A DNA stretch of 64,000 bases from a virus. Of the stretch, positions 1 to 64,000 are shown piece after piece. Under the pieces are notes generated by a model. That model worked only from the letters and a program-made list of their open reading frames with translations, did no database searches and was not told the origin of the DNA. The DNA lies in the IMG/VR virus record IMGVR_UViG_3300044858_003017, one strand, 5' to 3'. The position numbers and the translations under genes are program-made. The first letter of the stretch is position 1. Each line of letters begins with the position of its first letter.

Positions 1-1086
1 ACCATTTTTAAATACACTACCAAACAGTGGTATTATTGCAATCATTGATAACAATGCTTCTAATTTCTTACCGCGTATCCAATATACCAATCCATTAAGT
101 ACATCAATAGCATCACCATATCCTGGAATTAATCCTGCCCAATCTGCAACACTTTGAATTCTATCAACCCACGATGTTGCAGAAAAATCATATTCTTTTT
201 GATTTTTCCATTTCGTTTCATATTTTCTTTTAACGCCGGTAATATCTAACCATAAAGCTCGTGCAAATCCTGCACCCTTATATGGATCATAATTTTTTTC
301 TAAAAATTTATTGTTAAATGTAAACATTAATGTATAATCATTTTGAACGCCAGTTAATATCGGAGCTTCTTTTTCTAATTCCGAATATATTGAAATTTTA
401 TTGCCCGTTACTTTATAAGTAAATGCTGATTCTTTTGCCATTGATAGTGTCTCGGGCATAATTGTTACAGTTCCGTCTGGATGAAATCGCATAAATGCAA
501 TAGATTTACCTTTATTGTCTGTACATAAAATTTCATAATCATACCATTGATTACCCGGATTTGATCTATCAAATACATATCCCGAATTCATACGTTCGCC
601 TTTATCTGCTTTACCGTATTGTGGATCTTGCTGTACAATTTGTTTAAAGAAATTATCAGCTGCAGTGTTTTTCCATTTATTAAATGGCGTTGACTTATCG
701 AATTTACCAGTTTTAATAAATTTTAATATTTCTGCTTGTTGATTGTTTACTATGAAATTATAACTTTTTGATAAAAAATCTTTTTTAACCTTCTCAGCTG
801 ATTTTAGAATATTTAAAATATGTTGCTTATTTGATGCGGCAAATGTCTGTGCATCAGTTCTTGCAAGGTCTGACCCTGTTTTAGGATTCCACGGTGCTAT
901 TTGTTCATTTAATGATTTGATTTCTGTATCATTTAATTGACCAAATCGCAATTCATGATATTCTCGTAAAAATTTTAATATGCGAACATGTTTTTCTATG
1001 TCAATATTAGCTGATACATTATTTGCAGATAATGGTATTAATTGCGGTTTTAATGATGATTCAATAATTAAATCTAATGATTTCAT
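1..1086 (-). CDS. Large protein running off the window edge, with a pre-toxin TG-like motif (5' part only)
   Basis: Not in the ORF track. Hand translation from ATG at 1086 is open to base 1 (MKSLDLIIES...DWAGLIPGYGDAIDVLNGLVYWIRGKKLEALLSMIAIIPLFGS). A late-type motif lies at 1106-1114. Confidence 0.8.
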   Translation of the reverse strand, partial: MKSLDLIIESSLKPQLIPLSANNVSANIDIEKHVRILKFLREYHELRFGQLNDTEIKSLNEQIAPWNPKTGSDLARTDAQTFAASNKQHILNILKSAEKVKKDFLSKSYNFIVNNQQAEILKFIKTGKFDKSTPFNKWKNTAADNFFKQIVQQDPQYGKADKGERMNSGYVFDRSNPGNQWYDYEILCTDNKGKSIAFMRFHPDGTVTIMPETLSMAKESAFTYKVTGNKISIYSELEKEAPILTGVQNDYTLMFTFNNKFLEKNYDPYKGAGFARALWLDITGVKRKYETKWKNQKEYDFSATSWVDRIQSVADWAGLIPGYGDAIDVLNGLVYWIRGKKLEALLSMIAIIPLFGSVFKNG

Positions 1087-1105
1087 AATATTATATACCT
1101 TTTTT

Positions 1106-1114
1106 AATAAATAT
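1106..1114 (-). promoter_or_regulatory. Putative late promoter ATATTTATW
   Basis: Recurring intergenic motif, about 20 nt upstream of ATG 1086. Confidence 0.55.
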
Positions 1115-1116
1115 GT

Positions 1117-1464
1117 TTACTTCCAAAAGAGTTGGACTAAAATAAGTGATAGCGCTAGCAATAACGATACCGATGTTTTTAAATTAACAGCTTCGCCTTT
1201 AAACATGTATGTCATAATGGTAAATACAATGATGCCGGCTACAAAAGATGTAAAACGACCAGGCCAGAATTGTCCGCCATACCCGGATACTGCATATCGC
1301 GTTGCTTCCATAAACGCCCATGTTATGGGAACTCCTAATAACATCAATGCAAATTTATATGTTCTAGCCCATTGCCATAATAAAGGACCATTTACTTGAA
1401 CCCAAACGACAATTTGGCCAAGAAAAAATATCAATAAAGATATTACAACGTGTTTATAATTCAT
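1117..1464 (-). CDS. Small 4-TM membrane protein, SMR/DMT-like
   Basis: 115 aa with four hydrophobic segments; MFKGEAVNLK before the last TM resembles DMT/SMR; TAATG overlap with the upstream gene. Confidence 0.6.
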   Translation of the reverse strand: MNYKHVVISLLIFFLGQIVVWVQVNGPLLWQWARTYKFALMLLGVPITWAFMEATRYAVSGYGGQFWPGRFTSFVAGIIVFTIMTYMFKGEAVNLKTSVSLLLALSLILVQLFWK

Positions 1465-2141
1465 TATTCAGATTGATTTGTTGCGTATTTTATTCCCATG
1501 ATTGTTCCAATAATACTAAATGCGTTGGTAAGCAATATTCCAAATATGTTTGACCAAGCTGCACTTATAACTTGAGTATCTTTTCCAACAATCAAAGTAA
1601 ATACATATACGCCTGTGGTAATGACGCCAACGCCGACAATTACATAAAGTGCAACTTTAACTATGGTTGAAATAAGTTCTGTTTGATTGCGCTTTTGTAA
1701 TAAATCCAAATCATTTTCTGCATTTTGTTTTGCAGCCTCTGCTTCTAATTTTGATTGTTCAGCACGTACCATTTCTACTCGTAACTCTTCCGTTAAACGA
1801 ATGTTAGTTGTTTTCCATTCATTCAACTCTTTATTTTGTTGTTCAAATGCCGTTTTTGATTGTTCAACATTTTCTAAGGTATCTTGTAACTCAGTTAATA
1901 TTCTTTGATTTTCATCATTCAATGAAGTCAATTCTTCATTTTGTTTTTGAATCTTTTTAGTCATCTCCAGACGCTTCTTTCGTTTTTCTGCGTCTTTAGA
2001 TTCACATTCTTTCAAATACTCTTTAAAGTCTTCATCATCTTCTCGTTCAATAAGCTTTGTAATATTGCCTTCGAGACCAATACCTTTTTTCTGATAAAGT
2101 TCAATTAACTGTTTTTTAGTATTGTCATCAATTTTAATCAT
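1464..2141 (-). CDS. Coiled-coil protein with two C-terminal TM helices (candidate output or partner of the two-component system)
   Basis: Long E/K/Q/N heptad-rich region followed by two hydrophobic helices; ATGA overlap with the response regulator. Confidence 0.7.
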   Translation of the reverse strand: MIKIDDNTKKQLIELYQKKGIGLEGNITKLIEREDDEDFKEYLKECESKDAEKRKKRLEMTKKIQKQNEELTSLNDENQRILTELQDTLENVEQSKTAFEQQNKELNEWKTTNIRLTEELRVEMVRAEQSKLEAEAAKQNAENDLDLLQKRNQTELISTIVKVALYVIVGVGVITTGVYVFTLIVGKDTQVISAAWSNIFGILLTNAFSIIGTIMGIKYATNQSE

Positions 2142-2575
2142 TTATAAATTTTAAATGGTGCTGTTCTATTTTTATAACCATCATAGTCTTTTCTAAAGTC
2201 TTCTAATCTAGGTTCTATATCATCTGATTTGATAATCCAAAACTGCGCTCCTACTTGTATAGCACGAGCTTGCTCTTCTGATTCATTTGATGATGAAATG
2301 ATTCCAATGACAACTTGATTGCCATATTCAAAATTAATTTTTCGTATCAATTCGATGCCATCAAATGAACTACCAATTATATTTAAATCAACAAATACGC
2401 ATTCTGGTTTTTCATCCGAACCACCATCATTAAACCATCGTTTAAATTTCTTTTCCGCCTCATCTGCACTACTAAGTGACTGCAATGATAAACTTATATC
2501 AAGCAATGAACATGCATCTTCAAACACTAAATGGAATAAATCCTCATCATCTACTAACAAAATTGAATCAATCAT
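2138..2575 (-). CDS. Single-domain response regulator (CheY-like receiver)
   Basis: ILLVDD acidic pocket (D9, D10), VFVDLN phosphoacceptor D63, IISSS (S94), WIIK (K116); no output domain. Confidence 0.93.
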   Translation of the reverse strand: MIDSILLVDDEDLFHLVFEDACSLLDISLSLQSLSSADEAEKKFKRWFNDGGSDEKPECVFVDLNIIGSSFDGIELIRKINFEYGNQVVIGIISSSNESEEQARAIQVGAQFWIIKSDDIEPRLEDFRKDYDGYKNRTAPFKIYK

Positions 2576-2584
2576 CTCTTTTCT

Positions 2585-3997
2585 TTATTTTACTTTTATT
2601 TTTATTTTAGTTCCAATTTCATTTTCCTCACATTCCATATCAAATCCATGCTCTTTTAATATAGCAAAAGATATGTTTAATCCAAGGCCAATTTCATCAT
2701 TATTTTCTTTCGAAACCGATTTTAAATGTTTTTTAAATTCTTTATTTGTCATACCAATTCCATTGTCTTGTACTATGATATGATTCCCTTCTATAAATAT
2801 CGATACGGTTTTGTTTTCGCTGTTATTGTATTTCAATCCGTTCTTAACTAAATTCTCAATTGCATTGCAAAATAATATTGAATTAACTGGTAATACTCCT
2901 AATTCTGAAATTGAAACTTGTTTAGCATAAGATGTCTTTTCAAAATAGTCATTTAATAATTGCGTAACATCTTGTTCGTCCGTATCAAAATCTACAGTAC
3001 GTTTAACTAGATTAGTAAATTCATATACGCTTTTATAAACTCGTTGTGTATGATTTAATCCTTCGCGTACCATTTTAAGTGACCCTTCAATCTTAAGTTG
3101 TTTGATAGTATCCACAGGTAATCTTTTTTCTAATGACGATATCCCACGTGGTATGTATGTGTTGATACCAGAGTGCATATCGTGCCTAATAATTCGCGCA
3201 GCATATTCTAAGTAGGTGTTTTTAGTATTTATATCCGCCAACTGTCTAATTATTTCTTTGTCTTGACCTTTAATTGTTTTTCGTTGGAATAAAATCATAA
3301 TACCTAAAAACATAAGTAAAATAGTAATACCCGCGCCAATCAAGTAATTATTTAATTTCTTCGCATCATCTTTTAATTTAACTGCTTCAACTTTCATTTT
3401 TTCTTCTTTAACAGTTAAATCAATGATTGTCTTTTCTTTGCCTAAATTCTTAATAGATTCATCCTTCGCTTTAATTACTTCGGGACTAGCATGACTTCTA
3501 ATAAGTGCTTCTTTTTCTTTGATTAGTTTTTCTATTTGGCCTTCAATCTCTTGTGCTAATTTCTTCATGTCCGTTGGACTCACATTTTCAAAAGACTTTG
3601 GTATACTTTGTAAAAATTCTTTATCGCTTTGCAAACTTGCTGCTATATCAGCTGGCACTTCTTCTTCAAATACAACTTCGGGTTCTAATTTTACAATTTC
3701 AACATGTGCCTTTACTCGTTCAAAATACCAATCAGCTCCTTCATACATGTCTCGTTGTCTAAACGCTTTACCCAATTGTCTACATATGTCAGCTTCATTC
3801 TTAGTAATATTGCGTTTTGATTTTTGTAAATCATCAATTCCAACTTTGTTAATTAAAGCTGTTATCTGCGGGTCTTCGGGACATGTAGGTATTCCTTTAA
3901 CCCAAACAATTGATTGTTCTGGATCGATTATTCTTGTTTGTGACGTAACGTTAATGGTTACGCATAATAATAATATCGTTAATAATAAATGTTTCAT
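2585..3997 (-). CDS. Sensor histidine kinase 2 (signal peptide, extracytoplasmic domain, TM, HisKA-like, HATPase)
   Basis: Likely start MKHLLL at 3997 (ATGA overlap). H-box RHDMHSG, N-box ENLVKNGLKY, G1 DNGIGM, G2 GLGLNI; TM YLIGAGITILLMFLGIMILF. Confidence 0.92.
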   Translation of the reverse strand: MKHLLLTILLLCVTINVTSQTRIIDPEQSIVWVKGIPTCPEDPQITALINKVGIDDLQKSKRNITKNEADICRQLGKAFRQRDMYEGADWYFERVKAHVEIVKLEPEVVFEEEVPADIAASLQSDKEFLQSIPKSFENVSPTDMKKLAQEIEGQIEKLIKEKEALIRSHASPEVIKAKDESIKNLGKEKTIIDLTVKEEKMKVEAVKLKDDAKKLNNYLIGAGITILLMFLGIMILFQRKTIKGQDKEIIRQLADINTKNTYLEYAARIIRHDMHSGINTYIPRGISSLEKRLPVDTIKQLKIEGSLKMVREGLNHTQRVYKSVYEFTNLVKRTVDFDTDEQDVTQLLNDYFEKTSYAKQVSISELGVLPVNSILFCNAIENLVKNGLKYNNSENKTVSIFIEGNHIIVQDNGIGMTNKEFKKHLKSVSKENNDEIGLGLNISFAILKEHGFDMECEENEIGTKIKIKVK

Positions 3998-4629
3998 GGC
4001 GTTGGTAGTATTTGATAAGGGAATTGAAATTGAGTTGGTCTCCATCTATCTTTATAATATGTCAACCAATCTTCATTAGGTTCATCTTTTATCTCTCGAT
4101 TATAATTTTTCCAATATGGATCATCAGAAACTGGTCCGCGTCTGGCTATAGAAAAATTACCAGTTCTTCTATGTCCAACAATTATATAAGAAGCTAGGTC
4201 TATTGCCATAACTGTAGATTTAGTATATGAATAATATATGATTGCATTGCTAGATGCCGTATTATACAACCATGTACTAACGCTATCATATCTTTGTTGC
4301 AAACTATCAAAATTACTAAATTTATTTTTAAGAGTAAATTGTAAATTGTTTGCAACAGCTTGTAGACTATCGATTACTAATTGTTGTTTGTCTTGTTGTT
4401 TTATCATTTCTAGATTAAGACTATCAATTATTGTTTGTTGTTTAGCAATATTGTTTTTATAAAATGCAACTCTGCTTCGTTGGTTTGCAAGAAGAAGTTC
4501 TATATCTTGATTTTGTTCAACGGTATAAATAACTACAGAATCGCCTTTTAATATAGTTTGTACTGGATAGTTTTGCGATAATGATATAAAAGATATTGCA
4601 ATAAGTAATATCGTCAATAACCGTTTCAT
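3994..4629 (-). CDS. Exported coiled-coil protein between the two kinases
   Basis: Sec-type leader MKRLLTILLIAISFISLS|Q and a Q-rich coiled coil; ATGA overlaps on both sides. Confidence 0.75.
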   Translation of the reverse strand: MKRLLTILLIAISFISLSQNYPVQTILKGDSVVIYTVEQNQDIELLLANQRSRVAFYKNNIAKQQTIIDSLNLEMIKQQDKQQLVIDSLQAVANNLQFTLKNKFSNFDSLQQRYDSVSTWLYNTASSNAIIYYSYTKSTVMAIDLASYIIVGHRRTGNFSIARRGPVSDDPYWKNYNREIKDEPNEDWLTYYKDRWRPTQFQFPYQILPTP

Positions 4630-5531
4630 GTCAACCTTATTTTTAATTTAGTTCCAATATTGTTTTTTTCACATGAAATTCCAAATCCATGTTCTTGTAG
4701 TATAGCAATACAAATATTCAATCCCAATCCACTGCCAGTTTCTTTTTGTCCTTCTTTTCTAGTATATGGTTGAGATAATGTATCAAATTCTTGTTGAGTT
4801 ATGCCGCGGCCATTATCTTGCAAAATCAACAAATCATTTTCCATATATATCTTAACTAATTTTAGATCACTATCGTTGTATTTTAATCCATTGCGAATTA
4901 AATTATCTAATGCTGTACAAAACAATGATTCATTAACTGATACAATGGGTAATTCGTCAATGATAACTTGACTTTTATATGAAGTAGATGCTAGATAATT
5001 TTCTAAGATAGTTTTTAAATTGTGATCGGCTCTATCTAATACGGCATCTTTTTTTACTAGATTAGTAAATTCATAAACACCTTTATAAACTTTTTGGGAA
5101 TGAGCAAGTCCTTCCTTTATCATTTTCAATGGTGCTTCAATTTTTAATTCTGCGATTACAGAATCAGGTACTCTGCGTTCTAAAGATGATATGCCTCTCG
5201 GAATATAAGTATTAATACCCGAATGCATATCGTGTCTAAGTATCTTTGCTGCATGTTCCAGATATGTATTTTGTTTGCGTACTTCGCCAACCTGATTATT
5301 AATCTCTTCAATCATCCGTCGTTTTTGTAATAAGAATTCAGATGCAAAAACAAAGAATGGAAATATAAATCCAATTACACAACCATATCCAAATTTGCTT
5401 AGTTCATAACTAGTAGAACACCAACCCATAATGGCACAAATTTGTACAATAAAGAAAATAATCATAATAGCACCAGTAATTCCTAGTGCTATTTTTGATT
5501 TTAATGATATGCCCGATAATGCATTGCGCAT
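4626..5531 (-). CDS. Sensor histidine kinase 1 (2 TM, short loop, HisKA-like, HATPase)
   Basis: Likely start MRNALS at 5531 (TAATG overlap with the amidase stop). H-box RHDMHSG, N-box DNLIRNGLKY, G1 DNGRGI, G2 GSGLGLNI. Confidence 0.92.
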   Translation of the reverse strand: MRNALSGISLKSKIALGITGAIMIIFFIVQICAIMGWCSTSYELSKFGYGCVIGFIFPFFVFASEFLLQKRRMIEEINNQVGEVRKQNTYLEHAAKILRHDMHSGINTYIPRGISSLERRVPDSVIAELKIEAPLKMIKEGLAHSQKVYKGVYEFTNLVKKDAVLDRADHNLKTILENYLASTSYKSQVIIDELPIVSVNESLFCTALDNLIRNGLKYNDSDLKLVKIYMENDLLILQDNGRGITQQEFDTLSQPYTRKEGQKETGSGLGLNICIAILQEHGFGISCEKNNIGTKLKIRLT

Positions 5532-6208
5532 TACAATGTTTTCAGCATTGCAATCATACGAGGACAAGGATATATATCCGATTTATCCTTACGATATGAA
5601 TTGTGCGTATACACACCTACTTCTCCTTTCAAAGCTCGCGTTGATACTGACCACATATCTTCTTCTCGGTATGTTAAGTCAATGCCGTAAGTGTCTCGCC
5701 AATGTAACAATAATTGTTTAACAGATTCAATTTGTGCATCTGTATACGCATGATAATATTTATGTCCTTTATATGGCGTTTCTAATTCCGTCACTTGATC
5801 TGCAGGAATTTCTCGATCCACATAATTATAAAATTTATCTCCAACTTTGTCTAATCCACCCCAGTTACAAATTTCAATTCCAATTGATATCTTATCTAAT
5901 GCTTTGTAAGGAACGCCCTTAGCTTTAAACACATCTTGTTTAAGTCCTAAATGATATCCCCAATGCTTAGATGAAAATGCTTGACAAATTTCTCCGTCGT
6001 ATGTATCTTTTGATACGCCTTTACCAGATATAGTAACGCAAGTTGCAATTCGTCCTCTATCATCATTAGCCCACATTTTAATTGTGCCTGGGCCTGATGA
6101 ATTACCTGCGGTGTGATGCAATACGATTTGTTTCTTTTCTGTTGCTTCTTTAATATACTGTGACTCTGGTAATGGAACTTGTTTAATTTTTGATGTATCT
6201 AAACTCAT
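5531..6208 (-). CDS. N-acetylmuramoyl-L-alanine amidase (Amidase_2-type endolysin)
   Basis: IVLHHTAG, SIGIEICN, YTDAQIES, H..RKDKSDIYP zinc-amidase motifs. Confidence 0.88.
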   Translation of the reverse strand: MSLDTSKIKQVPLPESQYIKEATEKKQIVLHHTAGNSSGPGTIKMWANDDRGRIATCVTISGKGVSKDTYDGEICQAFSSKHWGYHLGLKQDVFKAKGVPYKALDKISIGIEICNWGGLDKVGDKFYNYVDREIPADQVTELETPYKGHKYYHAYTDAQIESVKQLLLHWRDTYGIDLTYREEDMWSVSTRALKGEVGVYTHNSYRKDKSDIYPCPRMIAMLKTL

Positions 6209-6210
6209 AT

Positions 6211-6639
6211 TTAACCTTTATTTCGTAAACCTTTATGTAAATCAATTTTATCTAAAATTTCTAATAAAACTTTTCCTTCAATCAATCCCAACATTGATGC
6301 ATTCTTTAATGCACTAACAAGTTGAAATATTATGAATGGCAATAAAATGGTTTCACTCAACCACCCCGTACCCGGAAAACCTTTTTCGATAACTAACAAT
6401 ACCGTTAAAAACATAATCCATACTACCAATGTTCTCAAAACTTTAAGAGCTTTAAATGTTTTGAAGCCTTCATTTTTAGTACCAGCAATTACTCCAAAGA
6501 ACCCATCTGTCATTACTACTGCAACCAATGCCAAATACTGATCTGAATTTGACATTGCCAAGTTGAAGAAATATGTACAAATGAATGCCATCAATGTACT
6601 TGCCGAATATATTATCGCCGATAATGTTGTTGTTTTCAT
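6211..6639 (-). CDS. Phage holin (holin 4-like)
   Basis: 3-4 TM helices, D..FGVIAG and SALKNA motifs, basic C-terminus; lies between two peptidoglycan enzymes. Confidence 0.75.
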   Translation of the reverse strand: MKTTTLSAIIYSASTLMAFICTYFFNLAMSNSDQYLALVAVVMTDGFFGVIAGTKNEGFKTFKALKVLRTLVVWIMFLTVLLVIEKGFPGTGWLSETILLPFIIFQLVSALKNASMLGLIEGKVLLEILDKIDLHKGLRNKG

Positions 6640-7229
6640 TATTTAACGTCCGCAGATTCAATCAATGTATAAGTAAAAGAATTTCCATGGATGTCTTTGG
6701 CTTTACGACAAATTGTCATAAATTCTTCAAAATCTTTAACTCTTTTAAATACTTGACAACCTTCAGACCAATTTTCAACATAAGTTGAATCTGCACCCGC
6801 TTTGTGAATGTTGATTCCAAAAACACCTTCATCCACTTTGTTTTCAGCGTATGTCATGTTGCGATCTGCATCACGAAATACTTTTACTGATTTATATTGT
6901 TTTAATGCTTCATACTTACCTTGATGCAAACCAATTCCGTGTGAACCTCTGTATTGACCTTCAACTAATCGAGCAACGCCTTTTGCATTGTGATATTGCT
7001 GAACACCTTTCTTACCTGGATCAGTTGTACATGGCCATGCATGAAATTTCCATTCGCCATCAACTTTATATGATACTGTCATGATATCATCAAACACGTT
7101 AGTAACTTTATCACCTGTTGCAGAATTTCGTACTCCTACAATATTCACATCATAATTTTTTGCACCTTCAAACCAAACATATCCTTTAGCTTTTACGGTA
7201 GCTTCAATTTGTTCTCTTGTATAAGACAT
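6639..7229 (-). CDS. YkuD/L,D-transpeptidase-like cysteine peptidase, probable second endolysin
   Basis: GINIHKAG...WSEGCQV resembles the Hxx...SxGC motif; lysis gene context. Confidence 0.65.
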   Translation of the reverse strand: MSYTREQIEATVKAKGYVWFEGAKNYDVNIVGVRNSATGDKVTNVFDDIMTVSYKVDGEWKFHAWPCTTDPGKKGVQQYHNAKGVARLVEGQYRGSHGIGLHQGKYEALKQYKSVKVFRDADRNMTYAENKVDEGVFGINIHKAGADSTYVENWSEGCQVFKRVKDFEEFMTICRKAKDIHGNSFTYTLIESADVK

Positions 7230-7238
7230 TGTTAACCT

Positions 7239-7493
7239 TTATATTTCTTCGCTGTTTTCGTTATTTGATTTTTTTCCTGCAAACTTTTCTAAACCTGCAA
7301 TTCCTAAACTTCCCAATGTTACAATAACAAATGAATTGTAAATGTATTCATTTAATTTTAATTCATTACCAAAATATCCTGTTATTAAATCTACAACCAT
7401 TGCAAGTGTCATAACTGCAAATGACATAAATCCAATAATGGTTTTTTCATTGTAATCATTCGAATCTTTAAAGATTTGTTTGAATCCGCCCAT
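7239..7493 (-). CDS. Small 2-TM holin-like membrane protein
   Basis: Likely start MGGFKQ at 7493 (GGGAG SD); two TMs and a charged tail; first gene of the lysis operon. Confidence 0.6.
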   Translation of the reverse strand: MGGFKQIFKDSNDYNEKTIIGFMSFAVMTLAMVVDLITGYFGNELKLNEYIYNSFVIVTLGSLGIAGLEKFAGKKSNNENSEEI

Positions 7494-7521
7494 TATATCT
7501 CCCGTTAAATTATTACTTTCG

Positions 7522-7530
7522 TATAAATAT
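7522..7530 (-). promoter_or_regulatory. Putative late promoter heading the lysis + two-component operon
   Basis: ATATTTATA about 29 nt upstream of ATG 7493. Confidence 0.6.
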
Positions 7531-7558
7531 AACAAAACAAACAAATCAATGAGAAAAT

Positions 7559-8707
7559 TTATTTTTTACAAACAACTAGATCTTTTTCATATGTTTCCAT
7601 AGAAACAATTGTAATTTTTAAATTACCTATTGTAAAGGTGCCGGGTTCTCCAGAATCTTGTACTATTGCTGATAAATTTTGTATAACATCAAAATCTTGT
7701 TGAGTAAATGCATTTCCATCAATTTCTACAACGATATCATTATAATCATATCTATCCAACTCAGTTAATGAATGGCAACGTTTACGTAAATCAAATTTTG
7801 TATTAGGTTGTTCTAATGTAACATATTTCATCCACTCTGCATCTGAGTATATTTGTTCGCCAAACGGTTCTAATAATTCTAATAAGTGTGCCGTACAATT
7901 TTCAATACGTATTCCAATATTATATTTTGGTGCCGATAATCGCATACCCCATTTTCTAATGAAATTTCTATTTGAATTCAATTCAATTTGCTGTGTTCGA
8001 GTTTGATATTCTTCTGAAAATCTAGATGTTTTACTAACAAAATGATAACATATTGCATCCAATGCAGTAAAACAATTCATTCCCAATAAATTCCATCGAC
8101 GAATCAAATCATCATCTTCGCAAAACATTGGATTGAATAAATTATCCATACCTCCAATTTCTAATAACTTGATGCGAGGCATACACATAAAAAACGTAAT
8201 ACCAGATTCAGTTTTGTTTTCATATTTAGATTTATTTGTTCTAACAAACTCGTATAACGCCCCCTTATCAAACGTCTCTAAAGATGTACCCAAATCATGT
8301 ATTAGTTTACCTGGACGTTCATGTCCTGCGAATATAGGCGGTTCTATTGTGGTATATGCAACCACATTGTTAGCATCTACATGTTTTTCTAAATTTTCAA
8401 TAAAACCAGGCGCTAATACAATATCATTATGTAAATATGCTACATAGTCGCGCGTAGCTAATTCTGCTGCTTTGTTAAATGTATCAGAAAACGTTTTGTT
8501 TTCAACTGAATAGAAATACTTTAAGTTATCATCTAATAATGTGTCTAACCATTCATGCGTTCCATCAGTTGACCCATAACTTACAAAACATATTTCTACT
8601 TCTGGATATAATGCTCTAGTTGTTTCGTAAAAATGTTTATTGTAGTCTAAATTATTTTTTAGTCCTACTAATAATGAAATGTTATTTTCCATATAATATT
8701 TGTTCAA
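7559..8707 (-). CDS. Glycosyltransferase family 2-like
   Basis: GSTDGT, YLHNDI, FCEDDD, YHFVS GT-A motifs; start may be 8692. Confidence 0.85.
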   Translation of the reverse strand: MNKYYMENNISLLVGLKNNLDYNKHFYETTRALYPEVEICFVSYGSTDGTHEWLDTLLDDNLKYFYSVENKTFSDTFNKAAELATRDYVAYLHNDIVLAPGFIENLEKHVDANNVVAYTTIEPPIFAGHERPGKLIHDLGTSLETFDKGALYEFVRTNKSKYENKTESGITFFMCMPRIKLLEIGGMDNLFNPMFCEDDDLIRRWNLLGMNCFTALDAICYHFVSKTSRFSEEYQTRTQQIELNSNRNFIRKWGMRLSAPKYNIGIRIENCTAHLLELLEPFGEQIYSDAEWMKYVTLEQPNTKFDLRKRCHSLTELDRYDYNDIVVEIDGNAFTQQDFDVIQNLSAIVQDSGEPGTFTIGNLKITIVSMETYEKDLVVCKK

Positions 8708-9557
8708 TTCGTTCTTCTAATGTATATTTAGGTTTGTATATTGATAGCATTAAACTAGGATCACATACTCTAAAAGAAACTCCAATTGGTTTTTCTAATA
8801 AATGTTTAATTCCATTCTCTGGCCGCCATTTGCTAATTTCAAACATAGTTTCAGCTAATGTATTAAATGGAGTAGCTATTCCACTTCCTAGATTCAATGC
8901 ATCAACTTGAACATCATTTTCTACAACAGTCATAACCGCTTCTACAATATCTTCCATATGGATAAAATCTCGTACTTGCGTACCATCGCCCCAAATTTCA
9001 AATTCAGAAACTTTTCTTTTAATTCTATCAATGAATGATGGGAATGGATAAGTTAAATCCTGATCTGCGCCATATCCTGAGAATGGTCTAAATACATAAA
9101 CTTTAGTTCCTTGTTCTCTAACAAATTTTGCTAAATATTCGCCTGTTAATTTAGCCCAACCATATGTATAATCTGGTAATCTAATATCATCTAAATTAAT
9201 ATCCGATTCTTTTAAATGATATTGCAATTCTGGATGTTGTAAATGTACTGGGTATGCTGCACTAGAACTAAAGTAAACTACTCTAGGTTGTTTTGTTTTT
9301 ATTACCCAGTTAAAGAACTCCGAATCAATTGATAAATCTGTTGCTACTGATAACGGTTCATTTTCAATTGTTTCTCGACCACCTACGATTGCTGCTAAAT
9401 GAATTATCAAATCAAATTTTTGAGTTGAAGTTTTAAAAAAGTCGCGACAATCGTTTCCTTCTTTTAAATCAACTCCAGTTATTTCATGTTTACCATTAAA
9501 ATAACGTAAAAAGGATCTGCCTACGAACCCCATATGGCCTGTAATTAATATTTTCAT
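8682..9557 (-). CDS. NAD-dependent epimerase/dehydratase
   Basis: LITGHMGFVG, HLAA, SSSAAY, YGWAK (YxxxK), GDGTQVRDFIH. Confidence 0.92.
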   Translation of the reverse strand: MKILITGHMGFVGRSFLRYFNGKHEITGVDLKEGNDCRDFFKTSTQKFDLIIHLAAIVGGRETIENEPLSVATDLSIDSEFFNWVIKTKQPRVVYFSSSAAYPVHLQHPELQYHLKESDINLDDIRLPDYTYGWAKLTGEYLAKFVREQGTKVYVFRPFSGYGADQDLTYPFPSFIDRIKRKVSEFEIWGDGTQVRDFIHMEDIVEAVMTVVENDVQVDALNLGSGIATPFNTLAETMFEISKWRPENGIKHLLEKPIGVSFRVCDPSLMLSIYKPKYTLEERIEQILYGK

Positions 9558-10420
9558 AAATTTTCTATAAAATTAAAAATGCTTGTATATGCATCTTGTT
9601 CAAATTGTTTATAAATCTCGTCATTCTTTTCATTTAATGTCCCAACTCGTTTTGTAGGGTGAACTTGATTATGTCCTTTTAATCTAGTTGATATATGATA
9701 TTGTGGTATATTTTTTTTAGTAAAAAACATTTCTAAACAATAATCTTCTCGAGCAAAATGTAAATCTAATGGTAAAAATGGATATGGTAAATTTCTTGCT
9801 AGTGCGGTCATATTACCATCTATCTTCAATCGGTCTAATTTAATTAAAATTGGATCGAATTGACTATTAAATTTATTTAATTCATCAATTGAAATATAAT
9901 CAGTACAATTAAATGGAGCTGGAGCTTGTTCTGGACGTATTGCGGGGCCGTTTCTAGGAAATTTATGTATCCACGGATGTTCTACATCATCCCATGTACT
10001 ATCCCACATTTTTCTAGTTGCTAATGAAATAAAATGTGGATGATCTAATTCTATGTTTGATAATAGAAAGAAATAATCTTCTGGGACTAAACAATCAGAT
10101 TCTCCCCATACAATGTATTTATAATCATATTCTGGACCGTAAATATCTCTACGGAAATCTCCTATATTATAAAATTCATCATCATTTGTTTTATATGAAA
10201 TGATTGCATTCTTTAAAACTGGATGATTTATAAATTCATTAAACATCTCTATTGGAATAACGTTGTCAGGCTTTTCTATAAATGTTTGAGCATTTAAATA
10301 TACTATTAAATCTACTGGGATAATACTATTTTGAATTGCATGCTCAACTGAATCTAATGTTTCATTTAACATTTTAGACTCATACCACATTACGTGTAAT
10401 GTATATAATATTTTATTCAT
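9554..10420 (-). CDS. Putative GT-A glycosyltransferase
   Basis: WGESDCL (ExD), REDYC; position in the glycosylation cluster. Confidence 0.55.
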   Translation of the reverse strand: MNKILYTLHVMWYESKMLNETLDSVEHAIQNSIIPVDLIVYLNAQTFIEKPDNVIPIEMFNEFINHPVLKNAIISYKTNDDEFYNIGDFRRDIYGPEYDYKYIVWGESDCLVPEDYFFLLSNIELDHPHFISLATRKMWDSTWDDVEHPWIHKFPRNGPAIRPEQAPAPFNCTDYISIDELNKFNSQFDPILIKLDRLKIDGNMTALARNLPYPFLPLDLHFAREDYCLEMFFTKKNIPQYHISTRLKGHNQVHPTKRVGTLNEKNDEIYKQFEQDAYTSIFNFIENL

Positions 10421-11277
10421 ATAATTGATTGATATAAATTAATGTGTTGTTGTGCAACATATTTGCTGTTGCATAATTCTTTTATTTCTTCCGGCGCCGT
10501 TGAATCTATTGATAAAATATTTCCATTGATATCAATTAAATACATATATCCTGGCACATCGCAACACCAACCTTCTAAAGTTGTTCTGCCTAATAAAATT
10601 CCTGCAGTAAAATGCATCATCTGTACTATGTTTTCAGTATCCCATCGTTTGTCTACATATTTAATGTTTGGATGCTTAAAGTCATAACGACTTTCACTCA
10701 TTAGATACAAATCCCAATCATTTTCAATGCATTGTTGAACTAAATGCTGAACTGCTTGAAAACGTATTGGATCTAAAACTTCTCCAACAAAAATTCCAGA
10801 ATAACGTTCTAATTTTGAAGCCTCATTGGAATTAAATCTAGTTCTATCAATTGGATTGTATATCAATGAAACTTTGGATGCTGGTATATTGTAGTCATTG
10901 ATAAGCATATCTACAATTGGTTTTCGTATTACAACATAATGTGATATTCTAGAATCCAATATCGGATCTTCAGATCTAATTTCTGAATGTATGATACTAA
11001 TTATAGGAATATTTTTAAAATGTTCCAACATAAACAAATTGACTTGCGGTTGACTTGCTACTATTATATCATATTTTTCTGTAATATCCAAATTTGTTGT
11101 ATCTAATTGTCGAACATGTTGAAGTTTTAATCGTACTTCATCCATCCAATCAATTTCTCGCAATGTGAATAATGTAACATCGTGTCCTAATGCATCTAAT
11201 TCACGTGTTAGTTCATAATGATATAATTCACTTCCGCCTAAGCCATTAGCATTCAAACAACCTAATAGTATTTTCAT
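10417..11277 (-). CDS. GT-B (GT4-like) glycosyltransferase
   Basis: GGSELY..EL...L...GHDVT, IYNPID..RF, GRTTLEG. Confidence 0.8.
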   Translation of the reverse strand: MKILLGCLNANGLGGSELYHYELTRELDALGHDVTLFTLREIDWMDEVRLKLQHVRQLDTTNLDITEKYDIIVASQPQVNLFMLEHFKNIPIISIIHSEIRSEDPILDSRISHYVVIRKPIVDMLINDYNIPASKVSLIYNPIDRTRFNSNEASKLERYSGIFVGEVLDPIRFQAVQHLVQQCIENDWDLYLMSESRYDFKHPNIKYVDKRWDTENIVQMMHFTAGILLGRTTLEGWCCDVPGYMYLIDINGNILSIDSTAPEEIKELCNSKYVAQQHINLYQSII

Positions 11278-11897
11278 ATTTTTTGTAAGATAAAATTAAT
11301 TGTATTTTGCCAAACAATCCTATATTCAGTATGACATATATCTGATAACTGCTGTATTGTGATATTATTAGAATTATGTTCGAATATAAAAAATTCTGGT
11401 CTGTATCCTAATTCATATAATCTACTAAATGCTAAAATATCCTTACCCTCGATGTCAATGCTAATAATATCAAAGTAATCAATCTTGATATCTGATACTA
11501 ATTGATCAATTGTCTTTGTTTTAATTAGTTCTTCAGTATAGTGAACATTTCTATTAGTTTCCCAATATGTTTTTTCTGAAGTTGACATTGTAGATACTTG
11601 ATTAATTGTATCTGGCTCTAAATTTCCTAAATAAATCACCGTTTCCGTTTCTTCTGAATCAATTGCATATGGATATATGATAACTTGATTATTTTCAGAA
11701 TATAATTCATTTAATTTAGATATACATTGGCTAGTAGGTTCTACTAATACGCCTTTCCATCCTAGTTTTTCAATAAAATATCTAGAATTTGAATAAGTTG
11801 TTCCGTCATTTGCACCTATATCTAATATAGATCCAATTTTATTATTGTTAGACAACTGATTAACAATAAAAAGGTCTTCTCCGTGTTGTGAATACAT
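11274..11897 (-). CDS. FkbM-family methyltransferase
   Basis: YSQHGED, LDIGANDG, W.GVLVEP, SIDIEG. Confidence 0.9.
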   Translation of the reverse strand: MYSQHGEDLFIVNQLSNNNKIGSILDIGANDGTTYSNSRYFIEKLGWKGVLVEPTSQCISKLNELYSENNQVIIYPYAIDSEETETVIYLGNLEPDTINQVSTMSTSEKTYWETNRNVHYTEELIKTKTIDQLVSDIKIDYFDIISIDIEGKDILAFSRLYELGYRPEFFIFEHNSNNITIQQLSDICHTEYRIVWQNTINFILQKI

Positions 11898-11900
11898 AAG

Positions 11901-12491
11901 TTACTTTGTTGCTACGATATATTGAAAATGTGCTTTGTGATGTAATGTTACATTCCATCCTGCGTCTACAAACATTTCTTTATATGAATCCCCATTAAAC
12001 ACCCATAAATGAAATGGTGCGTGATATGTTGGTGTTTCATAATCGGGAGATGATGCTATGATATATTTTACGCCGTTATTTAATAATTTTTTAATAAATG
12101 TGTCTGGATCTACTAAATGCTCTAATACTTCTGTACAAATTGCAATATCTGGGAATTTAATATCATCTTCGATTATAAAATCTTTGTAAAATACATTATC
12201 TGTATTTCCGCGTGTAATTGCATCTTCTACATTTGCAGGACATAAATCATAACCCCAAATTGTATTTGAAACTTTTGACTGAATCTCGCGAATTAGTCCA
12301 GCATTGCCACAACCAAAATCACAAATTGTTAAATCTTTATTTTGTTCATGATTTAATATTTGTAATAAAAAATCTTGCACTTGCAATAATCTAGGACGAT
12401 GTCCTGCTTCATTTATATGATCAACTGCTTCTCGGTCTTTATACCATTCTGCATCATGACTATGTGGTTTATCAAATGTTTTATATCTCAT
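11901..12491 (-). CDS. Class I SAM-dependent methyltransferase
   Basis: DFGCGNAG, CTEVLEHLVDP. Confidence 0.88.
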   Translation of the reverse strand: MRYKTFDKPHSHDAEWYKDREAVDHINEAGHRPRLLQVQDFLLQILNHEQNKDLTICDFGCGNAGLIREIQSKVSNTIWGYDLCPANVEDAITRGNTDNVFYKDFIIEDDIKFPDIAICTEVLEHLVDPDTFIKKLLNNGVKYIIASSPDYETPTYHAPFHLWVFNGDSYKEMFVDAGWNVTLHHKAHFQYIVATK

Positions 12492-13165
12492 AATAATTCT
12501 TTTATTTTATTAATGTCAATCATTCTTTGTGGACTATTCATATAGATTTGATATTGTTGTTGATCATATGGTGCAACAGATGCTGCATCTACATATTGTG
12601 AATCTCGTACTGCTTTGCCGTTGTCTGGATGTACATGTTCAAATATTACTTCATCAAAGTATTTAATAATATTTAAGCTATGTCCTAAATCTAACCAAAA
12701 ATTGTCAGCATACATATGAATTAAATTCTTAGGAACCATATATTCTAATTTGTCAACTATATTAGAAGTTAAACAAACTGCGGTTGGTAATTTAGCTCCT
12801 TGTAATAAATCATTACCATATGCGATGCCAACTCCATTATTTTTTTCAAAATAAGAAATAAACTTAGATTCCCAAGCTGATTGAATAACGTGATCATCGC
12901 CAAAAAACGCAATATATTTATATTGGTCTTTATATTTCATGGCAATTTGATTCAATGTTGGAATCATCCTTATTCGAGGATTCACTTCATAAATAACGCC
13001 ATCTCTTCTAGGATATTGATGATCATCATCAGAGTCTAATGCAATGCATAAATCACTATGTCCTTCTGAATGAAGTTGACAATGTTGTATAAATCGATCA
13101 ACATTTGGATATCTGACACTTTCACCAGATCTGGATGGTACTATAATTAAAATTTCTTTTTTCAT
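12488..13165 (-). CDS. GT2-like glycosyltransferase
   Basis: IIVPSR, FFGDDH, HMYADN, EHVHP. Confidence 0.75.
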   Translation of the reverse strand: MKKEILIIVPSRSGESVRYPNVDRFIQHCQLHSEGHSDLCIALDSDDDHQYPRRDGVIYEVNPRIRMIPTLNQIAMKYKDQYKYIAFFGDDHVIQSAWESKFISYFEKNNGVGIAYGNDLLQGAKLPTAVCLTSNIVDKLEYMVPKNLIHMYADNFWLDLGHSLNIIKYFDEVIFEHVHPDNGKAVRDSQYVDAASVAPYDQQQYQIYMNSPQRMIDINKIKELL

Positions 13166-13785
13166 AATGTATTGTAATAATTGTTTTGTTTTTCTTGTCG
13201 TTCAATTGTTTTAGGATGATATAGAGCGAACTCCTCCATTTCTGGCAAACTGGTCCACGTCTTATGTCCATTTAATACTTCATGGACTTTATTAATCCAT
13301 TTAATTTCTGTTTTGTTTTTCCAAATTCTCCATTGATTGTCCGGCCAATTGATCCAGCCCTGATCATTTACATTCCAGCGCCATTTTGTAATATGTTCTT
13401 GAGTAATTCCTTCTACTGTATTAACGCGTGGAACTAAAAATACATCACAATCAAAGTTTTCTTCTAATACATATGGTAATACTTCTACTAGTTTTTCATG
13501 AGGTATTTCATCTGCATCGATCTGAAAAATATAATCGCCGCTACATAAACTAGTTAACTTATTTTTCCAATCTGCAAAATGTCCTGCAAACTCACCTTTA
13601 TGCCAAGAAAATTCTTTATTAACAGAGTGTGATCGTAAAAAAGCTTCAATCTCTAAATCTCCATTTTTACTATCAAACAAGATAACAATATTGTCTTGTA
13701 TTCTTTTATGTTTAAGCAAGTGTGTAATGAGTCTTTGAATTTCTTTAAACTCATTGCACACCGTAATAGCGTATGTTATTTTCAT
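13162..13785 (-). CDS. GT2 glycosyltransferase
   Basis: YAITVCNE, FQIDADE, VHEVL. Confidence 0.88.
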   Translation of the reverse strand: MKITYAITVCNEFKEIQRLITHLLKHKRIQDNIVILFDSKNGDLEIEAFLRSHSVNKEFSWHKGEFAGHFADWKNKLTSLCSGDYIFQIDADEIPHEKLVEVLPYVLEENFDCDVFLVPRVNTVEGITQEHITKWRWNVNDQGWINWPDNQWRIWKNKTEIKWINKVHEVLNGHKTWTSLPEMEEFALYHPKTIERQEKQNNYYNTL

Positions 13786-15014
13786 ATTTTTTGCAATTTA
13801 GGTAGTTTTAACTCTAATGGTTTTGGGATAGATTCAACTCCCTCATCTACAATGTTCAATACTCGTTCATATACTGTGGCTACTGCAGTTTTAGTAAAAG
13901 TTGAATTTACAAAGTAACGTTGACGTTTTGCTAATTCTTGCCATTTTTTATAATTTTTCAAAACATCTTTCATCATTTTACCTGCAGATGCATAATCCGG
14001 AGTAAACCATTTAGCTTCTTCAATTAAAAATTCATTGCGTGCCGATGGATGAATTTCAGTTAATCCGCCTGGTAATGCACAAATAAAATCTTTTTTCAAG
14101 AAATCTACCTGTCCTGAATAGTATGGAGCAATGATTGGTTTCCCGGATGTCGAAAATTCTAATAATGGACGACCAAAACCTTCAGCTTTAGTAAATGATA
14201 TCATTGCTTTTATTTTTGGATGATTATAAAGAAGATTCATTTCTTCATCTGTTAAATCACCATGCAAAAGATATACACTTGGTAATTTTGCATTTCCAAA
14301 CATATCTCGTATTTGTGAAATTTTTGATTCAATTTCAAATCGATCTAATACAGAATATGTTGCACCACTTGTTTTTAATACGAGAGCAGGAGTATCTTTT
14401 TGATTTTTATATGTATCAAAAAAACAATGAATCAATCCACTGATATTTTTTCTATCTTCTCCTAGTTGTCCTTGTAACCAATGTCCTACCGATAAAAATG
14501 CAGTTGTTTCTGCAATTTGATCTAATATACTTAATTGGCCTGGCAATGTATTCGTATAAATTGTTTCATCAAAATATTCCGGAATAACTTGTATATTTGT
14601 TGTTATAGCTTTTCCATGTTTTTTAGATGTATTTTCAAATACTTGTTTAGTAAATTCAGTTGGAACAATAATCATTTGCATAGCATTAATTTTATCAATC
14701 CATTCTGCGGGACAAATATCACCTTCTGTTGCCGCGGTGACTCCAATATTATATTTACCAACTGCTTGAAATTCATTTGGCACGGTTATTTGTACCCAAA
14801 TATCTGGTTGATATTGTATTGGCATTGGAATAATTCTTTGTTTCCAATCTTGTGGCAATGGATATGTAAATGGTGTATGCCCCCATGGTAATGAAAGCAA
14901 TTTAATGTCCCATTCATTACCTCGTTGTTCAATAAAATTAGCAATTATTTCACGAGCATGATGTCCGTATCCCGATTGTGTTGCTACTGGTGATGCTATA
15001 ACTACTGTGCGCAT
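13782..15014 (-). CDS. GT4-like glycosyltransferase
   Basis: SGYG, DRKNI, EGFGRPLLE (Ex7E). Confidence 0.88.
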   Translation of the reverse strand: MRTVVIASPVATQSGYGHHAREIIANFIEQRGNEWDIKLLSLPWGHTPFTYPLPQDWKQRIIPMPIQYQPDIWVQITVPNEFQAVGKYNIGVTAATEGDICPAEWIDKINAMQMIIVPTEFTKQVFENTSKKHGKAITTNIQVIPEYFDETIYTNTLPGQLSILDQIAETTAFLSVGHWLQGQLGEDRKNISGLIHCFFDTYKNQKDTPALVLKTSGATYSVLDRFEIESKISQIRDMFGNAKLPSVYLLHGDLTDEEMNLLYNHPKIKAMISFTKAEGFGRPLLEFSTSGKPIIAPYYSGQVDFLKKDFICALPGGLTEIHPSARNEFLIEEAKWFTPDYASAGKMMKDVLKNYKKWQELAKRQRYFVNSTFTKTAVATVYERVLNIVDEGVESIPKPLELKLPKLQKI

Positions 15015-16498
15015 ACTATTCCTGTTTTTTCGTATTTTTTTGTTGTAACTTTATGTAATGTATATTTTGCTCTATTTTCTCGTTTAGAATCAAATAGATA
15101 ATCAATCATATGAATCATTTTTTGACCCATTTGTTCTGCCGTAAGTCCATTTTTCAAACACCAATCTCTTCCAGCTTGTCCCATCGACTCTCGAAGCGTT
15201 TCTGGAGTGTCATACCAATAGCGAATTGCATCAGCTACATCTTCAAAACAAACTCGGTCATCAAAGATATATGGCGTAGCAGGCGATCCTTGAAGTGATC
15301 GGTTACTTGGAAATACTGGTTTGGCCCATATCCCATGGTGTTTAAATTTACCCATATGATTTGTTGAAAAATCTCCATCAAATCTTATCCATTCATCATT
15401 TTCATCTACAAAACCACATTGATCTTGCAATCCACCGGTAACATTATTAACGATAGGAGTTCCTGACAACATTGCTTCAGTTGAACTAAGTCCCCAACCT
15501 TCGTTGCTACCAATATTAACTACCACATCTGCAACATTATACAATGCATTTAACTCTTGTGGAGTCATTTTTTGTTCTGAAAATAATATTTTGCAATTAG
15601 GTGCCAATGTTTTATAAATTGCACGCAAATCTGTACCATTTTCGTCTACAACTTGCGTGTGCATTAAAAGTGCAACTTTATTTCGTGTAGCTTCTGGCAA
15701 TCCGTCTACAAAATGTTTGAATGCTAATATCAAATCACCTGGTTGTTTTCTTCGTATATTTCGATTATTCCAAAATACTACAAAATCAACATCATTTTTA
15801 GTTTTGATATTTTCATACATTCGTTTGTATGCTGCGTCATCTTGCGGCAATGGCTTAAACGTGTTATGATTCAATCCGTGTGGAACAAATCCTGTAATAA
15901 TTTGGTTCCATTTTACATCTTGCGGTACAGAATCATTTGAATCATAATTTACGACATCAAACCCATTTTGAGTAAGTACTTCTCGATGAATGTTATCTGA
16001 CTGCTTGCTAATACCCATAATTAAATCGCAACTTGCATAATATGGTGCGTTCCACATCGGATACGGCAAATCATCCCAGATTGAATAATATACAATAGGA
16101 ATATTATAAGTTGTTTTAATTTCATGTTCAATTGCATAAAGCCAAACCCAATATCTTGGATCAGTGAAATGAAATATTGCATCTGGTTTTTCTTGATTGA
16201 TGATTGCAAATAATATATTGCGGTCGCCATATCCGCTCCACGGAATTATTTTAACAGACGCATCAGCTACACCAGTTTCTTGTGCAACATGTGCAGATAA
16301 ATCAACACCTTGCCCGTGTTCGGGATGATGTAGAGCTGCTCCTAATTGTACCCAATCATAATGATGTACGGTATTAAAAACTATTTCTCGGCTAATTGTG
16401 CCAATGCCAGACGGCAAACGAAAATCGTCAGCTAACAATAAAATTTTCTTTTTCTTAGGCTTGTTCGGGTCGAACTTTTGTAACTTTGGTAACTCCAT
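15002..16498 (-). CDS. GT4-like glycosyltransferase
   Basis: NRNIRRK, EGWGLSSTEAM (Ex7E), TGGLQD. Confidence 0.88.
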   Translation of the reverse strand: MELPKLQKFDPNKPKKKKILLLADDFRLPSGIGTISREIVFNTVHHYDWVQLGAALHHPEHGQGVDLSAHVAQETGVADASVKIIPWSGYGDRNILFAIINQEKPDAIFHFTDPRYWVWLYAIEHEIKTTYNIPIVYYSIWDDLPYPMWNAPYYASCDLIMGISKQSDNIHREVLTQNGFDVVNYDSNDSVPQDVKWNQIITGFVPHGLNHNTFKPLPQDDAAYKRMYENIKTKNDVDFVVFWNNRNIRRKQPGDLILAFKHFVDGLPEATRNKVALLMHTQVVDENGTDLRAIYKTLAPNCKILFSEQKMTPQELNALYNVADVVVNIGSNEGWGLSSTEAMLSGTPIVNNVTGGLQDQCGFVDENDEWIRFDGDFSTNHMGKFKHHGIWAKPVFPSNRSLQGSPATPYIFDDRVCFEDVADAIRYWYDTPETLRESMGQAGRDWCLKNGLTAEQMGQKMIHMIDYLFDSKRENRAKYTLHKVTTKKYEKTGIVCAQ

Positions 16499-16518
16499 TT
16501 AATCCTTTGTAACTTTAT

Positions 16519-16527
16519 TATAAATAT
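16519..16527 (-). promoter_or_regulatory. Putative late promoter heading the glycosylation operon
   Basis: ATATTTATA about 21 nt upstream of ATG 16498. Confidence 0.6.
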
Positions 16528-16530
16528 GGT

Positions 16531-16935
16531 TTAACCTAATATAACCACCGGTTTATTTAATTTTTTAGTGCGAGTCCATGCAGTTTGCAATACTGGGTCT
16601 AATTGCATTTGGTTACTCATAATCATCATGTAATCACATCGTTCTGCAATAAGTTGCATGCGGTGATGTAATTGTGAAAAATGATATGGTTTGCCATAAT
16701 ATGACTCTGGCATTGCTGAATACATGTTATGTCCTGAAAATGAAGGATTGTATTCTTCATACTGTATGGCAAATTCTAATGCATATTTCCTAACCATGTT
16801 GTTTGCACCTTCGCTGCCACCTGCACCAACTACTATCAAGTCATCTCCAAACTTTCGTTTTAACATTTGAAGAGTTTCTTGAATCTTTCTTTTGTTTTGC
16901 CAATCTGTATTTCCAATGACTGCAACTCGTTTCAT
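16531..16935 (-). CDS. SLOG/YspA-like nucleotide-binding protein
   Basis: RVAVIG, VGAGGSEGA, IAERCDYM, KKLNKPV pattern. Confidence 0.65.
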   Translation of the reverse strand: MKRVAVIGNTDWQNKRKIQETLQMLKRKFGDDLIVVGAGGSEGANNMVRKYALEFAIQYEEYNPSFSGHNMYSAMPESYYGKPYHFSQLHHRMQLIAERCDYMMIMSNQMQLDPVLQTAWTRTKKLNKPVVILG

Positions 16936-17150
16936 TTTCTATCTCGTACAAATTTAACACCTTTTGGATAATGTCCGTATACTAAACGAAGCATTTGTTC
17001 CAATGTTTTTCTATTTTCTTTATGATCAGGTCCATCTACATTTGTGCATAATGCATATTCCATTGTGCACGTACGTTTACCGCCCCAAGATGCATGATTT
17101 TGCATTTCAAATTCGTAAACGTATACATGTTTATGTGTCCATTTAATCAT
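16932..17150 (-). CDS. Hypothetical protein
   Basis: 72-aa ORF with an ATGA overlap and a promoter-like element upstream. Confidence 0.6.
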   Translation of the reverse strand: MIKWTHKHVYVYEFEMQNHASWGGKRTCTMEYALCTNVDGPDHKENRKTLEQMLRLVYGHYPKGVKFVRDRK

Positions 17151-17168
17151 ATCTTATTATAATGAATT

Positions 17169-18125
17169 TTATTCACGAATCCTATTTTCTTTAGGACAAC
17201 GTACATAATCAGTTTTGAAAGGACAATACTTGCAATTCGTAGAACCTTTACCAGCAATTGCCATATATTGTCTATCAGCATTCTTATTGCCTTCAGCATC
17301 GAAACAAGATTCAACAAATGCTTCAATCTGCCGCTGCACTTTCTTTTGCGTTACCGAACCTGCAGATGGTTTGAAATTTTGTATGCGTTTTTGTGGAAAC
17401 ATTGATTCTTCAACAATCTTGCGCTTAACAATAAAAAATTCAACATCAATGTTTTCTTTAGGAACACCAAATTGCTCTGAAAAGTAATTCTTGTATGCAA
17501 CTAACTGTGCAGCTTTCATTGAATCTGATTTAGCATTCTTATTCCAACCATTGCGCGATGTCTTGATGTCAAGAATTACAATCTTATTGGTTGGAGCATG
17601 ACGAAGCACAACATCAATAAAGCCATACCAATATACTGATGGATTCTTTGCTGATGCTTGTTGACATAATTCAATTTCGATACCAACAAGCTCCCAATCT
17701 TTGCTTGAAAAATATTGTGAACGTCGTTTCAAAAACCATTGTAAAATAGCAGCACCATCTTCTAAATATTCTGCTAATTGCAACGGATTAGAAAAATGTT
17801 GTCCTCCCATTTCTTGCACACATCGAGTATATTCATCTCGAAGCTTACTTTGCAATATTGAACGAAGATTTAATTCTTCTGCTTTCTTAACAGATTCCGT
17901 ATACATTACGGTTAAGAAATGTTGAAATGTTTCGTGAAATGCCGTACCAAATACTGTATCAATTGATGCTTGAAATGGAGCTAAACCATCAATGTATGCT
18001 AACTTCCAAGAAAGTGGACAACGTTCATACATTGACCATTGTGAATAAGATATTTTTCTAGGAACAGTTTGTGCATCTCGTATTGCTAGTTTATATACTG
18101 GATTGATATAATTTCCTTGTTTCAT
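17169..18125 (-). CDS. PD-(D/E)xK (Cas4/RecB-like) exonuclease
   Basis: SYSQ....CP, GTAFHE, GFID, DIKT, QLVAY, C-terminal CKYCPF..C. Confidence 0.88.
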   Translation of the reverse strand: MKQGNYINPVYKLAIRDAQTVPRKISYSQWSMYERCPLSWKLAYIDGLAPFQASIDTVFGTAFHETFQHFLTVMYTESVKKAEELNLRSILQSKLRDEYTRCVQEMGGQHFSNPLQLAEYLEDGAAILQWFLKRRSQYFSSKDWELVGIEIELCQQASAKNPSVYWYGFIDVVLRHAPTNKIVILDIKTSRNGWNKNAKSDSMKAAQLVAYKNYFSEQFGVPKENIDVEFFIVKRKIVEESMFPQKRIQNFKPSAGSVTQKKVQRQIEAFVESCFDAEGNKNADRQYMAIAGKGSTNCKYCPFKTDYVRCPKENRIRE

Positions 18126-18141
18126 ATTATAAAATAAGAAA

Positions 18142-18345
18142 TTATTTGTTAGAATCCAATTGTTCCTTTAAATAAATATCAATTAAATCTTTTGTTTTTT
18201 GTAGATCTTGTTGAAAAGAACCTTTGTGACGGCACCTTACAATGCGTTTAATGATGTCGAACTCATAGGCGTTCAAGTCCCACTCTTCTGCAAATTTATA
18301 AAGGCTATCCTTACCTTTGTAATGTGATTGTGTATTTATACTCAT
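18142..18345 (-). CDS. DUF3310-like small protein
   Basis: SHY...IIKRIVR..HKG...QDLQK pattern. Confidence 0.6.
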   Translation of the reverse strand: MSINTQSHYKGKDSLYKFAEEWDLNAYEFDIIKRIVRCRHKGSFQQDLQKTKDLIDIYLKEQLDSNK

Positions 18346-18791
18346 TTGATTCCTTTCAACATTCGCTTTTTATCGCCATCACTATATCCGTACATTGAAA
18401 TAATGCGGTCAATTGATATCTTATCCATCAATTCTAAATAATCTGCAGCTTCTGATTTGCTAGTCTGATAATGCTCTGCAAACTGTGCAATCAATTCCTT
18501 ATCATACTTATCTTCTGATTTGCCTTTGATGTATTTTGCAAAGCTTTTATTGGTAGGCAGAAGATCGTGATATAATTTATAAGTTTCTTGTGGTCGTAAT
18601 TGTCCAATGGTATATGTTTGGAATTCATTGATTAATTCCGTTAATTCCATACGCATTGATAACCATCGATTTACGATGAACGGAGAAAATTTCTTTTGAT
18701 CCGTTTCAGACCATTTCGACCATTCTCGTTTTTTATCAGTTAATCCACTTATTAAATCAAAAATTGTTGCACCTTTCTTTTCTTCTGCCAT
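18342..18791 (-). CDS. Clamp loader small subunit (T4 gp62-like)
   Basis: FSPFIVNRWLS, FAKYIK; next to gp44/gp45-like genes. Confidence 0.75.
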   Translation of the reverse strand: MAEEKKGATIFDLISGLTDKKREWSKWSETDQKKFSPFIVNRWLSMRMELTELINEFQTYTIGQLRPQETYKLYHDLLPTNKSFAKYIKGKSEDKYDKELIAQFAEHYQTSKSEAADYLELMDKISIDRIISMYGYSDGDKKRMLKGIK

Positions 18792-18794
18792 TTA

Positions 18795-19010
18795 TTATAA
18801 TTTATATTTTTTACGATATTGTTCTTCTAACTGTTTGCCTATGCCTAATTCTAAAATCACTGCGGTATCTGGTACTCCAATGATACGCTTTGCATCTAAG
18901 ATATCATCTATAGATTTATTGCGAAACGTTTTCATTTTTGTTTTTGCATTGCTTCGATTAGATGATTTAAACACAACCGTTACTGTACTTTTGTGATATG
19001 ATATAGACAT
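18795..19010 (-). CDS. Hypothetical protein
   Basis: Basic 71-aa ORF in the operon. Confidence 0.6.
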   Translation of the reverse strand: MSISYHKSTVTVVFKSSNRSNAKTKMKTFRNKSIDDILDAKRIIGVPDTAVILELGIGKQLEEQYRKKYKL

Positions 19011-19228
19011 TACTTTTTAACTTTAATTGGTTGAAATTCTTCTGGAACAAATCCACAATCATCACATCTAAATACTGGAATAGGAACTATCGTATCTTTA
19101 TCTGCACCAGTTAAAAATTTAGATACTTTATTGATTGCCATTACTTGACGAAAATACATTCCGTTGCATTCTTTACATGTAATTGGTTGCATATCATTTG
19201 GACCAATATTAACATTTAATTTACTCAT
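19010..19228 (-). CDS. Small zinc-ribbon protein
   Basis: Likely start MSKLNV at 19228 (ATGA overlap); CKEC...CDDC. Confidence 0.7.
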   Translation of the reverse strand: MSKLNVNIGPNDMQPITCKECNGMYFRQVMAINKVSKFLTGADKDTIVPIPVFRCDDCGFVPEEFQPIKVKK

Positions 19229-20151
19229 AATTCTCCTAATAAATTTACAAACATTGCCATTATATTGATTTCTTTGTCTACTACATTTGCATCTTTGAAT
19301 TGTGCTTCTGCAATAATCAAAATGCAAGATGCAATATGACCATGTGCAAAATCATCTAAATTGTCATATAAAAAAGTATACATTGGAGTAAAGTCTCGTA
19401 CTTTGCTATCTGCAATTACTTGCCGTATTTTATTGAACGATGCCTTTTTATCTTTTGAATTTTTAAGAATCTCCAATATTTCTGTCATGTAATTTGCTTG
19501 TATTGCACTTGCTTTGTCTAATTGCAACGTGTTATTAACAACAGATGCCTGTGCTGCATTGATTGCACGACGAATATCTGGATATGATGCATTGATGATT
19601 GCTGCAACATCCTTGATATCATACGTAACACCCTTTTCATCTAATACTGCAACCAATCGCCTTGCAACATCTGATTTATTTGGTGGAGTAATAGCAAATG
19701 TTTGACAACGAGATTGAATTGGATCAATAATCTTTTCAACATAGTTACATGTTAAGATAAATCTAGTTGTTTTGCTATACGTTTCCATTAAATTGCGAAG
19801 AGCAGCTTGTGCATTTGGTGTCAAATAATCTGCCTCATCTAAAATAATAATTTTCCAACGTCTAAATCCAACAGTAGATGCATATCGCTTAATCTTATCT
19901 CGTACGGCATCTACCGAGTTTTCATCAGATGCATTAATATACATTAAATCTGCATCTACGCTGTTTGCGATTATTTTCGCCAACGTCGTTTTGCCTGTTC
20001 CAGCTGATCCATAAAATAAAAGATGCGGAACATCGCCATTGGAAATAAAGATTTTAACTTTTTCAATAATGTGTTCATTTCCTATATATCCTTCTAAAGT
20101 GTCTGGGCGAAATGATTCCACCCAGAGCGTATTTTCTTGTTGTCCTATCAT
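19225..20151 (-). CDS. Clamp loader large subunit (RFC / T4 gp44-like)
   Basis: WVESFRP, GSAGTGKTT, NASDE, DEAD, SRC; likely start 20151. Confidence 0.95.
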   Translation of the reverse strand: MIGQQENTLWVESFRPDTLEGYIGNEHIIEKVKIFISNGDVPHLLFYGSAGTGKTTLAKIIANSVDADLMYINASDENSVDAVRDKIKRYASTVGFRRWKIIILDEADYLTPNAQAALRNLMETYSKTTRFILTCNYVEKIIDPIQSRCQTFAITPPNKSDVARRLVAVLDEKGVTYDIKDVAAIINASYPDIRRAINAAQASVVNNTLQLDKASAIQANYMTEILEILKNSKDKKASFNKIRQVIADSKVRDFTPMYTFLYDNLDDFAHGHIASCILIIAEAQFKDANVVDKEINIMAMFVNLLGEL

Positions 20152-20152
20152 G

Positions 20153-20581
20153 TTATTTACCCGTTGAGCCAAATCCGTGCTGACCTCGTTTTGTTCCTGA
20201 TAATGAATCAGTTAATTCCCATTGAATTCGTTCTACGCGAGCCAAAATCAATTGTGCTATTCGTTCTCCGTTAGCAAATTCTACAACCGTGTTGCTATGA
20301 TTAATTAAAATAACACCAATTTCGCCTCGATAATCAGCATCAATAGTTCCTGGCGTATTTAATACAGTTACCCCGTGTTTCAATGCCAATCCGCTACGAG
20401 GACGAACTTGAATTTCAAACCCTGCAGGTATTTCTACAAACAGGCCTGTTTTTGCCAATACCCGTTCGCCTGGATTCATTACAATATGTTCTGTACATCT
20501 TACATCCATACCGGCACTTTGAGGTGTTTCATATGCCGGCAACACGTTCAATGATTCATTTATTACTTGTACTATCATCAT
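20153..20581 (-). CDS. dut: dUTPase (trimeric)
   Basis: SAGMD, RPRSGLA, GTIDADYRGE, RG..GFGSTG. Confidence 0.97.
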   Translation of the reverse strand: MMIVQVINESLNVLPAYETPQSAGMDVRCTEHIVMNPGERVLAKTGLFVEIPAGFEIQVRPRSGLALKHGVTVLNTPGTIDADYRGEIGVILINHSNTVVEFANGERIAQLILARVERIQWELTDSLSGTKRGQHGFGSTGK

Positions 20582-20582
20582 A

Positions 20583-21293
20583 TTAATTTTGTAACATTAC
20601 TAACCAATAGGTTGATTCAAAATCTGAACCTTTAAATTCAATTCTAGATAATCCATCCGGAGATACTTTTAATTCTCCTGAATCACCACGATTAGCTACA
20701 AGTACTTCTTTTAATTTGTCTGCCGAAAAACAAACCGGATCCATATTGTCAATATTAGTGGGGCCAACTTCAAAAGAAATATTATCTGCATTTACCGTTG
20801 TATAATTGATAATGAATTTTACTTGTCCATTAATTACTTGCACTGCAAAATTCTTTGCATCAGGTAATGCATTTTTTGCTTTGATAAATTTGCTAACAAA
20901 TTCTTCATTAACCGGAATGGTTACTTGATAATCAGGTTCTGCATTGATTGATGGTACTGCGGGAATAACTGTCGTGTCAGCTAACATGAAAGTTGCTTGT
21001 GTGCTACCTTCTGAAATTTTCATAGCATAATTCTTACCTGCCGCATCTTTTACATCGATTGCAATATTTTCACCTAATGCTCCTAGCATTTTAATCAATG
21101 CTCCAGTGTGGTTAATACCCAACATACCTTTCATAAAAGGAGTCGTATTCCATTTAATTTTACCTACTACGGTTTGATCCATATCAATCAATTCACAATT
21201 AATTGAATTTTCTTGTTCTTTTAAGATAACCGCTTCGCAGTTTCCTGCTAAATAATAACGATTAATGAACGATTGTAACTTGCTTTTTTCCAT
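20583..21293 (-). CDS. DNA sliding clamp (T4 gp45/PCNA-like)
   Basis: 236 aa, next to the clamp loader, PCNA-like C-terminal strand (STYWLV). Confidence 0.75.
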   Translation of the reverse strand: MEKSKLQSFINRYYLAGNCEAVILKEQENSINCELIDMDQTVVGKIKWNTTPFMKGMLGINHTGALIKMLGALGENIAIDVKDAAGKNYAMKISEGSTQATFMLADTTVIPAVPSINAEPDYQVTIPVNEEFVSKFIKAKNALPDAKNFAVQVINGQVKFIINYTTVNADNISFEVGPTNIDNMDPVCFSADKLKEVLVANRGDSGELKVSPDGLSRIEFKGSDFESTYWLVMLQN

Positions 21294-21306
21294 TATTTAT
21301 TCCAAT

Positions 21307-22566
21307 TTAAAATGTAAAGAATTTATTAAAATTTTCTGCATCGGTAGTCGATATACTGCTACCACCGAATTTTTTATATGTTTTGATGTATTTTTCATAT
21401 ACTTGCGGCGCCGAATCCGGATCTGCAAACATTTCATGTAATGACAAAATTACATCGTATAAGTCTCTTGGTATTACTGTTTCTAACAATTCCACGTGAC
21501 TATCAACCAATTGATTGATTTCATTTGCTGCCTGTACATACAAATGCGTATTGTGAACTACCATTCTTGGCATAGCTTCCTGTGAATAACGATCTAAACC
21601 TGCATCTGTCTTTCCGCCTAGCAATTCATATGTAAAATCTTTACAGGCAGGACAACCTAATGCACAAGGAACATGTTGAGTTAAATCAATTGCAACCTCT
21701 CCGGTTTTACCTTGTTTGATATGTGCCTTTCTGCGATATTCAGCATTCTTCGGAAAATACAATTCAGAAAATGTTTGTGACTTGTAATTTGTTGAATGCA
21801 AATATGTTCCAAATACTGGATATTGACCCGGAGAAGAAGAATCTGTTGTAATATAAATTCTATTTCCGGTATGCGCATTCATCAATTTTTGCAATGTAGC
21901 CAAAATAAAGAAATCTGATATTTTGCTAATGCCTAACAAGTGAACATATTCTAATCGTTTATTTTCAAATTCGCGCTCTTTAAGCATCAAAGAAACCGCA
22001 AACATGAAATCAACTAATTTTTGCGGGCCTCCAATCGCCCAACCTTGAAAATCAAAATGCTTAAATTTATGATACCACCAAGTATATTCATCGGTATTTG
22101 AACCTTGCAACATGTTTAAGAATTTTGTCTTACCGCTTTGATGTTTTTCAAACCAAGCAAAATTATCAAAACTAATGTCAGCACAATGTGCAAATTGATT
22201 GCGATATTTTGTTTTAGGTGGGATATCTAAGTTAGCTGCTACATCGCTATTTGCTTCTAACCAATGAAATATCTTTTCTCGTAATTCATTGCTATATGGT
22301 AATGCACCCGTTGCAATCTGATAACCTCCTGAGTCACCAAATACTAGCACATCTTTTTCTAATCCCAATTGATCGCGAAAATCCATTTTCTTGTAATGAT
22401 GCCCTGCCGTAACCAGAAAGTATGGATGTCTCCATTCTGCAGGATATCTAGAATCAAAGAATTTTACTGGATCGCCGCTTTCGAACTTCATATCTTTCTT
22501 AAATGCAGATACCATAGATCCTGCAGATAAAGATGGAAAGTATATGAATCTTTTATTTTCTGCCAT
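21307..22566 (-). CDS. dpdA: TGT-fold DNA guanine transglycosylase (DpdA-like)
   Basis: DSGGYQ, LDIPP, LQG, WAIGG, HLLG, TTDSSSP, CxxxCxxC...HN; clustered with folE/queD/queE. Confidence 0.8.
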   Translation of the reverse strand: MAENKRFIYFPSLSAGSMVSAFKKDMKFESGDPVKFFDSRYPAEWRHPYFLVTAGHHYKKMDFRDQLGLEKDVLVFGDSGGYQIATGALPYSNELREKIFHWLEANSDVAANLDIPPKTKYRNQFAHCADISFDNFAWFEKHQSGKTKFLNMLQGSNTDEYTWWYHKFKHFDFQGWAIGGPQKLVDFMFAVSLMLKEREFENKRLEYVHLLGISKISDFFILATLQKLMNAHTGNRIYITTDSSSPGQYPVFGTYLHSTNYKSQTFSELYFPKNAEYRRKAHIKQGKTGEVAIDLTQHVPCALGCPACKDFTYELLGGKTDAGLDRYSQEAMPRMVVHNTHLYVQAANEINQLVDSHVELLETVIPRDLYDVILSLHEMFADPDSAPQVYEKYIKTYKKFGGSSISTTDAENFNKFFTF

Positions 22567-23581
22567 CGTATTCCTTTAGTTTATTAATTAATTTAGTTGC
22601 TGAAAAAAATTTATTATGTAATTTGTCTACCAATTGTGTAATTTGTCCAGCTATATTGTGTTGTTCATATCGCAATATTGCTGCTACCGCTTCATCTACA
22701 CTGTCTGCTTGTTTAAACATTGGGTCATACATTTCTGTATATGATAATCGATTTGGAACAATTGGACATGCTCCTGCGCACGCTGATTCATACATTGAAA
22801 TGCCCAATGTTTCTTGATCTGCAAATGACACTGCAAATTTAGCTCGACGAAGCAATTCGTGATATTCTGTTTTTGTCAAATTCATTTCCATTGCTACACA
22901 AAATTGATAATGTGCCAATTCTGGTCGAGCAGCTAATTCTTGAAATAAATCTAAACGTTTCTCTGGTGCAATGCGATGCGGAAACACAATGATATCTTCT
23001 TTTAATACCCAACGCTTTGGTTCAATCATATTGCGTGTATATTCCATGGGCCAACCTGTCTTATTGAAAGTTGGATCATGATATATATCATATGTTTTAT
23101 TCATTAAATCAAAATGTGCCTTAGTTGCCAACCAATTATGTTCGTATGATGCAATCATTGCTTGTTCAGCGTGTCGTATCCATGGTTTATCTCCTACGAG
23201 ACGACCTAAAAAGTCATTTGGGTCATATGAACCCGCGTGCCAAAGTCCGTGCGTTACAACAGGAATATTTAAAAGTTCACTCATATATTTTACATTGACA
23301 ATACCCGGATGCCAAGCATCTGTAAAAATGATATGGTCGCCTGCTTGTATTTTTCCTTGCGTAAACCATGATGCCAATTTATGTACTTGCGTTGACTTAT
23401 ACATATTGGTACCGCCGAAATTCAAAAAGGCACCTGGTGTTGCAGCTTCTGGAATTGTAGTATCGCCCTCAACTACTTCAACATCAAATCCATTGTCTCG
23501 AAGCAATTGCGGTACATGATTTTTCCATTCGCAAGTATAGCGAGTTGGAACTGATTCTATGTCTACTAAATATATTTTCAT
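22553..23581 (-). CDS. GT-B glycosyltransferase-like protein
   Basis: FPHRIAPEK, QETLGISMYE (Ex7E), PNRLSYTE. Confidence 0.8.
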   Translation of the reverse strand: MKIYLVDIESVPTRYTCEWKNHVPQLLRDNGFDVEVVEGDTTIPEAATPGAFLNFGGTNMYKSTQVHKLASWFTQGKIQAGDHIIFTDAWHPGIVNVKYMSELLNIPVVTHGLWHAGSYDPNDFLGRLVGDKPWIRHAEQAMIASYEHNWLATKAHFDLMNKTYDIYHDPTFNKTGWPMEYTRNMIEPKRWVLKEDIIVFPHRIAPEKRLDLFQELAARPELAHYQFCVAMEMNLTKTEYHELLRRAKFAVSFADQETLGISMYESACAGACPIVPNRLSYTEMYDPMFKQADSVDEAVAAILRYEQHNIAGQITQLVDKLHNKFFSATKLINKLKEYDGRK

Positions 23582-23937
23582 GCTTTAGATCGTTTTATGA
23601 TTGCACCATTTTCCCAATCTTCCCACACTTCTACTTTATAAAGAGACGGGAATTGTTCTAGTAACCATTCTCCAATTGCCTCGCAACTCATTGAGCCAAA
23701 TTCTAATACGTTAGTCGTATCCTCAGTAAACCCAATTCGAAGTTCTTTTTGAATTGCACGATTCAACAAAATAAATTCTTCATCACGATCTGTATGCGTT
23801 ACTCGTGCATAACAACGGAATCCAAACATATGTCGATGGCGTTCTGATAAAAATGCTACTTCCGGAAAAACGTCTTTTGCATCGGGCCAACAATGGAACC
23901 CTTCGATACTAAATGTTACTACTACGCTGTACTTCAT
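23578..23937 (-). CDS. QueD-paralog T-fold protein, DpdL-like (putative CDG decarboxylase)
   Basis: GFHCW, LSERHRHMF (LxxxHRHxF), EEFI, SCE, EDWENGA. Confidence 0.65.
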   Translation of the reverse strand: MKYSVVVTFSIEGFHCWPDAKDVFPEVAFLSERHRHMFGFRCYARVTHTDRDEEFILLNRAIQKELRIGFTEDTTNVLEFGSMSCEAIGEWLLEQFPSLYKVEVWEDWENGAIIKRSKA

Positions 23938-24340
23938 CTGCTATTAATTTTTTATATTTAGTTGTTGACCAACCGTGGTCTCTGTTTAAGTATTGAATTG
24001 GAAGATCTAAATCATCGCCCGTAAATTTCTTTCCGACGTAATCATCACCTAAATACCGAACATATTCGGCGGATTTGTTTTCAGCAAACCGCTTTAATTT
24101 ATAATGCAATTCCGATTCCAATGTATATGGAATAACATGATTAACGTGTCGCAATGCAATCAACATCGATGTTCGATCTTTAACTGAAAGAACTGGTTTC
24201 ATTTTTTCGGGACGTTCAATCGTTGGATCGGTTTGGAGCAATACCCATATCTGATCACATTCATCTTCCATTTGTTCAAACATTTCAATGTAGCCTGGAT
24301 GTAATACATCGAAACTACCGGCAATAAGTCCTATCTTCAT
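23909..24340 (-). CDS. Cytidylyltransferase (TagD/RfaE-like)
   Basis: GSFDVLHPGY (HxGH variant), G.DY, R...WSTT. Confidence 0.85.
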   Translation of the reverse strand: MKIGLIAGSFDVLHPGYIEMFEQMEDECDQIWVLLQTDPTIERPEKMKPVLSVKDRTSMLIALRHVNHVIPYTLESELHYKLKRFAENKSAEYVRYLGDDYVGKKFTGDDLDLPIQYLNRDHGWSTTKYKKLIADEVQRSSNI

Positions 24341-24759
24341 TGTCTATCAAATTTATAGTCATCTGGAGTAACTTGTTGCATATTGTGAACCGTTGTGCAA
24401 TATAAAGAATAATCTGCATACACAACTTTGATGCTATCTGTTTGTTTTAACAATGCAGCATCTTCACAATCTAACATCAATAAAATGTGTGCTCTAATTC
24501 TAATCATAGGTGGTACGTGTTTTAACATACCAGGAGTAACTTCTATGGTAACAAATGTAGTATCTGTTATCATTGCAAATACCGAATCCCATGATTGATT
24601 TTTAATTAATTGCTCTGTTGCCGGAGAACAAAAATAAATGTGTGCACAAGGTGTTAATTTTTTATACATTGCCTTGACATCTGCAATAAACAATGTTTCG
24701 ATATCTGTAAAGCGTCCTTCAACTTCTTTACCATACCAATGCGTTCTATAACCAATCAT
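24337..24759 (-). CDS. Hypothetical protein of the dpd operon
   Basis: First ORF of the coupled run leading to dpdA. Confidence 0.65.
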   Translation of the reverse strand: MIGYRTHWYGKEVEGRFTDIETLFIADVKAMYKKLTPCAHIYFCSPATEQLIKNQSWDSVFAMITDTTFVTIEVTPGMLKHVPPMIRIRAHILLMLDCEDAALLKQTDSIKVVYADYSLYCTTVHNMQQVTPDDYKFDRQ

Positions 24760-24763
24760 ATTA

Positions 24764-24794
24764 TATTATAATGAATTTATTCTTATTTTCCAAA
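24764..24794 (-). promoter_or_regulatory. Putative early/middle promoter TTTGG-N18-TTATAATA
   Basis: Same architecture recurs at about 8 intergenic sites. Confidence 0.45.
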
Positions 24795-27299
24795 TGAAAA
24801 GAATTTTGCTACCGAATTATTTTCTGGAAATGCACCCCAATTCATTGCAGCATAAAAATCATCAAGTTTATTTTTCAATTCCTTTTCAAAGATTTTATTG
24901 CGGTCAATATATTGTGCAACGAAATCGATGGTTTGTTGTGGATCTTCATATCCTCGCAATGCCATCGTATCGAAGCCAAATGGATTATCTGACAAATATG
25001 CCCATTTTACTTTTTCACCATTTTGAATAGGTTGAATATCTCGAATGCCATACATTGATAACAAATCATTGAAATTGATTGCAGATTTAACGTGTGCCGG
25101 AGTACCTTTCTCATATCCAGTAAATGGTTTGCGGCCTTTTGTAAATTTTGATATTTCTTTGACTCCAGAATTTTTCATTACATTTAATACCGGAGATGAT
25201 TTTAATCCAGATTTAAATTTGTGAATCATATCCGTAGTTTCGGTTTTATCCTTTTCCTTTAACACGTGCCACAATGTTTCTTTCATGATTTTTTTGAAAT
25301 CTTCTGGAAATGACGACCTAACAACATCTAATCCTTTGATATCAAGTTTATCCGTAGGTTTACCTTCTTTAAAAATAACCCATTGTGCATATCTCTTTTT
25401 AGCAATCCATAAACCAGACTTTGCAACATATTCTTGTTTGATTTGCCAACGATGTGATTCGGTATTGTGAAATACAACGGCATATCGGTCATACATTGTG
25501 TTTACTAACTTTTGTACTTCTGATGCAATTGCATTGGTTTGGTCAATCATAAATTGTTCATCTGATTCATCAAATCCAGGAAACCGCTTTTCAATAAGTG
25601 GTAAGCTAGATACGAATGTTGAATCTGTATCTGTGTAAAAAGCAAATTCTGCTTTACCATTGGTTGCATTAATAAAATGATCTTGTCCCGTTTCTTTTGC
25701 ATAATGATTGTTAATTACCTTTGCTGAAAATTTAATTACACTTTGACCCGTAGCGGTAATTGCACCTGCATTATCTAAATCGTGAAAGCGAAATGTTTTG
25801 AGTCCTAATACTCCATAAAATGAATTAAGCAATACTTTTTGTGTTAATTGCAATGCATCGTAGAATTTATATTCTTCTGTTCCAACTGCATATTCATCTC
25901 GTTTGTCTTTATATGTAACCCGTTCATCAAACCATTTTTCTAGAATCGTCGGTAAGAAGCCTTTGATGTCTGTACGATACACTGCACCATTACTTGCAAC
26001 GGTATGTTGTTTGTCTTGCAACCATTGCTTAACATTTTGTACATATGTGCCATCAACAAATTTAGCTTGTTGTGCATCGTCTTTCAATAAGCATTCTTGA
26101 TTCCAATTTGAAATAACACCTATTTTAGTTTCTGGTGAAATATTCAAACTCATGATGATGCTTGGATATAGTGACGTTAAATCTAAGTCATAAATCCATT
26201 TATACAATCCTGGTATTGGATCTTTTACATATGCTCCTGCAAGTGCATCGGCTTCTGATTCTTCTTCAACAAATCTAAATTGTTTGTTGGGAGCAACTAA
26301 TCCATTGCGTTTTAAATCTACAATCGCTGCACCATCTAAGTATTTGGATGCATAATACACATCTTCATATGGAACATGTCCTTTATGGCATATGGTCCTT
26401 GCAAGTGCAATTAATTGCAGCTTTTCATCCATTTCGTAAATAAGGTCAACGTCTGTTACGTTATATTCAACAAATTTGTGAATGTCCGTTGCAAACAATT
26501 GATCCAAATCTCCATCATATTCAACTTTACCTCTGCCCAATTCTTTTTTTGCAACAGTATCCAAACGATAATTTGGTAACTCGGTATATGTAAACTTTTT
26601 GTATAATGTTAAGTAATCTAAACTAGATACACCAAATATTTTGTATCTTTCTCGATTCTTGTTCCATTCAACAATACCTGCGGGAGATAATTTTTTAACT
26701 GCCTGTGCACCTAATACTTTTTTGATGCGATTAACAAGATATGGAATATCGAAATTATCTGTATTCCAACCCGTAATTACTGTGGGTTGTATTTCTGCAA
26801 ATGCATTAATGAACCGCATGAGCATTGTTGCTTCAGAATCAAATATTTCCACATCATATTTATTAGTAGAAAATGAATCGTGTTTTACTCTTCTTGCTTC
26901 ATCTAACAACAAAACTTTCATGGTACGCCCAGCTTTATCATAATATGCAATGGACGTTATTTGTGAACGAGCTTCATCAGGAGTCGAATACCCATCTTCG
27001 TCCCGTTCTACTTCGATATCAAAGAAAAAGTCTCTATGTCCTTTTGAAACTAAATCGCTTTCGTAATAAAGGTCAATAAGCGTACGCATTTCTTCATTTA
27101 AATCTGATTCATATGCGGATGAGTTATCTCTCCAATTGCCATCTACCTTCGATAATCTAACTCCATCCAAAGATTGATGTTGTCCCGAATCATCTGGCAA
27201 ATATGCATATGGTTTGAATGGAAACTTTTGATGTCCCAATTCATCATCCCATATGTGCATAATGCCATTCTTTTTGTCGTAACCTATTGCTTGATACAT
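24783..27299 (-). CDS. DNA polymerase family B (T4 gp43-like)
   Basis: FFDIE exo I, GWN..FD, DLTSLYPS, K..LNSFYG, YTDTDS, KKRY. Confidence 0.97.
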   Translation of the reverse strand: MYQAIGYDKKNGIMHIWDDELGHQKFPFKPYAYLPDDSGQHQSLDGVRLSKVDGNWRDNSSAYESDLNEEMRTLIDLYYESDLVSKGHRDFFFDIEVERDEDGYSTPDEARSQITSIAYYDKAGRTMKVLLLDEARRVKHDSFSTNKYDVEIFDSEATMLMRFINAFAEIQPTVITGWNTDNFDIPYLVNRIKKVLGAQAVKKLSPAGIVEWNKNRERYKIFGVSSLDYLTLYKKFTYTELPNYRLDTVAKKELGRGKVEYDGDLDQLFATDIHKFVEYNVTDVDLIYEMDEKLQLIALARTICHKGHVPYEDVYYASKYLDGAAIVDLKRNGLVAPNKQFRFVEEESEADALAGAYVKDPIPGLYKWIYDLDLTSLYPSIIMSLNISPETKIGVISNWNQECLLKDDAQQAKFVDGTYVQNVKQWLQDKQHTVASNGAVYRTDIKGFLPTILEKWFDERVTYKDKRDEYAVGTEEYKFYDALQLTQKVLLNSFYGVLGLKTFRFHDLDNAGAITATGQSVIKFSAKVINNHYAKETGQDHFINATNGKAEFAFYTDTDSTFVSSLPLIEKRFPGFDESDEQFMIDQTNAIASEVQKLVNTMYDRYAVVFHNTESHRWQIKQEYVAKSGLWIAKKRYAQWVIFKEGKPTDKLDIKGLDVVRSSFPEDFKKIMKETLWHVLKEKDKTETTDMIHKFKSGLKSSPVLNVMKNSGVKEISKFTKGRKPFTGYEKGTPAHVKSAINFNDLLSMYGIRDIQPIQNGEKVKWAYLSDNPFGFDTMALRGYEDPQQTIDFVAQYIDRNKIFEKELKNKLDDFYAAMNWGAFPENNSVAKFFSFGK

Positions 27300-27805
27300 T
27301 AATTAACCTTGTATATGTCTTGTAATTCTCGTTTTAATCCGTTGTCATCTAATCCGTAACCAACTACCCATTCATTATCAATTTCAAATCCATGAAAGTT
27401 AGTTAAATCTACTCCACCTTTGCGTTTTAACAATGTGACAACTTTTACGCATTCTGGAATTCTACTATTTACCATAAATAACATTTCCATGATGCTGGTT
27501 CCGGAGTCACAAATATCATCTATAATATAAACTCTTTTACCGCGAAGTTCCAACTCAATTGTTTTAGTTATTAAAACTCCTCCAGAATTATCTCGTTTGT
27601 CATAAGATTTTAATCGCGCAAAATCAATTTCATGGTCAATTTTTATAGCTCTACTTAAATCTGAAAAGAAATGTATAGCACCATTAAGTACGCAAATTAA
27701 TACTGGTGGCATAATGTTGCCGGATTCGATGTGGTCTAAAGAAATTGCTTCTGCTAATTCTTTAACACGTTGTTGTATTTGTTTTTGTGTTATGAGTTTT
27801 TCCAT
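27299..27805 (-). CDS. hpt: Hypoxanthine/guanine phosphoribosyltransferase
   Basis: CVLNGA..F..DL, IIDDICDSGTS, VVGYGLD. Confidence 0.9.
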   Translation of the reverse strand: MEKLITQKQIQQRVKELAEAISLDHIESGNIMPPVLICVLNGAIHFFSDLSRAIKIDHEIDFARLKSYDKRDNSGGVLITKTIELELRGKRVYIIDDICDSGTSIMEMLFMVNSRIPECVKVVTLLKRKGGVDLTNFHGFEIDNEWVVGYGLDDNGLKRELQDIYKVN

Positions 27806-28011
27806 ATTCTATAAATTCCGTATACATTGATTGCAATAATAACTAAACTTAAAACTAGATGACTGTAATTGTCAATAAAAAAATCATATGTAATCCACCC
27901 AGTATCTCCAATGATCCAAGTAATCATTGCGGCTTTTGTCCAGCCTTTTGCATTTGAAATGTAACCAGCTAATACCAAAGCCGTACTAATCCATCCTAAA
28001 ATTTCTATCAT
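27790..28011 (-). CDS. Small 3-TM membrane protein (PQ-loop/PnuC-half-like)
   Basis: Three hydrophobic helices, ILGW..., INVYGIY. Confidence 0.55.
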   Translation of the reverse strand: MIEILGWISTALVLAGYISNAKGWTKAAMITWIIGDTGWITYDFFIDNYSHLVLSLVIIAINVYGIYRIWKNS

Positions 28012-28304
28012 TATTGTTTAATTAAGGCAATTTCTGATTCTCTTACTAAATGATATTTTTCTCCGGCAATTGAAATTTCTTTGTGATCTCCAATTTGGTT
28101 GGAATGAATCATAACTTCATTTCCTTCTTGAACTGCCATTGGAATTCTATCACCAGTTTGCGTAAAAAGACCTGGTCCTGTTTTTACTACATCAGCATAA
28201 CGATACTCATCTGTACCTGTCATAATGATAATACCACTTTGTGTTTTGTCTGTCTTTTCTTGTAATTTTAATAAAACCTGATCTCCAGTTGGTAACCAAT
28301 TCAT
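28011..28304 (-). CDS. groES: GroES-like co-chaperonin
   Basis: PTGDQVLL, TQSGIII, GPG, LVRESEIA. Confidence 0.9.
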   Translation of the reverse strand: MNWLPTGDQVLLKLQEKTDKTQSGIIIMTGTDEYRYADVVKTGPGLFTQTGDRIPMAVQEGNEVMIHSNQIGDHKEISIAGEKYHLVRESEIALIKQ

Positions 28305-28318
28305 AACTTATTCCTTTT

Positions 28319-28564
28319 TTAATTAAACATTTTTCTAATTGCATCTTCCGTAATGTTGTTTCCAACGATGCGCCCTATTCCATAATCATTCATTGTGATG
28401 ATTACACACGGAACACTTTTAACTCCATACTTATCGCAAGTTGCTTTATTTGCATCTACATCGATAATTTGTATAGGAAGCTCTGCAGATAATCGTTCTA
28501 TTCTTGGTCGCAATGCTTTACATGGCTCGCACCAAGATGCTGTAAAATAAAGTATTTTTTTCAT
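28319..28564 (-). CDS. Thioredoxin
   Basis: FTASWCEPCK, IDVD, SVP. Confidence 0.9.
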   Translation of the reverse strand: MKKILYFTASWCEPCKALRPRIERLSAELPIQIIDVDANKATCDKYGVKSVPCVIITMNDYGIGRIVGNNITEDAIRKMFN

Positions 28565-28620
28565 CGTGTTATCTCGTATATAATTTTAATATCGCCAATG
28601 GTCGTTGTTGTATAATACAT
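28561..28620 (-). CDS. 19-aa micro-ORF MYYTTTTIGDIKIIYEITR
   Basis: TGATG overlap with the queE stop and ATGA overlap with the thioredoxin start. Confidence 0.45.
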   Translation of the reverse strand: MYYTTTTIGDIKIIYEITR

Positions 28621-29405
28621 CATACTCCTCGTTTAGTGTCAAATGCAATAATATGGTCTCTTCCTGTCATGTTATATCCATATTCGGCACACATATCAAA
28701 TACCACCGGATACATATGAATTAATTCTTCTCGGGTATCGCCTGCTGGCATAATAAATGTTTTATCCTTAGGAATATTCATTTCTACCCGGAATTCTTCA
28801 ATCTCTGCTAAATTTTCTTGAGTGCCATCCCATACTGGTTTATAATGATAATCCGTATGAAATTCCATCATTTGTTTGATTGCATCTTTTTTGAGACGAA
28901 ATTTGTTATGTTGCGCCACCATCTTCTCATCCGTAATCGTCCCTTGCGGCGTAGCAACACCCACAACGGGAACACTGTTACTAAATTTAGGACTAAGACT
29001 AACCAAGCCGATAGGGTAATCAGTGGCAATAAAATGAGATCCTTCCGTCTCAATCGTGATAAGAATGTTTCTTTCATGTGCAAAATGCGTTAATTCATTT
29101 ACCAATGCCGGATGCATCGTTGGCGATCCACCAGTTAACATCATTTCTTTGATATGAGGATTTTCATCATATATCTTGATAATGTCATTGAAACAGAATG
29201 TTCCTTTTTCTGGGTGTATACTTGTATACCAACTATCACACCAACCGCCTTCGCCAAAGAAGCAACGATGCGTGCATCCTGTAGTTCGTACTGCTATTGT
29301 AGGTCTACCAAATCGGCTTCCTTCTGATTGAACGCATCTATACAATTCAACAATTGGTAATACTTTATCGTAGTCTGTGATTCTTTTAGAATGGGAGGTC
29401 GTCAT
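28620..29405 (-). CDS. queE: 7-carboxy-7-deazaguanine synthase (radical SAM)
   Basis: QSEG..GRP, RTTGCTHRC...WCD, TGG.P, IETEG, SPK; start may be 29405 or 29432. Confidence 0.92.
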   Translation of the reverse strand: MTTSHSKRITDYDKVLPIVELYRCVQSEGSRFGRPTIAVRTTGCTHRCFFGEGGWCDSWYTSIHPEKGTFCFNDIIKIYDENPHIKEMMLTGGSPTMHPALVNELTHFAHERNILITIETEGSHFIATDYPIGLVSLSPKFSNSVPVVGVATPQGTITDEKMVAQHNKFRLKKDAIKQMMEFHTDYHYKPVWDGTQENLAEIEEFRVEMNIPKDKTFIMPAGDTREELIHMYPVVFDMCAEYGYNMTGRDHIIAFDTKRGV

Positions 29406-29760
29406 CGTGGTACTCATTACTATTGGTAACATTATTATCTAATTTTTTTATTAATTCGTTGATTTGTGTTTCTAATTTGTTTAATCTAGATTCAATTTCT
29501 ATCAAAGCCGATCGTCTTACTATCGGTGTCGAATCAACTTCTGCTTTAGTTGCAAAGTATTCATCTAAAAATGATAACGGATACAATTGCACTTGAGTAT
29601 ATTCAGGCTTCTGCATATCTTTAGGTAACATTTTCCATTTAAGCTCAATACCTTGTTTAACAGCTTCAGCTGTTACTTCTCGACCAATGTTCGATCCACC
29701 GGAACCTTTACCTAAATATTCAAAAAGCGATAGATACGTTTCTTCATTTTCATTCTTCAT
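29386..29760 (-). CDS. Hypothetical protein (possible small DNA-binding domain plus coiled coil)
   Basis: ORF between queD and queE; ends in DDDLPF. Confidence 0.6.
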   Translation of the reverse strand: MKNENEETYLSLFEYLGKGSGGSNIGREVTAEAVKQGIELKWKMLPKDMQKPEYTQVQLYPLSFLDEYFATKAEVDSTPIVRRSALIEIESRLNKLETQINELIKKLDNNVTNSNEYHDDDLPF

Positions 29761-30214
29761 AACTTGCTGCATTTCTTTCGTGTTCATAAACTTCTACTTT
29801 AACGGCTCTTACTCTACCATCGGTTTCTTTTTCTAAAAAAGTATTGATTGTGTTGTATAGGAATTCTGCAAATTTTTCACAACCCGTCGCCGGCAGTATC
29901 CTTAATTGAATGATCCCATTGGAATACATTTTGTGAAATGTATCTAAATATGGATCATCGCTAGCAATAATAGTTGTATGATCTAGCAACCAAGCAAAAT
30001 AGTCTTTTGGAGACATGCCGTTAATAGTATTCTTTGCTCGCTTCATGCCACCAAAGTCCCAAACCCAATTTCTTTCATCTAATTCACCCTCAAACCATAC
30101 TCTAAAAGATATAGCGTATCCATGTAAAAATCTACAATGAGTTCCTTCTGCACGCCATTGGCGGAAACATGTTGAATACCCGTCAAATAATTTAGTTGAT
30201 TGAAATTTAGCCAT
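29750..30214 (-). CDS. queD: 6-carboxy-5,6,7,8-tetrahydropterin synthase
   Basis: HCRFLHGY, WDFG, LDH, VEVYE. Confidence 0.92.
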   Translation of the reverse strand: MAKFQSTKLFDGYSTCFRQWRAEGTHCRFLHGYAISFRVWFEGELDERNWVWDFGGMKRAKNTINGMSPKDYFAWLLDHTTIIASDDPYLDTFHKMYSNGIIQLRILPATGCEKFAEFLYNTINTFLEKETDGRVRAVKVEVYEHERNAASYEE

Positions 30215-30215
30215 A

Positions 30216-30881
30216 TTAATAACCTTTTACGAATTCATAAAATTCTGCTCGGGTAGCATCATCATCTCTAAATGCACCGGTTAACTTAGATGTCTTCATT
30301 GAAGCTCCACCATGTTTAACTCCTCGGCATTGAACACAATTATGAGTTGCTTCAATCATAACAGCTACACCTTTATTGTCATTGATAATAGTAGTGATAG
30401 CATTATGAATTGCTACCGTTAATTGTTCTTGTATTGCACCTCTTCTACCAAAATGCTCTACTAATCGATTTAATTTTGATAAACCGATAACTTTGCTATC
30501 AGTACCTGGAATATATGCAACATGAACTCGACCCATAATAGTTTGATGATGATGTGAGCACATTGAAGTTAATGGAATACCTCCTTCAAATACCATACCA
30601 TCATATCCATCAGATGGAAATGCGGTGATGTCTGGAGTGCCATCATATCGACCAGCCCACAAATCATTTACATATGCTTTTGCAACTCTTCTAGGAGTAT
30701 CTGAACTATTAGGATCGTTACGCCAATCACACTTAAGTGCATCAAGAAACTCGCCAAATGCCTTAGCAGCTTCTTCAATCATTTTGTCTTTTTCTTGTCG
30801 GGTAAATGGTGCACCAGGAGCAGAACCATTTGCATAACCTAATTTAACTAATTCTAAATTTTGCTTTTGTTTTTCTGTCAT
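30216..30881 (-). CDS. folE: GTP cyclohydrolase I
   Basis: TPRRVAK, SMCSHH, GLSKL.R, QEQLT, H.C...RG. Confidence 0.96.
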   Translation of the reverse strand: MTEKQKQNLELVKLGYANGSAPGAPFTRQEKDKMIEEAAKAFGEFLDALKCDWRNDPNSSDTPRRVAKAYVNDLWAGRYDGTPDITAFPSDGYDGMVFEGGIPLTSMCSHHHQTIMGRVHVAYIPGTDSKVIGLSKLNRLVEHFGRRGAIQEQLTVAIHNAITTIINDNKGVAVMIEATHNCVQCRGVKHGGASMKTSKLTGAFRDDDATRAEFYEFVKGY

Positions 30882-30899
30882 AACTTAATTCTTATTCTT

Positions 30900-30930
30900 A
30901 ATATAATAAACTTTATTGAGTTTTCAAAGT
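30900..30930 (-). promoter_or_regulatory. Putative early/middle promoter TTTG-N18-TTATATATT upstream of folE
   Basis: Recurring architecture. Confidence 0.45.
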
Positions 30931-30943
30931 TTTTATGTAATTA

Positions 30944-32074
30944 TTACATAGTTGGATCGCCCGGTGTATCTATACCAGACCAGTCATACTTTGGCGTCTT
31001 AGTAGCTTTAGGCTTTACCCATGTTTCATAGTCTATTGGTTTGGCTTCATATGGAGTCAAATATTTATTTACAATTTGTTTAGGAATCATTTGTAATCCA
31101 GCTTTGTGATCATATTGAACTGACGGAATATATTGTACTATTTTTGATATCAACGTATTAATTTTTTCTTCCAGTCCTAATTCGCGCCAGGTTTTAAATT
31201 GTATACTATTTAAAATTAATTTAGTTATAGGATTTCGAAAATCTCGACCTAAAATATATTTATCATTCCCCGCCATATATTTGGATTCTTCAAAATCATC
31301 GTTGATTGAATCAAGTATTCCATTGGATGCAAATCTTACATAATAATCCGGAAACAATGGAGTAACATCCCATGTTTGACCAAATATCTCAGCAGGCTTT
31401 ACCCGATATTGTTTTTTATTAGTTAAAGATTTTATGTCTTCTGGCAACGGGTATGTTTGTTGATTATTATTAAATTTATATGTTTTATAATTAGGATATG
31501 GATGACGTAGTTCTTTAGTTGAAACTAATATTTCTTTAGCAACCGGATTATATTTAAGTTGATTTGGATCGCCTTCTTTTGATTGATTAAATGGAATATT
31601 GCTTCTAGGAGTTCCTTGATATACTGAATATGGTATGTTTATTTTATCTAAAATAGCTATAGATTTTGATAAATCCGGATTTCCTTTTTGAACAAATATA
31701 TCAATTCGTTTTAAATATGGCATAAAATAAAAATTACGCCCATCAACAACAATTTGTTCTTCTCCCAATTTTTCAAAATCACTATGTGTCAAATCGGCGC
31801 CAGATAATCCCTCTCCGCTATAACTAAATGGTCGTATTTGGTATTTAGTACTTAATTTATTGCCATCAAACATGAATCTAGCTATTGGTTTTGATTTCAT
31901 ATCTTGAAATCCAGCAGTACTCATATCAGCCCAACGGGTTGCTGATATTTGTTGTTCCTCATTTGGGGTCATGTATTGCGTTTTTAATATTGCAGAAACA
32001 TTTGATAATGGTGTAAAATGATATATATCGCCTACTTGTTTTGCATCATTCAATAAATCTCGTAATCGTATCAT
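30944..32074 (-). CDS. Putative virion-packaged effector with an ADP-ribosyltransferase-like N-terminal domain
   Basis: MIRLRDLLN leader; IYHFT..NV.AIL, ISATR, EEQIV; C-terminal tag PKYDWSGIDTPGDPTM. Confidence 0.55.
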   Translation of the reverse strand: MIRLRDLLNDAKQVGDIYHFTPLSNVSAILKTQYMTPNEEQQISATRWADMSTAGFQDMKSKPIARFMFDGNKLSTKYQIRPFSYSGEGLSGADLTHSDFEKLGEEQIVVDGRNFYFMPYLKRIDIFVQKGNPDLSKSIAILDKINIPYSVYQGTPRSNIPFNQSKEGDPNQLKYNPVAKEILVSTKELRHPYPNYKTYKFNNNQQTYPLPEDIKSLTNKKQYRVKPAEIFGQTWDVTPLFPDYYVRFASNGILDSINDDFEESKYMAGNDKYILGRDFRNPITKLILNSIQFKTWRELGLEEKINTLISKIVQYIPSVQYDHKAGLQMIPKQIVNKYLTPYEAKPIDYETWVKPKATKTPKYDWSGIDTPGDPTM

Positions 32075-32088
32075 ATTAATAAATATCT
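32052..32088. repeat. 37-bp exact direct repeat, copy 1 (promoter + start + leader codons)
   Basis: aataaatctcgtaatcgtatcatattaataaatatct, identical at 32825-32861. Confidence 0.9.
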
Positions 32089-32297
32089 TTCAATGCAGTA
32101 TTGCCCTTTTCATGTTGTGGTTCATACGGACAATGTTTACAACCATTTCCACAGCAAGTACCTCTTCTTTTGTGATATGATTCGGTCATTACTCGAAGAC
32201 CACTTTCATTGTAGTAAAAGTCTGTAGGAAGGAGCTTGCTTCCAAACTCCTTCACAAACTGTTGTTGTATCCAATCTTTCGATGCTGATTGTATCAT
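32076..32297 (-). CDS. DUF5522-like cysteine-rich protein
   Basis: YH.RRGTCCGNGCKHCPY. Confidence 0.8.
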   Translation of the reverse strand: MIQSASKDWIQQQFVKEFGSKLLPTDFYYNESGLRVMTESYHKRRGTCCGNGCKHCPYEPQHEKGNTALKDIY

Positions 32298-32301
32298 AAT
32301 A

Positions 32302-32847
32302 TTACATGTTTGGGTTATTTGGTGTATCTATACCAGTAAAATCATATTTTGGTGCATTTGTAGATATATCATCTGGATTAAATCCTTCGTTTCTAGCACC
32401 ATCTTTAAACCATTGCGGCAATTGTCCTATTTTTGATTTTATAAATGTTTTCCCATTATCAAACCAATCTGGAAAATTTGTATAGTACCCGCCAATTTTG
32501 TTATATTCAAATTCGATTTGATTTTCATTTGTTATTTTAAGTGATTTTGATACGCCAGGAAATTGATTTGCCGTAAAATCTATACCATATCCGTTAATAA
32601 TAGAAAAAATATGCGAATCACCATCTCCTGATTTCCCTGGATATTTTTTTATATCTATAGGAGGAGCTAATAATATTACATCTGGTTCGAATCCTTTATT
32701 TGACTTAACCCATTTAACAAATTCATATGTTGATCTTTTACAATCATGTGATGTATTATATGATGTAGATTTCATAAATTCTTTAGCAAGATTATTTACA
32801 TCTATGCTATTTTCAACTTCATTTAATAAATCTCGTAATCGTATCAT
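32302..32847 (-). CDS. Putative virion-packaged effector with a papain/transglutaminase-like Cys-His-Asp domain
   Basis: MIRLRDLLNE leader; HDCKRS...SHIF...IDFTANQF; C-terminal tag PKYDFTGIDTPNNPNM. Confidence 0.55.
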   Translation of the reverse strand: MIRLRDLLNEVENSIDVNNLAKEFMKSTSYNTSHDCKRSTYEFVKWVKSNKGFEPDVILLAPPIDIKKYPGKSGDGDSHIFSIINGYGIDFTANQFPGVSKSLKITNENQIEFEYNKIGGYYTNFPDWFDNGKTFIKSKIGQLPQWFKDGARNEGFNPDDISTNAPKYDFTGIDTPNNPNM

Positions 32848-32861
32848 ATTAATAAATATCT
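32825..32861. repeat. 37-bp exact direct repeat, copy 2
   Basis: Identical to 32052-32088. Confidence 0.9.
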
Positions 32862-32866
32862 AAATA

Positions 32867-34723
32867 TTATTTTATCTCACAAGCTCCGCCTGCACAAGCT
32901 AATTCTCCTGATAAATCAGTGTTATCATCAAGTTCAATTACTTGTGTCAAGTCGATGTTTGTTAATGATTCTAACATTTCTTCATATTTTTCTTGCGTAA
33001 TATCTTCAAATGGAGCCTGTGTATATGTTCCGCCATCATATGGTAATACTGATAATCCGTTGTAGTGGTCTCTGTTTTCCCACATCCATTCTCCTGCCAA
33101 TTCCCATTCGTCTGCTTTCAAAGAAACCGTTGCAGATACATTGTGAGTATTGTTTCCGCTACGATGTCCTGGCTTCACCCATTCTAAATGAACCTTTTTA
33201 ATACGATCCAATAATTGGAATGGTGATTCTGTTCTCATAATAGCTCCTTCTGGTGCCTTTTGTGGAATTGAAATAACTGCAGTATCGTGTGGACGAAAAT
33301 ATTCATCTTCAACAAGTTCCGGATGATATTCTGCTAAATATGTGTAAATGGCTTCATTTTTTCCAACACGAATTCTTCTTACATAATAATCATTGTGCCA
33401 AGCATGAATACCAGATGATGTACCTAATGTTAATGATGTTGTTCCTGCTGGTTTAACTGTGGTTGTACGAGCCGATTTATTAATACCAATAAGTCCTGCT
33501 ACTCGTTCATTTTCTTGTTTAACAAGTTTAGCAGCTTCTTTCATGTTATAACCTAATACTGTACCAGAACCGATACCCGTCATTGATACGCCAATTAACG
33601 CATCTTTTTCAGTTGTGCGTTTCCATACTGCACGAAGATAATGAAAATCTGTATATCCTGCTTGTAATGTTCCAATGAATGCCGCGGCCTTTACTCGAGC
33701 ATTTAAATCTTCTTGTGATTCAATATCCGATGCATTTACTTCACATAGGTTACAAAATTGGAATGGTCGAAGTGCAATTTCGCAACATGGATTAGTTCCC
33801 CAATCTTTGTCATTGCTTAAATAAATTCCAGGTTCTCCTGCATTTGATAATTCAACACGTTTCCACAAATCCATAAAGAATTCTCGAGTAACTTTGTGAC
33901 GAATCAATACAGCCGAATTATTTGCTCGACCTCGTTGTGGATTTGTTTCCCACCAATTGCCTGATTTACATGCAATCATTTCTTCATCATCTGCACTAAA
34001 CAAAGAAATAAGAGCTGCTCTACGAATACCACCTGCTAATACTGCATCGGCAACGTGACATACCATATCATGTACTTCAATTGGAGAAAGTTTATCGCCA
34101 TCTTCTTTGGCATCCAAAATTCCTTGAAGTTTAATCAAACATTCTTTTAATGGTTGAGGTCCTGGAGCTTTTCCTCCTGATGTTACTAATCTTGCTCCTT
34201 TAGCTCTAATATCTGAAAAATCAAATGAATATGATGAGCCACCTTCAAAATAAGATTTAACTAATACTTTAACTGCATCTGCCCAACCTTCAATTGAATC
34301 TGCAATTAAATAACGACGTGTCTTTTTTGGATTTGGTTTGCGAATTTCTGGTAAAGCATCAACATGATGTTTCTGTACAGAATATCCAACGCCCGTTCCA
34401 CCTAGCAATAAAAACATTGCCTCAGCAAAAGCACGATAATCATCTATAGGAAGATATGCACAATTGTAAATTCGATTAGGAGAGATTTCAATTGGTTTGC
34501 CACCAAATTGCAAACTACGCATTGATGGTAATACTTTTTTGTCGTAAACAAATTGATATGCCGTTTCAATTTCTTCCCGCAATGCTGGATACTTTTTGAT
34601 GTGCATATTCATGTTTCTTGTAACTAATTCTTCCCAAGATTCTCTGCGATTGAGTTCGGGAAGATACTTGGCATACTTCATGTATACCGTAATTTCACTT
34701 AAGATTTGATTTGAAATCTCCAT
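32867..34723 (-). CDS. nrdJ: Class II (B12-dependent) ribonucleotide reductase
   Basis: NCAY, GTGVG, TNPCCEI, FCNL, VKPAGT, C-terminal ACAGGAC; no nrdB nearby. Confidence 0.92.
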   Translation of the reverse strand: MEISNQILSEITVYMKYAKYLPELNRRESWEELVTRNMNMHIKKYPALREEIETAYQFVYDKKVLPSMRSLQFGGKPIEISPNRIYNCAYLPIDDYRAFAEAMFLLLGGTGVGYSVQKHHVDALPEIRKPNPKKTRRYLIADSIEGWADAVKVLVKSYFEGGSSYSFDFSDIRAKGARLVTSGGKAPGPQPLKECLIKLQGILDAKEDGDKLSPIEVHDMVCHVADAVLAGGIRRAALISLFSADDEEMIACKSGNWWETNPQRGRANNSAVLIRHKVTREFFMDLWKRVELSNAGEPGIYLSNDKDWGTNPCCEIALRPFQFCNLCEVNASDIESQEDLNARVKAAAFIGTLQAGYTDFHYLRAVWKRTTEKDALIGVSMTGIGSGTVLGYNMKEAAKLVKQENERVAGLIGINKSARTTTVKPAGTTSLTLGTSSGIHAWHNDYYVRRIRVGKNEAIYTYLAEYHPELVEDEYFRPHDTAVISIPQKAPEGAIMRTESPFQLLDRIKKVHLEWVKPGHRSGNNTHNVSATVSLKADEWELAGEWMWENRDHYNGLSVLPYDGGTYTQAPFEDITQEKYEEMLESLTNIDLTQVIELDDNTDLSGELACAGGACEIK

Positions 34724-34768
34724 TGTTGTAATCTCCTTAGATGTTTATTAACTTAAATTTTTTAGATG

Positions 34769-34792
34769 AAAAAAGGAAGGAGTTATCCTTCC
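34769..34792 (-). terminator. Intrinsic terminator-like hairpin
   Basis: GGAAGGA-TAAC-TCCTTCC followed by TTTTTT on the minus strand. Confidence 0.65.
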
Positions 34793-34817
34793 CATATTCT
34801 TTTATATAAATATCATT

Positions 34818-36173
34818 TTATCCCAAAGTTCCGCCCAGATCTTTAAACTTTTGTGCTAAATTTTTCTTAACTAAATTCTCACCTGTTTTCATGATTTGTG
34901 TGGTTTGTTTGCCTTGAGTTGTTTGTGGTTCAAAGAATTGAAATTGTCCATTATTAGTATTGATTTTACTTGGCAATGTAATACCATCTGGACCAAAACG
35001 ATTCTTAATAACATGTCCTCTACCAGTTCCTGACATTTTATCCTCTACCTTTCTTGACAAAGACATTAAAAAGTCAGCAACCATTACTTTTCCATATGAT
35101 GATGCAATTTTGTCTGCTTCAATAATATCTTCTTCTAATGCACTACGTCCCGCTTGCGATGCAGTCCATACTGGTATTTTATATTCTCCCGCCATACCAC
35201 GAAGTTCTTCATATAAATCTTCCAATGCTTCGTGTTTGTCTTTCTTTGTATTTACTTTAAGCAAGTCACCGTAATCCACAATGATTAAATCTGGTGTTTT
35301 GCTTTGCATAATAGTTTTTTCAATATGTGCCTTCAATGCCATTACTCCAACTGATTTGGTTGGAAAATACTTAACAATCAATTCACCACGTAAAGATTTC
35401 ATTTTTTCTTCAACTGTTTCTTGATGATGTTTAAGTGTCTGTGCATTGATTCCTGTTAATACTGAATCATATCGTTGACCTACATAATTTTCATTGAGCT
35501 CTAATGTATAATGAATAACAGTCTTTCCAGCTTTAACTGCATTGGCACCAATATTGATAAGCATCCAAGATTTACCAATACCTGCAGGAGCCATTACTAC
35601 TCCTAATTCTCCTGGAGCTAAACCGCCATCCATTAAATCATCAATAACATCCCACCCCGTAGTAATTGTATGCCGTGCAGCTTCATTGTATCGTGCAGCT
35701 ACATTATTAATATAGTCCAAACCAATATCAGTATCAGCACCAGCTTTCATGGCACTATCCATTTTAGATTTAATTTCATCATAGTTACCCATTTTGAGTA
35801 ACGAAACCGAATCCATTATAGCTCGTTTAATTTCCTGATTCTTGCAAAATTTAAGAATTTCATCTTTTACAAAAGAAAGGTCATCTGACTCCATGTATCG
35901 AAATACTTCTTTCAATTGTTCTAATACTGCAGTTTTTAAGATGTCATTTTCAATCTCTGTTATTTTGACTTTGAGTACATCTTTTGATGGCGGAGCTTTG
36001 TATTGTTTGAAATGTTCCAATACAACTTCTAATAGCCAACTGTTTGCATCAGATTCAAAATATTCTGCTTGTATTATATCTGCAATTTGCTGTAAAAATA
36101 TTCTGTCTGTGAATAATGCTGCTATAACTTTTACTTGAAAGCCATAACCATATTCGGAAAGTTTGTCGGTCAT
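34818..36173 (-). CDS. Replicative helicase (DnaB / T4 gp41-like)
   Basis: APAGIGKS, YTLEL, IVDYGD, TASQ, KNRFG. Confidence 0.95.
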   Translation of the reverse strand: MTDKLSEYGYGFQVKVIAALFTDRIFLQQIADIIQAEYFESDANSWLLEVVLEHFKQYKAPPSKDVLKVKITEIENDILKTAVLEQLKEVFRYMESDDLSFVKDEILKFCKNQEIKRAIMDSVSLLKMGNYDEIKSKMDSAMKAGADTDIGLDYINNVAARYNEAARHTITTGWDVIDDLMDGGLAPGELGVVMAPAGIGKSWMLINIGANAVKAGKTVIHYTLELNENYVGQRYDSVLTGINAQTLKHHQETVEEKMKSLRGELIVKYFPTKSVGVMALKAHIEKTIMQSKTPDLIIVDYGDLLKVNTKKDKHEALEDLYEELRGMAGEYKIPVWTASQAGRSALEEDIIEADKIASSYGKVMVADFLMSLSRKVEDKMSGTGRGHVIKNRFGPDGITLPSKINTNNGQFQFFEPQTTQGKQTTQIMKTGENLVKKNLAQKFKDLGGTLG

Positions 36174-36208
36174 ATAACCAATATATAAAAAACTATGTTA
36201 AATTCAAA

Positions 36209-37276
36209 TTATTTATGTGTCTGTTTTGCAAATGCATTTAAAGACAACCAAGTATTAGTTAACCAATCGGGTAAATTTTTCATGATAGACCACATCTTAT
36301 CTTGATAGAATAATCTTTGAAATTCGGCACGATTTAATTCTGGTATAGGTTGTTCCATAATACCTCGAATTTTACTAGCAGTCGATGCCGGTATATCAAG
36401 AAGCTTGATATTCATTAATTGATAATTTTGTTCAATGATGCGACTATTATCTAAAATCTTTTGATATGATTTAGATTCTTTAAGTGATGCCGAGCTTTTG
36501 TCAAACAATTGTTGCGTTGTATATGGCGTTGCATTGGCTAATTCTGGAACAAGTTTCAATATAGTCTTTGGACCGATTCCATTAACGCCCGGAATGTTAT
36601 CTGAAGCATCTCCCGTAAATGATCTATAAATAACCATATTAGCAGGATGCACTCCAAATTCTTCTTGCACTGTATCTACATTATACATTTTCTTTTTAAT
36701 TGGAGACCAAACCTGAATTCGATCATCAACCAATTGATAAAAGTCTCTATCCGTAGATACAATGGTAATCTTTTTGCATTCCGTTTCATACATCTGTGCA
36801 ATATATGCAATTGTATCATCGGCTTCAATTCCATCCATTGAAATAAAGGTTACAGGTAAATTGTCTAGATATGATATCAATCTTGAAAATTGATGTCGCA
36901 TTGACTCCTGTTCTTGTTCCAATGTAGATTCGTGATGATCGTGACGTCGCAATTTAGTTTTATTTGCCCTATTTGCTTTGTAATCACCATAGATTCGTTT
37001 TCTTCGAGCAGAACCCCCGCGGCCATCGAATACAATAATGCATCGAGTAGGTTTAAAATCGCGAACGGTTTTACCAACTGAATATAAAAATCCAGTAATG
37101 CCACCGATATGATCGCCATCTTCATTATATGCGGGAGTTGCGCCGAAGCTTCGAATGAAAGTGTTTAGCCCGTCAAACACCATGAGATGATCATTGACAC
37201 TCGACGGACTAGAACTCCTTTCTTGTTGTAACTCTTTGAATAATTGTTGATACTTATTCTTCATCATACGTTTCAT
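36209..37276 (-). CDS. 5'-3' exonuclease / T4 RNase H-like
   Basis: DGLN, VFDG, YKANR, EADD, STDRDF.QL, GDASDNIPGV.GIG.KT. Confidence 0.95.
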   Translation of the reverse strand: MKRMMKNKYQQLFKELQQERSSSPSSVNDHLMVFDGLNTFIRSFGATPAYNEDGDHIGGITGFLYSVGKTVRDFKPTRCIIVFDGRGGSARRKRIYGDYKANRANKTKLRRHDHHESTLEQEQESMRHQFSRLISYLDNLPVTFISMDGIEADDTIAYIAQMYETECKKITIVSTDRDFYQLVDDRIQVWSPIKKKMYNVDTVQEEFGVHPANMVIYRSFTGDASDNIPGVNGIGPKTILKLVPELANATPYTTQQLFDKSSASLKESKSYQKILDNSRIIEQNYQLMNIKLLDIPASTASKIRGIMEQPIPELNRAEFQRLFYQDKMWSIMKNLPDWLTNTWLSLNAFAKQTHK

Positions 37277-38414
37277 CAGTAATGATTACGTCATCAATAC
37301 CACCGTCAATACCGGCCTGATATTTGAAAATATAAGCATCGCATATTCTTTGATATAACCTTTCCTTTGCTTCTGGGTTTGAAATAACCTTTTCCACAAA
37401 GTCTTTGCTTTGAAATTTAATTTCGCCATGTGCTTCACCAGTTTCTATATCTACGTCTTCCATAGTATACCATGCACCTGATTGTTTAACGATATCAAAA
37501 TTCTTCATGATGTTCAACCAACCACCAAAATTGTCAATTCCGGAATCATAATAGATTTCATAATTGACTTTGCGATGTGGTGGACCCATACGATTCTTTA
37601 CCACTTGTACTTCTGTTTTGCTACCCACAACTTGTTCAACGCCATTTACTTTGGCTTTAATCATTCCTGTGTTCTTTAAACGCAATCTAACCGAAGCATG
37701 AAATGGAATTGCCTTACCACCTGCAGTTGTCCATTGGTCACCAAAAGACACGCCCATTTTGGTACGAAGTTGATTGGTAAATATGAGACAAATTCGCTCT
37801 CTTGCAATCCAATTAGTAACTTTTCGCATTGCCTTTGATAAAATGATTGATTTGCTTGTTGCATAACCATCCTTATCATATTCAGCTGACATTTCAATTT
37901 TTGTAGATGCACCCATGATTGAATCCACTACAATCGTAACTAAACGATCTTTATCTGATTTTCGAACTCCTTCTACAATTGTTTCAATAGTTTCAAATAT
38001 TTCTTCAATTGTTTCTAATGGAACATATAGCATTGTTTTTAAATCAACACCAATAGCCGTCAAAAATTCAGAACTTGTAGCAGATTCCGTATCAATATAA
38101 ACAGCCAATCCACCTTTCTTTTGTGTTTCTGCTAATGTGTGTGCAGCTAACAATGATTTACCGGAGGCTTCTAATCCAGTAATTTCAGTGATTCGCCCAA
38201 CAGGAAATCCTCCATGGGCACGATTTGAAATTGCTAAATCGAGCATCGAGCAACCAGATGATACCCACTCTGATACATTGCTTGGAGAATCATCATCGCC
38301 ATCTAAAAAGAACGCAGTTTTAAGATTTTGTCCTTTGAATTGCTTGTTGATACTGTCTGCCAATGTAGATGCTAGAGCATCTTCTATTTCCAGTTTACTT
38401 TTACTCTTTGCCAT
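37254..38414 (-). CDS. recA: RecA/UvsX recombinase
   Basis: GRITEI.G.EASGKS, YIDTE, VVDS, NQLR, GGKA..F, VVKNR. Confidence 0.95.
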   Translation of the reverse strand: MAKSKSKLEIEDALASTLADSINKQFKGQNLKTAFFLDGDDDSPSNVSEWVSSGCSMLDLAISNRAHGGFPVGRITEITGLEASGKSLLAAHTLAETQKKGGLAVYIDTESATSSEFLTAIGVDLKTMLYVPLETIEEIFETIETIVEGVRKSDKDRLVTIVVDSIMGASTKIEMSAEYDKDGYATSKSIILSKAMRKVTNWIARERICLIFTNQLRTKMGVSFGDQWTTAGGKAIPFHASVRLRLKNTGMIKAKVNGVEQVVGSKTEVQVVKNRMGPPHRKVNYEIYYDSGIDNFGGWLNIMKNFDIVKQSGAWYTMEDVDIETGEAHGEIKFQSKDFVEKVISNPEAKERLYQRICDAYIFKYQAGIDGGIDDVIITDETYDEE

Positions 38415-38427
38415 TAAAACTCCTTAA

Positions 38428-39195
38428 TTAATTGTTGAATAAGTCATCGAATGCAGATGCAACATTATCAACTTTTTTAGTAGCAGCCGGTTTAGAAGCT
38501 TTTGCTGGTGCTTCTTCTTCTTCATCTGAATCAACATCTGAATCTGCATTTTCTGGATTCATCCACTCTGCCAATGCCTTTTCTAGTTCTTGATAAGATG
38601 GCTCTGGAAATAAATCAGTAATCTCAGGTTGATTCATGATTTTTTGTGCTATTTCTTTGTCTTCTGTTGCTGGTTGCGTATTCGGTTTAACACGAATAGC
38701 TGTTTTAGGAAATGCTCCGCCTTCTGCTGGTGTAAATTCTACGTCAATATCACGTCCATTCATTAGATCTGTAATGTCACCATAATCGGCATCTGAAATG
38801 ATTGAAAGCAATTCCGTATAAATTGTTTTACCAAAGCCCCAAAATTTAACTCCTTCTGATTCTTTGCCGCGAATAATAACGGGAACATAAGTACGCATTT
38901 TAGGTTCAATTTTACGACCCATTAGCCAATCTTCTTTATCTCCTGTTTTCTTTAGCTTTTCGGCAAATTCAACGATTGGATCTTCATTACCAAATGTAAT
39001 TGGAGATAACATGGATTTCTTTCCGATGTCATAATGAAAATACAATTCTAGGAACGGATTCTCTTTGCGATGAACGTAAGGTACAATTCTTACTCGCGTT
39101 TTACCTGCTTCAGGTTTCCACAAATTTTGTTTTTTGTCATCAGATTTGTTTAACTGATTGAGTTTCGCTTTAATAGCGTCTAAATTCAAGGCCAT
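38428..39195 (-). CDS. Single-stranded DNA-binding protein (T4 gp32-like)
   Basis: WKP..G...VRI.P, FWGFGK, acidic C-terminal tail ending FDDLF. Confidence 0.85.
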   Translation of the reverse strand: MALNLDAIKAKLNQLNKSDDKKQNLWKPEAGKTRVRIVPYVHRKENPFLELYFHYDIGKKSMLSPITFGNEDPIVEFAEKLKKTGDKEDWLMGRKIEPKMRTYVPVIIRGKESEGVKFWGFGKTIYTELLSIISDADYGDITDLMNGRDIDVEFTPAEGGAFPKTAIRVKPNTQPATEDKEIAQKIMNQPEITDLFPEPSYQELEKALAEWMNPENADSDVDSDEEEEAPAKASKPAATKKVDNVASAFDDLFNN

Positions 39196-39306
39196 TGTTT
39201 AATTCCTTTTCTTTAAGTGGTTAATAAATAAAAATATTAATTAAATTATAATTAATTAATGTGTTAATTCAAAGTAAATCGTTAAAATTCTTTATATAAA
39301 TAAATA

Positions 39307-39693
39307 TCAGTTCCAAGAAAATTTCTTGTAAAAAATCAAATCAATAACACGATATCCTTCATCATCTGTAAGTATGAATGCGTTTTGATATTTGCTCCAA
39401 TCTAATCGATATGTTTTGTCTAAAACACCGTTATTCACTGCTTTGATAACTTCATTAAGTGCGTTAACTGTATATAAGGTATTGGTTTCTTTTTTGCGAT
39501 GAATGCTTATCGTGTTCTGTCCGCGCTGCGTGCCGGCGTCTGCATTGTATGTGCAATATAAATTGTCTGTTGCTTCAGCATTGGAAAATACGAATATTCT
39601 GCGTTCTGGTATCGTGTAACTTTGTTGTATGTATTCGGTTACTATGTTTAAATCTGATTTATGTGCAAATGTGCAAAGTAATTGTGTTTTCAC
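39307..39693 (-). CDS. Hypothetical protein
   Basis: 128-aa ORF. Confidence 0.65.
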   Translation of the reverse strand: MKTQLLCTFAHKSDLNIVTEYIQQSYTIPERRIFVFSNAEATDNLYCTYNADAGTQRGQNTISIHRKKETNTLYTVNALNEVIKAVNNGVLDKTYRLDWSKYQNAFILTDDEGYRVIDLIFYKKFSWN

Positions 39694-39705
39694 TCGTCCT
39701 CATCC

Positions 39706-40962
39706 TTACGATTGTTGTTGTATAAATTCATATTTTGGATATACTGATTTTAAACCAAATACCCACATTCCTTGAGATAATCCTATAATACTCCAATCTG
39801 TTGCAACTGTTACAATTGGAACTCCTGGATTATTAACATCATATGCAATTAATCCTAATATTTCTTCAAAGAATTTATTTTTTGTAGTATTTAATAATTG
39901 GATCATAAAATTTGGATTTTTGATTAAATCATTATGTTTTAATTTATTAAACCAAATTGCTGCATTGTTTGTTTCATTACTAATTTGTTGTCCTATTTTA
40001 ATAGAAACTTCAGATTGGTCGCCAGATCCTTGTTGTATTTTTTCAAAATCTTCCGATGTTATCCAATATGATAATACTTGGTTTCCTGTTTTAATTGTTA
40101 ATCTAGTATCTCGTATATCAGTATCTAAATCAGATTTCCAAAGTATTTGGTGAATTAATTGAAATCCACTGTACATTTGTGACCATCCACTTTTATAACT
40201 TATTTCCGTGCTAGCTACATTATCCATTAACGGAACAAATATTTTTTCAAGTACTTGAATCAATTCATTTAATTGTCGCCAAGAATGTGGATCTACTAGA
40301 TCTTTTAATTCTTCAAATGAATCTCCCATTTCTGATAATGGTTTTACAATATCATTGAAAAAGTTTACGGTTTGTGTTAATAAGTCACCATCAACTGGCA
40401 TACCGGATTTTGCGGGACGAAATGTTTTTCCTTCTGGCGCCTTACCCATTTCTCCAGATTTGGTTGGTCTAGGCAATTTACCAATTTCTTTAACTTCCCA
40501 TTGGCCCACAGGCATAATGATATCATGAGATGCAGTACCACCTGGTTGCGAATCTTTTACTGCTAATAGTATTTGAATTTCACCTTTACCCATTCCTGCA
40601 GCAGATTTACCAATTGGTAAGATATCATAAAATTTAGTAAATGCCTTATAACCGCCGGCCATAAACGATTCAATCGTATGTTGACGATAGTTTTTATCAA
40701 ATTCTTGTTTTTCTTGTGGAGATAAATTTTCGTAACGATTTTGTATTTGTTGAGTTAAATCGTCTGATAAATTTAATTGCGAAAATTCTATTTGTTCTGT
40801 TATTATGCCCTGAGCTTTATCAACTACAATTCTAGCTTCCAATGGCGTTAAATCAGTCATTTCTAAAATAACATGATATAACAACTCATAATCTTTCGAT
40901 CTAGTTGGATAACCTTTTGGTAATCTATAACTCCATTCTGTAAGTATTGAATCGATTGTCAT
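39706..40962 (-). CDS. Protein with a PD-(D/E)xK-like motif and an ILxEW leader
   Basis: GKGEI..., HDII...WEVK; promoter variant ATATTTATG at 40985-40993. Confidence 0.55.
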   Translation of the reverse strand: MTIDSILTEWSYRLPKGYPTRSKDYELLYHVILEMTDLTPLEARIVVDKAQGIITEQIEFSQLNLSDDLTQQIQNRYENLSPQEKQEFDKNYRQHTIESFMAGGYKAFTKFYDILPIGKSAAGMGKGEIQILLAVKDSQPGGTASHDIIMPVGQWEVKEIGKLPRPTKSGEMGKAPEGKTFRPAKSGMPVDGDLLTQTVNFFNDIVKPLSEMGDSFEELKDLVDPHSWRQLNELIQVLEKIFVPLMDNVASTEISYKSGWSQMYSGFQLIHQILWKSDLDTDIRDTRLTIKTGNQVLSYWITSEDFEKIQQGSGDQSEVSIKIGQQISNETNNAAIWFNKLKHNDLIKNPNFMIQLLNTTKNKFFEEILGLIAYDVNNPGVPIVTVATDWSIIGLSQGMWVFGLKSVYPKYEFIQQQS

Positions 40963-42281
40963 AATGAGATAGTTTTCATTTTATCATAAATATCGCCGAC
41001 TTTACATTTTACCGGCAAATTTCCTTGTTCTAACATGTTTTTGAGCTGAGGCAAAAGATCCTTAGCTTCTGTATAATCTACATCAAATAAAATTGAGTCA
41101 TATGTATATAGAATTATACAACTATTATAATTTTGTAATAACGTTTGTACTTGCTGCAATTTTCTTACGGATACTTCGGTTTCAATGGCCTGCAAATAAT
41201 AATTAAACAATTTGAATGCGGTCATGTTTTGCACTGCATCTTTGCATATACTTCGTTTTGTTATTGGAGTTTGTATGCATCCATTCCGTTTCCATTTATC
41301 CCATAACGTGTATACAAAATCATTGACTCGTTTAAAAAATGGAATTGTCAAAAATTCAGCATCAATACCTCCATATAACAATCGAAATGTTATGGCTTTG
41401 CTTTCTGCACGTTGTTCTTCAGTTAATTCTGCGGTATCAAAATAAAATCGTCCCAAATAATCATGTATGGATGACTCTGGTAATTCATATCCAATAGCCG
41501 TAGCAATCAATCTAACGTGATATGAATCAAAGTCCATTTCAACTAATGCACCTCGTTCAAACCGACTACAAAATGCAGTTCTGGTGCCATCTTCTTTATT
41601 CATTGCCGCAAAATTGAATCCTCCAAATGCATTACTAGGTCGACCGGTCGTTGTATGATAATTGTATTGTGAATATACGCGGTCCACATGAATCAATTCT
41701 GGCATACGAAACTCTTCGGTAACTGCTAATCCTACGGATTCTATTTGCGCAAATACCTCCGGATATGTTGCATTGAATTGCAAATACGATTCTGTTAATT
41801 CTGCATTTACGCACATTGGCCATGCATAGTGACGAATCTTTTGACACATTGCCAAATGTTGCTGTAACGGAACAATGCTATTTACTGCCGGTAATGATTT
41901 ATGTCGACGCCAATAAAATTGATGTGCAGTGGTTGGATAATGCGATTCATCATATGCTTCTGAATATGTATACCACCACAACGTCTTAACATCCCATACG
42001 GCAGCATTTCCTCCCGTTTGTAGCCATTGCTTCTTGTCATGAACAAAGATATTCTCTAATGCCAAAAACTTCGGGACATGTTCAGTAAAGCCCCTTAGTT
42101 GTTCAGAATGCCGAAAAGGAATTATTCTTTCTAGATCATCTTCCGTATAAATGTATACAGCACATAACGTATTTGCTGCAACATGAATTGTAGGACTACA
42201 GAATATTGGCACTAACAACGTTTTGCGTCCTTGTATGTAACGCAATGTGCTTAGTACATCTTCTTCAGTATCCACAATCAT
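40959..42281 (-). CDS. Atypical compact family A DNA polymerase
   Basis: TTTGRPS; motif A DFDSYHVRL; motif B R...KAITFRLLYG; motif C YTYDS. Confidence 0.85.
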   Translation of the reverse strand: MIVDTEEDVLSTLRYIQGRKTLLVPIFCSPTIHVAANTLCAVYIYTEDDLERIIPFRHSEQLRGFTEHVPKFLALENIFVHDKKQWLQTGGNAAVWDVKTLWWYTYSEAYDESHYPTTAHQFYWRRHKSLPAVNSIVPLQQHLAMCQKIRHYAWPMCVNAELTESYLQFNATYPEVFAQIESVGLAVTEEFRMPELIHVDRVYSQYNYHTTTGRPSNAFGGFNFAAMNKEDGTRTAFCSRFERGALVEMDFDSYHVRLIATAIGYELPESSIHDYLGRFYFDTAELTEEQRAESKAITFRLLYGGIDAEFLTIPFFKRVNDFVYTLWDKWKRNGCIQTPITKRSICKDAVQNMTAFKLFNYYLQAIETEVSVRKLQQVQTLLQNYNSCIILYTYDSILFDVDYTEAKDLLPQLKNMLEQGNLPVKCKVGDIYDKMKTISL

Positions 42282-42303
42282 ATATGAATAATAAGAAAAA
42301 AAT

Positions 42304-42930
42304 TTAAGAATTCAAACCGTTGATGTCTACTGGTACAACATAATCAGTATCTACATATAATTCTGCAGGATTTGAAAATTTCGATGATATATTAGGTATA
42401 ACATTACTAGCATTTTGTATTTGCTGTAAATTTTTTGATATAACTCCCAATGTTTTAACATTGCCATCATTAATGTCAGTTAATGTTCCAGAAACAAACC
42501 ATTTAACTGCGACAAACCGATATAAAATTGCTTCAAATCCATCTGTTACCAATTGATTATACAATGTTTGATTGATTTCTATTATCCATGTTTCATTGAT
42601 TTTTTGCACAAAATATCGATTGATATAACCTATTTTTAAGTCTGCAGGCGTTACAATTGGAATATGAGATGCAATTCGTATATTGGATAATATTTTTATA
42701 TCAGGACGAAGCTGTGAATACGCAAATGCATCTTCTTCAATTGGTTGAAATGGAATCAATGGTTTTGATAGCACGGAATTATACGTTGACTGCGTATATA
42801 CTTCTCCGGTTAAATATTTGTGATATGCTCCTTTATATTCTTGTTTAGAATCAGTTAGCATCCATTCGTTACCAAAGGTATACAAATATTCTTCAACTTC
42901 ATCTGGCTGATAATATACTTTAAGTCGCAT
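42304..42930 (-). CDS. Hypothetical (baseplate-region) protein
   Basis: Coupled to the upstream baseplate gene. Confidence 0.6.
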   Translation of the reverse strand: MRLKVYYQPDEVEEYLYTFGNEWMLTDSKQEYKGAYHKYLTGEVYTQSTYNSVLSKPLIPFQPIEEDAFAYSQLRPDIKILSNIRIASHIPIVTPADLKIGYINRYFVQKINETWIIEINQTLYNQLVTDGFEAILYRFVAVKWFVSGTLTDINDGNVKTLGVISKNLQQIQNASNVIPNISSKFSNPAELYVDTDYVVPVDINGLNS

Positions 42931-45089
42931 TACTTATCCAATTTAGGTCGCATGATGCATTTAATTTCCGTCGTCCATTGTCCGTCTTGAGCTACATTAT
43001 GCGTAATACTTATAATACTAAATACCGTATTGGCAGTATATTTTTTTGGCAATACATCAAATGTTAATACATCGCCATAACGAAATCCATTAACGCCTTC
43101 AATGGTAAATGAAACATCCCATGGGAATATAGGTGCAATTGCTGCTTGTGCTCGATCAAACTTTTTATATGGATATTGAAGATATTTTACCATAGCTTCT
43201 TTTAATTTAGCTTGTAACGTTCTATCGGTAATACTTTTTCCGTATTCTGCTTTTTGCGTTTCAAATTCTTGTAAACGTTTTGTATGAGTTTGTGCATACA
43301 ATGCTTCTGCTGCAGATAATTTTGCCGGATCATTAAATTGATACATTGCATTCATATATGGTGCAATATCATCTTCTGATACTTTATCAGGAGCTTGATT
43401 TAAAACATATGACAATGTCGCAGCACTATCTGGCAACTTTGCTGACATTTTAAAATCTTGTACGATACTACCATATGATTCTTCTTCATTTACTTTTACT
43501 TTAGCATGCATCGGAACATGATATGGTTTAACCACTGATAATGATTCTGGTTGTCCTAAGTATTTTTCATCATAAAACAATAATACCGAATCGAGCCTTG
43601 GATGCGATATTAGTTTCATTTTTATAGCTCCAGCAGTAGCATCTTCAATACTTGTACTAATTTCTTTTAATAAATCAGATATTGGATAACTTTTACTTGA
43701 GTTTTTTTCTAAGTTTTCAATAATTGTTTTAATCATTGACAAGTTTAAAAATATGCGAGGTGGAAATGCTCGATCGCTGCTTAAAAATCCAGGCCAATTG
43801 CCAAAATTAGTAGATTCAAAAAATACTTTTGTTCCATATGCTTCAGTAGACCGTTTGCGACCATTTGACGGTAATAATAAAACATCCCATGGGTTTACGG
43901 ATACTATATTTGCATAATATGAGCTATTACAAATTTCACTATCACAAACAATTTCTGGTACTGCAACTGTGTTTTTTAATTTAGATACAACGTAACGATT
44001 AATAAATTTAATTAAACGATTCAATGTTATATATCGCTGATAAGTTTTTTGGTCATTTTTTGATTCAACTCCAGTAGTTGCAAAAGCATTACCAAATAAA
44101 ATCCAATCATCTTGTTCTCCAGTAAGTACCGTAACATCGGAAGTTAATCTAGATTTGCCTTTAGCTAATGTTTCTGCTTCGCTAAACAATAAATCATAAA
44201 ATGATTTGATTCCTGAACCTGTTGGAATTAAAACAGAATTTGCATACTCATCTGGATTAGTAATTGGATTAACAGTTGCCGTGCCATCTGAATTTTCTTT
44301 TACCGTGTCTGGATCAGTTAATGCAGTCACATCTGCTAAAACATTGCTCGTTCCGCGCATCGTTAAAGTTACCGTTGCAGAATAATCAGAATTATATGAT
44401 AAATCAAATGATGTAATTAAACCTTCAAATGAAACTCGATTCATTTTGCTAATTTCTTGTAATTTTGCGGCAATGTCAATTTTAGTTCCATACAATGATT
44501 TTAATTTTTCTTCGGTAGGTAAAACATTTTCTGATAATGTAAGGCCTGTAATTACAGAATTAAGTGGATATTCAATATCAACTTTTACTTTGCGACCAGG
44601 TCGCATATATATCTCTTCAATTAAATCAATATCTCTACTAACATTTGGTACTTCTATAGTTACAGTAGCCGTATTTAATAATCCCATACTATGATCGCCT
44701 ACTGAAATATCTGCTGCTGATATATATGGTGGCCATCGATTATTATTACTAACTGCAGTCGTATCTCGTAATACTGGTGCAGGTACTTTACCAGTACCGC
44801 CTTCAAGAACCCAAGCTAATTCAGTTTTACTAATATTAAATGGCGATAAATAACCATATGGTCCAGTTGGCAAAAATTGATCATTTGTTGTATTTTCGCC
44901 AATAGAATGTTTTAAATCTGCTGCATATACATCTTTGCTATTAAATTCATATGCCGTTATTCGCACATTTGCAACTTTTGATAGCATATAATTTAAATCA
45001 GCCGTTGTTCGGCGGTGTCCGGCTAAGGCACGCGCGTTTAATTCTTGTTGCAAATTTGAATCTACCTGTGAATAAAATATTTCGCTCAT
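42930..45089 (-). CDS. Baseplate hub-like protein
   Basis: Position after the TMP/LysM genes; C-terminal TIEG..GFRYGD...ITHNV..GQWTT hub-like pattern. Confidence 0.55.
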   Translation of the reverse strand: MSEIFYSQVDSNLQQELNARALAGHRRTTADLNYMLSKVANVRITAYEFNSKDVYAADLKHSIGENTTNDQFLPTGPYGYLSPFNISKTELAWVLEGGTGKVPAPVLRDTTAVSNNNRWPPYISAADISVGDHSMGLLNTATVTIEVPNVSRDIDLIEEIYMRPGRKVKVDIEYPLNSVITGLTLSENVLPTEEKLKSLYGTKIDIAAKLQEISKMNRVSFEGLITSFDLSYNSDYSATVTLTMRGTSNVLADVTALTDPDTVKENSDGTATVNPITNPDEYANSVLIPTGSGIKSFYDLLFSEAETLAKGKSRLTSDVTVLTGEQDDWILFGNAFATTGVESKNDQKTYQRYITLNRLIKFINRYVVSKLKNTVAVPEIVCDSEICNSSYYANIVSVNPWDVLLLPSNGRKRSTEAYGTKVFFESTNFGNWPGFLSSDRAFPPRIFLNLSMIKTIIENLEKNSSKSYPISDLLKEISTSIEDATAGAIKMKLISHPRLDSVLLFYDEKYLGQPESLSVVKPYHVPMHAKVKVNEEESYGSIVQDFKMSAKLPDSAATLSYVLNQAPDKVSEDDIAPYMNAMYQFNDPAKLSAAEALYAQTHTKRLQEFETQKAEYGKSITDRTLQAKLKEAMVKYLQYPYKKFDRAQAAIAPIFPWDVSFTIEGVNGFRYGDVLTFDVLPKKYTANTVFSIISITHNVAQDGQWTTEIKCIMRPKLDK

Positions 45090-45388
45090 CGTATATTATT
45101 TATTTGTATAGCTAATTCTTGAATGTTATCTGCAGATGGAATTCGCAATTTAGTATTTTCTGGAACCATTAATGAACCTTTACCTAAACCATTTACTGCA
45201 GCAATAAGCCACCACAGCTGCGGATCCGCATAAAAGTCATTAGCAATATTATCTAATCGATCTGATGTAGTTGTTTGAATGAATGTATCATTGTTATTAG
45301 TTTCGGGAACTGCATAAATCCATGTTTGTGCTCTACGTATGTTGCGCACATCTCGTATTTGTTTGGTTGATTGATATCTACTACTCAT
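45086..45388 (-). CDS. LysM-like baseplate protein (gp53/tail X-like)
   Basis: DRLDNIA..FY.DP.LWW.IA..N...LRIP. Confidence 0.8.
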   Translation of the reverse strand: MSSRYQSTKQIRDVRNIRRAQTWIYAVPETNNNDTFIQTTTSDRLDNIANDFYADPQLWWLIAAVNGLGKGSLMVPENTKLRIPSADNIQELAIQINNIR

Positions 45389-47280
45389 TATAATTCCTGT
45401 TGTTGATTTGTTGCTCCTGGCGCTGCGTTACCTGTTCTTATGGGACCTTTTTTTCGGAAATCATTTAACCAACCACCCTTAGATGTTGAAGAAGCTGCAC
45501 CATTAATGTCAATATCATTTGTTGGCGCAAAGGTATAAAATGCGCCACCTTTTTGCGGCAAGTAATCAGTAATCATAGTCAATCCCATGCTAACATCAAT
45601 TTTATGTGTTACTTGCTTCATTTCCGGATCTTCTTCTATGTTAATTTCCCATGTTGTATCACTATCAACAAATGTATATGATAAACTTTCAATAACAGCT
45701 GGCTGCGAAATAAAATAATCTCCAATAGTTACTCGGATCCATGGCCCTTTTAATGCAAATGAATCTGTGGTATATTCGGGGGCAGTATATCCAGCAAGTC
45801 CATTTAATTTTCGATAAATATACTTTAATTCATCACGATCTGTTGCATATACTGTAAATCCAAGATCAACTGTACGAGAATAACCGCCGTAATGATAATT
45901 TGAATCTGCTCTACCTAATATATTTACTGGACTCCAACTTGGAGAAAATTGATCGCTTAAACTTGATAAAATTGCTCGAAATACAATTACATCATCTGGA
46001 CTATTTTGAGCGCCAGCATGTAATGATGGTCCTGTAAAAAAGAATTTTACAAAATCTTTAGTAGTTCCATACGGATTAACTCCTAAAATATCTGCAGTTT
46101 TGGCTGCAAAATTACCAAAATCTCCTGCAGTTTCTCCCGGTAACCATCTATAAATATCTTTCCATGTACGTTGTCCAAAATCAATTACTGTTACTCGGTC
46201 TCCACGAAACGGTGTAATTTTTTCAATAACATTTTTTGTTTGTGTAAGTACGCGACCAAGTTTTGCTTTACCAGTACCTAATGTTGTTAGTTTGGCTTGT
46301 GCTCGTAATTCTTTAAAGTCCCAAGTAGATGCAACATTTGAACGCATAGTAAAATCATTTCGCATTGCTGTAGGCGAATCGTGAGACCCCCATCCATAAG
46401 TTGCATCTAAATTAAATACATTATATGGTCCTATAGTAGCTGCAAGTGCTGCATATGCACCAGCAGTTGCTGTTTCAGATCGTGTTTGTGCAGAAAAACC
46501 ATCGATACGCCTGTCTAAAAGGGCTGCAGTTGTCTCACCAAACGATTTTCCTGTCAATGAAAATTTTCTAGTTCGAAAGTCAGGATATGGTACTGCAATG
46601 CCTTGTCCTCCGATTCCTATTTTATTATTTAATAAATTAAATGGAGCAGTGGCATATGTAGCATCAACAAGACCGGCTTGATTTAACAATGCATTGCTAA
46701 TTGGAGAAACTGCAGAAATTCCACTTACGCCAATTGCAGCATTTACGCCCGATCTAATTCCCGTACCAAATCCAATTTGTTTGTTTGTGTTTTGCGTTCC
46801 CGCCATTGTTTTTGAATTAACATTTGCATTTATTTCTGGAGCTTGTTGTGTACTATTTAATGGAATTAAATACCCATCGGTACCAGCAGGAGTGTATGCA
46901 TATGCTTCATATTCGGGTATTCGTGTAGGATCGGCAGAAAATTTTTGACCATATGTGCTAAATTGTGATACAATGTCGTCACTATATCCTGTTAATTTTC
47001 CTGCAGTATCATATACCGGGGCTGATTTTGATCTTCTAGTTGCATTTAACGTTGGATTTTTTCCAGTTATTAACGTTTCTTGCTCAGTGGCAATATCAAA
47101 ACTAGAATATCCATTTCCCCAAGAGTATGATGGCGTAAATTGTGCATTTGAAGTTAATGTTGGGTTTTTTCCGGCAATTAATGTTTCTTGTTCTGTAGCA
47201 ATATCAAAACTAGAAAAGCCGCCTCCCCATGCGTATGAAGGAGTAAATTGTGATTCATTACCAATGGTTGGATTAGGCAT
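45388..47280 (-). CDS. Baseplate / tube-initiator-like protein
   Basis: C-terminal FRA.L....D.FSP.W....GR...Y.GY.R domain; follows the TMP. Confidence 0.6.
   Translation of the reverse strand: MPNPTIGNESQFTPSYAWGGGFSSFDIATEQETLIAGKNPTLTSNAQFTPSYSWGNGYSSFDIATEQETLITGKNPTLNATRRSKSAPVYDTAGKLTGYSDDIVSQFSTYGQKFSADPTRIPEYEAYAYTPAGTDGYLIPLNSTQQAPEINANVNSKTMAGTQNTNKQIGFGTGIRSGVNAAIGVSGISAVSPISNALLNQAGLVDATYATAPFNLLNNKIGIGGQGIAVPYPDFRTRKFSLTGKSFGETTAALLDRRIDGFSAQTRSETATAGAYAALAATIGPYNVFNLDATYGWGSHDSPTAMRNDFTMRSNVASTWDFKELRAQAKLTTLGTGKAKLGRVLTQTKNVIEKITPFRGDRVTVIDFGQRTWKDIYRWLPGETAGDFGNFAAKTADILGVNPYGTTKDFVKFFFTGPSLHAGAQNSPDDVIVFRAILSSLSDQFSPSWSPVNILGRADSNYHYGGYSRTVDLGFTVYATDRDELKYIYRKLNGLAGYTAPEYTTDSFALKGPWIRVTIGDYFISQPAVIESLSYTFVDSDTTWEINIEEDPEMKQVTHKIDVSMGLTMITDYLPQKGGAFYTFAPTNDIDINGAASSTSKGGWLNDFRKKGPIRTGNAAPGATNQQQEL
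47041..47250 (-). repeat. Tandem intragenic repeat, 2 x about 36 aa (QFTPSYxWGxGxSSFDIATEQETLIxGKNPTL)
   Basis: Visible in the translation. Confidence 0.85.
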
Positions 47281-49255
47281 ATCGTCCTTTGTTCATTGAA
47301 TTACCAGAAAATGTTCTGTCGACATCAACTTTTATGTTAGCAGATTCTACTGCTTGTTTCATTTGAGCAGCCATATTAGATATTAAACGAGTCATAGTTT
47401 GTTCAAACCGAGAATCTCGTTTTTCCATCTGTGCAGCAAAACGATCAATGCCTCCAACATTGGTACCAGCTACGGTCATACCATCATTGACTTTAGTAAA
47501 TTTATCACGCGGATTAAATGTAACAAATCCATCATTTACCATAACTGCATCATTAGCACCGCCGCCGCCGGTTACGGTTACTGCACTTGAATTAACCGTC
47601 ATATTTTCAATTGGAGTGCCAGTAAATTTATCTGCAAATGATTTAATTGCATCAGCCGCAGCCGTAAATTTACCTCCGATGATTGGTATAGCTCCACCTA
47701 ACGTAGTTAATTCTGCAGCAACGCTGGTAACCGATTTATTAAGTATTGCAGCGGACCCAACTACGTTATCTACTTGATTTTGAAAATTAAAAAATGTATC
47801 TGCACCTGATTTTAATCCTTCTTTTGTTGCACCAATTGCAACTTTATAATCACTTAATGCAGTTTTAATACCGGCTATTGAATCAGTATACATTGATTTA
47901 AATGCACCTTTATCATATCCAGAAATGTTCATTTCTGCATCTTTAGTTGCAAATCTTGCAAGAATGCCTTTGGTTTCAATGTTACGAAGTGATTCGGCCA
48001 TTTTATCTTGTGTGGTACGAGTATCATCTGCTTCCATGATTTCTGCCATATCATCTCGACTAGCACCCAGATCTTGTAATTCTTTTTCTAAAGCTTCTCC
48101 AGTTAAATCGAATAATTTTTCAGCCCCCATCGATTTTAACAATTTGCGTTTTTGCACCATTTTTGCCATGGTACCTTCTTCAACGCCTAACGTTGTAGCC
48201 AATTGTTTACGTGCTAACATGTTATTTTCTAAAACATCACCTTGTGAATCCATGATTTGTTTCATGATGTCGGCTTGTTTATTCATGTCGCCTTGAATAG
48301 TAGCTTGTCTATATAAATTAGTTAAACTTTCACCTTGATTGTTGACTAAACGCTTTCCTGATAATAATTGATATTCTAATTCATTTCCTACACTTGATTC
48401 GATATTTAATAACTCATCGCCCGTTTTAGCCATTTGTTCCATGGATAAACCTAATGCTTTGGATTTCATTACTGCTAATCCTAAAGTTTTTGGCATTCTG
48501 CTATATTGCAATGAAGTTTCAGAACCAGCAGCTGCAATTTCTGCATCAATTGTACGTTGAACTCCTTTAAGTCCGGTTATTTGTTCGATAGCTTTAGCTT
48601 CATTTGCACGTAAAACTAATTGTTTTTCTAATTGTTCTGCAGTAACTTTACCAGTACTGGCAACGTCTCGGGATGCAATTCCGGCGTTCATATCCATGAT
48701 TGCTTCTGCAGCTTCTTCTGATACCCCAACAATATCCGTTAAATAACGTTGTTGTTTAATTAGTGATTGATTAAATTGGTTACCGCCTTTATCAGATACA
48801 ATAAATCCGTTAGTTAAATTTCCTAGTTGTTTAATATATTTTTCTGTTTCTTCGCGACCGAAATTCAAATCGATTGATAATGTATCAATTGCAAATCCCA
48901 TATCTTGGGCAGCATCTTCAGTAATTCCATAAGATTTAATTAATTCATTATTTCTCGCAAAAACTTTAGTAATTTGTTCTACATTATCTAAAAATCCTTT
49001 ATTTAAACCTTGTAACGTTCCAGTTAATTTATTAATACCGGTTGCTAAATTAGCAGAATCCGTTTGCATTGATAACATTGCTTGGGACTGCAGTTTAAAT
49101 ATATCAGTTATACTACCAACTTGAGATTCTAAATTTGAATATGCGCTAGATAAATCAGTTGTAAGTTGACCTGCAGCTTCGCTTATTTTTTTAGGCATAC
49201 CTAAACGAGGCTGTTGTTTAAGACGTTTAATTGTATGTAAGTAAGAGTTATGCAT
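47273..49255 (-). CDS. Tape measure protein
   Basis: Helical A/Q/L-rich 660 aa downstream of the tube and chaperone genes. Confidence 0.75.
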   Translation of the reverse strand: MHNSYLHTIKRLKQQPRLGMPKKISEAAGQLTTDLSSAYSNLESQVGSITDIFKLQSQAMLSMQTDSANLATGINKLTGTLQGLNKGFLDNVEQITKVFARNNELIKSYGITEDAAQDMGFAIDTLSIDLNFGREETEKYIKQLGNLTNGFIVSDKGGNQFNQSLIKQQRYLTDIVGVSEEAAEAIMDMNAGIASRDVASTGKVTAEQLEKQLVLRANEAKAIEQITGLKGVQRTIDAEIAAAGSETSLQYSRMPKTLGLAVMKSKALGLSMEQMAKTGDELLNIESSVGNELEYQLLSGKRLVNNQGESLTNLYRQATIQGDMNKQADIMKQIMDSQGDVLENNMLARKQLATTLGVEEGTMAKMVQKRKLLKSMGAEKLFDLTGEALEKELQDLGASRDDMAEIMEADDTRTTQDKMAESLRNIETKGILARFATKDAEMNISGYDKGAFKSMYTDSIAGIKTALSDYKVAIGATKEGLKSGADTFFNFQNQVDNVVGSAAILNKSVTSVAAELTTLGGAIPIIGGKFTAAADAIKSFADKFTGTPIENMTVNSSAVTVTGGGGANDAVMVNDGFVTFNPRDKFTKVNDGMTVAGTNVGGIDRFAAQMEKRDSRFEQTMTRLISNMAAQMKQAVESANIKVDVDRTFSGNSMNKGRYA

Positions 49256-49275
49256 ATATCAATAAATATCGTTAA

Positions 49276-49536
49276 TTACTTTTTTGAAGTCACAGGCCCG
49301 CGAGATACGTTACTTGTCGGTTTCGGATCTGGTTGCAATTTTTCATTGACTTTATTGATCCAAAATTTTCTTAAAAATATTGGCATTGTATAAACAGTAT
49401 TCCAATCCCATCGGCCTTCGCCTGCCCAAATTAAATCAAACAATATGTTATGTAATGCTTTTCGATCGGATGCATTAAAACCAAAAAAAGTTTGATCCAA
49501 TTTGAAATTTAGATTTGAAGGTGCCTCCCTGTTCAC
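49276..49536 (-). CDS. Tail assembly chaperone C-terminal part (probably made by frameshift)
   Basis: Overlaps the upstream ORF at a T7 run; W..VY.MP..LR motif; only a GTG start. Confidence 0.6.
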   Translation of the reverse strand: MNREAPSNLNFKLDQTFFGFNASDRKALHNILFDLIWAGEGRWDWNTVYTMPIFLRKFWINKVNEKLQPDPKPTSNVSRGPVTSKK

Positions 49537-50239
49537 CTTCGAATTCCAATTCTAAATTTACTCCCGGTGTATTTGCTTGAACGAATTCTCGAAAACGTTT
49601 TGCATCTCGTGCTAAAAATTCATAGCGAATAAAATTTTCAATATCCGTTGCTGATCGTGATGCATTAATTTGTTTGATTAAACCTTGTAATGCACTAGAA
49701 ATAGTTCGGTCATCGGTAATTTTTTTTGATTCTCGATTAGTTAAAAATGAAAATTTAAGTGTAAACTTATCATTTACTTGATAATCAAATTCTCCATTTT
49801 GATCGGCTTGTAATTCAAATGGCAAAAAGGTTAATTTAGTTAAATCAGCAGTCCGCTCATATGTTTTGCCAGTTTCTGGATCTGTTACTTGTACAGGATA
49901 TTCCGGACCATATGATAAAATACGAGCTTGAATAATTAATGCATCTTTATCTGCTTGTGCAATCGTGTCTGCATCAATTCCTGGCGTAATAATCAAACTT
50001 TCAATCAATTTATCTAAAACAATGCCTTCTCGTATATATGATAAATTAGTTAAAATATCTTCATCATATGCTGTCATGTATCGCATTTCAAGTTGTCCGT
50101 TTCGTAACGGGTGCGATTCGGGATAAATTTTACCTGCCGATGGCAATGAAATTATTTCTGTTGGAATTGTATTGCGCTTGGTTTGTTCGTATTGTTGCTT
50201 AGCAAGTGCAATGATGTCTTGATTTGTTACTGATTTCAT
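49475..50239 (-). CDS. Tail/baseplate assembly chaperone (T4 gp26-like)
   Basis: LPS.G..YP, MTA..EDIL, D..AL...ARI.SYG. Confidence 0.7.
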   Translation of the reverse strand: MKSVTNQDIIALAKQQYEQTKRNTIPTEIISLPSAGKIYPESHPLRNGQLEMRYMTAYDEDILTNLSYIREGIVLDKLIESLIITPGIDADTIAQADKDALIIQARILSYGPEYPVQVTDPETGKTYERTADLTKLTFLPFELQADQNGEFDYQVNDKFTLKFSFLTNRESKKITDDRTISSALQGLIKQINASRSATDIENFIRYEFLARDAKRFREFVQANTPGVNLELEFEGEQGGTFKSKFQIGSNFFWF

Positions 50240-50260
50240 TAATATCCTTTATAACTTTAT

Positions 50261-50269
50261 TATAAATAT
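50261..50269 (-). promoter_or_regulatory. Putative late promoter ATATTTATA
   Basis: Just downstream of the tube terminator, about 22 nt before ATG 50239. Confidence 0.6.
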
Positions 50270-50280
50270 GTATGAACAAG

Positions 50281-50304
50281 AAAAATGGGGCTGTTATGCC
50301 CCAT
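50281..50304 (-). terminator. Intrinsic terminator after the tail tube gene
   Basis: ATGGGGC-ATAACA-GCCCCAT-TTTT. Confidence 0.75.
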
Positions 50305-50316
50305 AAATCATTAATA

Positions 50317-50847
50317 TTAGAAACTTAAGAATGCCCAATCGTAACGAAGAGTTAATTCAATAGTAACTACATCTTCCGTTGACCAATCCAATGATCCAAA
50401 GTTTGCATCAACAATATATGTTCCGTTTAAGATCCATTCTTCAATTACTTCACCTAATGGAGAAAGTTGTTTCAATCTTACTTCTTTTTTATAAAATGAA
50501 GAATACCCATCGCGGCCTGTTGCTGATTCATGATGTAAACGAATCCATTCCATTACTGCCTGTGCACCTGATGGAACAATTGCATCATAAAGTGATACCG
50601 AAATTGTATTCCAAACAGATTTACCTTTAACATAACGCTGTACGTTAATATGATCTAAAGTAATTTCTCCGTTTGCAATACTAGGTTTTGCTGATGCTTT
50701 AATTAAATATGCAGGAACATCGCCAATTGACATGATAAATTGATGTTGTTTTTTTGGTTCCCATGAAAATGCATTACTATAAAATCCTGCCGGGTTTTCT
50801 CCAGCATAATCCGTTAAGTTGCCATTTACTTGATCTTGTAGTGCCAT
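50317..50847 (-). CDS. Tail tube protein (T4 gp19-like)
   Basis: EPK...F, GK..W..I...LYD, EW.L.G, FGSLDW, LTLRYD. Confidence 0.9.
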   Translation of the reverse strand: MALQDQVNGNLTDYAGENPAGFYSNAFSWEPKKQHQFIMSIGDVPAYLIKASAKPSIANGEITLDHINVQRYVKGKSVWNTISVSLYDAIVPSGAQAVMEWIRLHHESATGRDGYSSFYKKEVRLKQLSPLGEVIEEWILNGTYIVDANFGSLDWSTEDVVTIELTLRYDWAFLSF

Positions 50848-50869
50848 GTTTTATCCTATTGTATTTTCT

Positions 50870-50878
50870 TATAAATAT
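50870..50878 (-). promoter_or_regulatory. Putative late promoter ATATTTATA
   Basis: About 23 nt before the tube ATG. Confidence 0.6.
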
Positions 50879-50887
50879 AAGTACAGT

Positions 50888-50917
50888 AAAAAAGGTAGAA
50901 CTTTCATCCTACCTTTT
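50888..50917 (-). terminator. Intrinsic terminator after the sheath gene
   Basis: AAAAGGTAGGAT-GAAA-GTTCTACCTTTTTT. Confidence 0.75.
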
Positions 50918-50930
50918 AAACTATTTTTTA

Positions 50931-53429
50931 CTACTGCGTAAATGTCGCACCTGTTGATTGAATATTGAAATCTAAAACAATAAATTCTGCAGTTCTGGTT
51001 GGTTGCAAAAATAATTGTCCGTATAAAATATTTCTATCAATTAAATCTGGTGTATTATTTGAAGCATCCATTACTACACGGAAAACTGACAATCCTTGTT
51101 GTGCTCTTACTTGTTCTAAATAAGGATTAACAATTGCCAAGAATCTGTCTCGTGTCTGCGATGTATTTTGTTCAAATACCAAATAACGAGTTGATGATGC
51201 AATAAATTTCTTGATTGTAATCAATAATCGACGTACATTTACTCGGTCTAATGCACTTGGAAGAGACTGTAGTGTCTTTTGACCCCAAATCACTATACCT
51301 TCGTTAGGGAAGTTCGCAATAGGATTAACGCGAGCTTCATACAATGTATCTCGATCTGCTTGTGCTAAAGATTGATATGTATCAATTACAGAATTTAAAC
51401 TACCACGATTCAAACCAGCTGGTGCATACCATGGAGCTGCAACTGCATCATTGAATGCCAATGCGCCTGGAACAACAACTGAAGGTGGTACCCAAATTGG
51501 AACATTCTTGCTAGGATTAACAATTCGCACCCATGGCCAATATGTTGCAGTATAATTATCATCAATATTTTGTACTTGTGATGTTACGGTTGATATTGAA
51601 TCAGTTAATGCATTTGAATCCATTACATAGAATGTATCTTGACGAGTTGTAGCCAAATCTCTAGCTGCAGTTGTCACCGCAGAATGCAAACTATCAATAA
51701 CACCTGGGGTAAGCAACATATTAACATCATAATAATCTGTATTGCTTAACAATGTAAATGCTTTATTATAAGCTTTCGTACCCGTACTAGTTGAAGTTGA
51801 ACAATCAAATCCAAATGTATTTGTAGAAGCAATATTGATTCCAGAATATTTAGGTAAATTTGGACGAGTACCATCAAATCCGCCTTGGAATGGCATAATG
51901 AATTTTCTAGTAGTTAAAGCAACATTAGTTGTAAATGTAGACCCCGTCAATGCTGCTTGCAATGAACCACTATATGCAGCGGTTAATGAAGGAAATCCTG
52001 CTTGTCCATCTTGATTTACATCACCTAAATAAAAATCTGAATTGCTACCAGTATTTGAACCTGATGTTGGAATTGGAGCTAAATAATTAATATTGTTTTG
52101 TGCGGTAAAATCAAATCCTAAATAATTCTTTGAACTATATTCAGATGCAACAACTTGCGATGTTTTATATGTTGCTGCAGATAAATTCAATGTACCAGAT
52201 ACCATCGGTATTGGTGAATTAACAGCACGGAATCCAAATGGTACCAATGTTTTATCAATAGTTGAATTTGAAACTGCATCTGCTACTTCAACTCGAATAT
52301 ATTGTGAATTATTTGAATAATCGCCATTTACAAAAAGTTGTCCATTGTCATTTACTGTTTGATATCGATCTCCAATTATTCTTGCAATATATCTAGATGA
52401 ATTTGGATTCAAATTGACATTAGTAAATGTTTCTACAACATCAGGAACTTTGTCGGTATCTTGAGATGAATATGGAGAATTTGGAATACCTGGTGTAGGT
52501 GATAATGAATTTACTCTACGAATTTCTACTGTAAAGGCTCCATATCCTGCAGGATCGCCTGTTTCGGTTGATAATCTAACATCTCGGATACCAATCTTTG
52601 TTTCATAATTTACTGATGTGCCATGTGACAATGTATGAAACTTAAATAAATTTTTAGTAAGCGAACCAATTTTTTGCGATGTTACCCACGGCGTTGATGC
52701 TACATTGTAATCTTGTAAAAATTCATAATTTGAAATTTTTTCTAATGATATTGTAACATTGGCTAAATTTGCAAACAATGATGATGCAGCAAGATTTTCA
52801 TATTGCACGTATACTGGATAATCTGTTGATTTAGGAGATGTTCCAAATACTTTTGAAATATAATTGTTTGCTGTAGATACAATTGATGCTGATATTGGAG
52901 TTGTTTCACTTACTAAGAATGAACCACCAAATCCAATTGCACTTGCGTCATTACCAGTTGCGACTGCATATGAACCAGAAACTGTAATTGCAAATGACCC
53001 CGAAGTACTAGATGCTATTACTGAATCTTCGAATAGATTGGTTGCACCCGTTGTAGTTACTGCTTGAACTGGATGTAATATGTGTGTTACAACTTTTGTT
53101 GAACCTGATTGTGCAACAACTGCCAATCCACCATTAGTTAATTTATATCCATCTTCATACAATAAACGTGTTACGGTAATTACGTTACCATTACGTAAAT
53201 AATCTTGAACTACATATGGAACGTATGAATCATCCGTAAATGATCCAAATTGTGCCGTAAACTGTCCAAATGATGTGATTTGTGTAGGAACTAAAGCAGG
53301 CCCTTTTGTTGTTGGTCCTACAATTGCTGCTCCTATTTGCGCAATAGCTCCAGGTAAAAACGATTGATCAATTTCATTCGTAAATACACCAGGAGAAACT
53401 ATTCCAGCGCCTATTTGTCTTTCTGCCAT
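50931..53429 (-). CDS. Contractile tail sheath (T4 gp18-like)
   Basis: SPGVFTNEID, WYAPAG..RG, NPI, WGQKTL, RVNVRRL, P..TAEFI. Confidence 0.95.
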   Translation of the reverse strand: MAERQIGAGIVSPGVFTNEIDQSFLPGAIAQIGAAIVGPTTKGPALVPTQITSFGQFTAQFGSFTDDSYVPYVVQDYLRNGNVITVTRLLYEDGYKLTNGGLAVVAQSGSTKVVTHILHPVQAVTTTGATNLFEDSVIASSTSGSFAITVSGSYAVATGNDASAIGFGGSFLVSETTPISASIVSTANNYISKVFGTSPKSTDYPVYVQYENLAASSLFANLANVTISLEKISNYEFLQDYNVASTPWVTSQKIGSLTKNLFKFHTLSHGTSVNYETKIGIRDVRLSTETGDPAGYGAFTVEIRRVNSLSPTPGIPNSPYSSQDTDKVPDVVETFTNVNLNPNSSRYIARIIGDRYQTVNDNGQLFVNGDYSNNSQYIRVEVADAVSNSTIDKTLVPFGFRAVNSPIPMVSGTLNLSAATYKTSQVVASEYSSKNYLGFDFTAQNNINYLAPIPTSGSNTGSNSDFYLGDVNQDGQAGFPSLTAAYSGSLQAALTGSTFTTNVALTTRKFIMPFQGGFDGTRPNLPKYSGINIASTNTFGFDCSTSTSTGTKAYNKAFTLLSNTDYYDVNMLLTPGVIDSLHSAVTTAARDLATTRQDTFYVMDSNALTDSISTVTSQVQNIDDNYTATYWPWVRIVNPSKNVPIWVPPSVVVPGALAFNDAVAAPWYAPAGLNRGSLNSVIDTYQSLAQADRDTLYEARVNPIANFPNEGIVIWGQKTLQSLPSALDRVNVRRLLITIKKFIASSTRYLVFEQNTSQTRDRFLAIVNPYLEQVRAQQGLSVFRVVMDASNNTPDLIDRNILYGQLFLQPTRTAEFIVLDFNIQSTGATFTQ

Positions 53430-53450
53430 TTATACTCCTATGATTTTTTT

Positions 53451-53459
53451 TATAAATAT
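53451..53459 (-). promoter_or_regulatory. Putative late promoter ATATTTATA
   Basis: About 22 nt before the sheath ATG; AGGAG SD in between. Confidence 0.6.
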
Positions 53460-53478
53460 GAATCCGCGAACTCAAACC

Positions 53479-53748
53479 TTATGCGGTTGGAGTAAATGTT
53501 CCAGATTGAATATTGATTTCGCCTTCGCCGTAACGTTCGCGCATTTTGTCTAATAATTCTGATTCTTGTTTACGCAAATTATAAAATGTATTCATGCAAC
53601 GAGTTTGTTCGTTTTGTAACATTTCTAATCGTTGTTGCGTTATGGTAATTTCAATTGCTAAGTTTCCTAATTCTAAAGCATTGCTATTATAAGAATTTCG
53701 CAACTCCATAATTTCATCTAAATGCTCTTTATCTAGTTTTCGAGTCAT
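53479..53748 (-). CDS. Small coiled-coil protein
   Basis: Coiled coil followed by YGEGEINI..GTF. Confidence 0.65.
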   Translation of the reverse strand: MTRKLDKEHLDEIMELRNSYNSNALELGNLAIEITITQQRLEMLQNEQTRCMNTFYNLRKQESELLDKMRERYGEGEINIQSGTFTPTA

Positions 53749-53786
53749 GGTAACCTTTTCTTGATATTATAATGAAAATGTTTCAT

Positions 53787-54029
53787 TTATCCAAGCATTT
53801 CAGTTTTAGATATATCAATTGAAATTGCATCTACGGAAAGTATGTCTCCTTCTATAGTAAAATCTTCTCGTTTAGTAAGTGAAGTACCGCCAGGTACATT
53901 GGATACATCAATGTTTAATCCATAACATGCATCATCAACATACACGTTAATGATTAAATCAAATCCATCAACCGTGTCAATGGCAGTTATTCGTTTACCG
54001 AATATAAATTGTTTTAGTGTTAGTTTCAT
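53787..54029 (-). CDS. Hypothetical protein
   Basis: 80-aa ORF. Confidence 0.6.
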   Translation of the reverse strand: MKLTLKQFIFGKRITAIDTVDGFDLIINVYVDDACYGLNIDVSNVPGGTSLTKREDFTIEGDILSVDAISIDISKTEMLG

Positions 54030-54035
54030 GGGGTT

Positions 54036-56336
54036 TTATGTTATTAAGTTTATAATTGAAGATACAGCGGCATTAAATCCTGTACCTGTTCCATTAAATA
54101 CAACAGATCCTTGATTGAATGTGCTATCATATGCTGCCAATTGGTTCATTTTTACAATATTTCCAACTGCGTTACCATTGTATGTTGTACTTTGATTTCC
54201 AACATATATGTTATTGTTTTTATCCGTACTCAATGCTTGGACATATGCTGGACTTAATGGGTTTAGGTTAAATCCGGTAGTGGGTGCAAATGTTGTATCT
54301 TTTGTTCCGTTAGGAGTTAGTTTTATAATGCGCGGAGATGCAGATCCTGAATAAGTAGTAAATGATCCATATGCTATAATAGAATCATCTGCTAAAACTT
54401 TCAATGCTACGATACCATTTGCACCGAATCCCGTTCCAATGTTAAATGTAGTGTCCTTAGTGCCGTCAGTGTTTATTCGAACTATGTAGTTATTCGTTGA
54501 GCCTGAGTATATGCTGAAATTTCCGCCAACAATAATTTTTCCTGTGGATTGTATTCCAATTGCAAATACGGAGGTAGTGTTAAAGCCGCTTCCCATATTA
54601 AATGTGATGTCCTTAGTTCCATCAGTGTTTATTCTAACAATGCCGGCGTTTGAACTACCTGAATATGCTGTGGTCGCTCCTATTGCTATGATTTTTCCAT
54701 CGGATTGGAGAGCTAGTTGATAGATGTTTCCAGTACTTCCTAGACCTACATTAAATGTAGTGTCTTTAGTACCGTTAGTGTTGATGCGCACAATGCCACT
54801 ATTTGTTGAACCCGAATATGTTGTAAATGTACCTGCAGCAATAATTTTTCCATCGGGTTGAACTTTCATATCATATGCAGACCCATTAAGCCCCGTACCA
54901 GAAATAAATGTAGTATCTCTAGTACCATTGGTGTTTATTCTAGCAATTCGCACACTGCTAGAGCCGCTATATGATGTAAATGAAGGACCTGAAATAAGAA
55001 GTTTTCCATCAGATTGCGTTACCATGGAAGTAACATTATTGCCAGGTCCGATACCCACGTTAAACGTAGTATCTACAGCACCGGTATTGTCTAATTTTAC
55101 AAGATAGTTAATTGGTGGAGCTTGATATGTTGTATAATCTCCACCCATGTAGATATTGCTACCAGATATTAATACAGCTCGTACGGTTCCATTAAACCCT
55201 GCACTAGACTGTCCATTAAATGCAATGCTTCCGGAAATAAACGTACTGTCTATGGCTCCGCTAGGTGTTGTTTTTATAAAACGATTAACTGTAGATCCAC
55301 TATATGTTGTAAAGGTACCTCCGAGATAAACATTTCCTGAGTTGTCTAAAGAAAATACATTTAAGACGCCAGCTGATGTACTACTAATTCCATTGCCTAC
55401 AACATATGACGTATCGACTTGCCCGTTAGATAATACTCGAGCAAGACTAACTCTAGTACTACCACTTACTGATGTAAATGCACCATTTATTAGAATTTTT
55501 TGATCGGGTTGTATTTTTACAGCATATACCAAGCTGTTAATTGTTCCAGGATTAAATGTAGTATCTACGCTACCATTATCGTTTAATCTCGTAAGTCGTG
55601 TTACTGTGGACCCACTATATGTTGTTGCTCCATGTCCTACAACTATTTTACCATCCGATTGAATATCTATTGAATATACTGTAAAGTTAGTAAGAAATCC
55701 AGCACCGGTATTGTATGTAGTATCTCGAGTTCCGTCAGTATTAATACGCAAACTACCCGTTCCTATTAACGAACCCGAGTATTGTGTTATTGTTGTACCC
55801 CCTACTAGTATTTTACCGTCACTTTGAATAGCTACGCAATTTGCAGTATTATTAAGTCCCGTACCTATATTAAATGTAGTATCATATGTTCCATCGGTGT
55901 TTAGTCGAACTATTCTATTTCTAATTGATCCAGAGTAAGTTGTAAAGGCTCCAACTGCTATGATTTTTCCATCAGATTGTACTCTCATATCATTTACTGC
56001 TGCGCCAAATCCAACTCCCGTATTAAATGTAGTATCTCGCGTACCGTTGGTGTTTACTCTAACCATGTTACCTACGGTTGATCCGCTGTATGAACTAAAA
56101 CTCCCACCGAGTAATAGTTTACCATCGGATTGGGTAACCATGCAGTTTACAGTGGAGGAAGGTCCGGTGCCCATATTAAATGTAGTATCAATAGAACCAG
56201 ATAAATCGGTTCGAATAAGTCGACTGTAAATTGGTTGACGATATGTTGTAAAATTACCGGCTACATATAGGTAATCCAACAGAGCCGGTGTGATTCCAGG
56301 TATAAATTGTTGTATAAATGCAAAAGGTGTAAACAT
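54036..56336 (-). CDS. Delta-60 (DUF5122) repeat beta-propeller protein, probable virion appendage
   Basis: About 14 repeats of QSDGKI..GG.FTTYSGS...RINTDGT.DTTF. Confidence 0.85.
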   Translation of the reverse strand: MFTPFAFIQQFIPGITPALLDYLYVAGNFTTYRQPIYSRLIRTDLSGSIDTTFNMGTGPSSTVNCMVTQSDGKLLLGGSFSSYSGSTVGNMVRVNTNGTRDTTFNTGVGFGAAVNDMRVQSDGKIIAVGAFTTYSGSIRNRIVRLNTDGTYDTTFNIGTGLNNTANCVAIQSDGKILVGGTTITQYSGSLIGTGSLRINTDGTRDTTYNTGAGFLTNFTVYSIDIQSDGKIVVGHGATTYSGSTVTRLTRLNDNGSVDTTFNPGTINSLVYAVKIQPDQKILINGAFTSVSGSTRVSLARVLSNGQVDTSYVVGNGISSTSAGVLNVFSLDNSGNVYLGGTFTTYSGSTVNRFIKTTPSGAIDSTFISGSIAFNGQSSAGFNGTVRAVLISGSNIYMGGDYTTYQAPPINYLVKLDNTGAVDTTFNVGIGPGNNVTSMVTQSDGKLLISGPSFTSYSGSSSVRIARINTNGTRDTTFISGTGLNGSAYDMKVQPDGKIIAAGTFTTYSGSTNSGIVRINTNGTKDTTFNVGLGSTGNIYQLALQSDGKIIAIGATTAYSGSSNAGIVRINTDGTKDITFNMGSGFNTTSVFAIGIQSTGKIIVGGNFSIYSGSTNNYIVRINTDGTKDTTFNIGTGFGANGIVALKVLADDSIIAYGSFTTYSGSASPRIIKLTPNGTKDTTFAPTTGFNLNPLSPAYVQALSTDKNNNIYVGNQSTTYNGNAVGNIVKMNQLAAYDSTFNQGSVVFNGTGTGFNAAVSSIINLIT

Positions 56337-56339
56337 AAC

Positions 56340-57173
56340 TTATATCATATTTCTTACGGAACTTACATAAACATTGGTTGAATCAAATGCAATCATTGTT
56401 ACTATGTCAATGGCATTTGCTGCAGCCGTACCTGTATATAAAGAACCAGATGGTTGTTTTACTAAAGAAGGAAATGTAACTGTTCCTGTACCTAAAGATC
56501 CTTGTGTTACTAATATGTTAACGGTTTGACCCGGGTTTATGTTTGTTGGATTAATATTTGTTCCCGTACCATTCGCTAATGTTAGTGTGAAAAAATTGTT
56601 TGTCGATAAATTAACAGATGCAGTATTTCCAGAAATGGATAATGGTAAAACTTGTCCTCGCAATGACCCGGTAATCTCAGTAGCACTATTAATTGATACT
56701 ATGGTACCGGTATCTGTAATATTAGAGCTAGTTATATGTTCTCCTAAATCTCCACTAGAACCTTTAGTTATTCGATTTGTCTCAATAGTAATTTCATTGC
56801 CAATGTTGTTAAATGTTTGCGGTCCCATTATCAAAACGGAACTAGTTGTGGGACCGCCGTTGGTTTCGTGCACAAATATCCATTGATTGTTTTGCGAATC
56901 AAAAAGCAATGATCCTGATCTAAATGGAGTTGATCCAGAATCAACTACCTCAATACCACCATATCGTAATGGGGTGGTTGTATTAAGTTTAATAACATTG
57001 GTACTAACATTGAATTGTGATGATGTTATGTATTGTATAGATGAGGTAACGGCATTTAAACTAGTTACATTTAATGTTCCATTAATGGTAAGATCTTGTG
57101 TAAGTGTTGGACCTACATATGATGCAGTTGCAGCTGTAAGTTTTAAACCATTTATTTGACTTATATTTGCCAT
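56340..57173 (-). CDS. Tail fibre-like structural protein
   Basis: S/T/G-rich; TASY and TGSL motifs. Confidence 0.65.
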   Translation of the reverse strand: MANISQINGLKLTAATASYVGPTLTQDLTINGTLNVTSLNAVTSSIQYITSSQFNVSTNVIKLNTTTPLRYGGIEVVDSGSTPFRSGSLLFDSQNNQWIFVHETNGGPTTSSVLIMGPQTFNNIGNEITIETNRITKGSSGDLGEHITSSNITDTGTIVSINSATEITGSLRGQVLPLSISGNTASVNLSTNNFFTLTLANGTGTNINPTNINPGQTVNILVTQGSLGTGTVTFPSLVKQPSGSLYTGTAAANAIDIVTMIAFDSTNVYVSSVRNMI

Positions 57174-57200
57174 AGGATCTTTTTAATAAATATAAACCGT

Positions 57201-59438
57201 TTATATTACGTACCATTCATTAGATGGTCTAAATTTCATTACCCAATATTCAGGAGTACCTGTGTTTTGATAATAAGCATGGCCTAAAATTCTAACATAT
57301 TGTCCGGCAGTTGTAGGTACATTTGTTGACATTGTATTTCCTGCACTTTCTCTAATATATATTGGTAATCCATGGTCGATAAGTTGAACCGAAGGTGTAT
57401 CAGTATACGTACCATCATTTACTGTAATCGATCCTTCTAATATTATTCTAGCTCCGCCGCCCGTCGAGGCACATATACCTAAAAGTTTAGAACAGTCTGC
57501 AGTTGCTTGGGTAACAGGATGCCATTTTCCGTCTGTTTCCAAATATACTAAATCAAATAGAGCCGCTGCCCCATCTAACTGTCCTGTTATTACTTCTCCT
57601 TCATAGTTAAATGTCGTTGCAGGTACATCTGAAAATGATTCTTGGGTGTTTGACCCAATAGATTTTCTTAGATACGTAGAAGCGTCTATTTTGTAGTTAT
57701 TAGTAATAGCATCCCAACTTAAAACATCAAATCCACTTTGATCAGCTAATAACCTACTACTCCAATCAATTGAATAATTAGTACCACTTGTATCATATGC
57801 TAGTCTATTTGCCCAGTCTATACTTTGAACTGATGTAGCGTCATATAATAACCTACTACCCCAAGCAATTGAATTAGCGGTACCTGTTGCATCAAATAAA
57901 GTCCTTCCACTCCAATTGACAGCAAATATACCCATATCATCAAATAACGTTCTACCATCAGCATCAAAGCTGCTAGTACCCATTACATCGTATATAGCTC
58001 TAGAAAAATTACCTATAGATATGGCATTAACATAATTTAATCCATCAAATGTTTGAGTTGTAAATGAACCAGTTACTCCCAATGAACCTGAAATTTGCGC
58101 ATCACCATTGTATGGGAATGCAGGTGTACTTGGAGCATATGAAGCACTTAAAGCATTAGTTGCATAAGAAGCAGTTCCAAGTAAGCTTCCCGTAAATGAA
58201 GTTGAATTTATTGATGTTAATCCCGTTAATGATGTTGCAGTGTCGCCTAAATCTATATTAGTCGATCCAATTGTGATGCTACTATTTGCTAACTGTGCAT
58301 TTAATATACCTGCAGTTGCTGATAAATTAGATGTTGTTAATCCGGTAATAGTTCCGCCTAATACGATTGTGCCTGCACCGGTAATCGGGCCGCCCGTTAA
58401 AGTAATTCCAGATACAGAACCTGACGTATCTACTGATGTTACTGTTCCTCCGCCGGCTGCTAAATTGGTTGAAGCGCCGCCGCCACCTGTTGATATATCT
58501 AAATAAAATCCTCGAGCAGTACCCCCTTGTTCAAAAAATCTAAGTCTATTTTGAAATACATCAACTGTTACACCACTACCTGTAAGAGATGTGTTAGTAG
58601 CAGCTTTTCCTAATAGAATTTCTCCACCCTCATCACCGACACCATAAAGTACGCTTAATGTTTGACCATTAAATGTTAAATTACCTTCGCCATTTAGTGT
58701 TCCGTTGCCATTAGCAGTTATTACTTGAGTATCTACGTCATTTGCAATAGCAGGTGCTATGTTTGCAGCTGTTGATGCAAATGATGAGCTTATTACATTT
58801 TGTATTGAAGATGTTGCAATTGGAATTGCTACGCCATTACTATTTCCAACCCAAGTAAAGCCTTGTTGTATGTTTGGAACTTCATTGTAATATGCTGGAC
58901 CGTTAATTACACCTGATCCGTTCGATGCATGAGACTTTTCAACATTGCCTAATTTTTGTATTAATACTCCAGATCCAGTTGGTCGAACATTTGTATATCC
59001 TCCACCTCCTGCAACATATATTGAATCGCCTGCTGCAAATGCAGATGTATTAACGTTGCCGATATATCCATTAATGAGACCAACACCTTCTGCGCCAGCT
59101 ATTAATGTTTCTCCTGCAATTACACCTGCCGGCATTCGAGTTGGATCTGCAGCATCTGCTGGCCAAACTCCTGCAAGATTTCCAGATGTACCTGATCCCG
59201 TAATATAGCATGGGGTTCCTTTTGCAATAGTTATGCCAGAAACGTTTTTTATTACTATTGCAGTATTTTCTACAGGAGCAAATGAAAGATTACCAGCTCC
59301 ATCTGTTATAATTACTTGACCTACAGTGCCATCTATATCAGGATAGTTTAGTCCGCTAGCGGTAAAATTAGAAGTTACATTTAATGAATTTAACGCAGCA
59401 TCAGAGCCAGACGTTATGACTTTTTTCCATGAGGGCAT
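57201..59438 (-). CDS. Tail fibre-like structural protein
   Basis: MPSWKKVITSGS N-terminus, FTGSL.GTASYA, repeated W..R.LYD units. Confidence 0.7.
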   Translation of the reverse strand: MPSWKKVITSGSDAALNSLNVTSNFTASGLNYPDIDGTVGQVIITDGAGNLSFAPVENTAIVIKNVSGITIAKGTPCYITGSGTSGNLAGVWPADAADPTRMPAGVIAGETLIAGAEGVGLINGYIGNVNTSAFAAGDSIYVAGGGGYTNVRPTGSGVLIQKLGNVEKSHASNGSGVINGPAYYNEVPNIQQGFTWVGNSNGVAIPIATSSIQNVISSSFASTAANIAPAIANDVDTQVITANGNGTLNGEGNLTFNGQTLSVLYGVGDEGGEILLGKAATNTSLTGSGVTVDVFQNRLRFFEQGGTARGFYLDISTGGGGASTNLAAGGGTVTSVDTSGSVSGITLTGGPITGAGTIVLGGTITGLTTSNLSATAGILNAQLANSSITIGSTNIDLGDTATSLTGLTSINSTSFTGSLLGTASYATNALSASYAPSTPAFPYNGDAQISGSLGVTGSFTTQTFDGLNYVNAISIGNFSRAIYDVMGTSSFDADGRTLFDDMGIFAVNWSGRTLFDATGTANSIAWGSRLLYDATSVQSIDWANRLAYDTSGTNYSIDWSSRLLADQSGFDVLSWDAITNNYKIDASTYLRKSIGSNTQESFSDVPATTFNYEGEVITGQLDGAAALFDLVYLETDGKWHPVTQATADCSKLLGICASTGGGARIILEGSITVNDGTYTDTPSVQLIDHGLPIYIRESAGNTMSTNVPTTAGQYVRILGHAYYQNTGTPEYWVMKFRPSNEWYVI

Positions 59439-59453
59439 AGTATATTCCTTTCG

Positions 59454-59515
59454 TGTTGCGGTTGGTTACATACACTTATGCCGTGCGTGTGCCCACTTCC
59501 TTGCGGCCTACAACA
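59454..59515 (-). ncRNA. Candidate structured 5' leader RNA
   Basis: GC-rich island; TGTTGT/GCAACA closing stem, CC-GCAA-GG GNRA hairpin, ACAC/GTGT stem; lies between a late motif and the SD. Confidence 0.45.
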
Positions 59516-59528
59516 TTTATAATAAATA

Positions 59529-59705
59529 TCACTGTTTTAGATATTGCTCTTGTAGTTTCAATATGATGTTATAAAATGTTTCTACATGTTCTCCGCGGAT
59601 GGAAACATCTTTAAGTATTGTTAATAAAAATTCAATTTCTTGTTTTGTTAATTGAACGGTTGTTTCGGGGGCGGATTGTGATTTTAATTTGTCTAATATG
59701 CTCAT
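59529..59705 (-). CDS. 58-aa hypothetical protein (below the track cutoff)
   Basis: MSILDKLKSQ...KLQEQYLKQ fills the gap between fibre genes. Confidence 0.65.
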   Translation of the reverse strand: MSILDKLKSQSAPETTVQLTKQEIEFLLTILKDVSIRGEHVETFYNIILKLQEQYLKQ

Positions 59706-59718
59706 AACTTATTTAATT

Positions 59719-60546
59719 TTATACGTAAATGAAAATGTCTCCGGTGTTTGTATCAACGTGTATCGTTCCTTGACCTGCACCAGATCCTCCATAGATTGGT
59801 GCTGCACTAGGAGCAACTGCACTAGTTTCTACCGCTCCAGCATATACTGCGGGAACAAAAGAATTACCTGTTGAATTAAATGATGAAGTAAACCCCCAAC
59901 GTGTTGTGCCACTATCATAACCATACAATTCGCCAATGTTTTGCGTACCTTGTTGTACTACAATACCACCATCGCCCGTTGTATTAGACCCCGATGCAAA
60001 CAATACAAAACGGTCGCCTACTAATAAATTTTGCGTGTTTTGAAATGATGCTGTACCTAATACAACTAAATTACCCGTTAATGTTAATCCAACAAATGTA
60101 GGAGAGTCTCCCGTTTCTAAACCTAAATCTATAGTTGATCCAGCAACGCCGTTATTTGTAAGAAGTGCTTGACCTTGTCCAGGACTTGATAATACAGATG
60201 ATGAAATTACCGTGCTACCCGCTAATATTTGTGCTTGTGTTACGGTACCACCTAACGCTGTTGCATTTCCAGCAATCGTTATGCTAGAATTGGTTAAACT
60301 TGCATTAGGAATTCCACCTAATGTAAACGTAATAGAATCAGCACCTGCATTACCTACAATGTTTAAACCTGCACCTGATGATGATGCAAATGTAAGCGTA
60401 TCTGCGGAGCTATCTGCTAATACGTCAATTCCATTAATTGACATCGTTGCGAACGATCGAACCGATGATGGTGTTAAATATCCAGCATCATTATTTAATT
60501 GTGATATGTTACTACCCGATACTACTACTTTTTTCCAAGTTGCCAT
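59719..60546 (-). CDS. Tail fibre-like structural protein
   Basis: MATWKKVVVSGS N-terminus shared with 57201..59438. Confidence 0.7.
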   Translation of the reverse strand: MATWKKVVVSGSNISQLNNDAGYLTPSSVRSFATMSINGIDVLADSSADTLTFASSSGAGLNIVGNAGADSITFTLGGIPNASLTNSSITIAGNATALGGTVTQAQILAGSTVISSSVLSSPGQGQALLTNNGVAGSTIDLGLETGDSPTFVGLTLTGNLVVLGTASFQNTQNLLVGDRFVLFASGSNTTGDGGIVVQQGTQNIGELYGYDSGTTRWGFTSSFNSTGNSFVPAVYAGAVETSAVAPSAAPIYGGSGAGQGTIHVDTNTGDIFIYV

Positions 60547-60577
60547 TTATTTTCCTATTTTATTATAAATATATGCA

Positions 60578-60919
60578 TCAATCTAAACCTACAAAAAATG
60601 ATCCAGACGTAAAATATATTCCGCCATTTGGTGCTGTGCCTGTTAGTTCTGCACTTTGTGTTGCTACTACGACGACACCACTTTGTGATACTGTTAATAC
60701 GGGTTGATTGTTAAAATTTTTTATTAAAAATATATTGTTTACGTCACTTTTAATTTCCAATGATCCAGTTATAACTGCACTACCGGAAAATGGAAACGTG
60801 CCTCCGCCGCCGCCGCCGTTTAAAGCAAATGATGCAGTTAATGCATAACTAGAAGAAATATTAAATAAAGATCCGGTTTGTAATTGTCCGGGCTTAAACT
60901 GCCTTGCCATTATGCCCAT
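60578..60919 (-). CDS. Small structural protein
   Basis: SSSYA/TASFA, FPFSGSA.ITGSL; start probably 60910. Confidence 0.6.
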   Translation of the reverse strand: MGIMARQFKPGQLQTGSLFNISSSYALTASFALNGGGGGGTFPFSGSAVITGSLEIKSDVNNIFLIKNFNNQPVLTVSQSGVVVVATQSAELTGTAPNGGIYFTSGSFFVGLD

Positions 60920-62133
60920 CTCCCTTTAACTACAATGACATCAGTTGCACTAAGTGTATATCCTAATTCTGTAGTATCAAAAACAATTGTTTGTGATGTA
61001 ATGTCACTAGGCGTCCATGTATATACTATTTTATCAATATACTGACCATTGATAAATACATCAAATTCATTTTTAGATGCAACTGCAAAGGTAACCGGAT
61101 TAACTGCTGCTAATGCCGGAATAGTTATCGTAGTTGCATTTGAATATGTTGCAATCTCTTCAGTTAATTCGGTTAAGTATGACATTACTTGTGCATTAAT
61201 TGTTATAGCTCCAGATGGAGTATTAGCAACAACCTGTCCTCCAGAAAATATATTAGCTTGTTGTTGTAATATTGCAGTTGGTAATGCAATCGATTCAAAT
61301 ATATTTTGTTCAACATCGACTACTATATCAAACGTAACTCGTTTTACGGAATACATTTTTTTCAACGTTGATATTCTAGCTTCTTGACCAGAAAGTAAAG
61401 TTGCTTGCACCGTTAACGGTAATGTTGCACGAACCAAACGATCTTCGCCAACGGTATTTACGGTTTCGAATGATATTGATCCAATTGTTGTTGCAAATTT
61501 ATTTGATTCATTTCCCCAAGCAAATCGGCTGTATGTAAATATTTGATCTACTAATTCATTAAGTTGTGTAGTAAAATCACACCAAACTAACATTTCATAT
61601 TCAACAGTTACATATTTTGGGATATCAACAATCATTACTTGTTGTGATGATTGTGGTTGTTGAAGTGGTATTGGAAATAATTCATCTTCATAACGATTTT
61701 TTTCATTATATCTTTGTCGATATACAATTTGATTTCCAGCTTGTGGCCAATTGACATCCAATGTTTTAAATGAATCTCGTTCTGCTACCGAACTTCTTTT
61801 TAACATAATTAATGGTGACTGTAACATGCCTTTTTCATCGCGTAAATATCCTAGGCGCTGTACATTGTCCCACTTTTCACCATTTGCATAAATTACTGGT
61901 ACTGATATAATAGTTTGTTGTGCTTTAATTTGCGGTTGAATTTCATTTTCAACATACCATTTAATGGCATAATCTACATCATATAATGTTCTTTTTGGCG
62001 AACGAATTACGTCATCATCTCGTCGTGTTTGCATAGATCGATCTAAAACACGATCGCCTCGTATACTTTCTACAATATCCAAACTTGGTTTGTTTGTTTT
62101 GCGATCGATATTTTTTTTATTCAGTCTAGGCAT
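60910..62133 (-). CDS. Tail terminator / sheath stabiliser (T4 gp15-like) with a C-terminal extension
   Basis: VPVIYANGEKW, P.I.L.R, PKYV.V.YE; follows the neck genes. Confidence 0.65.
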   Translation of the reverse strand: MPRLNKKNIDRKTNKPSLDIVESIRGDRVLDRSMQTRRDDDVIRSPKRTLYDVDYAIKWYVENEIQPQIKAQQTIISVPVIYANGEKWDNVQRLGYLRDEKGMLQSPLIMLKRSSVAERDSFKTLDVNWPQAGNQIVYRQRYNEKNRYEDELFPIPLQQPQSSQQVMIVDIPKYVTVEYEMLVWCDFTTQLNELVDQIFTYSRFAWGNESNKFATTIGSISFETVNTVGEDRLVRATLPLTVQATLLSGQEARISTLKKMYSVKRVTFDIVVDVEQNIFESIALPTAILQQQANIFSGGQVVANTPSGAITINAQVMSYLTELTEEIATYSNATTITIPALAAVNPVTFAVASKNEFDVFINGQYIDKIVYTWTPSDITSQTIVFDTTELGYTLSATDVIVVKGRWA

Positions 62134-62657
62134 TAGATTCCTTTCCTAAATGCGGGAGATTGATTACTACCCCCTCGACGTATATCGGTAATATTTTGTG
62201 GTGTTTGACGAGTTGTATGTGCATCACATAATACTGAAACACTATATCCATATGTATTTCCATTTGGCCATGTATCTGGATTCTTACCTACAAAATATTG
62301 ATTTGATTCTACATTATCAATTTCATAATATTCATTGTCCCAAAATATAATATCACCAACTTCGGGATACAATGTAACGGTTTCTAATAAATCTCGAGAC
62401 AATGCAAATTGTGCCGTTCTAGTATATGAATGTCCATAATCATCCATTGTTGCTGATTTATTTTCTTTAGTTATAATGCAAGGCATTAAAATAGAATTGT
62501 AAAAGCTTTTTTGTTCAGATTCGCCATAAATATTTGAATCGCTTTGTTCTACAATTAATTTGTAATAAAGAATCTCAGTATCAATGATTGCATTAATTAA
62601 TTCTGAATTAATTGCTGCTAAAAATTTTGCATCTCGTTGACTGCCAAAAAGTGCCAT
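62133..62657 (-). CDS. Neck / head-closure protein (T4 gp14-like)
   Basis: NIYGE, PEVGDII.W....YEI. Confidence 0.7.
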   Translation of the reverse strand: MALFGSQRDAKFLAAINSELINAIIDTEILYYKLIVEQSDSNIYGESEQKSFYNSILMPCIITKENKSATMDDYGHSYTRTAQFALSRDLLETVTLYPEVGDIIFWDNEYYEIDNVESNQYFVGKNPDTWPNGNTYGYSVSVLCDAHTTRQTPQNITDIRRGGSNQSPAFRKGI

Positions 62658-62668
62658 GTAATTCCCCC

Positions 62669-63895
62669 TTATCCAACATAAATTTTTAATGGAACTTTTG
62701 CTAACATCTCATGCATTTGAGTCGATTCAGCATTTTGACGAGTCATCATGTTTTCTTTAGTTAATTTATCTAAAAATTCTCGCAATTGCGTTATAAGCGT
62801 TTCTTTTTCAGATTGACCTTGTGATGTTAAATCACCTCCATTAAGTGTTACTTCACCATTTGGAATGGGAACACTACTGTATTTACCCCGTACAAATCCT
62901 AACATTTCTTTTGCAAGCGCCGTACCGTATTTAAAAATCCACGCACGCCCCATATCATTAATGTTACTGTATGTTTGATATGTATATGGTATATTTGATG
63001 CGTCACTTACAACATCGTTTAAAAGTGCTGTATTGCCAAATAATACGCTTTGATTGTCTTTATCTTCTGTAACTATAAAATCTACATATACATTTTTAAA
63101 GTATGGTGTTGCTGAGCTTGATCCGGTTGGGGCAACTGGAACTGGCCAAAATTTAATATCATCTCCATGTAGCTCAAATGAATAGCTAGATTTTCTTACA
63201 GTATCATTAAATTCAATTGCTTGCAATCTAAATAAATCTGCATTAATTGGCATCATCATAAATGATACTGACGGAGAAAATCCTCCAAAATCAAATGCAT
63301 CGAGTAATTGTTGAGAACCTAAACCTGTTCCTACAAACGGGTCAAAGTATCTTACAATGGCAGGGGGTGGATTATGAAGTACTCGTTTTACTTCAATTGA
63401 CCCTGATGATAATACTAATCCTAAAGATTTTGATATTGCGGTTATTAAATTATATGTTTGTTGTCCTGGCTCAACATCAATTCTTGCAGTTTTCCAAGAT
63501 AATGTTCCTCCAGAATCTGCTTCAGTGCCATATGCTTTTGAAAGCTTAGTTATATATCCAAATGAATTTCCAACTAATGCGCCGGTAAAACTTTCATCTG
63601 TTAAAAATGCAGATTCTGTTTTTATACCTAAAGTGTTAACTAAATTATTAACAATATTAACTTGATTAACTTGATTTGAATACTCAACAATTGCTGCTTC
63701 AAATGCCGTATAAAAATTAATATCTTGCAATTCTACATCCATGATTGGATATCCCAATGTTTGGGCAGCTAATTTGGCAAATTTGTCAGCATGTTGTTGA
63801 AACACAGCATCATTATCAAAAAATCCAAAAGGAGTATCACCGGGCTGAAATGAACTAGACCCGGGCCATATTGGTTTTTGAACGCTGTAATCCAT
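62669..63895 (-). CDS. Neck protein (T4 gp13-like)
   Basis: LGYP..DVEL, W..KY..ALAKE.LG..RGKY..P.G.VTLNG. Confidence 0.8.
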   Translation of the reverse strand: MDYSVQKPIWPGSSSFQPGDTPFGFFDNDAVFQQHADKFAKLAAQTLGYPIMDVELQDINFYTAFEAAIVEYSNQVNQVNIVNNLVNTLGIKTESAFLTDESFTGALVGNSFGYITKLSKAYGTEADSGGTLSWKTARIDVEPGQQTYNLITAISKSLGLVLSSGSIEVKRVLHNPPPAIVRYFDPFVGTGLGSQQLLDAFDFGGFSPSVSFMMMPINADLFRLQAIEFNDTVRKSSYSFELHGDDIKFWPVPVAPTGSSSATPYFKNVYVDFIVTEDKDNQSVLFGNTALLNDVVSDASNIPYTYQTYSNINDMGRAWIFKYGTALAKEMLGFVRGKYSSVPIPNGEVTLNGGDLTSQGQSEKETLITQLREFLDKLTKENMMTRQNAESTQMHEMLAKVPLKIYVG

Positions 63896-63910
63896 TATGC
63901 TCCTTTTTTA

Positions 63911-63919
63911 TATAAATAT
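63911..63919 (-). promoter_or_regulatory. Putative late promoter ATATTTATA
   Basis: About 16 nt before ATG 63895. Confidence 0.6.
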
Positions 63920-64000
63920 CAATACGTTTCATTTAGAAGTTTTAAAATTTCATTTAATGATTCGTGACGATGATTATCTAATAATATAATTTCATTTACA
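63919..64000 (-). CDS. 3' end of a probable PhoH-like protein (partial)
   Basis: ...IILLDNHRHESLNEIL...* resembles the PhoH C-terminus. Confidence 0.5.
   Translation of the reverse strand, partial: VNEIILLDNHRHESLNEILKLLNETY

Follow-up and report, generated by a model that had tools for sequence, protein, structure and literature searches.

A phage-specific two-component system and membrane hairpin protein in a candidate lysis-timing operon of an uncultured freshwater myophage

A ten-gene unit with lysis and signaling genes

The stretch of DNA analyzed here (the window; 64,000 nt) belongs to a phage, as evidenced by its genes for PolB, RNR, DnaB and a tail sheath. Its nearest isolate is Microcystis phage Mel-JY01 (45 to 51% at the amino acid level); the source is an uncultured freshwater giant-type myophage, and the host is probably a member of the Bacteroidota. 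On the minus strand, where all features named below lie, ten genes run from 7493 to 1117 with an overlap or a gap of at most 9 nt at every junction, headed by the promoter-like motif ATATTTATA (7522..7530). The first gene, g01, has its true ATG at 7493, with GGGAGA upstream of this start. Gaps of 9 nt separate g01 from g02 and the second kinase gene (HK2) from the response regulator gene (RR), and 2 nt separate g03 from g04. The g02-g03 and g09-g10 pairs overlap by 1 nt, the g04 stop overlaps the start of the first kinase gene (HK1) as TAATG, and the HK1-g06, g06-HK2 and RR-g09 pairs overlap as ATGA. These reading frames and junctions are as given in a preliminary description of this DNA, which had also reported no terminator in the run. 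We found no credible one either; a single weak RNA-type hairpin lies inside HK1, and the hairpin count was not above that of shuffled sequence.

The ATATTTATA-type motif has ten minus-strand copies, of which eight immediately precede a gene start, and is common to the ten-gene unit, the sheath gene and other structural genes. The next copy, ATATTTAT at 1107..1114, opens the transcription unit that comes next (gene 1086 to 1); because it heads that gene, the ten-gene unit is bounded there. In 21 of 29 loci of relatives, the first kinase gene has ATATTTAT at −12; the background level is 0.023 per 60 nt. We infer that the ten genes form one late-type transcription unit, presumably expressed late.

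The first four genes resemble a lysis cassette. The g01 product (7239..7493) is an 84-aa protein with two transmembrane (TM) segments and a charged C-terminal tail, features like those of class II holins, and matches no Pfam or PHROG family. The third gene, g03 (6211..6639), encodes a holin of the Phage_holin_4_1 family (PF05105, 23.9 bits versus a cut-off of 22.2; phrog_199, holin), and g04 (5531..6208) encodes the endolysin, an N-acetylmuramoyl-L-alanine amidase (Amidase_2, 44.8 bits versus a cut-off of 26, 1.9e-11; phrog_1794, amidase). No GH19 endolysin was found elsewhere in the window. The second gene, g02 (6639..7229), encodes a candidate cell-wall peptidase with hits to phrog_3000 (9e-37) and to the endolysin family phrog_33083 (3.7e-10); its homologs in two related loci (L211 and L044) have an N-terminal domain like PG_binding_1. 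An earlier assignment of g02 to the YkuD type is weakly supported. The AlphaFold2 (AF2) model (pLDDT 83) has YkuD-fold enzymes at the top of its Foldseek list (L,D-transpeptidases, DpaA and Pgp2), and the invariant residues H142, S155, G157 and C158 would correspond to the catalytic His and the SxGC Cys of that fold; against this, Pfam gave no match and the structural matches are weak (E of ∼1e-3, TM score of 0.3 to 0.46). The last gene of the unit, g10 (1117..1464), encodes a 115-aa accessory protein with four hydrophobic TM segments and no Pfam or PHROG family. As judged from sequence, the unit would join the lysis cassette g01 to g04 to a phage-specific signaling module.

Kinases, receiver and hairpin protein

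HK1 (4626..5531) and HK2 (2585..3997) are histidine kinases with Pfam HATPase_c domains (44.6 and 43.5 bits), and the HK2 core is 51% identical to that of HK1. The kinase DHp aligns to the HisKA-type kinase 8f71, and the DHp His and the N, G1 and G2 boxes of HisKA-type two-component kinases are present. The 47 kinase cores compared share a conserved H-box RHDMHSGINTY, N-box (NGLKYN), G1 (DNGxG) and G2 (GLGL), which confirms the intact boxes first noted in this pair; in HK2 the H, N and G1 boxes are intact and a 3-residue gap precedes G2. HK1 consists of two TM helices joined by hardly any loop, followed by DHp and CA, and contains no cytoplasmic or periplasmic sensor domain. HK2 has a signal/TM1 segment, an extracytoplasmic domain of ∼200 aa, TM2, DHp and CA. 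The gene between them, g06 (3994..4629), encodes an exported 211-aa protein with an N-terminal signal-like segment and no Pfam or PHROG family; it is paired with HK2, and a kinase with an HK2-like extracytoplasmic domain is next in 26 of the 33 loci holding g06. The window holds a two-kinase, envelope-facing variant of the module. The proposal that the system senses an envelope or extracellular cue fits this variant, with its 2-TM-only HK1, the ectodomain of HK2 and the exported g06, but not most relatives, whose GAF and PAS domains read signals inside the cell.

The response regulator RR (2138..2575) has Response_reg as its sole domain (35.5 bits versus a cut-off of 30.2) and lacks a DNA-binding output domain, in agreement with its original description as receiver-only. 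Its best PDB matches are 3ilh and 4zyl. The DD acidic pocket, phospho-acceptor Asp, Ser/Thr and Lys of a receiver are all there, and D9, D10, D63, S94 and K116, already listed as intact, proved invariant in 41 receivers with a mean column identity of 85%. We found 3868 metagenomic relatives of RR. Comparison with relatives supports the view that the two-component system is intact, phage specific and under strong purifying selection.

The gene translationally coupled to the receiver, g09 (1464..2141), encodes a 225-aa protein in which a cytoplasmic portion of 160 aa, made up of an N-terminal domain (1 to ∼70) and a coiled coil, precedes a C-terminal 2-TM hairpin. In the AF2 model (pLDDT 84) a single helix, residues 37 to 185, forms the coiled coil and continues into TM1, which is followed by TM2. 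TM2 is nearly invariant and bears a stripe of small and polar residues (G201, T205, S209, G212/T213 and G216). Only 268 relatives were found among 1.84e9 representatives, sensor and kinase fusions included, and g09 matches no Pfam, PHROG or holin family. We considered g09 as a member of the class II holins and rejected this, since it is not a small 2-TM-only protein and matches no holin family; it does share their location, in a lysis cassette beside the endolysin. The protein may nevertheless work like a holin or antiholin outside the known families. These phages already have recognized holins (Phage_holin_4_1 and Phage_holin_10) and have no need of the hairpin in that role.

Distribution of the module and its linkage to lysis genes

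The kinase-receiver-hairpin trio is conserved and essentially phage-only, occurring in more than 590 IMG/VR contigs. A kinase core precedes RR in 142 of 146 loci, g09 follows RR in 140 of 141, and the order HK-RR-g09 holds in all 41 distinct gene orders. Among 185,579 species genomes, RR was present in only 6, all of them metagenome-assembled genomes (MAGs) and from five different phyla. In three loci (L160, L165 and L166) the gene after RR encodes a g09 N-domain with HisKA and HATPase_c attached where the hairpin would be. The N-domain thus appears to track the receiver even where a second kinase core replaces the hairpin.

Can the hairpin operate without a receiver? Over 250 viral contigs encode a PAS-PAS-hairpin fusion (P0170), a second type of fusion joins GAF to the hairpin (P0137), and all 80 PAS-hairpin loci are without RR and without HK. 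The fusion PAS is 51% identical to the PAS of a kinase of the trio (L143), and the fusion GAF is 58% identical to the GAF of another (L144). The fused sensors are orthologous to those of the kinases, as in Rosetta-stone fusions. Related phages form a natural series from sensor-hairpin fusion, through sensor-kinase with receiver and hairpin, to receiver with second kinase. Because the hairpin is kept in phages that have a direct sensor fusion and no receiver, the hairpin, and not the receiver, is the retained end point. The likely output of RR is g09.

The preliminary description had the signaling genes fused into the lysis operon, and this arrangement is frequent among relatives without being universal. 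Of 39 distinct gene orders, 24 have a cell-wall hydrolase gene immediately next to the trio, 27 have one no more than three genes away, and 12 have no recognized hydrolase within ∼10 kb; the loci counted come from related phages, so that these counts are not independent. The adjacent hydrolases are GH19 with PG_binding_1, g02 or Amidase_2, on either side and in either orientation. In the PAS-hairpin loci a hydrolase lies within 1.5 kb in 22 of 29, and genes for g01-like or holin_4_1 proteins are often adjacent, g01 adjoining the hairpin gene in 47 of 80. One such cassette, the near-isogenic L211, reads g02, PAS-hairpin, holin_4_1, g10, g11, compared with g02, holin_4_1, amidase, HK1, g06, HK2, RR, g09, g10, g11 here; among relatives, g10 follows the hairpin gene in only 18 of 156 loci. 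The membrane hairpin is thus a repeated element of lysis cassettes, with three architectures represented. Common descent or a common late expression time, instead of function, can also place genes close together. That related phages have this hairpin fused to the same sensors points to lysis timing that probably reads signals in these viruses.

A model for signal-dependent lysis and its alternatives

Our main reading, to which we give a probability of about one-half, is that a sensor acts through phosphorylated Asp63 of the receiver on the hairpin N-domain and from there on the membrane hairpin, which would set the time of lysis. HK1 and HK2 would autophosphorylate on the His of RHDMHSGINTY, and both would hand the phosphate to Asp63. 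The phosphorylated receiver would then bind the N-terminal domain of g09, and the change would run along its long coiled-coil helix into the conserved 2-TM hairpin, which would promote or delay holin-driven membrane permeabilization in a holin-like or antiholin-like manner. The extracytoplasmic domain of HK2 and the exported g06 may form an envelope-facing sensor. Post-translational control through a membrane protein, as originally suggested, is consistent with a receiver that lacks a DNA-binding output and is tied to a coiled-coil/2-TM protein recurring in lysis cassettes; the suggestion is supported in that part, with lysis timing as the putative result.

One potential alternative is that the signaling module is real and serves another membrane process, such as superinfection exclusion, management of ions or the proton motive force, envelope remodeling or arrest of host division, with late membrane and envelope genes merely clustering. 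The 12 gene orders without a recognized hydrolase nearby, trio neighbors such as YceI, Hsp70 and metallophosphatase genes, and the envelope-facing HK2 and g06 would all suit it. Holins typically diverge fast, so the near-invariant TM2 of g09 is unusual for a holin and might instead reflect a conserved target in the host membrane that has nothing to do with lysis. However, in an independent architecture the hairpin gene lies within lysis cassettes, flanked by genes for hydrolases and holins, and adjacency to hydrolases persists through swaps of enzyme type, side and orientation. We regard this alternative as possible, though on the unlikely side.

It is improbable, in our estimate, that the receiver acts mainly on host proteins, by cross-talk with host kinases and regulators or with the motility or division machinery, g09 being a membrane anchor, scaffold or phosphate sink rather than an effector. 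Single-domain receivers such as CheY and DivK often have several partners, in one variant the receiver is connected to a second kinase core, and the receiver is the most conserved component (85% mean identity versus ∼50 to 65% for g09, with ∼50 to 60% for its N-domain, and 57 to 77% for the kinase cores), which could point to an additional host partner; the sensor-hairpin fusion phages, however, do without a receiver altogether. That the genes are a neutral or decaying passenger from a bacterium is hardly credible. On one Bacteroidota MAG contig, a related locus with HK, RR and N-domain-kinase does adjoin CreD, HTH and T9SS-sorting-domain genes, but an orthologue was present in only 1 of 301 sampled Bacteroidota genomes, and the invariant catalytic residues across the viral contigs already contradict decay.

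Returning to control of lysis by the hairpin, we tentatively propose, at somewhat less confidence than the main reading, that a large and abundant clade of freshwater phages has a new class of lysis regulator, in which the hairpin is set either by fused PAS/GAF domains or by a full His-Asp phosphorelay carried by the phage, whose receiver docks on the N-domain. In the window, two kinases, one of them reading the periplasm with an exported co-sensor, would let envelope cues (e.g., superinfection or wall damage) and membrane state decide the burst, as a phosphorelay analogue of T4 lysis inhibition.

Several known systems offer comparisons. Single-domain response regulators act in the CheA-CheY-FliM, DivJ/PleC-DivK-DivL and Cph1-Rcp1 pathways; like these, the phage receiver must act by protein contact, its kinase resembles those of the phytochrome type in having an HD motif in a HisKA-like DHp, and the variant with a second kinase after the receiver recalls DivK-DivL. 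The partner here differs in being a phage-only membrane hairpin of no known family, and the system is wholly virus encoded. In T4 lysis inhibition, the holin T is controlled by the antiholins RI, a periplasmic sensor, and RIII, which is cytoplasmic (PMC11413866, PMC8385771); lysis inhibition is also seen in ICP1 (PMC7182436). By analogy, dedicated proteins of a lytic T4-like phage would respond to a cue and exert post-translational control over the membrane proteins of lysis, shifting its time, with HK2 and g06 facing the envelope as RI does. The route would differ, with the signal going by His-Asp phosphotransfer to a receiver and on to a coiled-coil hairpin, and most relatives sense cytoplasmic cues by GAF/PAS. 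By sequence the phage system is unrelated to RI, RIII and T: g06, g09 and g10 gave no match in Pfam or PHROG.

LytSR-LrgAB/CidAB of Staphylococcus is a two-component system tied to holin/antiholin-like membrane proteins and membrane state (PMC4830213). This system belongs to bacteria, and its LytR regulates transcription by binding DNA through LytTR, whereas the phage receiver has no output domain and is translationally coupled to its partner gene. The phage system is not of the LytSR type, its receiver lacking a second domain and its kinases having 2 TM segments versus the 5-TM LytS. The Clostridioides difficile phage phiCDHM1 is reported to carry AgrB, AgrC and AgrD as its only agr genes, recently host derived (PMC3901668), and also has a bacterial-type sensor histidine kinase. 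A phage receiver is not listed among these genes, nor is a connection with lysis; in the present module the kinase, the receiver and the output are all phage borne and phage specific. Our literature searches found no description of a phage kinase-receiver-hairpin system, in agreement with the initial view that it is undescribed.

The timing of lysis is a central fitness trait of phages, and its known control consists of holin clocks and a few antiholins. If the main reading is true, a lytic phage would have a new route for timing lysis from measured signals, a virus-encoded two-component relay that acts on its own dedicated membrane protein, and the module would offer compact, modular parts for engineered signal-triggered lysis. 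The module is common in lake metagenomes, where viral contigs bearing it number in the hundreds and receiver variants in the thousands, and could therefore influence when abundant freshwater bacteria burst, and their mortality.

Gene order and promoter-like motif of the unit

Every gene of the 64-kb window is encoded on the minus strand. The preliminary description had read ten of them as one run of lysis and two-component genes, and recomputed ORF coordinates, overlaps and gaps returned the same genes and junctions. The unit opens with a holin-like protein with two transmembrane (TM) helices (g01, 7239-7493), followed after a 9-nt gap by a candidate YkuD-like peptidase (g02, 6639-7229), which overlaps the holin gene g03 (6211-6639) by 1 nt. 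After a further 2 nt comes the endolysin gene g04 (5531-6208), which is joined by a TAATG overlap to the histidine kinase gene HK1 (4626-5531). ATGA overlaps connect HK1 to g06 (3994-4629), encoding an exported protein, and g06 to the second kinase gene, HK2 (2585-3997). The receiver-only response regulator gene (RR, 2138-2575) lies 9 nt beyond HK2 and shares an ATGA overlap with g09 (1464-2141), which encodes a coiled-coil protein with a 2-TM hairpin and overlaps by 1 nt the last gene of the unit, g10 (1117-1464), for a 4-TM protein. A terminator scan revealed nothing beyond chance; the sequence-only reading had likewise seen no terminator.

Pfam assigned g03 to Phage_holin_4_1 and g04 to Amidase_2, and PHROGs were concordant for the lysis genes. 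No Pfam family matched g02. Most structures matched by its AF2 model (pLDDT 83) were YkuD-fold L,D-transpeptidases, DpaA and Pgp2, with weak scores; residues H142, S155, G157 and C158 do not vary, and a PG_binding_1-like N-domain is added in some relatives. The protein is likely to be a cell-wall peptidase, and the earlier label "YkuD-type" is tentative.

The motif ATATTTATA at 7522-7530 (minus strand) belongs to a family, ATATTTAT, with 21 minus-strand copies in the window, many of them 12-30 nt upstream of start codons, including those of the tail sheath and other structural genes. Minus-strand copies of ATATTTAT(A/T) occur at 63919, 60572, 57193, 53459, 50878, 50269, 49269, 32859, 32086, 16527, 7530 and 1114, among others, and the copy at 1107-1114 (minus strand) heads the gene following g10. 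Because the motif is shared with structural genes and the next copy comes at 1107-1114, the ten genes resemble a single unit served by the same type of promoter as the structural genes, and we infer late timing. In relatives, most loci have the motif at exactly -12 relative to the first kinase gene, and divergent hydrolase genes carry it as TATAAATAT on the opposite strand. A ATATTTATA copy at 2792-2800 (minus strand), within the 3' part of HK2 and 217 nt upstream of the RR gene, may serve RR-g09-g10 as an internal promoter or have arisen by chance. Directly upstream of the unit, glycosyltransferase and NDP-sugar epimerase genes form a long run at 7559-16498; one of these genes matched a PHROG glycosyltransferase, and the run is also preceded by ATATTTATA, at 16519-16527.

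A conserved putative relay and the hairpin protein

Both kinases matched HATPase_c in Pfam, and RR matched Response_reg with no other domain. The kinase DHp can be aligned to structurally characterized HisKA-type kinases, its His being part of an HD motif, and the cores of HK1 and HK2 are paralogues (51% identical). HK1 consists of two TM helices separated by a loop of ~10 residues, with DHp-CA directly after; in HK2, ~200 extracytoplasmic residues separate a signal-like TM1 from TM2. The H, N and G boxes and receiver residues previously described as intact in the window are maintained across the family: the H-box AAKILRHDMHSGINTYIPRG, N-box, DNGxG and GLGL are all conserved in 47 distinct kinase cores from relatives, and D9, D10, D63, S94 and K116 are invariant in 41 receivers, whose mean column identity is 85%. 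Against all single-kinase relatives, the ATP-lid of HK2 is three residues shorter immediately ahead of the G2 box, which might favor phosphatase over kinase activity. A spanin role for g06 is unlikely, as the protein is without a lipobox and accompanies HK2-type kinases in 26 of 33 loci.

When 76 long loci were reduced by ORF clustering to 41 distinct arrangements, the order kinase, RR, g09 was found in 41/41. Over all loci, the kinase core precedes RR in 142 of 146 and g09 follows RR in 140 of 141. Conservation of the module contradicts the alternative that the two-component genes are a passenger set. The sensor parts of the kinases vary; most relatives combine two TM helices with GAF and one or two PAS domains, and soluble PAS or GAF forms and short 2-TM forms resembling HK1 also occur. 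The extra pair of g06 and an ecto-domain kinase, as in the window, is found in a minority of relatives, and in most relatives the inputs are cytoplasmic. In some loci a YceI-like gene (PF04264, 2e-45; L116:9468-9992, also L132 and L136) sits between kinase and receiver or just upstream of the kinase. Others (cluster c10) carry near the module a full-length Hsp70/DnaK (841 bits; L120:11413-13284 and others), a calcineurin-like phosphoesterase and a class-II tRNA-synthetase-like protein.

Where might such a relay end? In the g09 protein, a conserved N-domain (residues ~1-70) is followed by a coiled coil, which differs in length between relatives, and by the C-terminal hairpin. TM2 of the hairpin (W.N.FGILLTNAFSI.GTIMG.KYA) hardly varies and has small and polar residues along one of its faces. 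AF2 (pLDDT 84) predicts a single unbroken helix from 37 to 185 that continues into TM1, followed by TM2. The coiled coil precedes the TM helices and is therefore cytoplasmic; this arrangement and the absence of a signal peptide led us to reject g09 as a spanin. A profile search of 1.84 billion representatives returned only 268 relatives, nothing in Pfam or PHROGs matched, and the clusters retrieved from the Atlas were exclusively viral, consisting of the same family and PAS-fused forms.

These relatives include three kinds of fusion: GAF, coiled coil and hairpin (P0137); PAS-PAS, coiled coil and hairpin (P0170); and the g09 N-domain joined to HisKA and HATPase_c (P0248, P0254 and others). In L165, L166 and L160 the N-domain-kinase gene occupies the place of g09, overlapping the stop of an orthologous RR with a PAS kinase ahead; the N-domain thus tracks the receiver whatever the output. 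The PAS-PAS-hairpin form is present in >250 viral contigs, and none of the 80 loci fetched for it held a kinase or receiver. The PAS domains of this form share 51% identity with a PAS domain in the L143 kinase, and the P0137 GAF shares 58% with that of the L144 kinase. On these identities, the same sensors appear to feed the same hairpin either directly or via His-Asp transfer and the N-domain. This fusion series is the strongest evidence for the hairpin as the end point of the relay.

Phage, host and distribution

The window encodes a family-B DNA polymerase, a DnaB-like helicase, a ribonucleotide reductase and a tail sheath of 832 aa. Among isolates, Microcystis phage Mel-JY01 comes nearest (45% amino-acid identity for the polymerase, 51% for the sheath), and megablast of 12 kb of the window found no nucleotide match among isolated phages; the window is thus part of an uncultured, distantly T4-like myophage. 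In tblastn searches of isolated phages, HK1 gave only weak CA-domain matches and RR gave none, and neither matched Mel-JY01. Related IMG/VR records bearing the module are 220-320 kb long, several rated complete by CheckV. No tRNAs were found within the 64 kb.

HK1 and RR each match >590 IMG/VR stretches, a lower bound. The metagenomic protein set contains 3868 relatives of RR, and the 120 best are all ≥84% identical. RR occurs in only 6 of 185,579 species genomes, all MAGs, whose labels span five different phyla, which indicates mis-binned phage contigs; among 301 sampled Bacteroidota genomes, only 1 held an orthologue. These counts rule out bacteria as the main home of the module, and the concern raised earlier that homologues might reside mainly in bacterial chromosomes does not apply.

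Several features hint at Bacteroidota as host. A 541-aa protein of a 290-kb relative (L177; G304:C1:210795-210974) has a Por_Secre_tail (T9SS) sorting domain, and a Por_Secre_tail protein is also encoded on the sole bacterial-looking contig with a related locus, which belongs to a Bacteroidetes MAG. By sequence, the receiver's best structural match is 3ilh, and the sheath is partly similar to Flavobacterium phages. Shine-Dalgarno sequences are absent before 45 of 72 genes, a weak clue that is not decisive. The MAG contig (L160, CANIVF010000058.1), which may be a bacterial source or sink of the module, carries at 5784-9090 a PAS kinase, an RR (68% identical) and the g09 N-domain-HisKA-HATPase_c gene; downstream are genes for a T9SS sorting-domain protein, DUF7151, HTH_34, CreD, HD and HAD.

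Linkage to lysis genes and a proposed mechanism

Is the module tied to lysis? Among 39 distinct gene orders, from loci that are phylogenetically non-independent, 24 have a gene for a GH19 endolysin with PG_binding_1, for g02 or for an Amidase_2 immediately beside the kinase-RR-g09 trio, and in 27 such a gene is no more than three genes away. The synteny with lysis genes that the preliminary description proposed to check is present in most orders but not universal, as 12 of 39 have no recognized hydrolase nearby. The hydrolase lies upstream and divergent, upstream and co-directional, or 11-15 nt downstream, often with a Phage_holin_10 gene next after it. For the PAS-hairpin form, a hydrolase is found within 1.5 kb in 22 of 29 similarly non-independent loci with sufficient flank; the arrangements include g01-hairpin-GH19-holin_4_1 and hairpin-g01-holin_4_1-GH19. 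L211, which is closely related to the window (g02, holin_4_1 and g10 65-72% identical), has the order g02, PAS-hairpin, holin_4_1, g10, g11, where the window instead carries the amidase and the relay. The gene downstream of g10 (window 1-1086; L211:3621-6131; L044) encodes a large protein, 836-837 aa in relatives, and keeps its place after the cassette in phages with the relay as well as in those with the PAS-hairpin.

We regard this linkage as strong circumstantial evidence, not proof. One rival explanation is that the module serves a different membrane function and shares only its location with lysis genes. Another is that the receiver is directed mainly at host proteins. A complex prediction for RR and g09(1-120) with custom alignments scored 0.27 (mark, 0.32), a value that speaks neither for nor against their binding.

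Our literature search found no description of a phage-encoded lysis module of kinase, receiver and membrane protein or of a PAS-coupled antiholin, in keeping with the earlier claim of an undescribed system. A jumbo-phage survey notes no more than a divergent receiver with a link to NAD systems (PMC7824862). The closest precedents are lysis inhibition in T4 and ICP1 (PMC11413866, PMC8385771, PMC7182436), LytSR-LrgAB (PMC4830213), single-domain receiver pathways and the agr genes of phiCDHM1 (PMC3901668).

In the mechanism that we propose for control of lysis, sensor input would lead to phosphorylation of the kinase His, and the phosphoryl group would pass to Asp63 of RR. RR~P would then dock on the g09 N-domain, and the change would be transmitted along the coiled coil to the hairpin, which could act on holin triggering or membrane integrity, to promote or to delay lysis. 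In the window, HK1 would face the membrane and HK2, with g06, the periplasm. Such inputs fit the earlier idea that the phage senses envelope cues, and also the analogy with T4 RI.

Follow-up and report, generated by a model that had tools for sequence, protein, structure and literature searches.

Unrelated predicted enzyme cores between a conserved leader and a conserved C-terminal tag: candidate head-cargo cassettes of a T4-like myovirus

Introduction

In bacteriophage T4, IPI, IPII and IPIII, which are internal proteins, and the ADP-ribosyltransferase (ART) Alt carry a capsid-targeting sequence (CTS) that gp21, the prohead protease, cuts (Mullaney and Black 1996; PMC3012670, PMC9026906, PMC5694885). 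In the T4 CTS, targeting is governed by residues 4 and 7 and processing by residues 8 and 10, and substitution of Asp for Glu at position 10 blocks cleavage while targeting is kept (PMC9026906). Head-packaged ARTs have also been predicted in myoviruses (PMC9503650). Effector domains are combined in other ways elsewhere: polyvalent proteins hold 2-15 of them per polypeptide (Iyer et al. 2017; PMC5512222), and further effectors are fused to the head protein MuF (PMC9503650). In T4-type phages, mobile ORFs are flanked by PeSL, an early promoter plus a stem-loop (PMC2839356, PMC4122927).

Here we report on two neighboring genes in a 64,000-nucleotide stretch of viral DNA (IMG/VR record IMGVR_UViG_3300044858_003017; the window). 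An original prediction, made from the letters of the window, had proposed that these genes place the same promoter, N-terminal leader and C-terminal tag around unrelated enzymatic cores, and that they belong to an interchangeable set of capsid-packaged, injected effectors.

Results

Both genes, like all features located below, lie on the minus strand (-). P0001 (30944..32074; 376 aa plus stop) consists of a leader, an ART-like N-domain, a C-domain without fold match and a C-terminal tag (C-tag), and P0002 (32302..32847; 181 aa plus stop) of a leader, a papain-like core and the C-tag. The leaders are residues 1-10 of each protein (32045..32074 in P0001, where the last three are L-N-D, and 32818..32847 in P0002, where they are L-N-E), and the C-tags are the last 16 residues (30947..30994 and 32305..32352, respectively). 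An exact 37-nt block is common to both cassettes (32052..32088 and 32825..32861), made up of 14 nt of upstream sequence and 23 coding nt, the latter occurring exactly twice in the window vs 0 expected from shuffles. The 16-nt core of the C-terminal ends also has exactly two copies in the window (30963..30978 and 32321..32336), and no third copy of the motifs was found there in a six-frame motif scan. The shared block, leader and C-terminal ends of the original prediction were thus confirmed. BLASTP of P0001 against P0002 gave an alignment confined to residues 1-17 and the last 20, with none between; this and the difference in predicted folds agree with the claim that the middles are unrelated.

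The ART-fold domain of P0001 (residues ~11-165; 31580..32044) is supported by Foldseek, VIA and invariant columns. With the predicted model as query, Foldseek returned Tpt1 and DarT at prob 1.0, and VIA returned Tpt1 (Z 9.4) and DarT (Z 8.9-8.0), with ~47 of the top 50 entries belonging to the ART superfamily. H19, S44 and E106 are invariant and map to strands 1, 2 and 5, where the ART catalytic motifs (H or R; S-T-S or Y; E) stand, a putative correspondence at the level of strands. A DarT/Tpt1-like ADP-ribosyltransferase fold holds for the predicted N-domain, as the original prediction of an ART-like core had it, and P0001 would be a DarT/Tpt1-like ADP-ribosyltransferase with nucleic acid as its probable target. 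The C-terminal domain (residues ~175-359; 30998..31552) is confidently folded in the model (pLDDT mostly >90), and no fold match to it was found with Foldseek, VIA or ESM Atlas.

In P0002, the core (residues 13-163; 32359..32811), supported by AF2, VIA and invariant columns, was modeled with an AF2 pLDDT of 80. C36, H79 and D90 are invariant in 40 sequences; in the model, helix 36-51 begins with C36, while H79 and D90 fall within strands. VIA matched the model to SseI (Z 8.2) and to protein-glutaminases (Z 7.6-6.8), and the assignment is at fold level only since these Z values are middling. At that level, the papain/transglutaminase-like Cys-His-Asp fold that had been proposed holds for the predicted structure, and P0002 would be a putative Cys-His-Asp amidase, deamidase or protease. 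Neither protein has a significant match in Pfam or PHROGs, and profile searches of both against PDB sequences gave no match. A sub-threshold ART-PolyVal match was seen in the domain repertoire. Leader and tail are of low confidence in both AF2 models (pLDDT <50 at residues 1-12 and 164-181 of P0002 and at residues 1-6 and 360-376 of P0001), and the cores are confident.

A survey of public viral and metagenome sequences gave 233 distinct ORFs, from 60 core families, that begin with the leader M-I-[RK]-L-K-x-[LI]-L-x-E; among them, 102 ORFs from 15 families also end in K-Y-D-x-S-G-I-D-T-P-x-D-P-x-M-stop, and the C-tag was found in more than 160 public loci. Mature parts are unrelated across the wider leader families as they are between P0001 and P0002, the leader alone being common to all. 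The search for both ends thus bears out a modular, plug-and-play family with unrelated cores, and the cargo domains listed from it (ARTs, GNAT, ParB-like, M23 plus tail lysozyme, GDSL plus lysozyme) form a spectrum typical of virion-delivered effectors. The C-tag was seen only on leader-bearing proteins, and many leader proteins are without it. Tag-less close orthologues also exist.

A logo of the 233 leaders is invariant at L4, [LI]7, L8 and E10. The P0002 leader follows this CTS-type pattern in full; in P0001, position 10 is Asp, and close homologues of P0001 alternate between D and E there. The 10-residue leader is amphipathic, and the 16-residue C-tag is acidic, proline-rich and free of Glu, has Met last, and is predicted to be unstructured. 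Leader and tag show synonymous variation at Leu, Gly, Thr and Pro codons, K-Y-D in the tag remains conserved when it is left out of the search pattern, and the leader peptide is kept where the DNA upstream of it is quite different. Synonymous tag-codon identity is 0.67 within a genome vs 0.58 between genomes, which argues for little concerted evolution of the tags, and tagged cassettes have no conserved sequence 3' of the stop codon. These codon patterns show selection on leader and tag at the peptide level.

In bacterial and archaeal genomes (596 Gb), the tag pattern matched an internal KdsB-type motif and chance occurrences, with no C-terminal tag among them. No tag-like motif was found in structural or other proteins of the window or of G001, a complete relative (IMG/VR 3300013126_000012). 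Searches of 50,697 isolate phage records by tblastn gave no homologues of P0001 or P0002, and none of a common untagged leader family.

The leader resembles the T4 CTS in its length of 10 residues, its hydrophobic positions 4, 7 and 8, its Glu at position 10 and its fit to the [LI]-x-E cleavage rule, and as in the internal proteins of T4 and in Alt it stands at the N-terminus of otherwise unrelated, fast-evolving proteins. Its sequence, M-I-[RK]-L-K-x-[LI]-L-x-E, is nevertheless unlike that of T4, where IPII and IPIII begin M-K-T-Y-Q-E-F-I-A-E. One of the cargoes is a predicted ADP-ribosyltransferase, like T4 Alt, although of DarT/Tpt1 type, unlike Alt/VIP2. Alt has a propeptide at both ends and the cargo here likewise has two conserved ends; however, the C-terminal propeptide of Alt has 63 residues and is cut at L-T-E, whereas here a 16-mer is common to several families and, since it has no Glu, is no propeptide of gp21 type, unlike the Alt C-terminus. 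The genes also differ from T4 head cargo in lying between NrdJ and FolE.

A Peptidase_S77 (T4 gp21-type) gene was seen in each of 5 large records that are related and also in an isolate, Microcystis phage Mel-JY01, the head module lying outside the window. In G001, head-module proteins have [LI]-x-E at residues 8-11 and a scaffold-like protein starts M-A-K-S-D-L-L-K-E; genome-wide, [LI]-x-E at residues 8-11 is modestly enriched (19 vs 11-14 at control offsets). The P0001-family profile aligned with a protein of Vibrio phage 6E35.1a (Straboviridae), leader over leader (hhalign prob 88.8, E 2.5e-6). This homologue starts M-K-K-F-N-E-F-A-K-E, and two more genes of the same phage start M-K-T-L-Q-E-F-L-A-E and M-K-T-L-A-E-F-L-G-E. 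The same ART family is apparently furnished with a lineage-specific leader, which is of T4 type in the Straboviridae Vibrio phage. The analogy with the T4 CTS drawn in the original prediction holds, given the agreement in length and key positions, the S77 protease in relatives and a leader of T4 type on the homologue from the Vibrio phage. On these comparisons the leader looks like T4-style head-cargo targeting in a new sequence form, and the C-tag like an element not described before.

Both genes are preceded by the motif A-T-A-T-T-T-A-T-[AT]. In the 5' flank of the P0002 cassette (cassette A; 32848..32861), which is identical in both cassettes, the promoter-like A-T-A-T-T-T-A-T-T-A-A-T abuts the start codon. 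The motif is strongly strand-biased (18 vs 3 in the window, 49 vs 7 in the complete relative) and also stands 5' of sheath, tube and baseplate-region genes. Among 31 unique tagged cassettes the 5' flank is at least 90% conserved, with the 12 nt before the ATG nearly invariant. The distance from motif to ATG is 4 nt at the cassettes vs ~20-25 nt at virion genes, and at so short a distance the motif may not fire as a promoter at the cassettes. The "late motif" proposed earlier stands as an identical motif common to virion genes, but not as the T4 late box T-A-T-A-A-A-T-A on the coding strand, which was rejected.

In blastn, locus L263 matches the window in both flanks (98.7% and 94.9%) and lacks both cassettes, which are clean indels of 32305..32865 (cassette A) and 30936..32106 (cassette B, carrying P0001). 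A Cys-rich DUF5522 gene (32076..32297; Pfam 6.9e-18) lies between them; the 5' flank of cassette B has taken the place of its last ~30 nt, and the original 3' end persists as non-coding DNA past the P0001 stop. DUF5522 follows NrdJ in 72 loci, whether cassettes are present or not, with the tag in only 24 of the 72; the gene is a resident of the NrdJ slot, outside the tag system, and was rejected as a tag partner on these counts. The cassettes are situated between NrdJ and FolE, in a replication/nucleotide-metabolism block away from the head module. Tandem cassettes and domain reshuffling were seen in the slot, and in Mel-JY01 leader genes occupy it too, immediately behind NrdJ (record positions ~60276, 60923, 62056 and 62733). 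Cargo is swapped at the slot, as had been claimed, both cassettes being missing from L263, a relative with ~99% identity in the flanks. Islands distant from FolE and QueD hold tagged genes as well. FolE and QueD are near the cassettes, and together with a downstream QueE-like ORF, recognised by eye and without Pfam match, they look like a deazaguanine pathway.

Discussion

We consider that both genes are probably accessory cargo cassettes of a T4-like myovirus, with the leader acting as a CTS for head loading. Each cassette comprises a promoter-like motif common to virion genes, a 10-residue leader, a predicted enzyme core and a 16-residue tail, and would presumably be expressed late. The leader, like the T4 CTS, would attach the protein to the scaffolding core while the prohead assembles, a prohead protease of T4 type (S77) would then cut after [LI]-x-E at residue 10, and the freed enzyme would remain in the head and enter the next host with the DNA. 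Since P0001 has Asp10, it may be loaded yet keep its leader. The C-tag would be a second peptide signal in the same virion pathway, for positioning, dosage or exit, and this is the weakest step of the scheme; its reading as a signal for packaging or ejection is guesswork, because it has no Glu and no known counterpart.

The proposed cargo recalls polyvalent and MuF-fused effectors in its domains (ART, GNAT, papain-like, ParB-like, M23 or lysozyme) and in its predicted delivery with DNA, but the proteins here are small and separate, each with its own leader, P0002 having one domain and P0001 two. In encapsulins, which have an HK97-fold shell, unrelated cargo enzymes carry a short disordered C-terminal peptide. 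Encapsulin cargo peptides have no sequence likeness to the tag, however, no encapsulin shell is present here, and the tag here always occurs with an N-terminal leader. A tentative idea, to which we attach rather limited expectations, is that the 16-mer is a new portable second address in abundant aquatic T4-like phages, either a head-loading/exit signal resembling the encapsulin peptides or a docking peptide by which no fewer than 15 unrelated injected enzymes would reach a single host hub; with the leader it would constitute two-key virion cargo sorting.

The ends could instead act mainly as DNA, as a mobile promoter/translation-start module on the 5' side and a recombination handle on the 3' side, with ORFs moving in and out of a hyperplastic region and the peptides having no addressing role. 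PeSL provide the precedent (PMC2839356, PMC4122927), also pairing a short conserved regulatory motif with variable ORFs in hyperplastic regions and showing indels between near-identical phages. The 37-nt and 16-nt exact identities, the nearly invariant 12 nt before the ATG, the clean indels vs L263 and the tandem, reshuffled cassettes in the slot would all suit this account. Unlike in PeSL, however, the ends here reach into coding sequence and are kept as peptide, the motif is common to virion genes and not to early genes, and no conserved stem-loop/terminator follows the stop. Tag residues are fixed while their codons vary, with the within- and between-genome identities given above, the leader peptide is kept behind quite different upstream DNA, nothing is conserved past the stop codon, and flanking homology in NrdJ and FolE would suffice for exchange. 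We regard this explanation as improbable, and the recombination-handle role originally claimed for the ends is weak because synonymous tag codons differ freely, even within one genome.

Another account makes leader and/or tag docking peptides for a partner in the infected cell (a modifying enzyme, chaperone, inhibitor, protease/degron or host hub), with the proteins acting unpackaged. It would fit ends that are short, predicted to be disordered and conserved, as linear motifs are, and it would fit the many leader proteins without a tag, which imply that the tag adds something separate. Yet no partner gene is consistently linked: DUF5522 follows NrdJ with or without cassettes, the FolE, QueD and QueE-like genes resemble a pathway of their own, and tagged genes are also found in distant islands. 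A tag-like motif occurs in no other protein of G001 or the window, and the Vibrio homologue, with its T4-type leader, points to a capsid route, so that docking in the infected cell appears unlikely to us. That P0001 and P0002 are diverged duplicates of one gene, as their common termini might suggest, is exceedingly improbable and refuted by the fold predictions: their cores have different predicted folds (ART vs papain-like) and separate homologue families, and between 15 and 60 unrelated families bear these ends.

With head loading by the leader as the preferred reading, the C-tag is the unexplained part of the system: 15 unrelated families bear this signal at the peptide level, and neither bacterial genomes nor the other proteins of these phages contain a counterpart. 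The presence or absence of cassettes at the strain level suggests arms-race genes. The hypothesis for the leader is directly testable, as the isolate Mel-JY01 carries leader genes. If the leader is a working CTS, a simple sequence rule would list the injected arsenal, already 60 core families, most of them without annotation, and T4-style loading of interchangeable effectors would also be at work in a large group of myoviruses from fresh and marine waters, most of them uncultured.

Two Cassettes With Shared Ends and Unrelated Cores

P0001, the ART-like ORF (30944..32074, 376 aa), and P0002, the papain-like ORF (32302..32847, 181 aa), lie on the minus strand, as does the DUF5522 gene between them (32076..32297; 73 aa, Cys-rich, Pfam 6.9e-18). 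Over a 37-nt block, made up of 14 nt upstream and the first 23 coding nt, the two ORFs are identical. The coding part of this block occurs in exactly two copies in 64 kb (zero expected). A 16-nt core within their last codons is likewise present in exactly two copies in the window. BLASTP alignment of the two proteins was confined to residues 1-17 and the last 20, and a six-frame motif scan of the window found no third copy of the ends. The shared ends claimed in the original prediction therefore stand, and they extend to other genomes.

Neither protein had a significant match in Pfam, PHROG or PDB sequences. AlphaFold models, built with alignments of metagenome homologues, gave core pLDDT values of 84 for P0001 and 80 for P0002, with values <50 at the extreme N-terminus and last ~17 residues of both. 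P0001 residues ~8-165 are predicted to adopt an ADP-ribosyltransferase fold, nearest to Tpt1 and DarT (Foldseek probability 1.0; by VIA, Z 9.4 and 8.9-8.0, with the ART superfamily making up about 47 of the top 50 entries), and alignment and model place the invariant H19, S44 and E106 on strands 1, 2 and 5. A second region, residues ~175-359, is confidently folded in the model and received no fold assignment. The predicted structure of P0002 residues 13-163 best matched the SseI deamidase domain (Z 8.2) and protein-glutaminases (Z 7.6-6.8), with further matches to LapG, NAT and PMT-C3; it resembles papain/transglutaminase-like hydrolases, a fold-level assignment only, given the middling Z values. 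C36, H79 and D90, invariant among homologues, occupy the triad sites of that fold. Hence both fold guesses made from the sequence hold and, as the cores differ in predicted fold, the middles are unrelated and a simple duplication is excluded.

Distribution of the Leader and the Tag

The N-terminal leader (M-I-[RK]-L-K-x-[LI]-L-x-E) and the C-terminal tag (K-Y-D-x-S-G-I-D-T-P-x-D-P-x-M-stop) were sought in public viral and metagenome DNA. When part of the tag was turned into a degenerate DNA pattern, it matched 42 IMG/VR loci, always at the extreme end of an ORF, and all complete ORFs among them begin with the leader. A second pattern, G-I-D-T-P-x-x-P-x-M-stop only, matched at least 120 metagenome loci; the K-Y-D part lies outside this pattern, yet is conserved among the matches listed. 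Over both sets, tagged proteins with an intact 5′ end all carry the leader or a close variant, bar a few fragments. Altogether there are at least 111 unique complete tagged proteins in at least 15 core families. The leader does not imply the tag: within 1.3 Mb of loci it was found on 233 unique ORFs of 60 core families, 102 of them also tagged, and seven families mix tagged and untagged members. Some cores can be identified. GNAT clears the Pfam cut-off and ART-PolyVal, at 28.8 bits, narrowly misses it; other cores carry a ParB-like domain, M23 with tail lysozyme, lysozyme with LysM, GDSL with PG-binding and lysozyme domains, or a PG-binding domain with a phosphatase-like match that is weak and below cut-off. 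A modular family with unrelated cores, as originally predicted, is thus borne out.

Matches to the tag pattern in genomes of bacteria and archaea amounted to no more than an internal KdsB-type motif and hits attributable to chance. Two homologous archaeal proteins from Methanomethylophilaceae MAGs (L087:157-1275 and L100:3-851) have an internal near-tag, P-A-K-Y-D-I-S-G-I-D-T-P-G-D, adjoining H-E-x-x-H; the likeness may be a coincidence or reflect a common linear motif.

Genomic Setting

The window phage is a T4-like myovirus, encoding sheath, UvsX, gp32-like SSB, clamp loader and family-B polymerase; its nearest isolate is Microcystis phage Mel-JY01 (polymerase identity 45%). Most tagged genes occupy one slot, in the order DnaB-like helicase, NrdJ, DUF5522 with one to three leader genes, FolE and QueD. 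In other lineages they form islands, with 4-6 leader genes in a row and some of the tags decayed. A close relative (L263), whose NrdJ and FolE flanks are 98.7% and 99.6% identical to those of the window, has neither cassette (window 32305..32865 and 30936..32106), indicating that these are strain-level accessory inserts. The original DUF5522 3′ end persists as non-coding DNA 3′ of the P0001 stop.

DUF5522 was rejected as a companion of the tag: of 72 examined loci in which it follows NrdJ, only 24 have the tag. At no fewer than 72 viral loci (including L263-L341) the gene, which has 355 relatives in IMG/VR, comes immediately after that of NrdJ, a B12-dependent reductase; its start often overlaps the NrdJ stop, and its product may be a redox or metal accessory of NrdJ. 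In Mel-JY01 (PP395634.1, 60276-62762), NrdJ is immediately followed by three or four ART-like genes that bear the leader, one of them a truncated copy of 60 aa; the leader start at position 62733 falls outside any annotated CDS. An apparent frameshift splits a tagged ART-family gene at two loci (L037 and L203): the leader falls on a 41-aa ORF, the remainder and tag on a second ORF of 187-190 aa. Elsewhere in the window, a 133-aa minus-strand ORF without a Pfam match (29386..29787) ends in the acidic D-D-D-L-P-F, resembling the C-terminal tip of bacterial SSB, and may be an SSB-tail mimic competing for SSB partners.

The C-Terminal Tag

The tag is disordered in the models, acidic and proline-rich; its last residue is always Met, with TAA as the stop codon. 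The original prediction regarded the conserved ends as recombination handles. However, the tag's Gly, Ile, Thr and Pro codons vary synonymously while the residues are fixed, and synonymous identity is barely higher within one genome (0.67) than between genomes (0.58); the tag is real and selected as a peptide, which weakens the recombination idea. T4 Alt has a C-terminal propeptide piece of 63 residues (PMC5694885); the tag, in contrast, contains no Glu and so is not a gp21-type propeptide. No tag-like motif was found in other proteins of the window or of G001, a complete related genome, and no partner gene linked to the tag emerged among the examined loci. Because the tag occurs only on leader proteins, we favor a putative role in the virion pathway over an intracellular or host-docking one, which comes next. 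In one core family (L199:1749-2815, L237 and G001 138912..139412), paralogues carry full, decayed (e.g., A-D-T-T-G-I-K-D-A-S) or no tags, which suggests that tags erode in place besides being swapped.

The Leader as a Putative Capsid-Targeting Sequence

In T4, IPII and IPIII start with M-K-T-Y-Q-E-F-I-A-E, and the first 10 residues are enough to bring a protein into the head; targeting involves residues 4 and 7 and cleavage 8 and 10, and Asp at position 10 blocks cleavage while targeting is kept (PMC9026906). The leader likewise spans 10 residues and is near-invariant precisely at L4, [LI]7, L8 and E10. Five of five related large records, including G001 (159,586 bp), and Mel-JY01 encode a T4 gp21-type prohead protease (PF03420). 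The G001 scaffold-like protein (M-A-K-S-D-L-L-K-E), protease and two small head-module proteins have [LI]-x-E near the start, at residues 8-11, where the motif is modestly enriched across the whole genome. P0001-family homologues occur in Straboviridae Vibrio phages (hhalign probability 88.8, E 2.5e-6); one begins M-K-K-F-N-E-F-A-K-E, and two more genes of the same phage begin with what are plainly T4-type leaders by sequence (M-K-T-L-Q-E-F-L-A-E and M-K-T-L-A-E-F-L-G-E). The profile aligned leader over leader, so that the same cargo carries the leader of the phage lineage in which it is found.

The 11 leader genes of G001, one of them tagged, are dispersed over seven loci. A-T-A-T-T-T-A-T-[AT], a candidate late promoter unlike the T4 box, is strongly biased towards the coding strand, which is minus in the window (18 vs. 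3, e.g., at 63919, 60572, 57193, 53459, 50878, 50269 and 49269; 49 vs. 7 in G001), and precedes sheath, tube and baseplate-region genes and most leader transcription units. At virion genes it usually lies 20-25 nt upstream of an AGGA-type ribosome site; at both cassettes, where just 4 nt separate it from the ATG, its role is uncertain. Published genome comparisons predict frequent head packaging of ARTs in myoviruses (PMC9503650), and T-even internal proteins are described as a diverse defence set with the CTS as sole common part (PMC3012670). These lines of comparative evidence give good support to a putative capsid-targeting sequence as the most likely reading of the leader, one we hold to be more probable than not, and the leader system would be a variant form of T4-style head-cargo targeting.

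Multi-domain cell-wall enzymes, with the M23, GDSL and LysM combinations listed above, also bear the leader (L199:4746-5984, L252:11044-12435 and G001 14467..15246). Should the leader direct head loading, such enzymes would be wall hydrolases that a myovirus delivers from its head.
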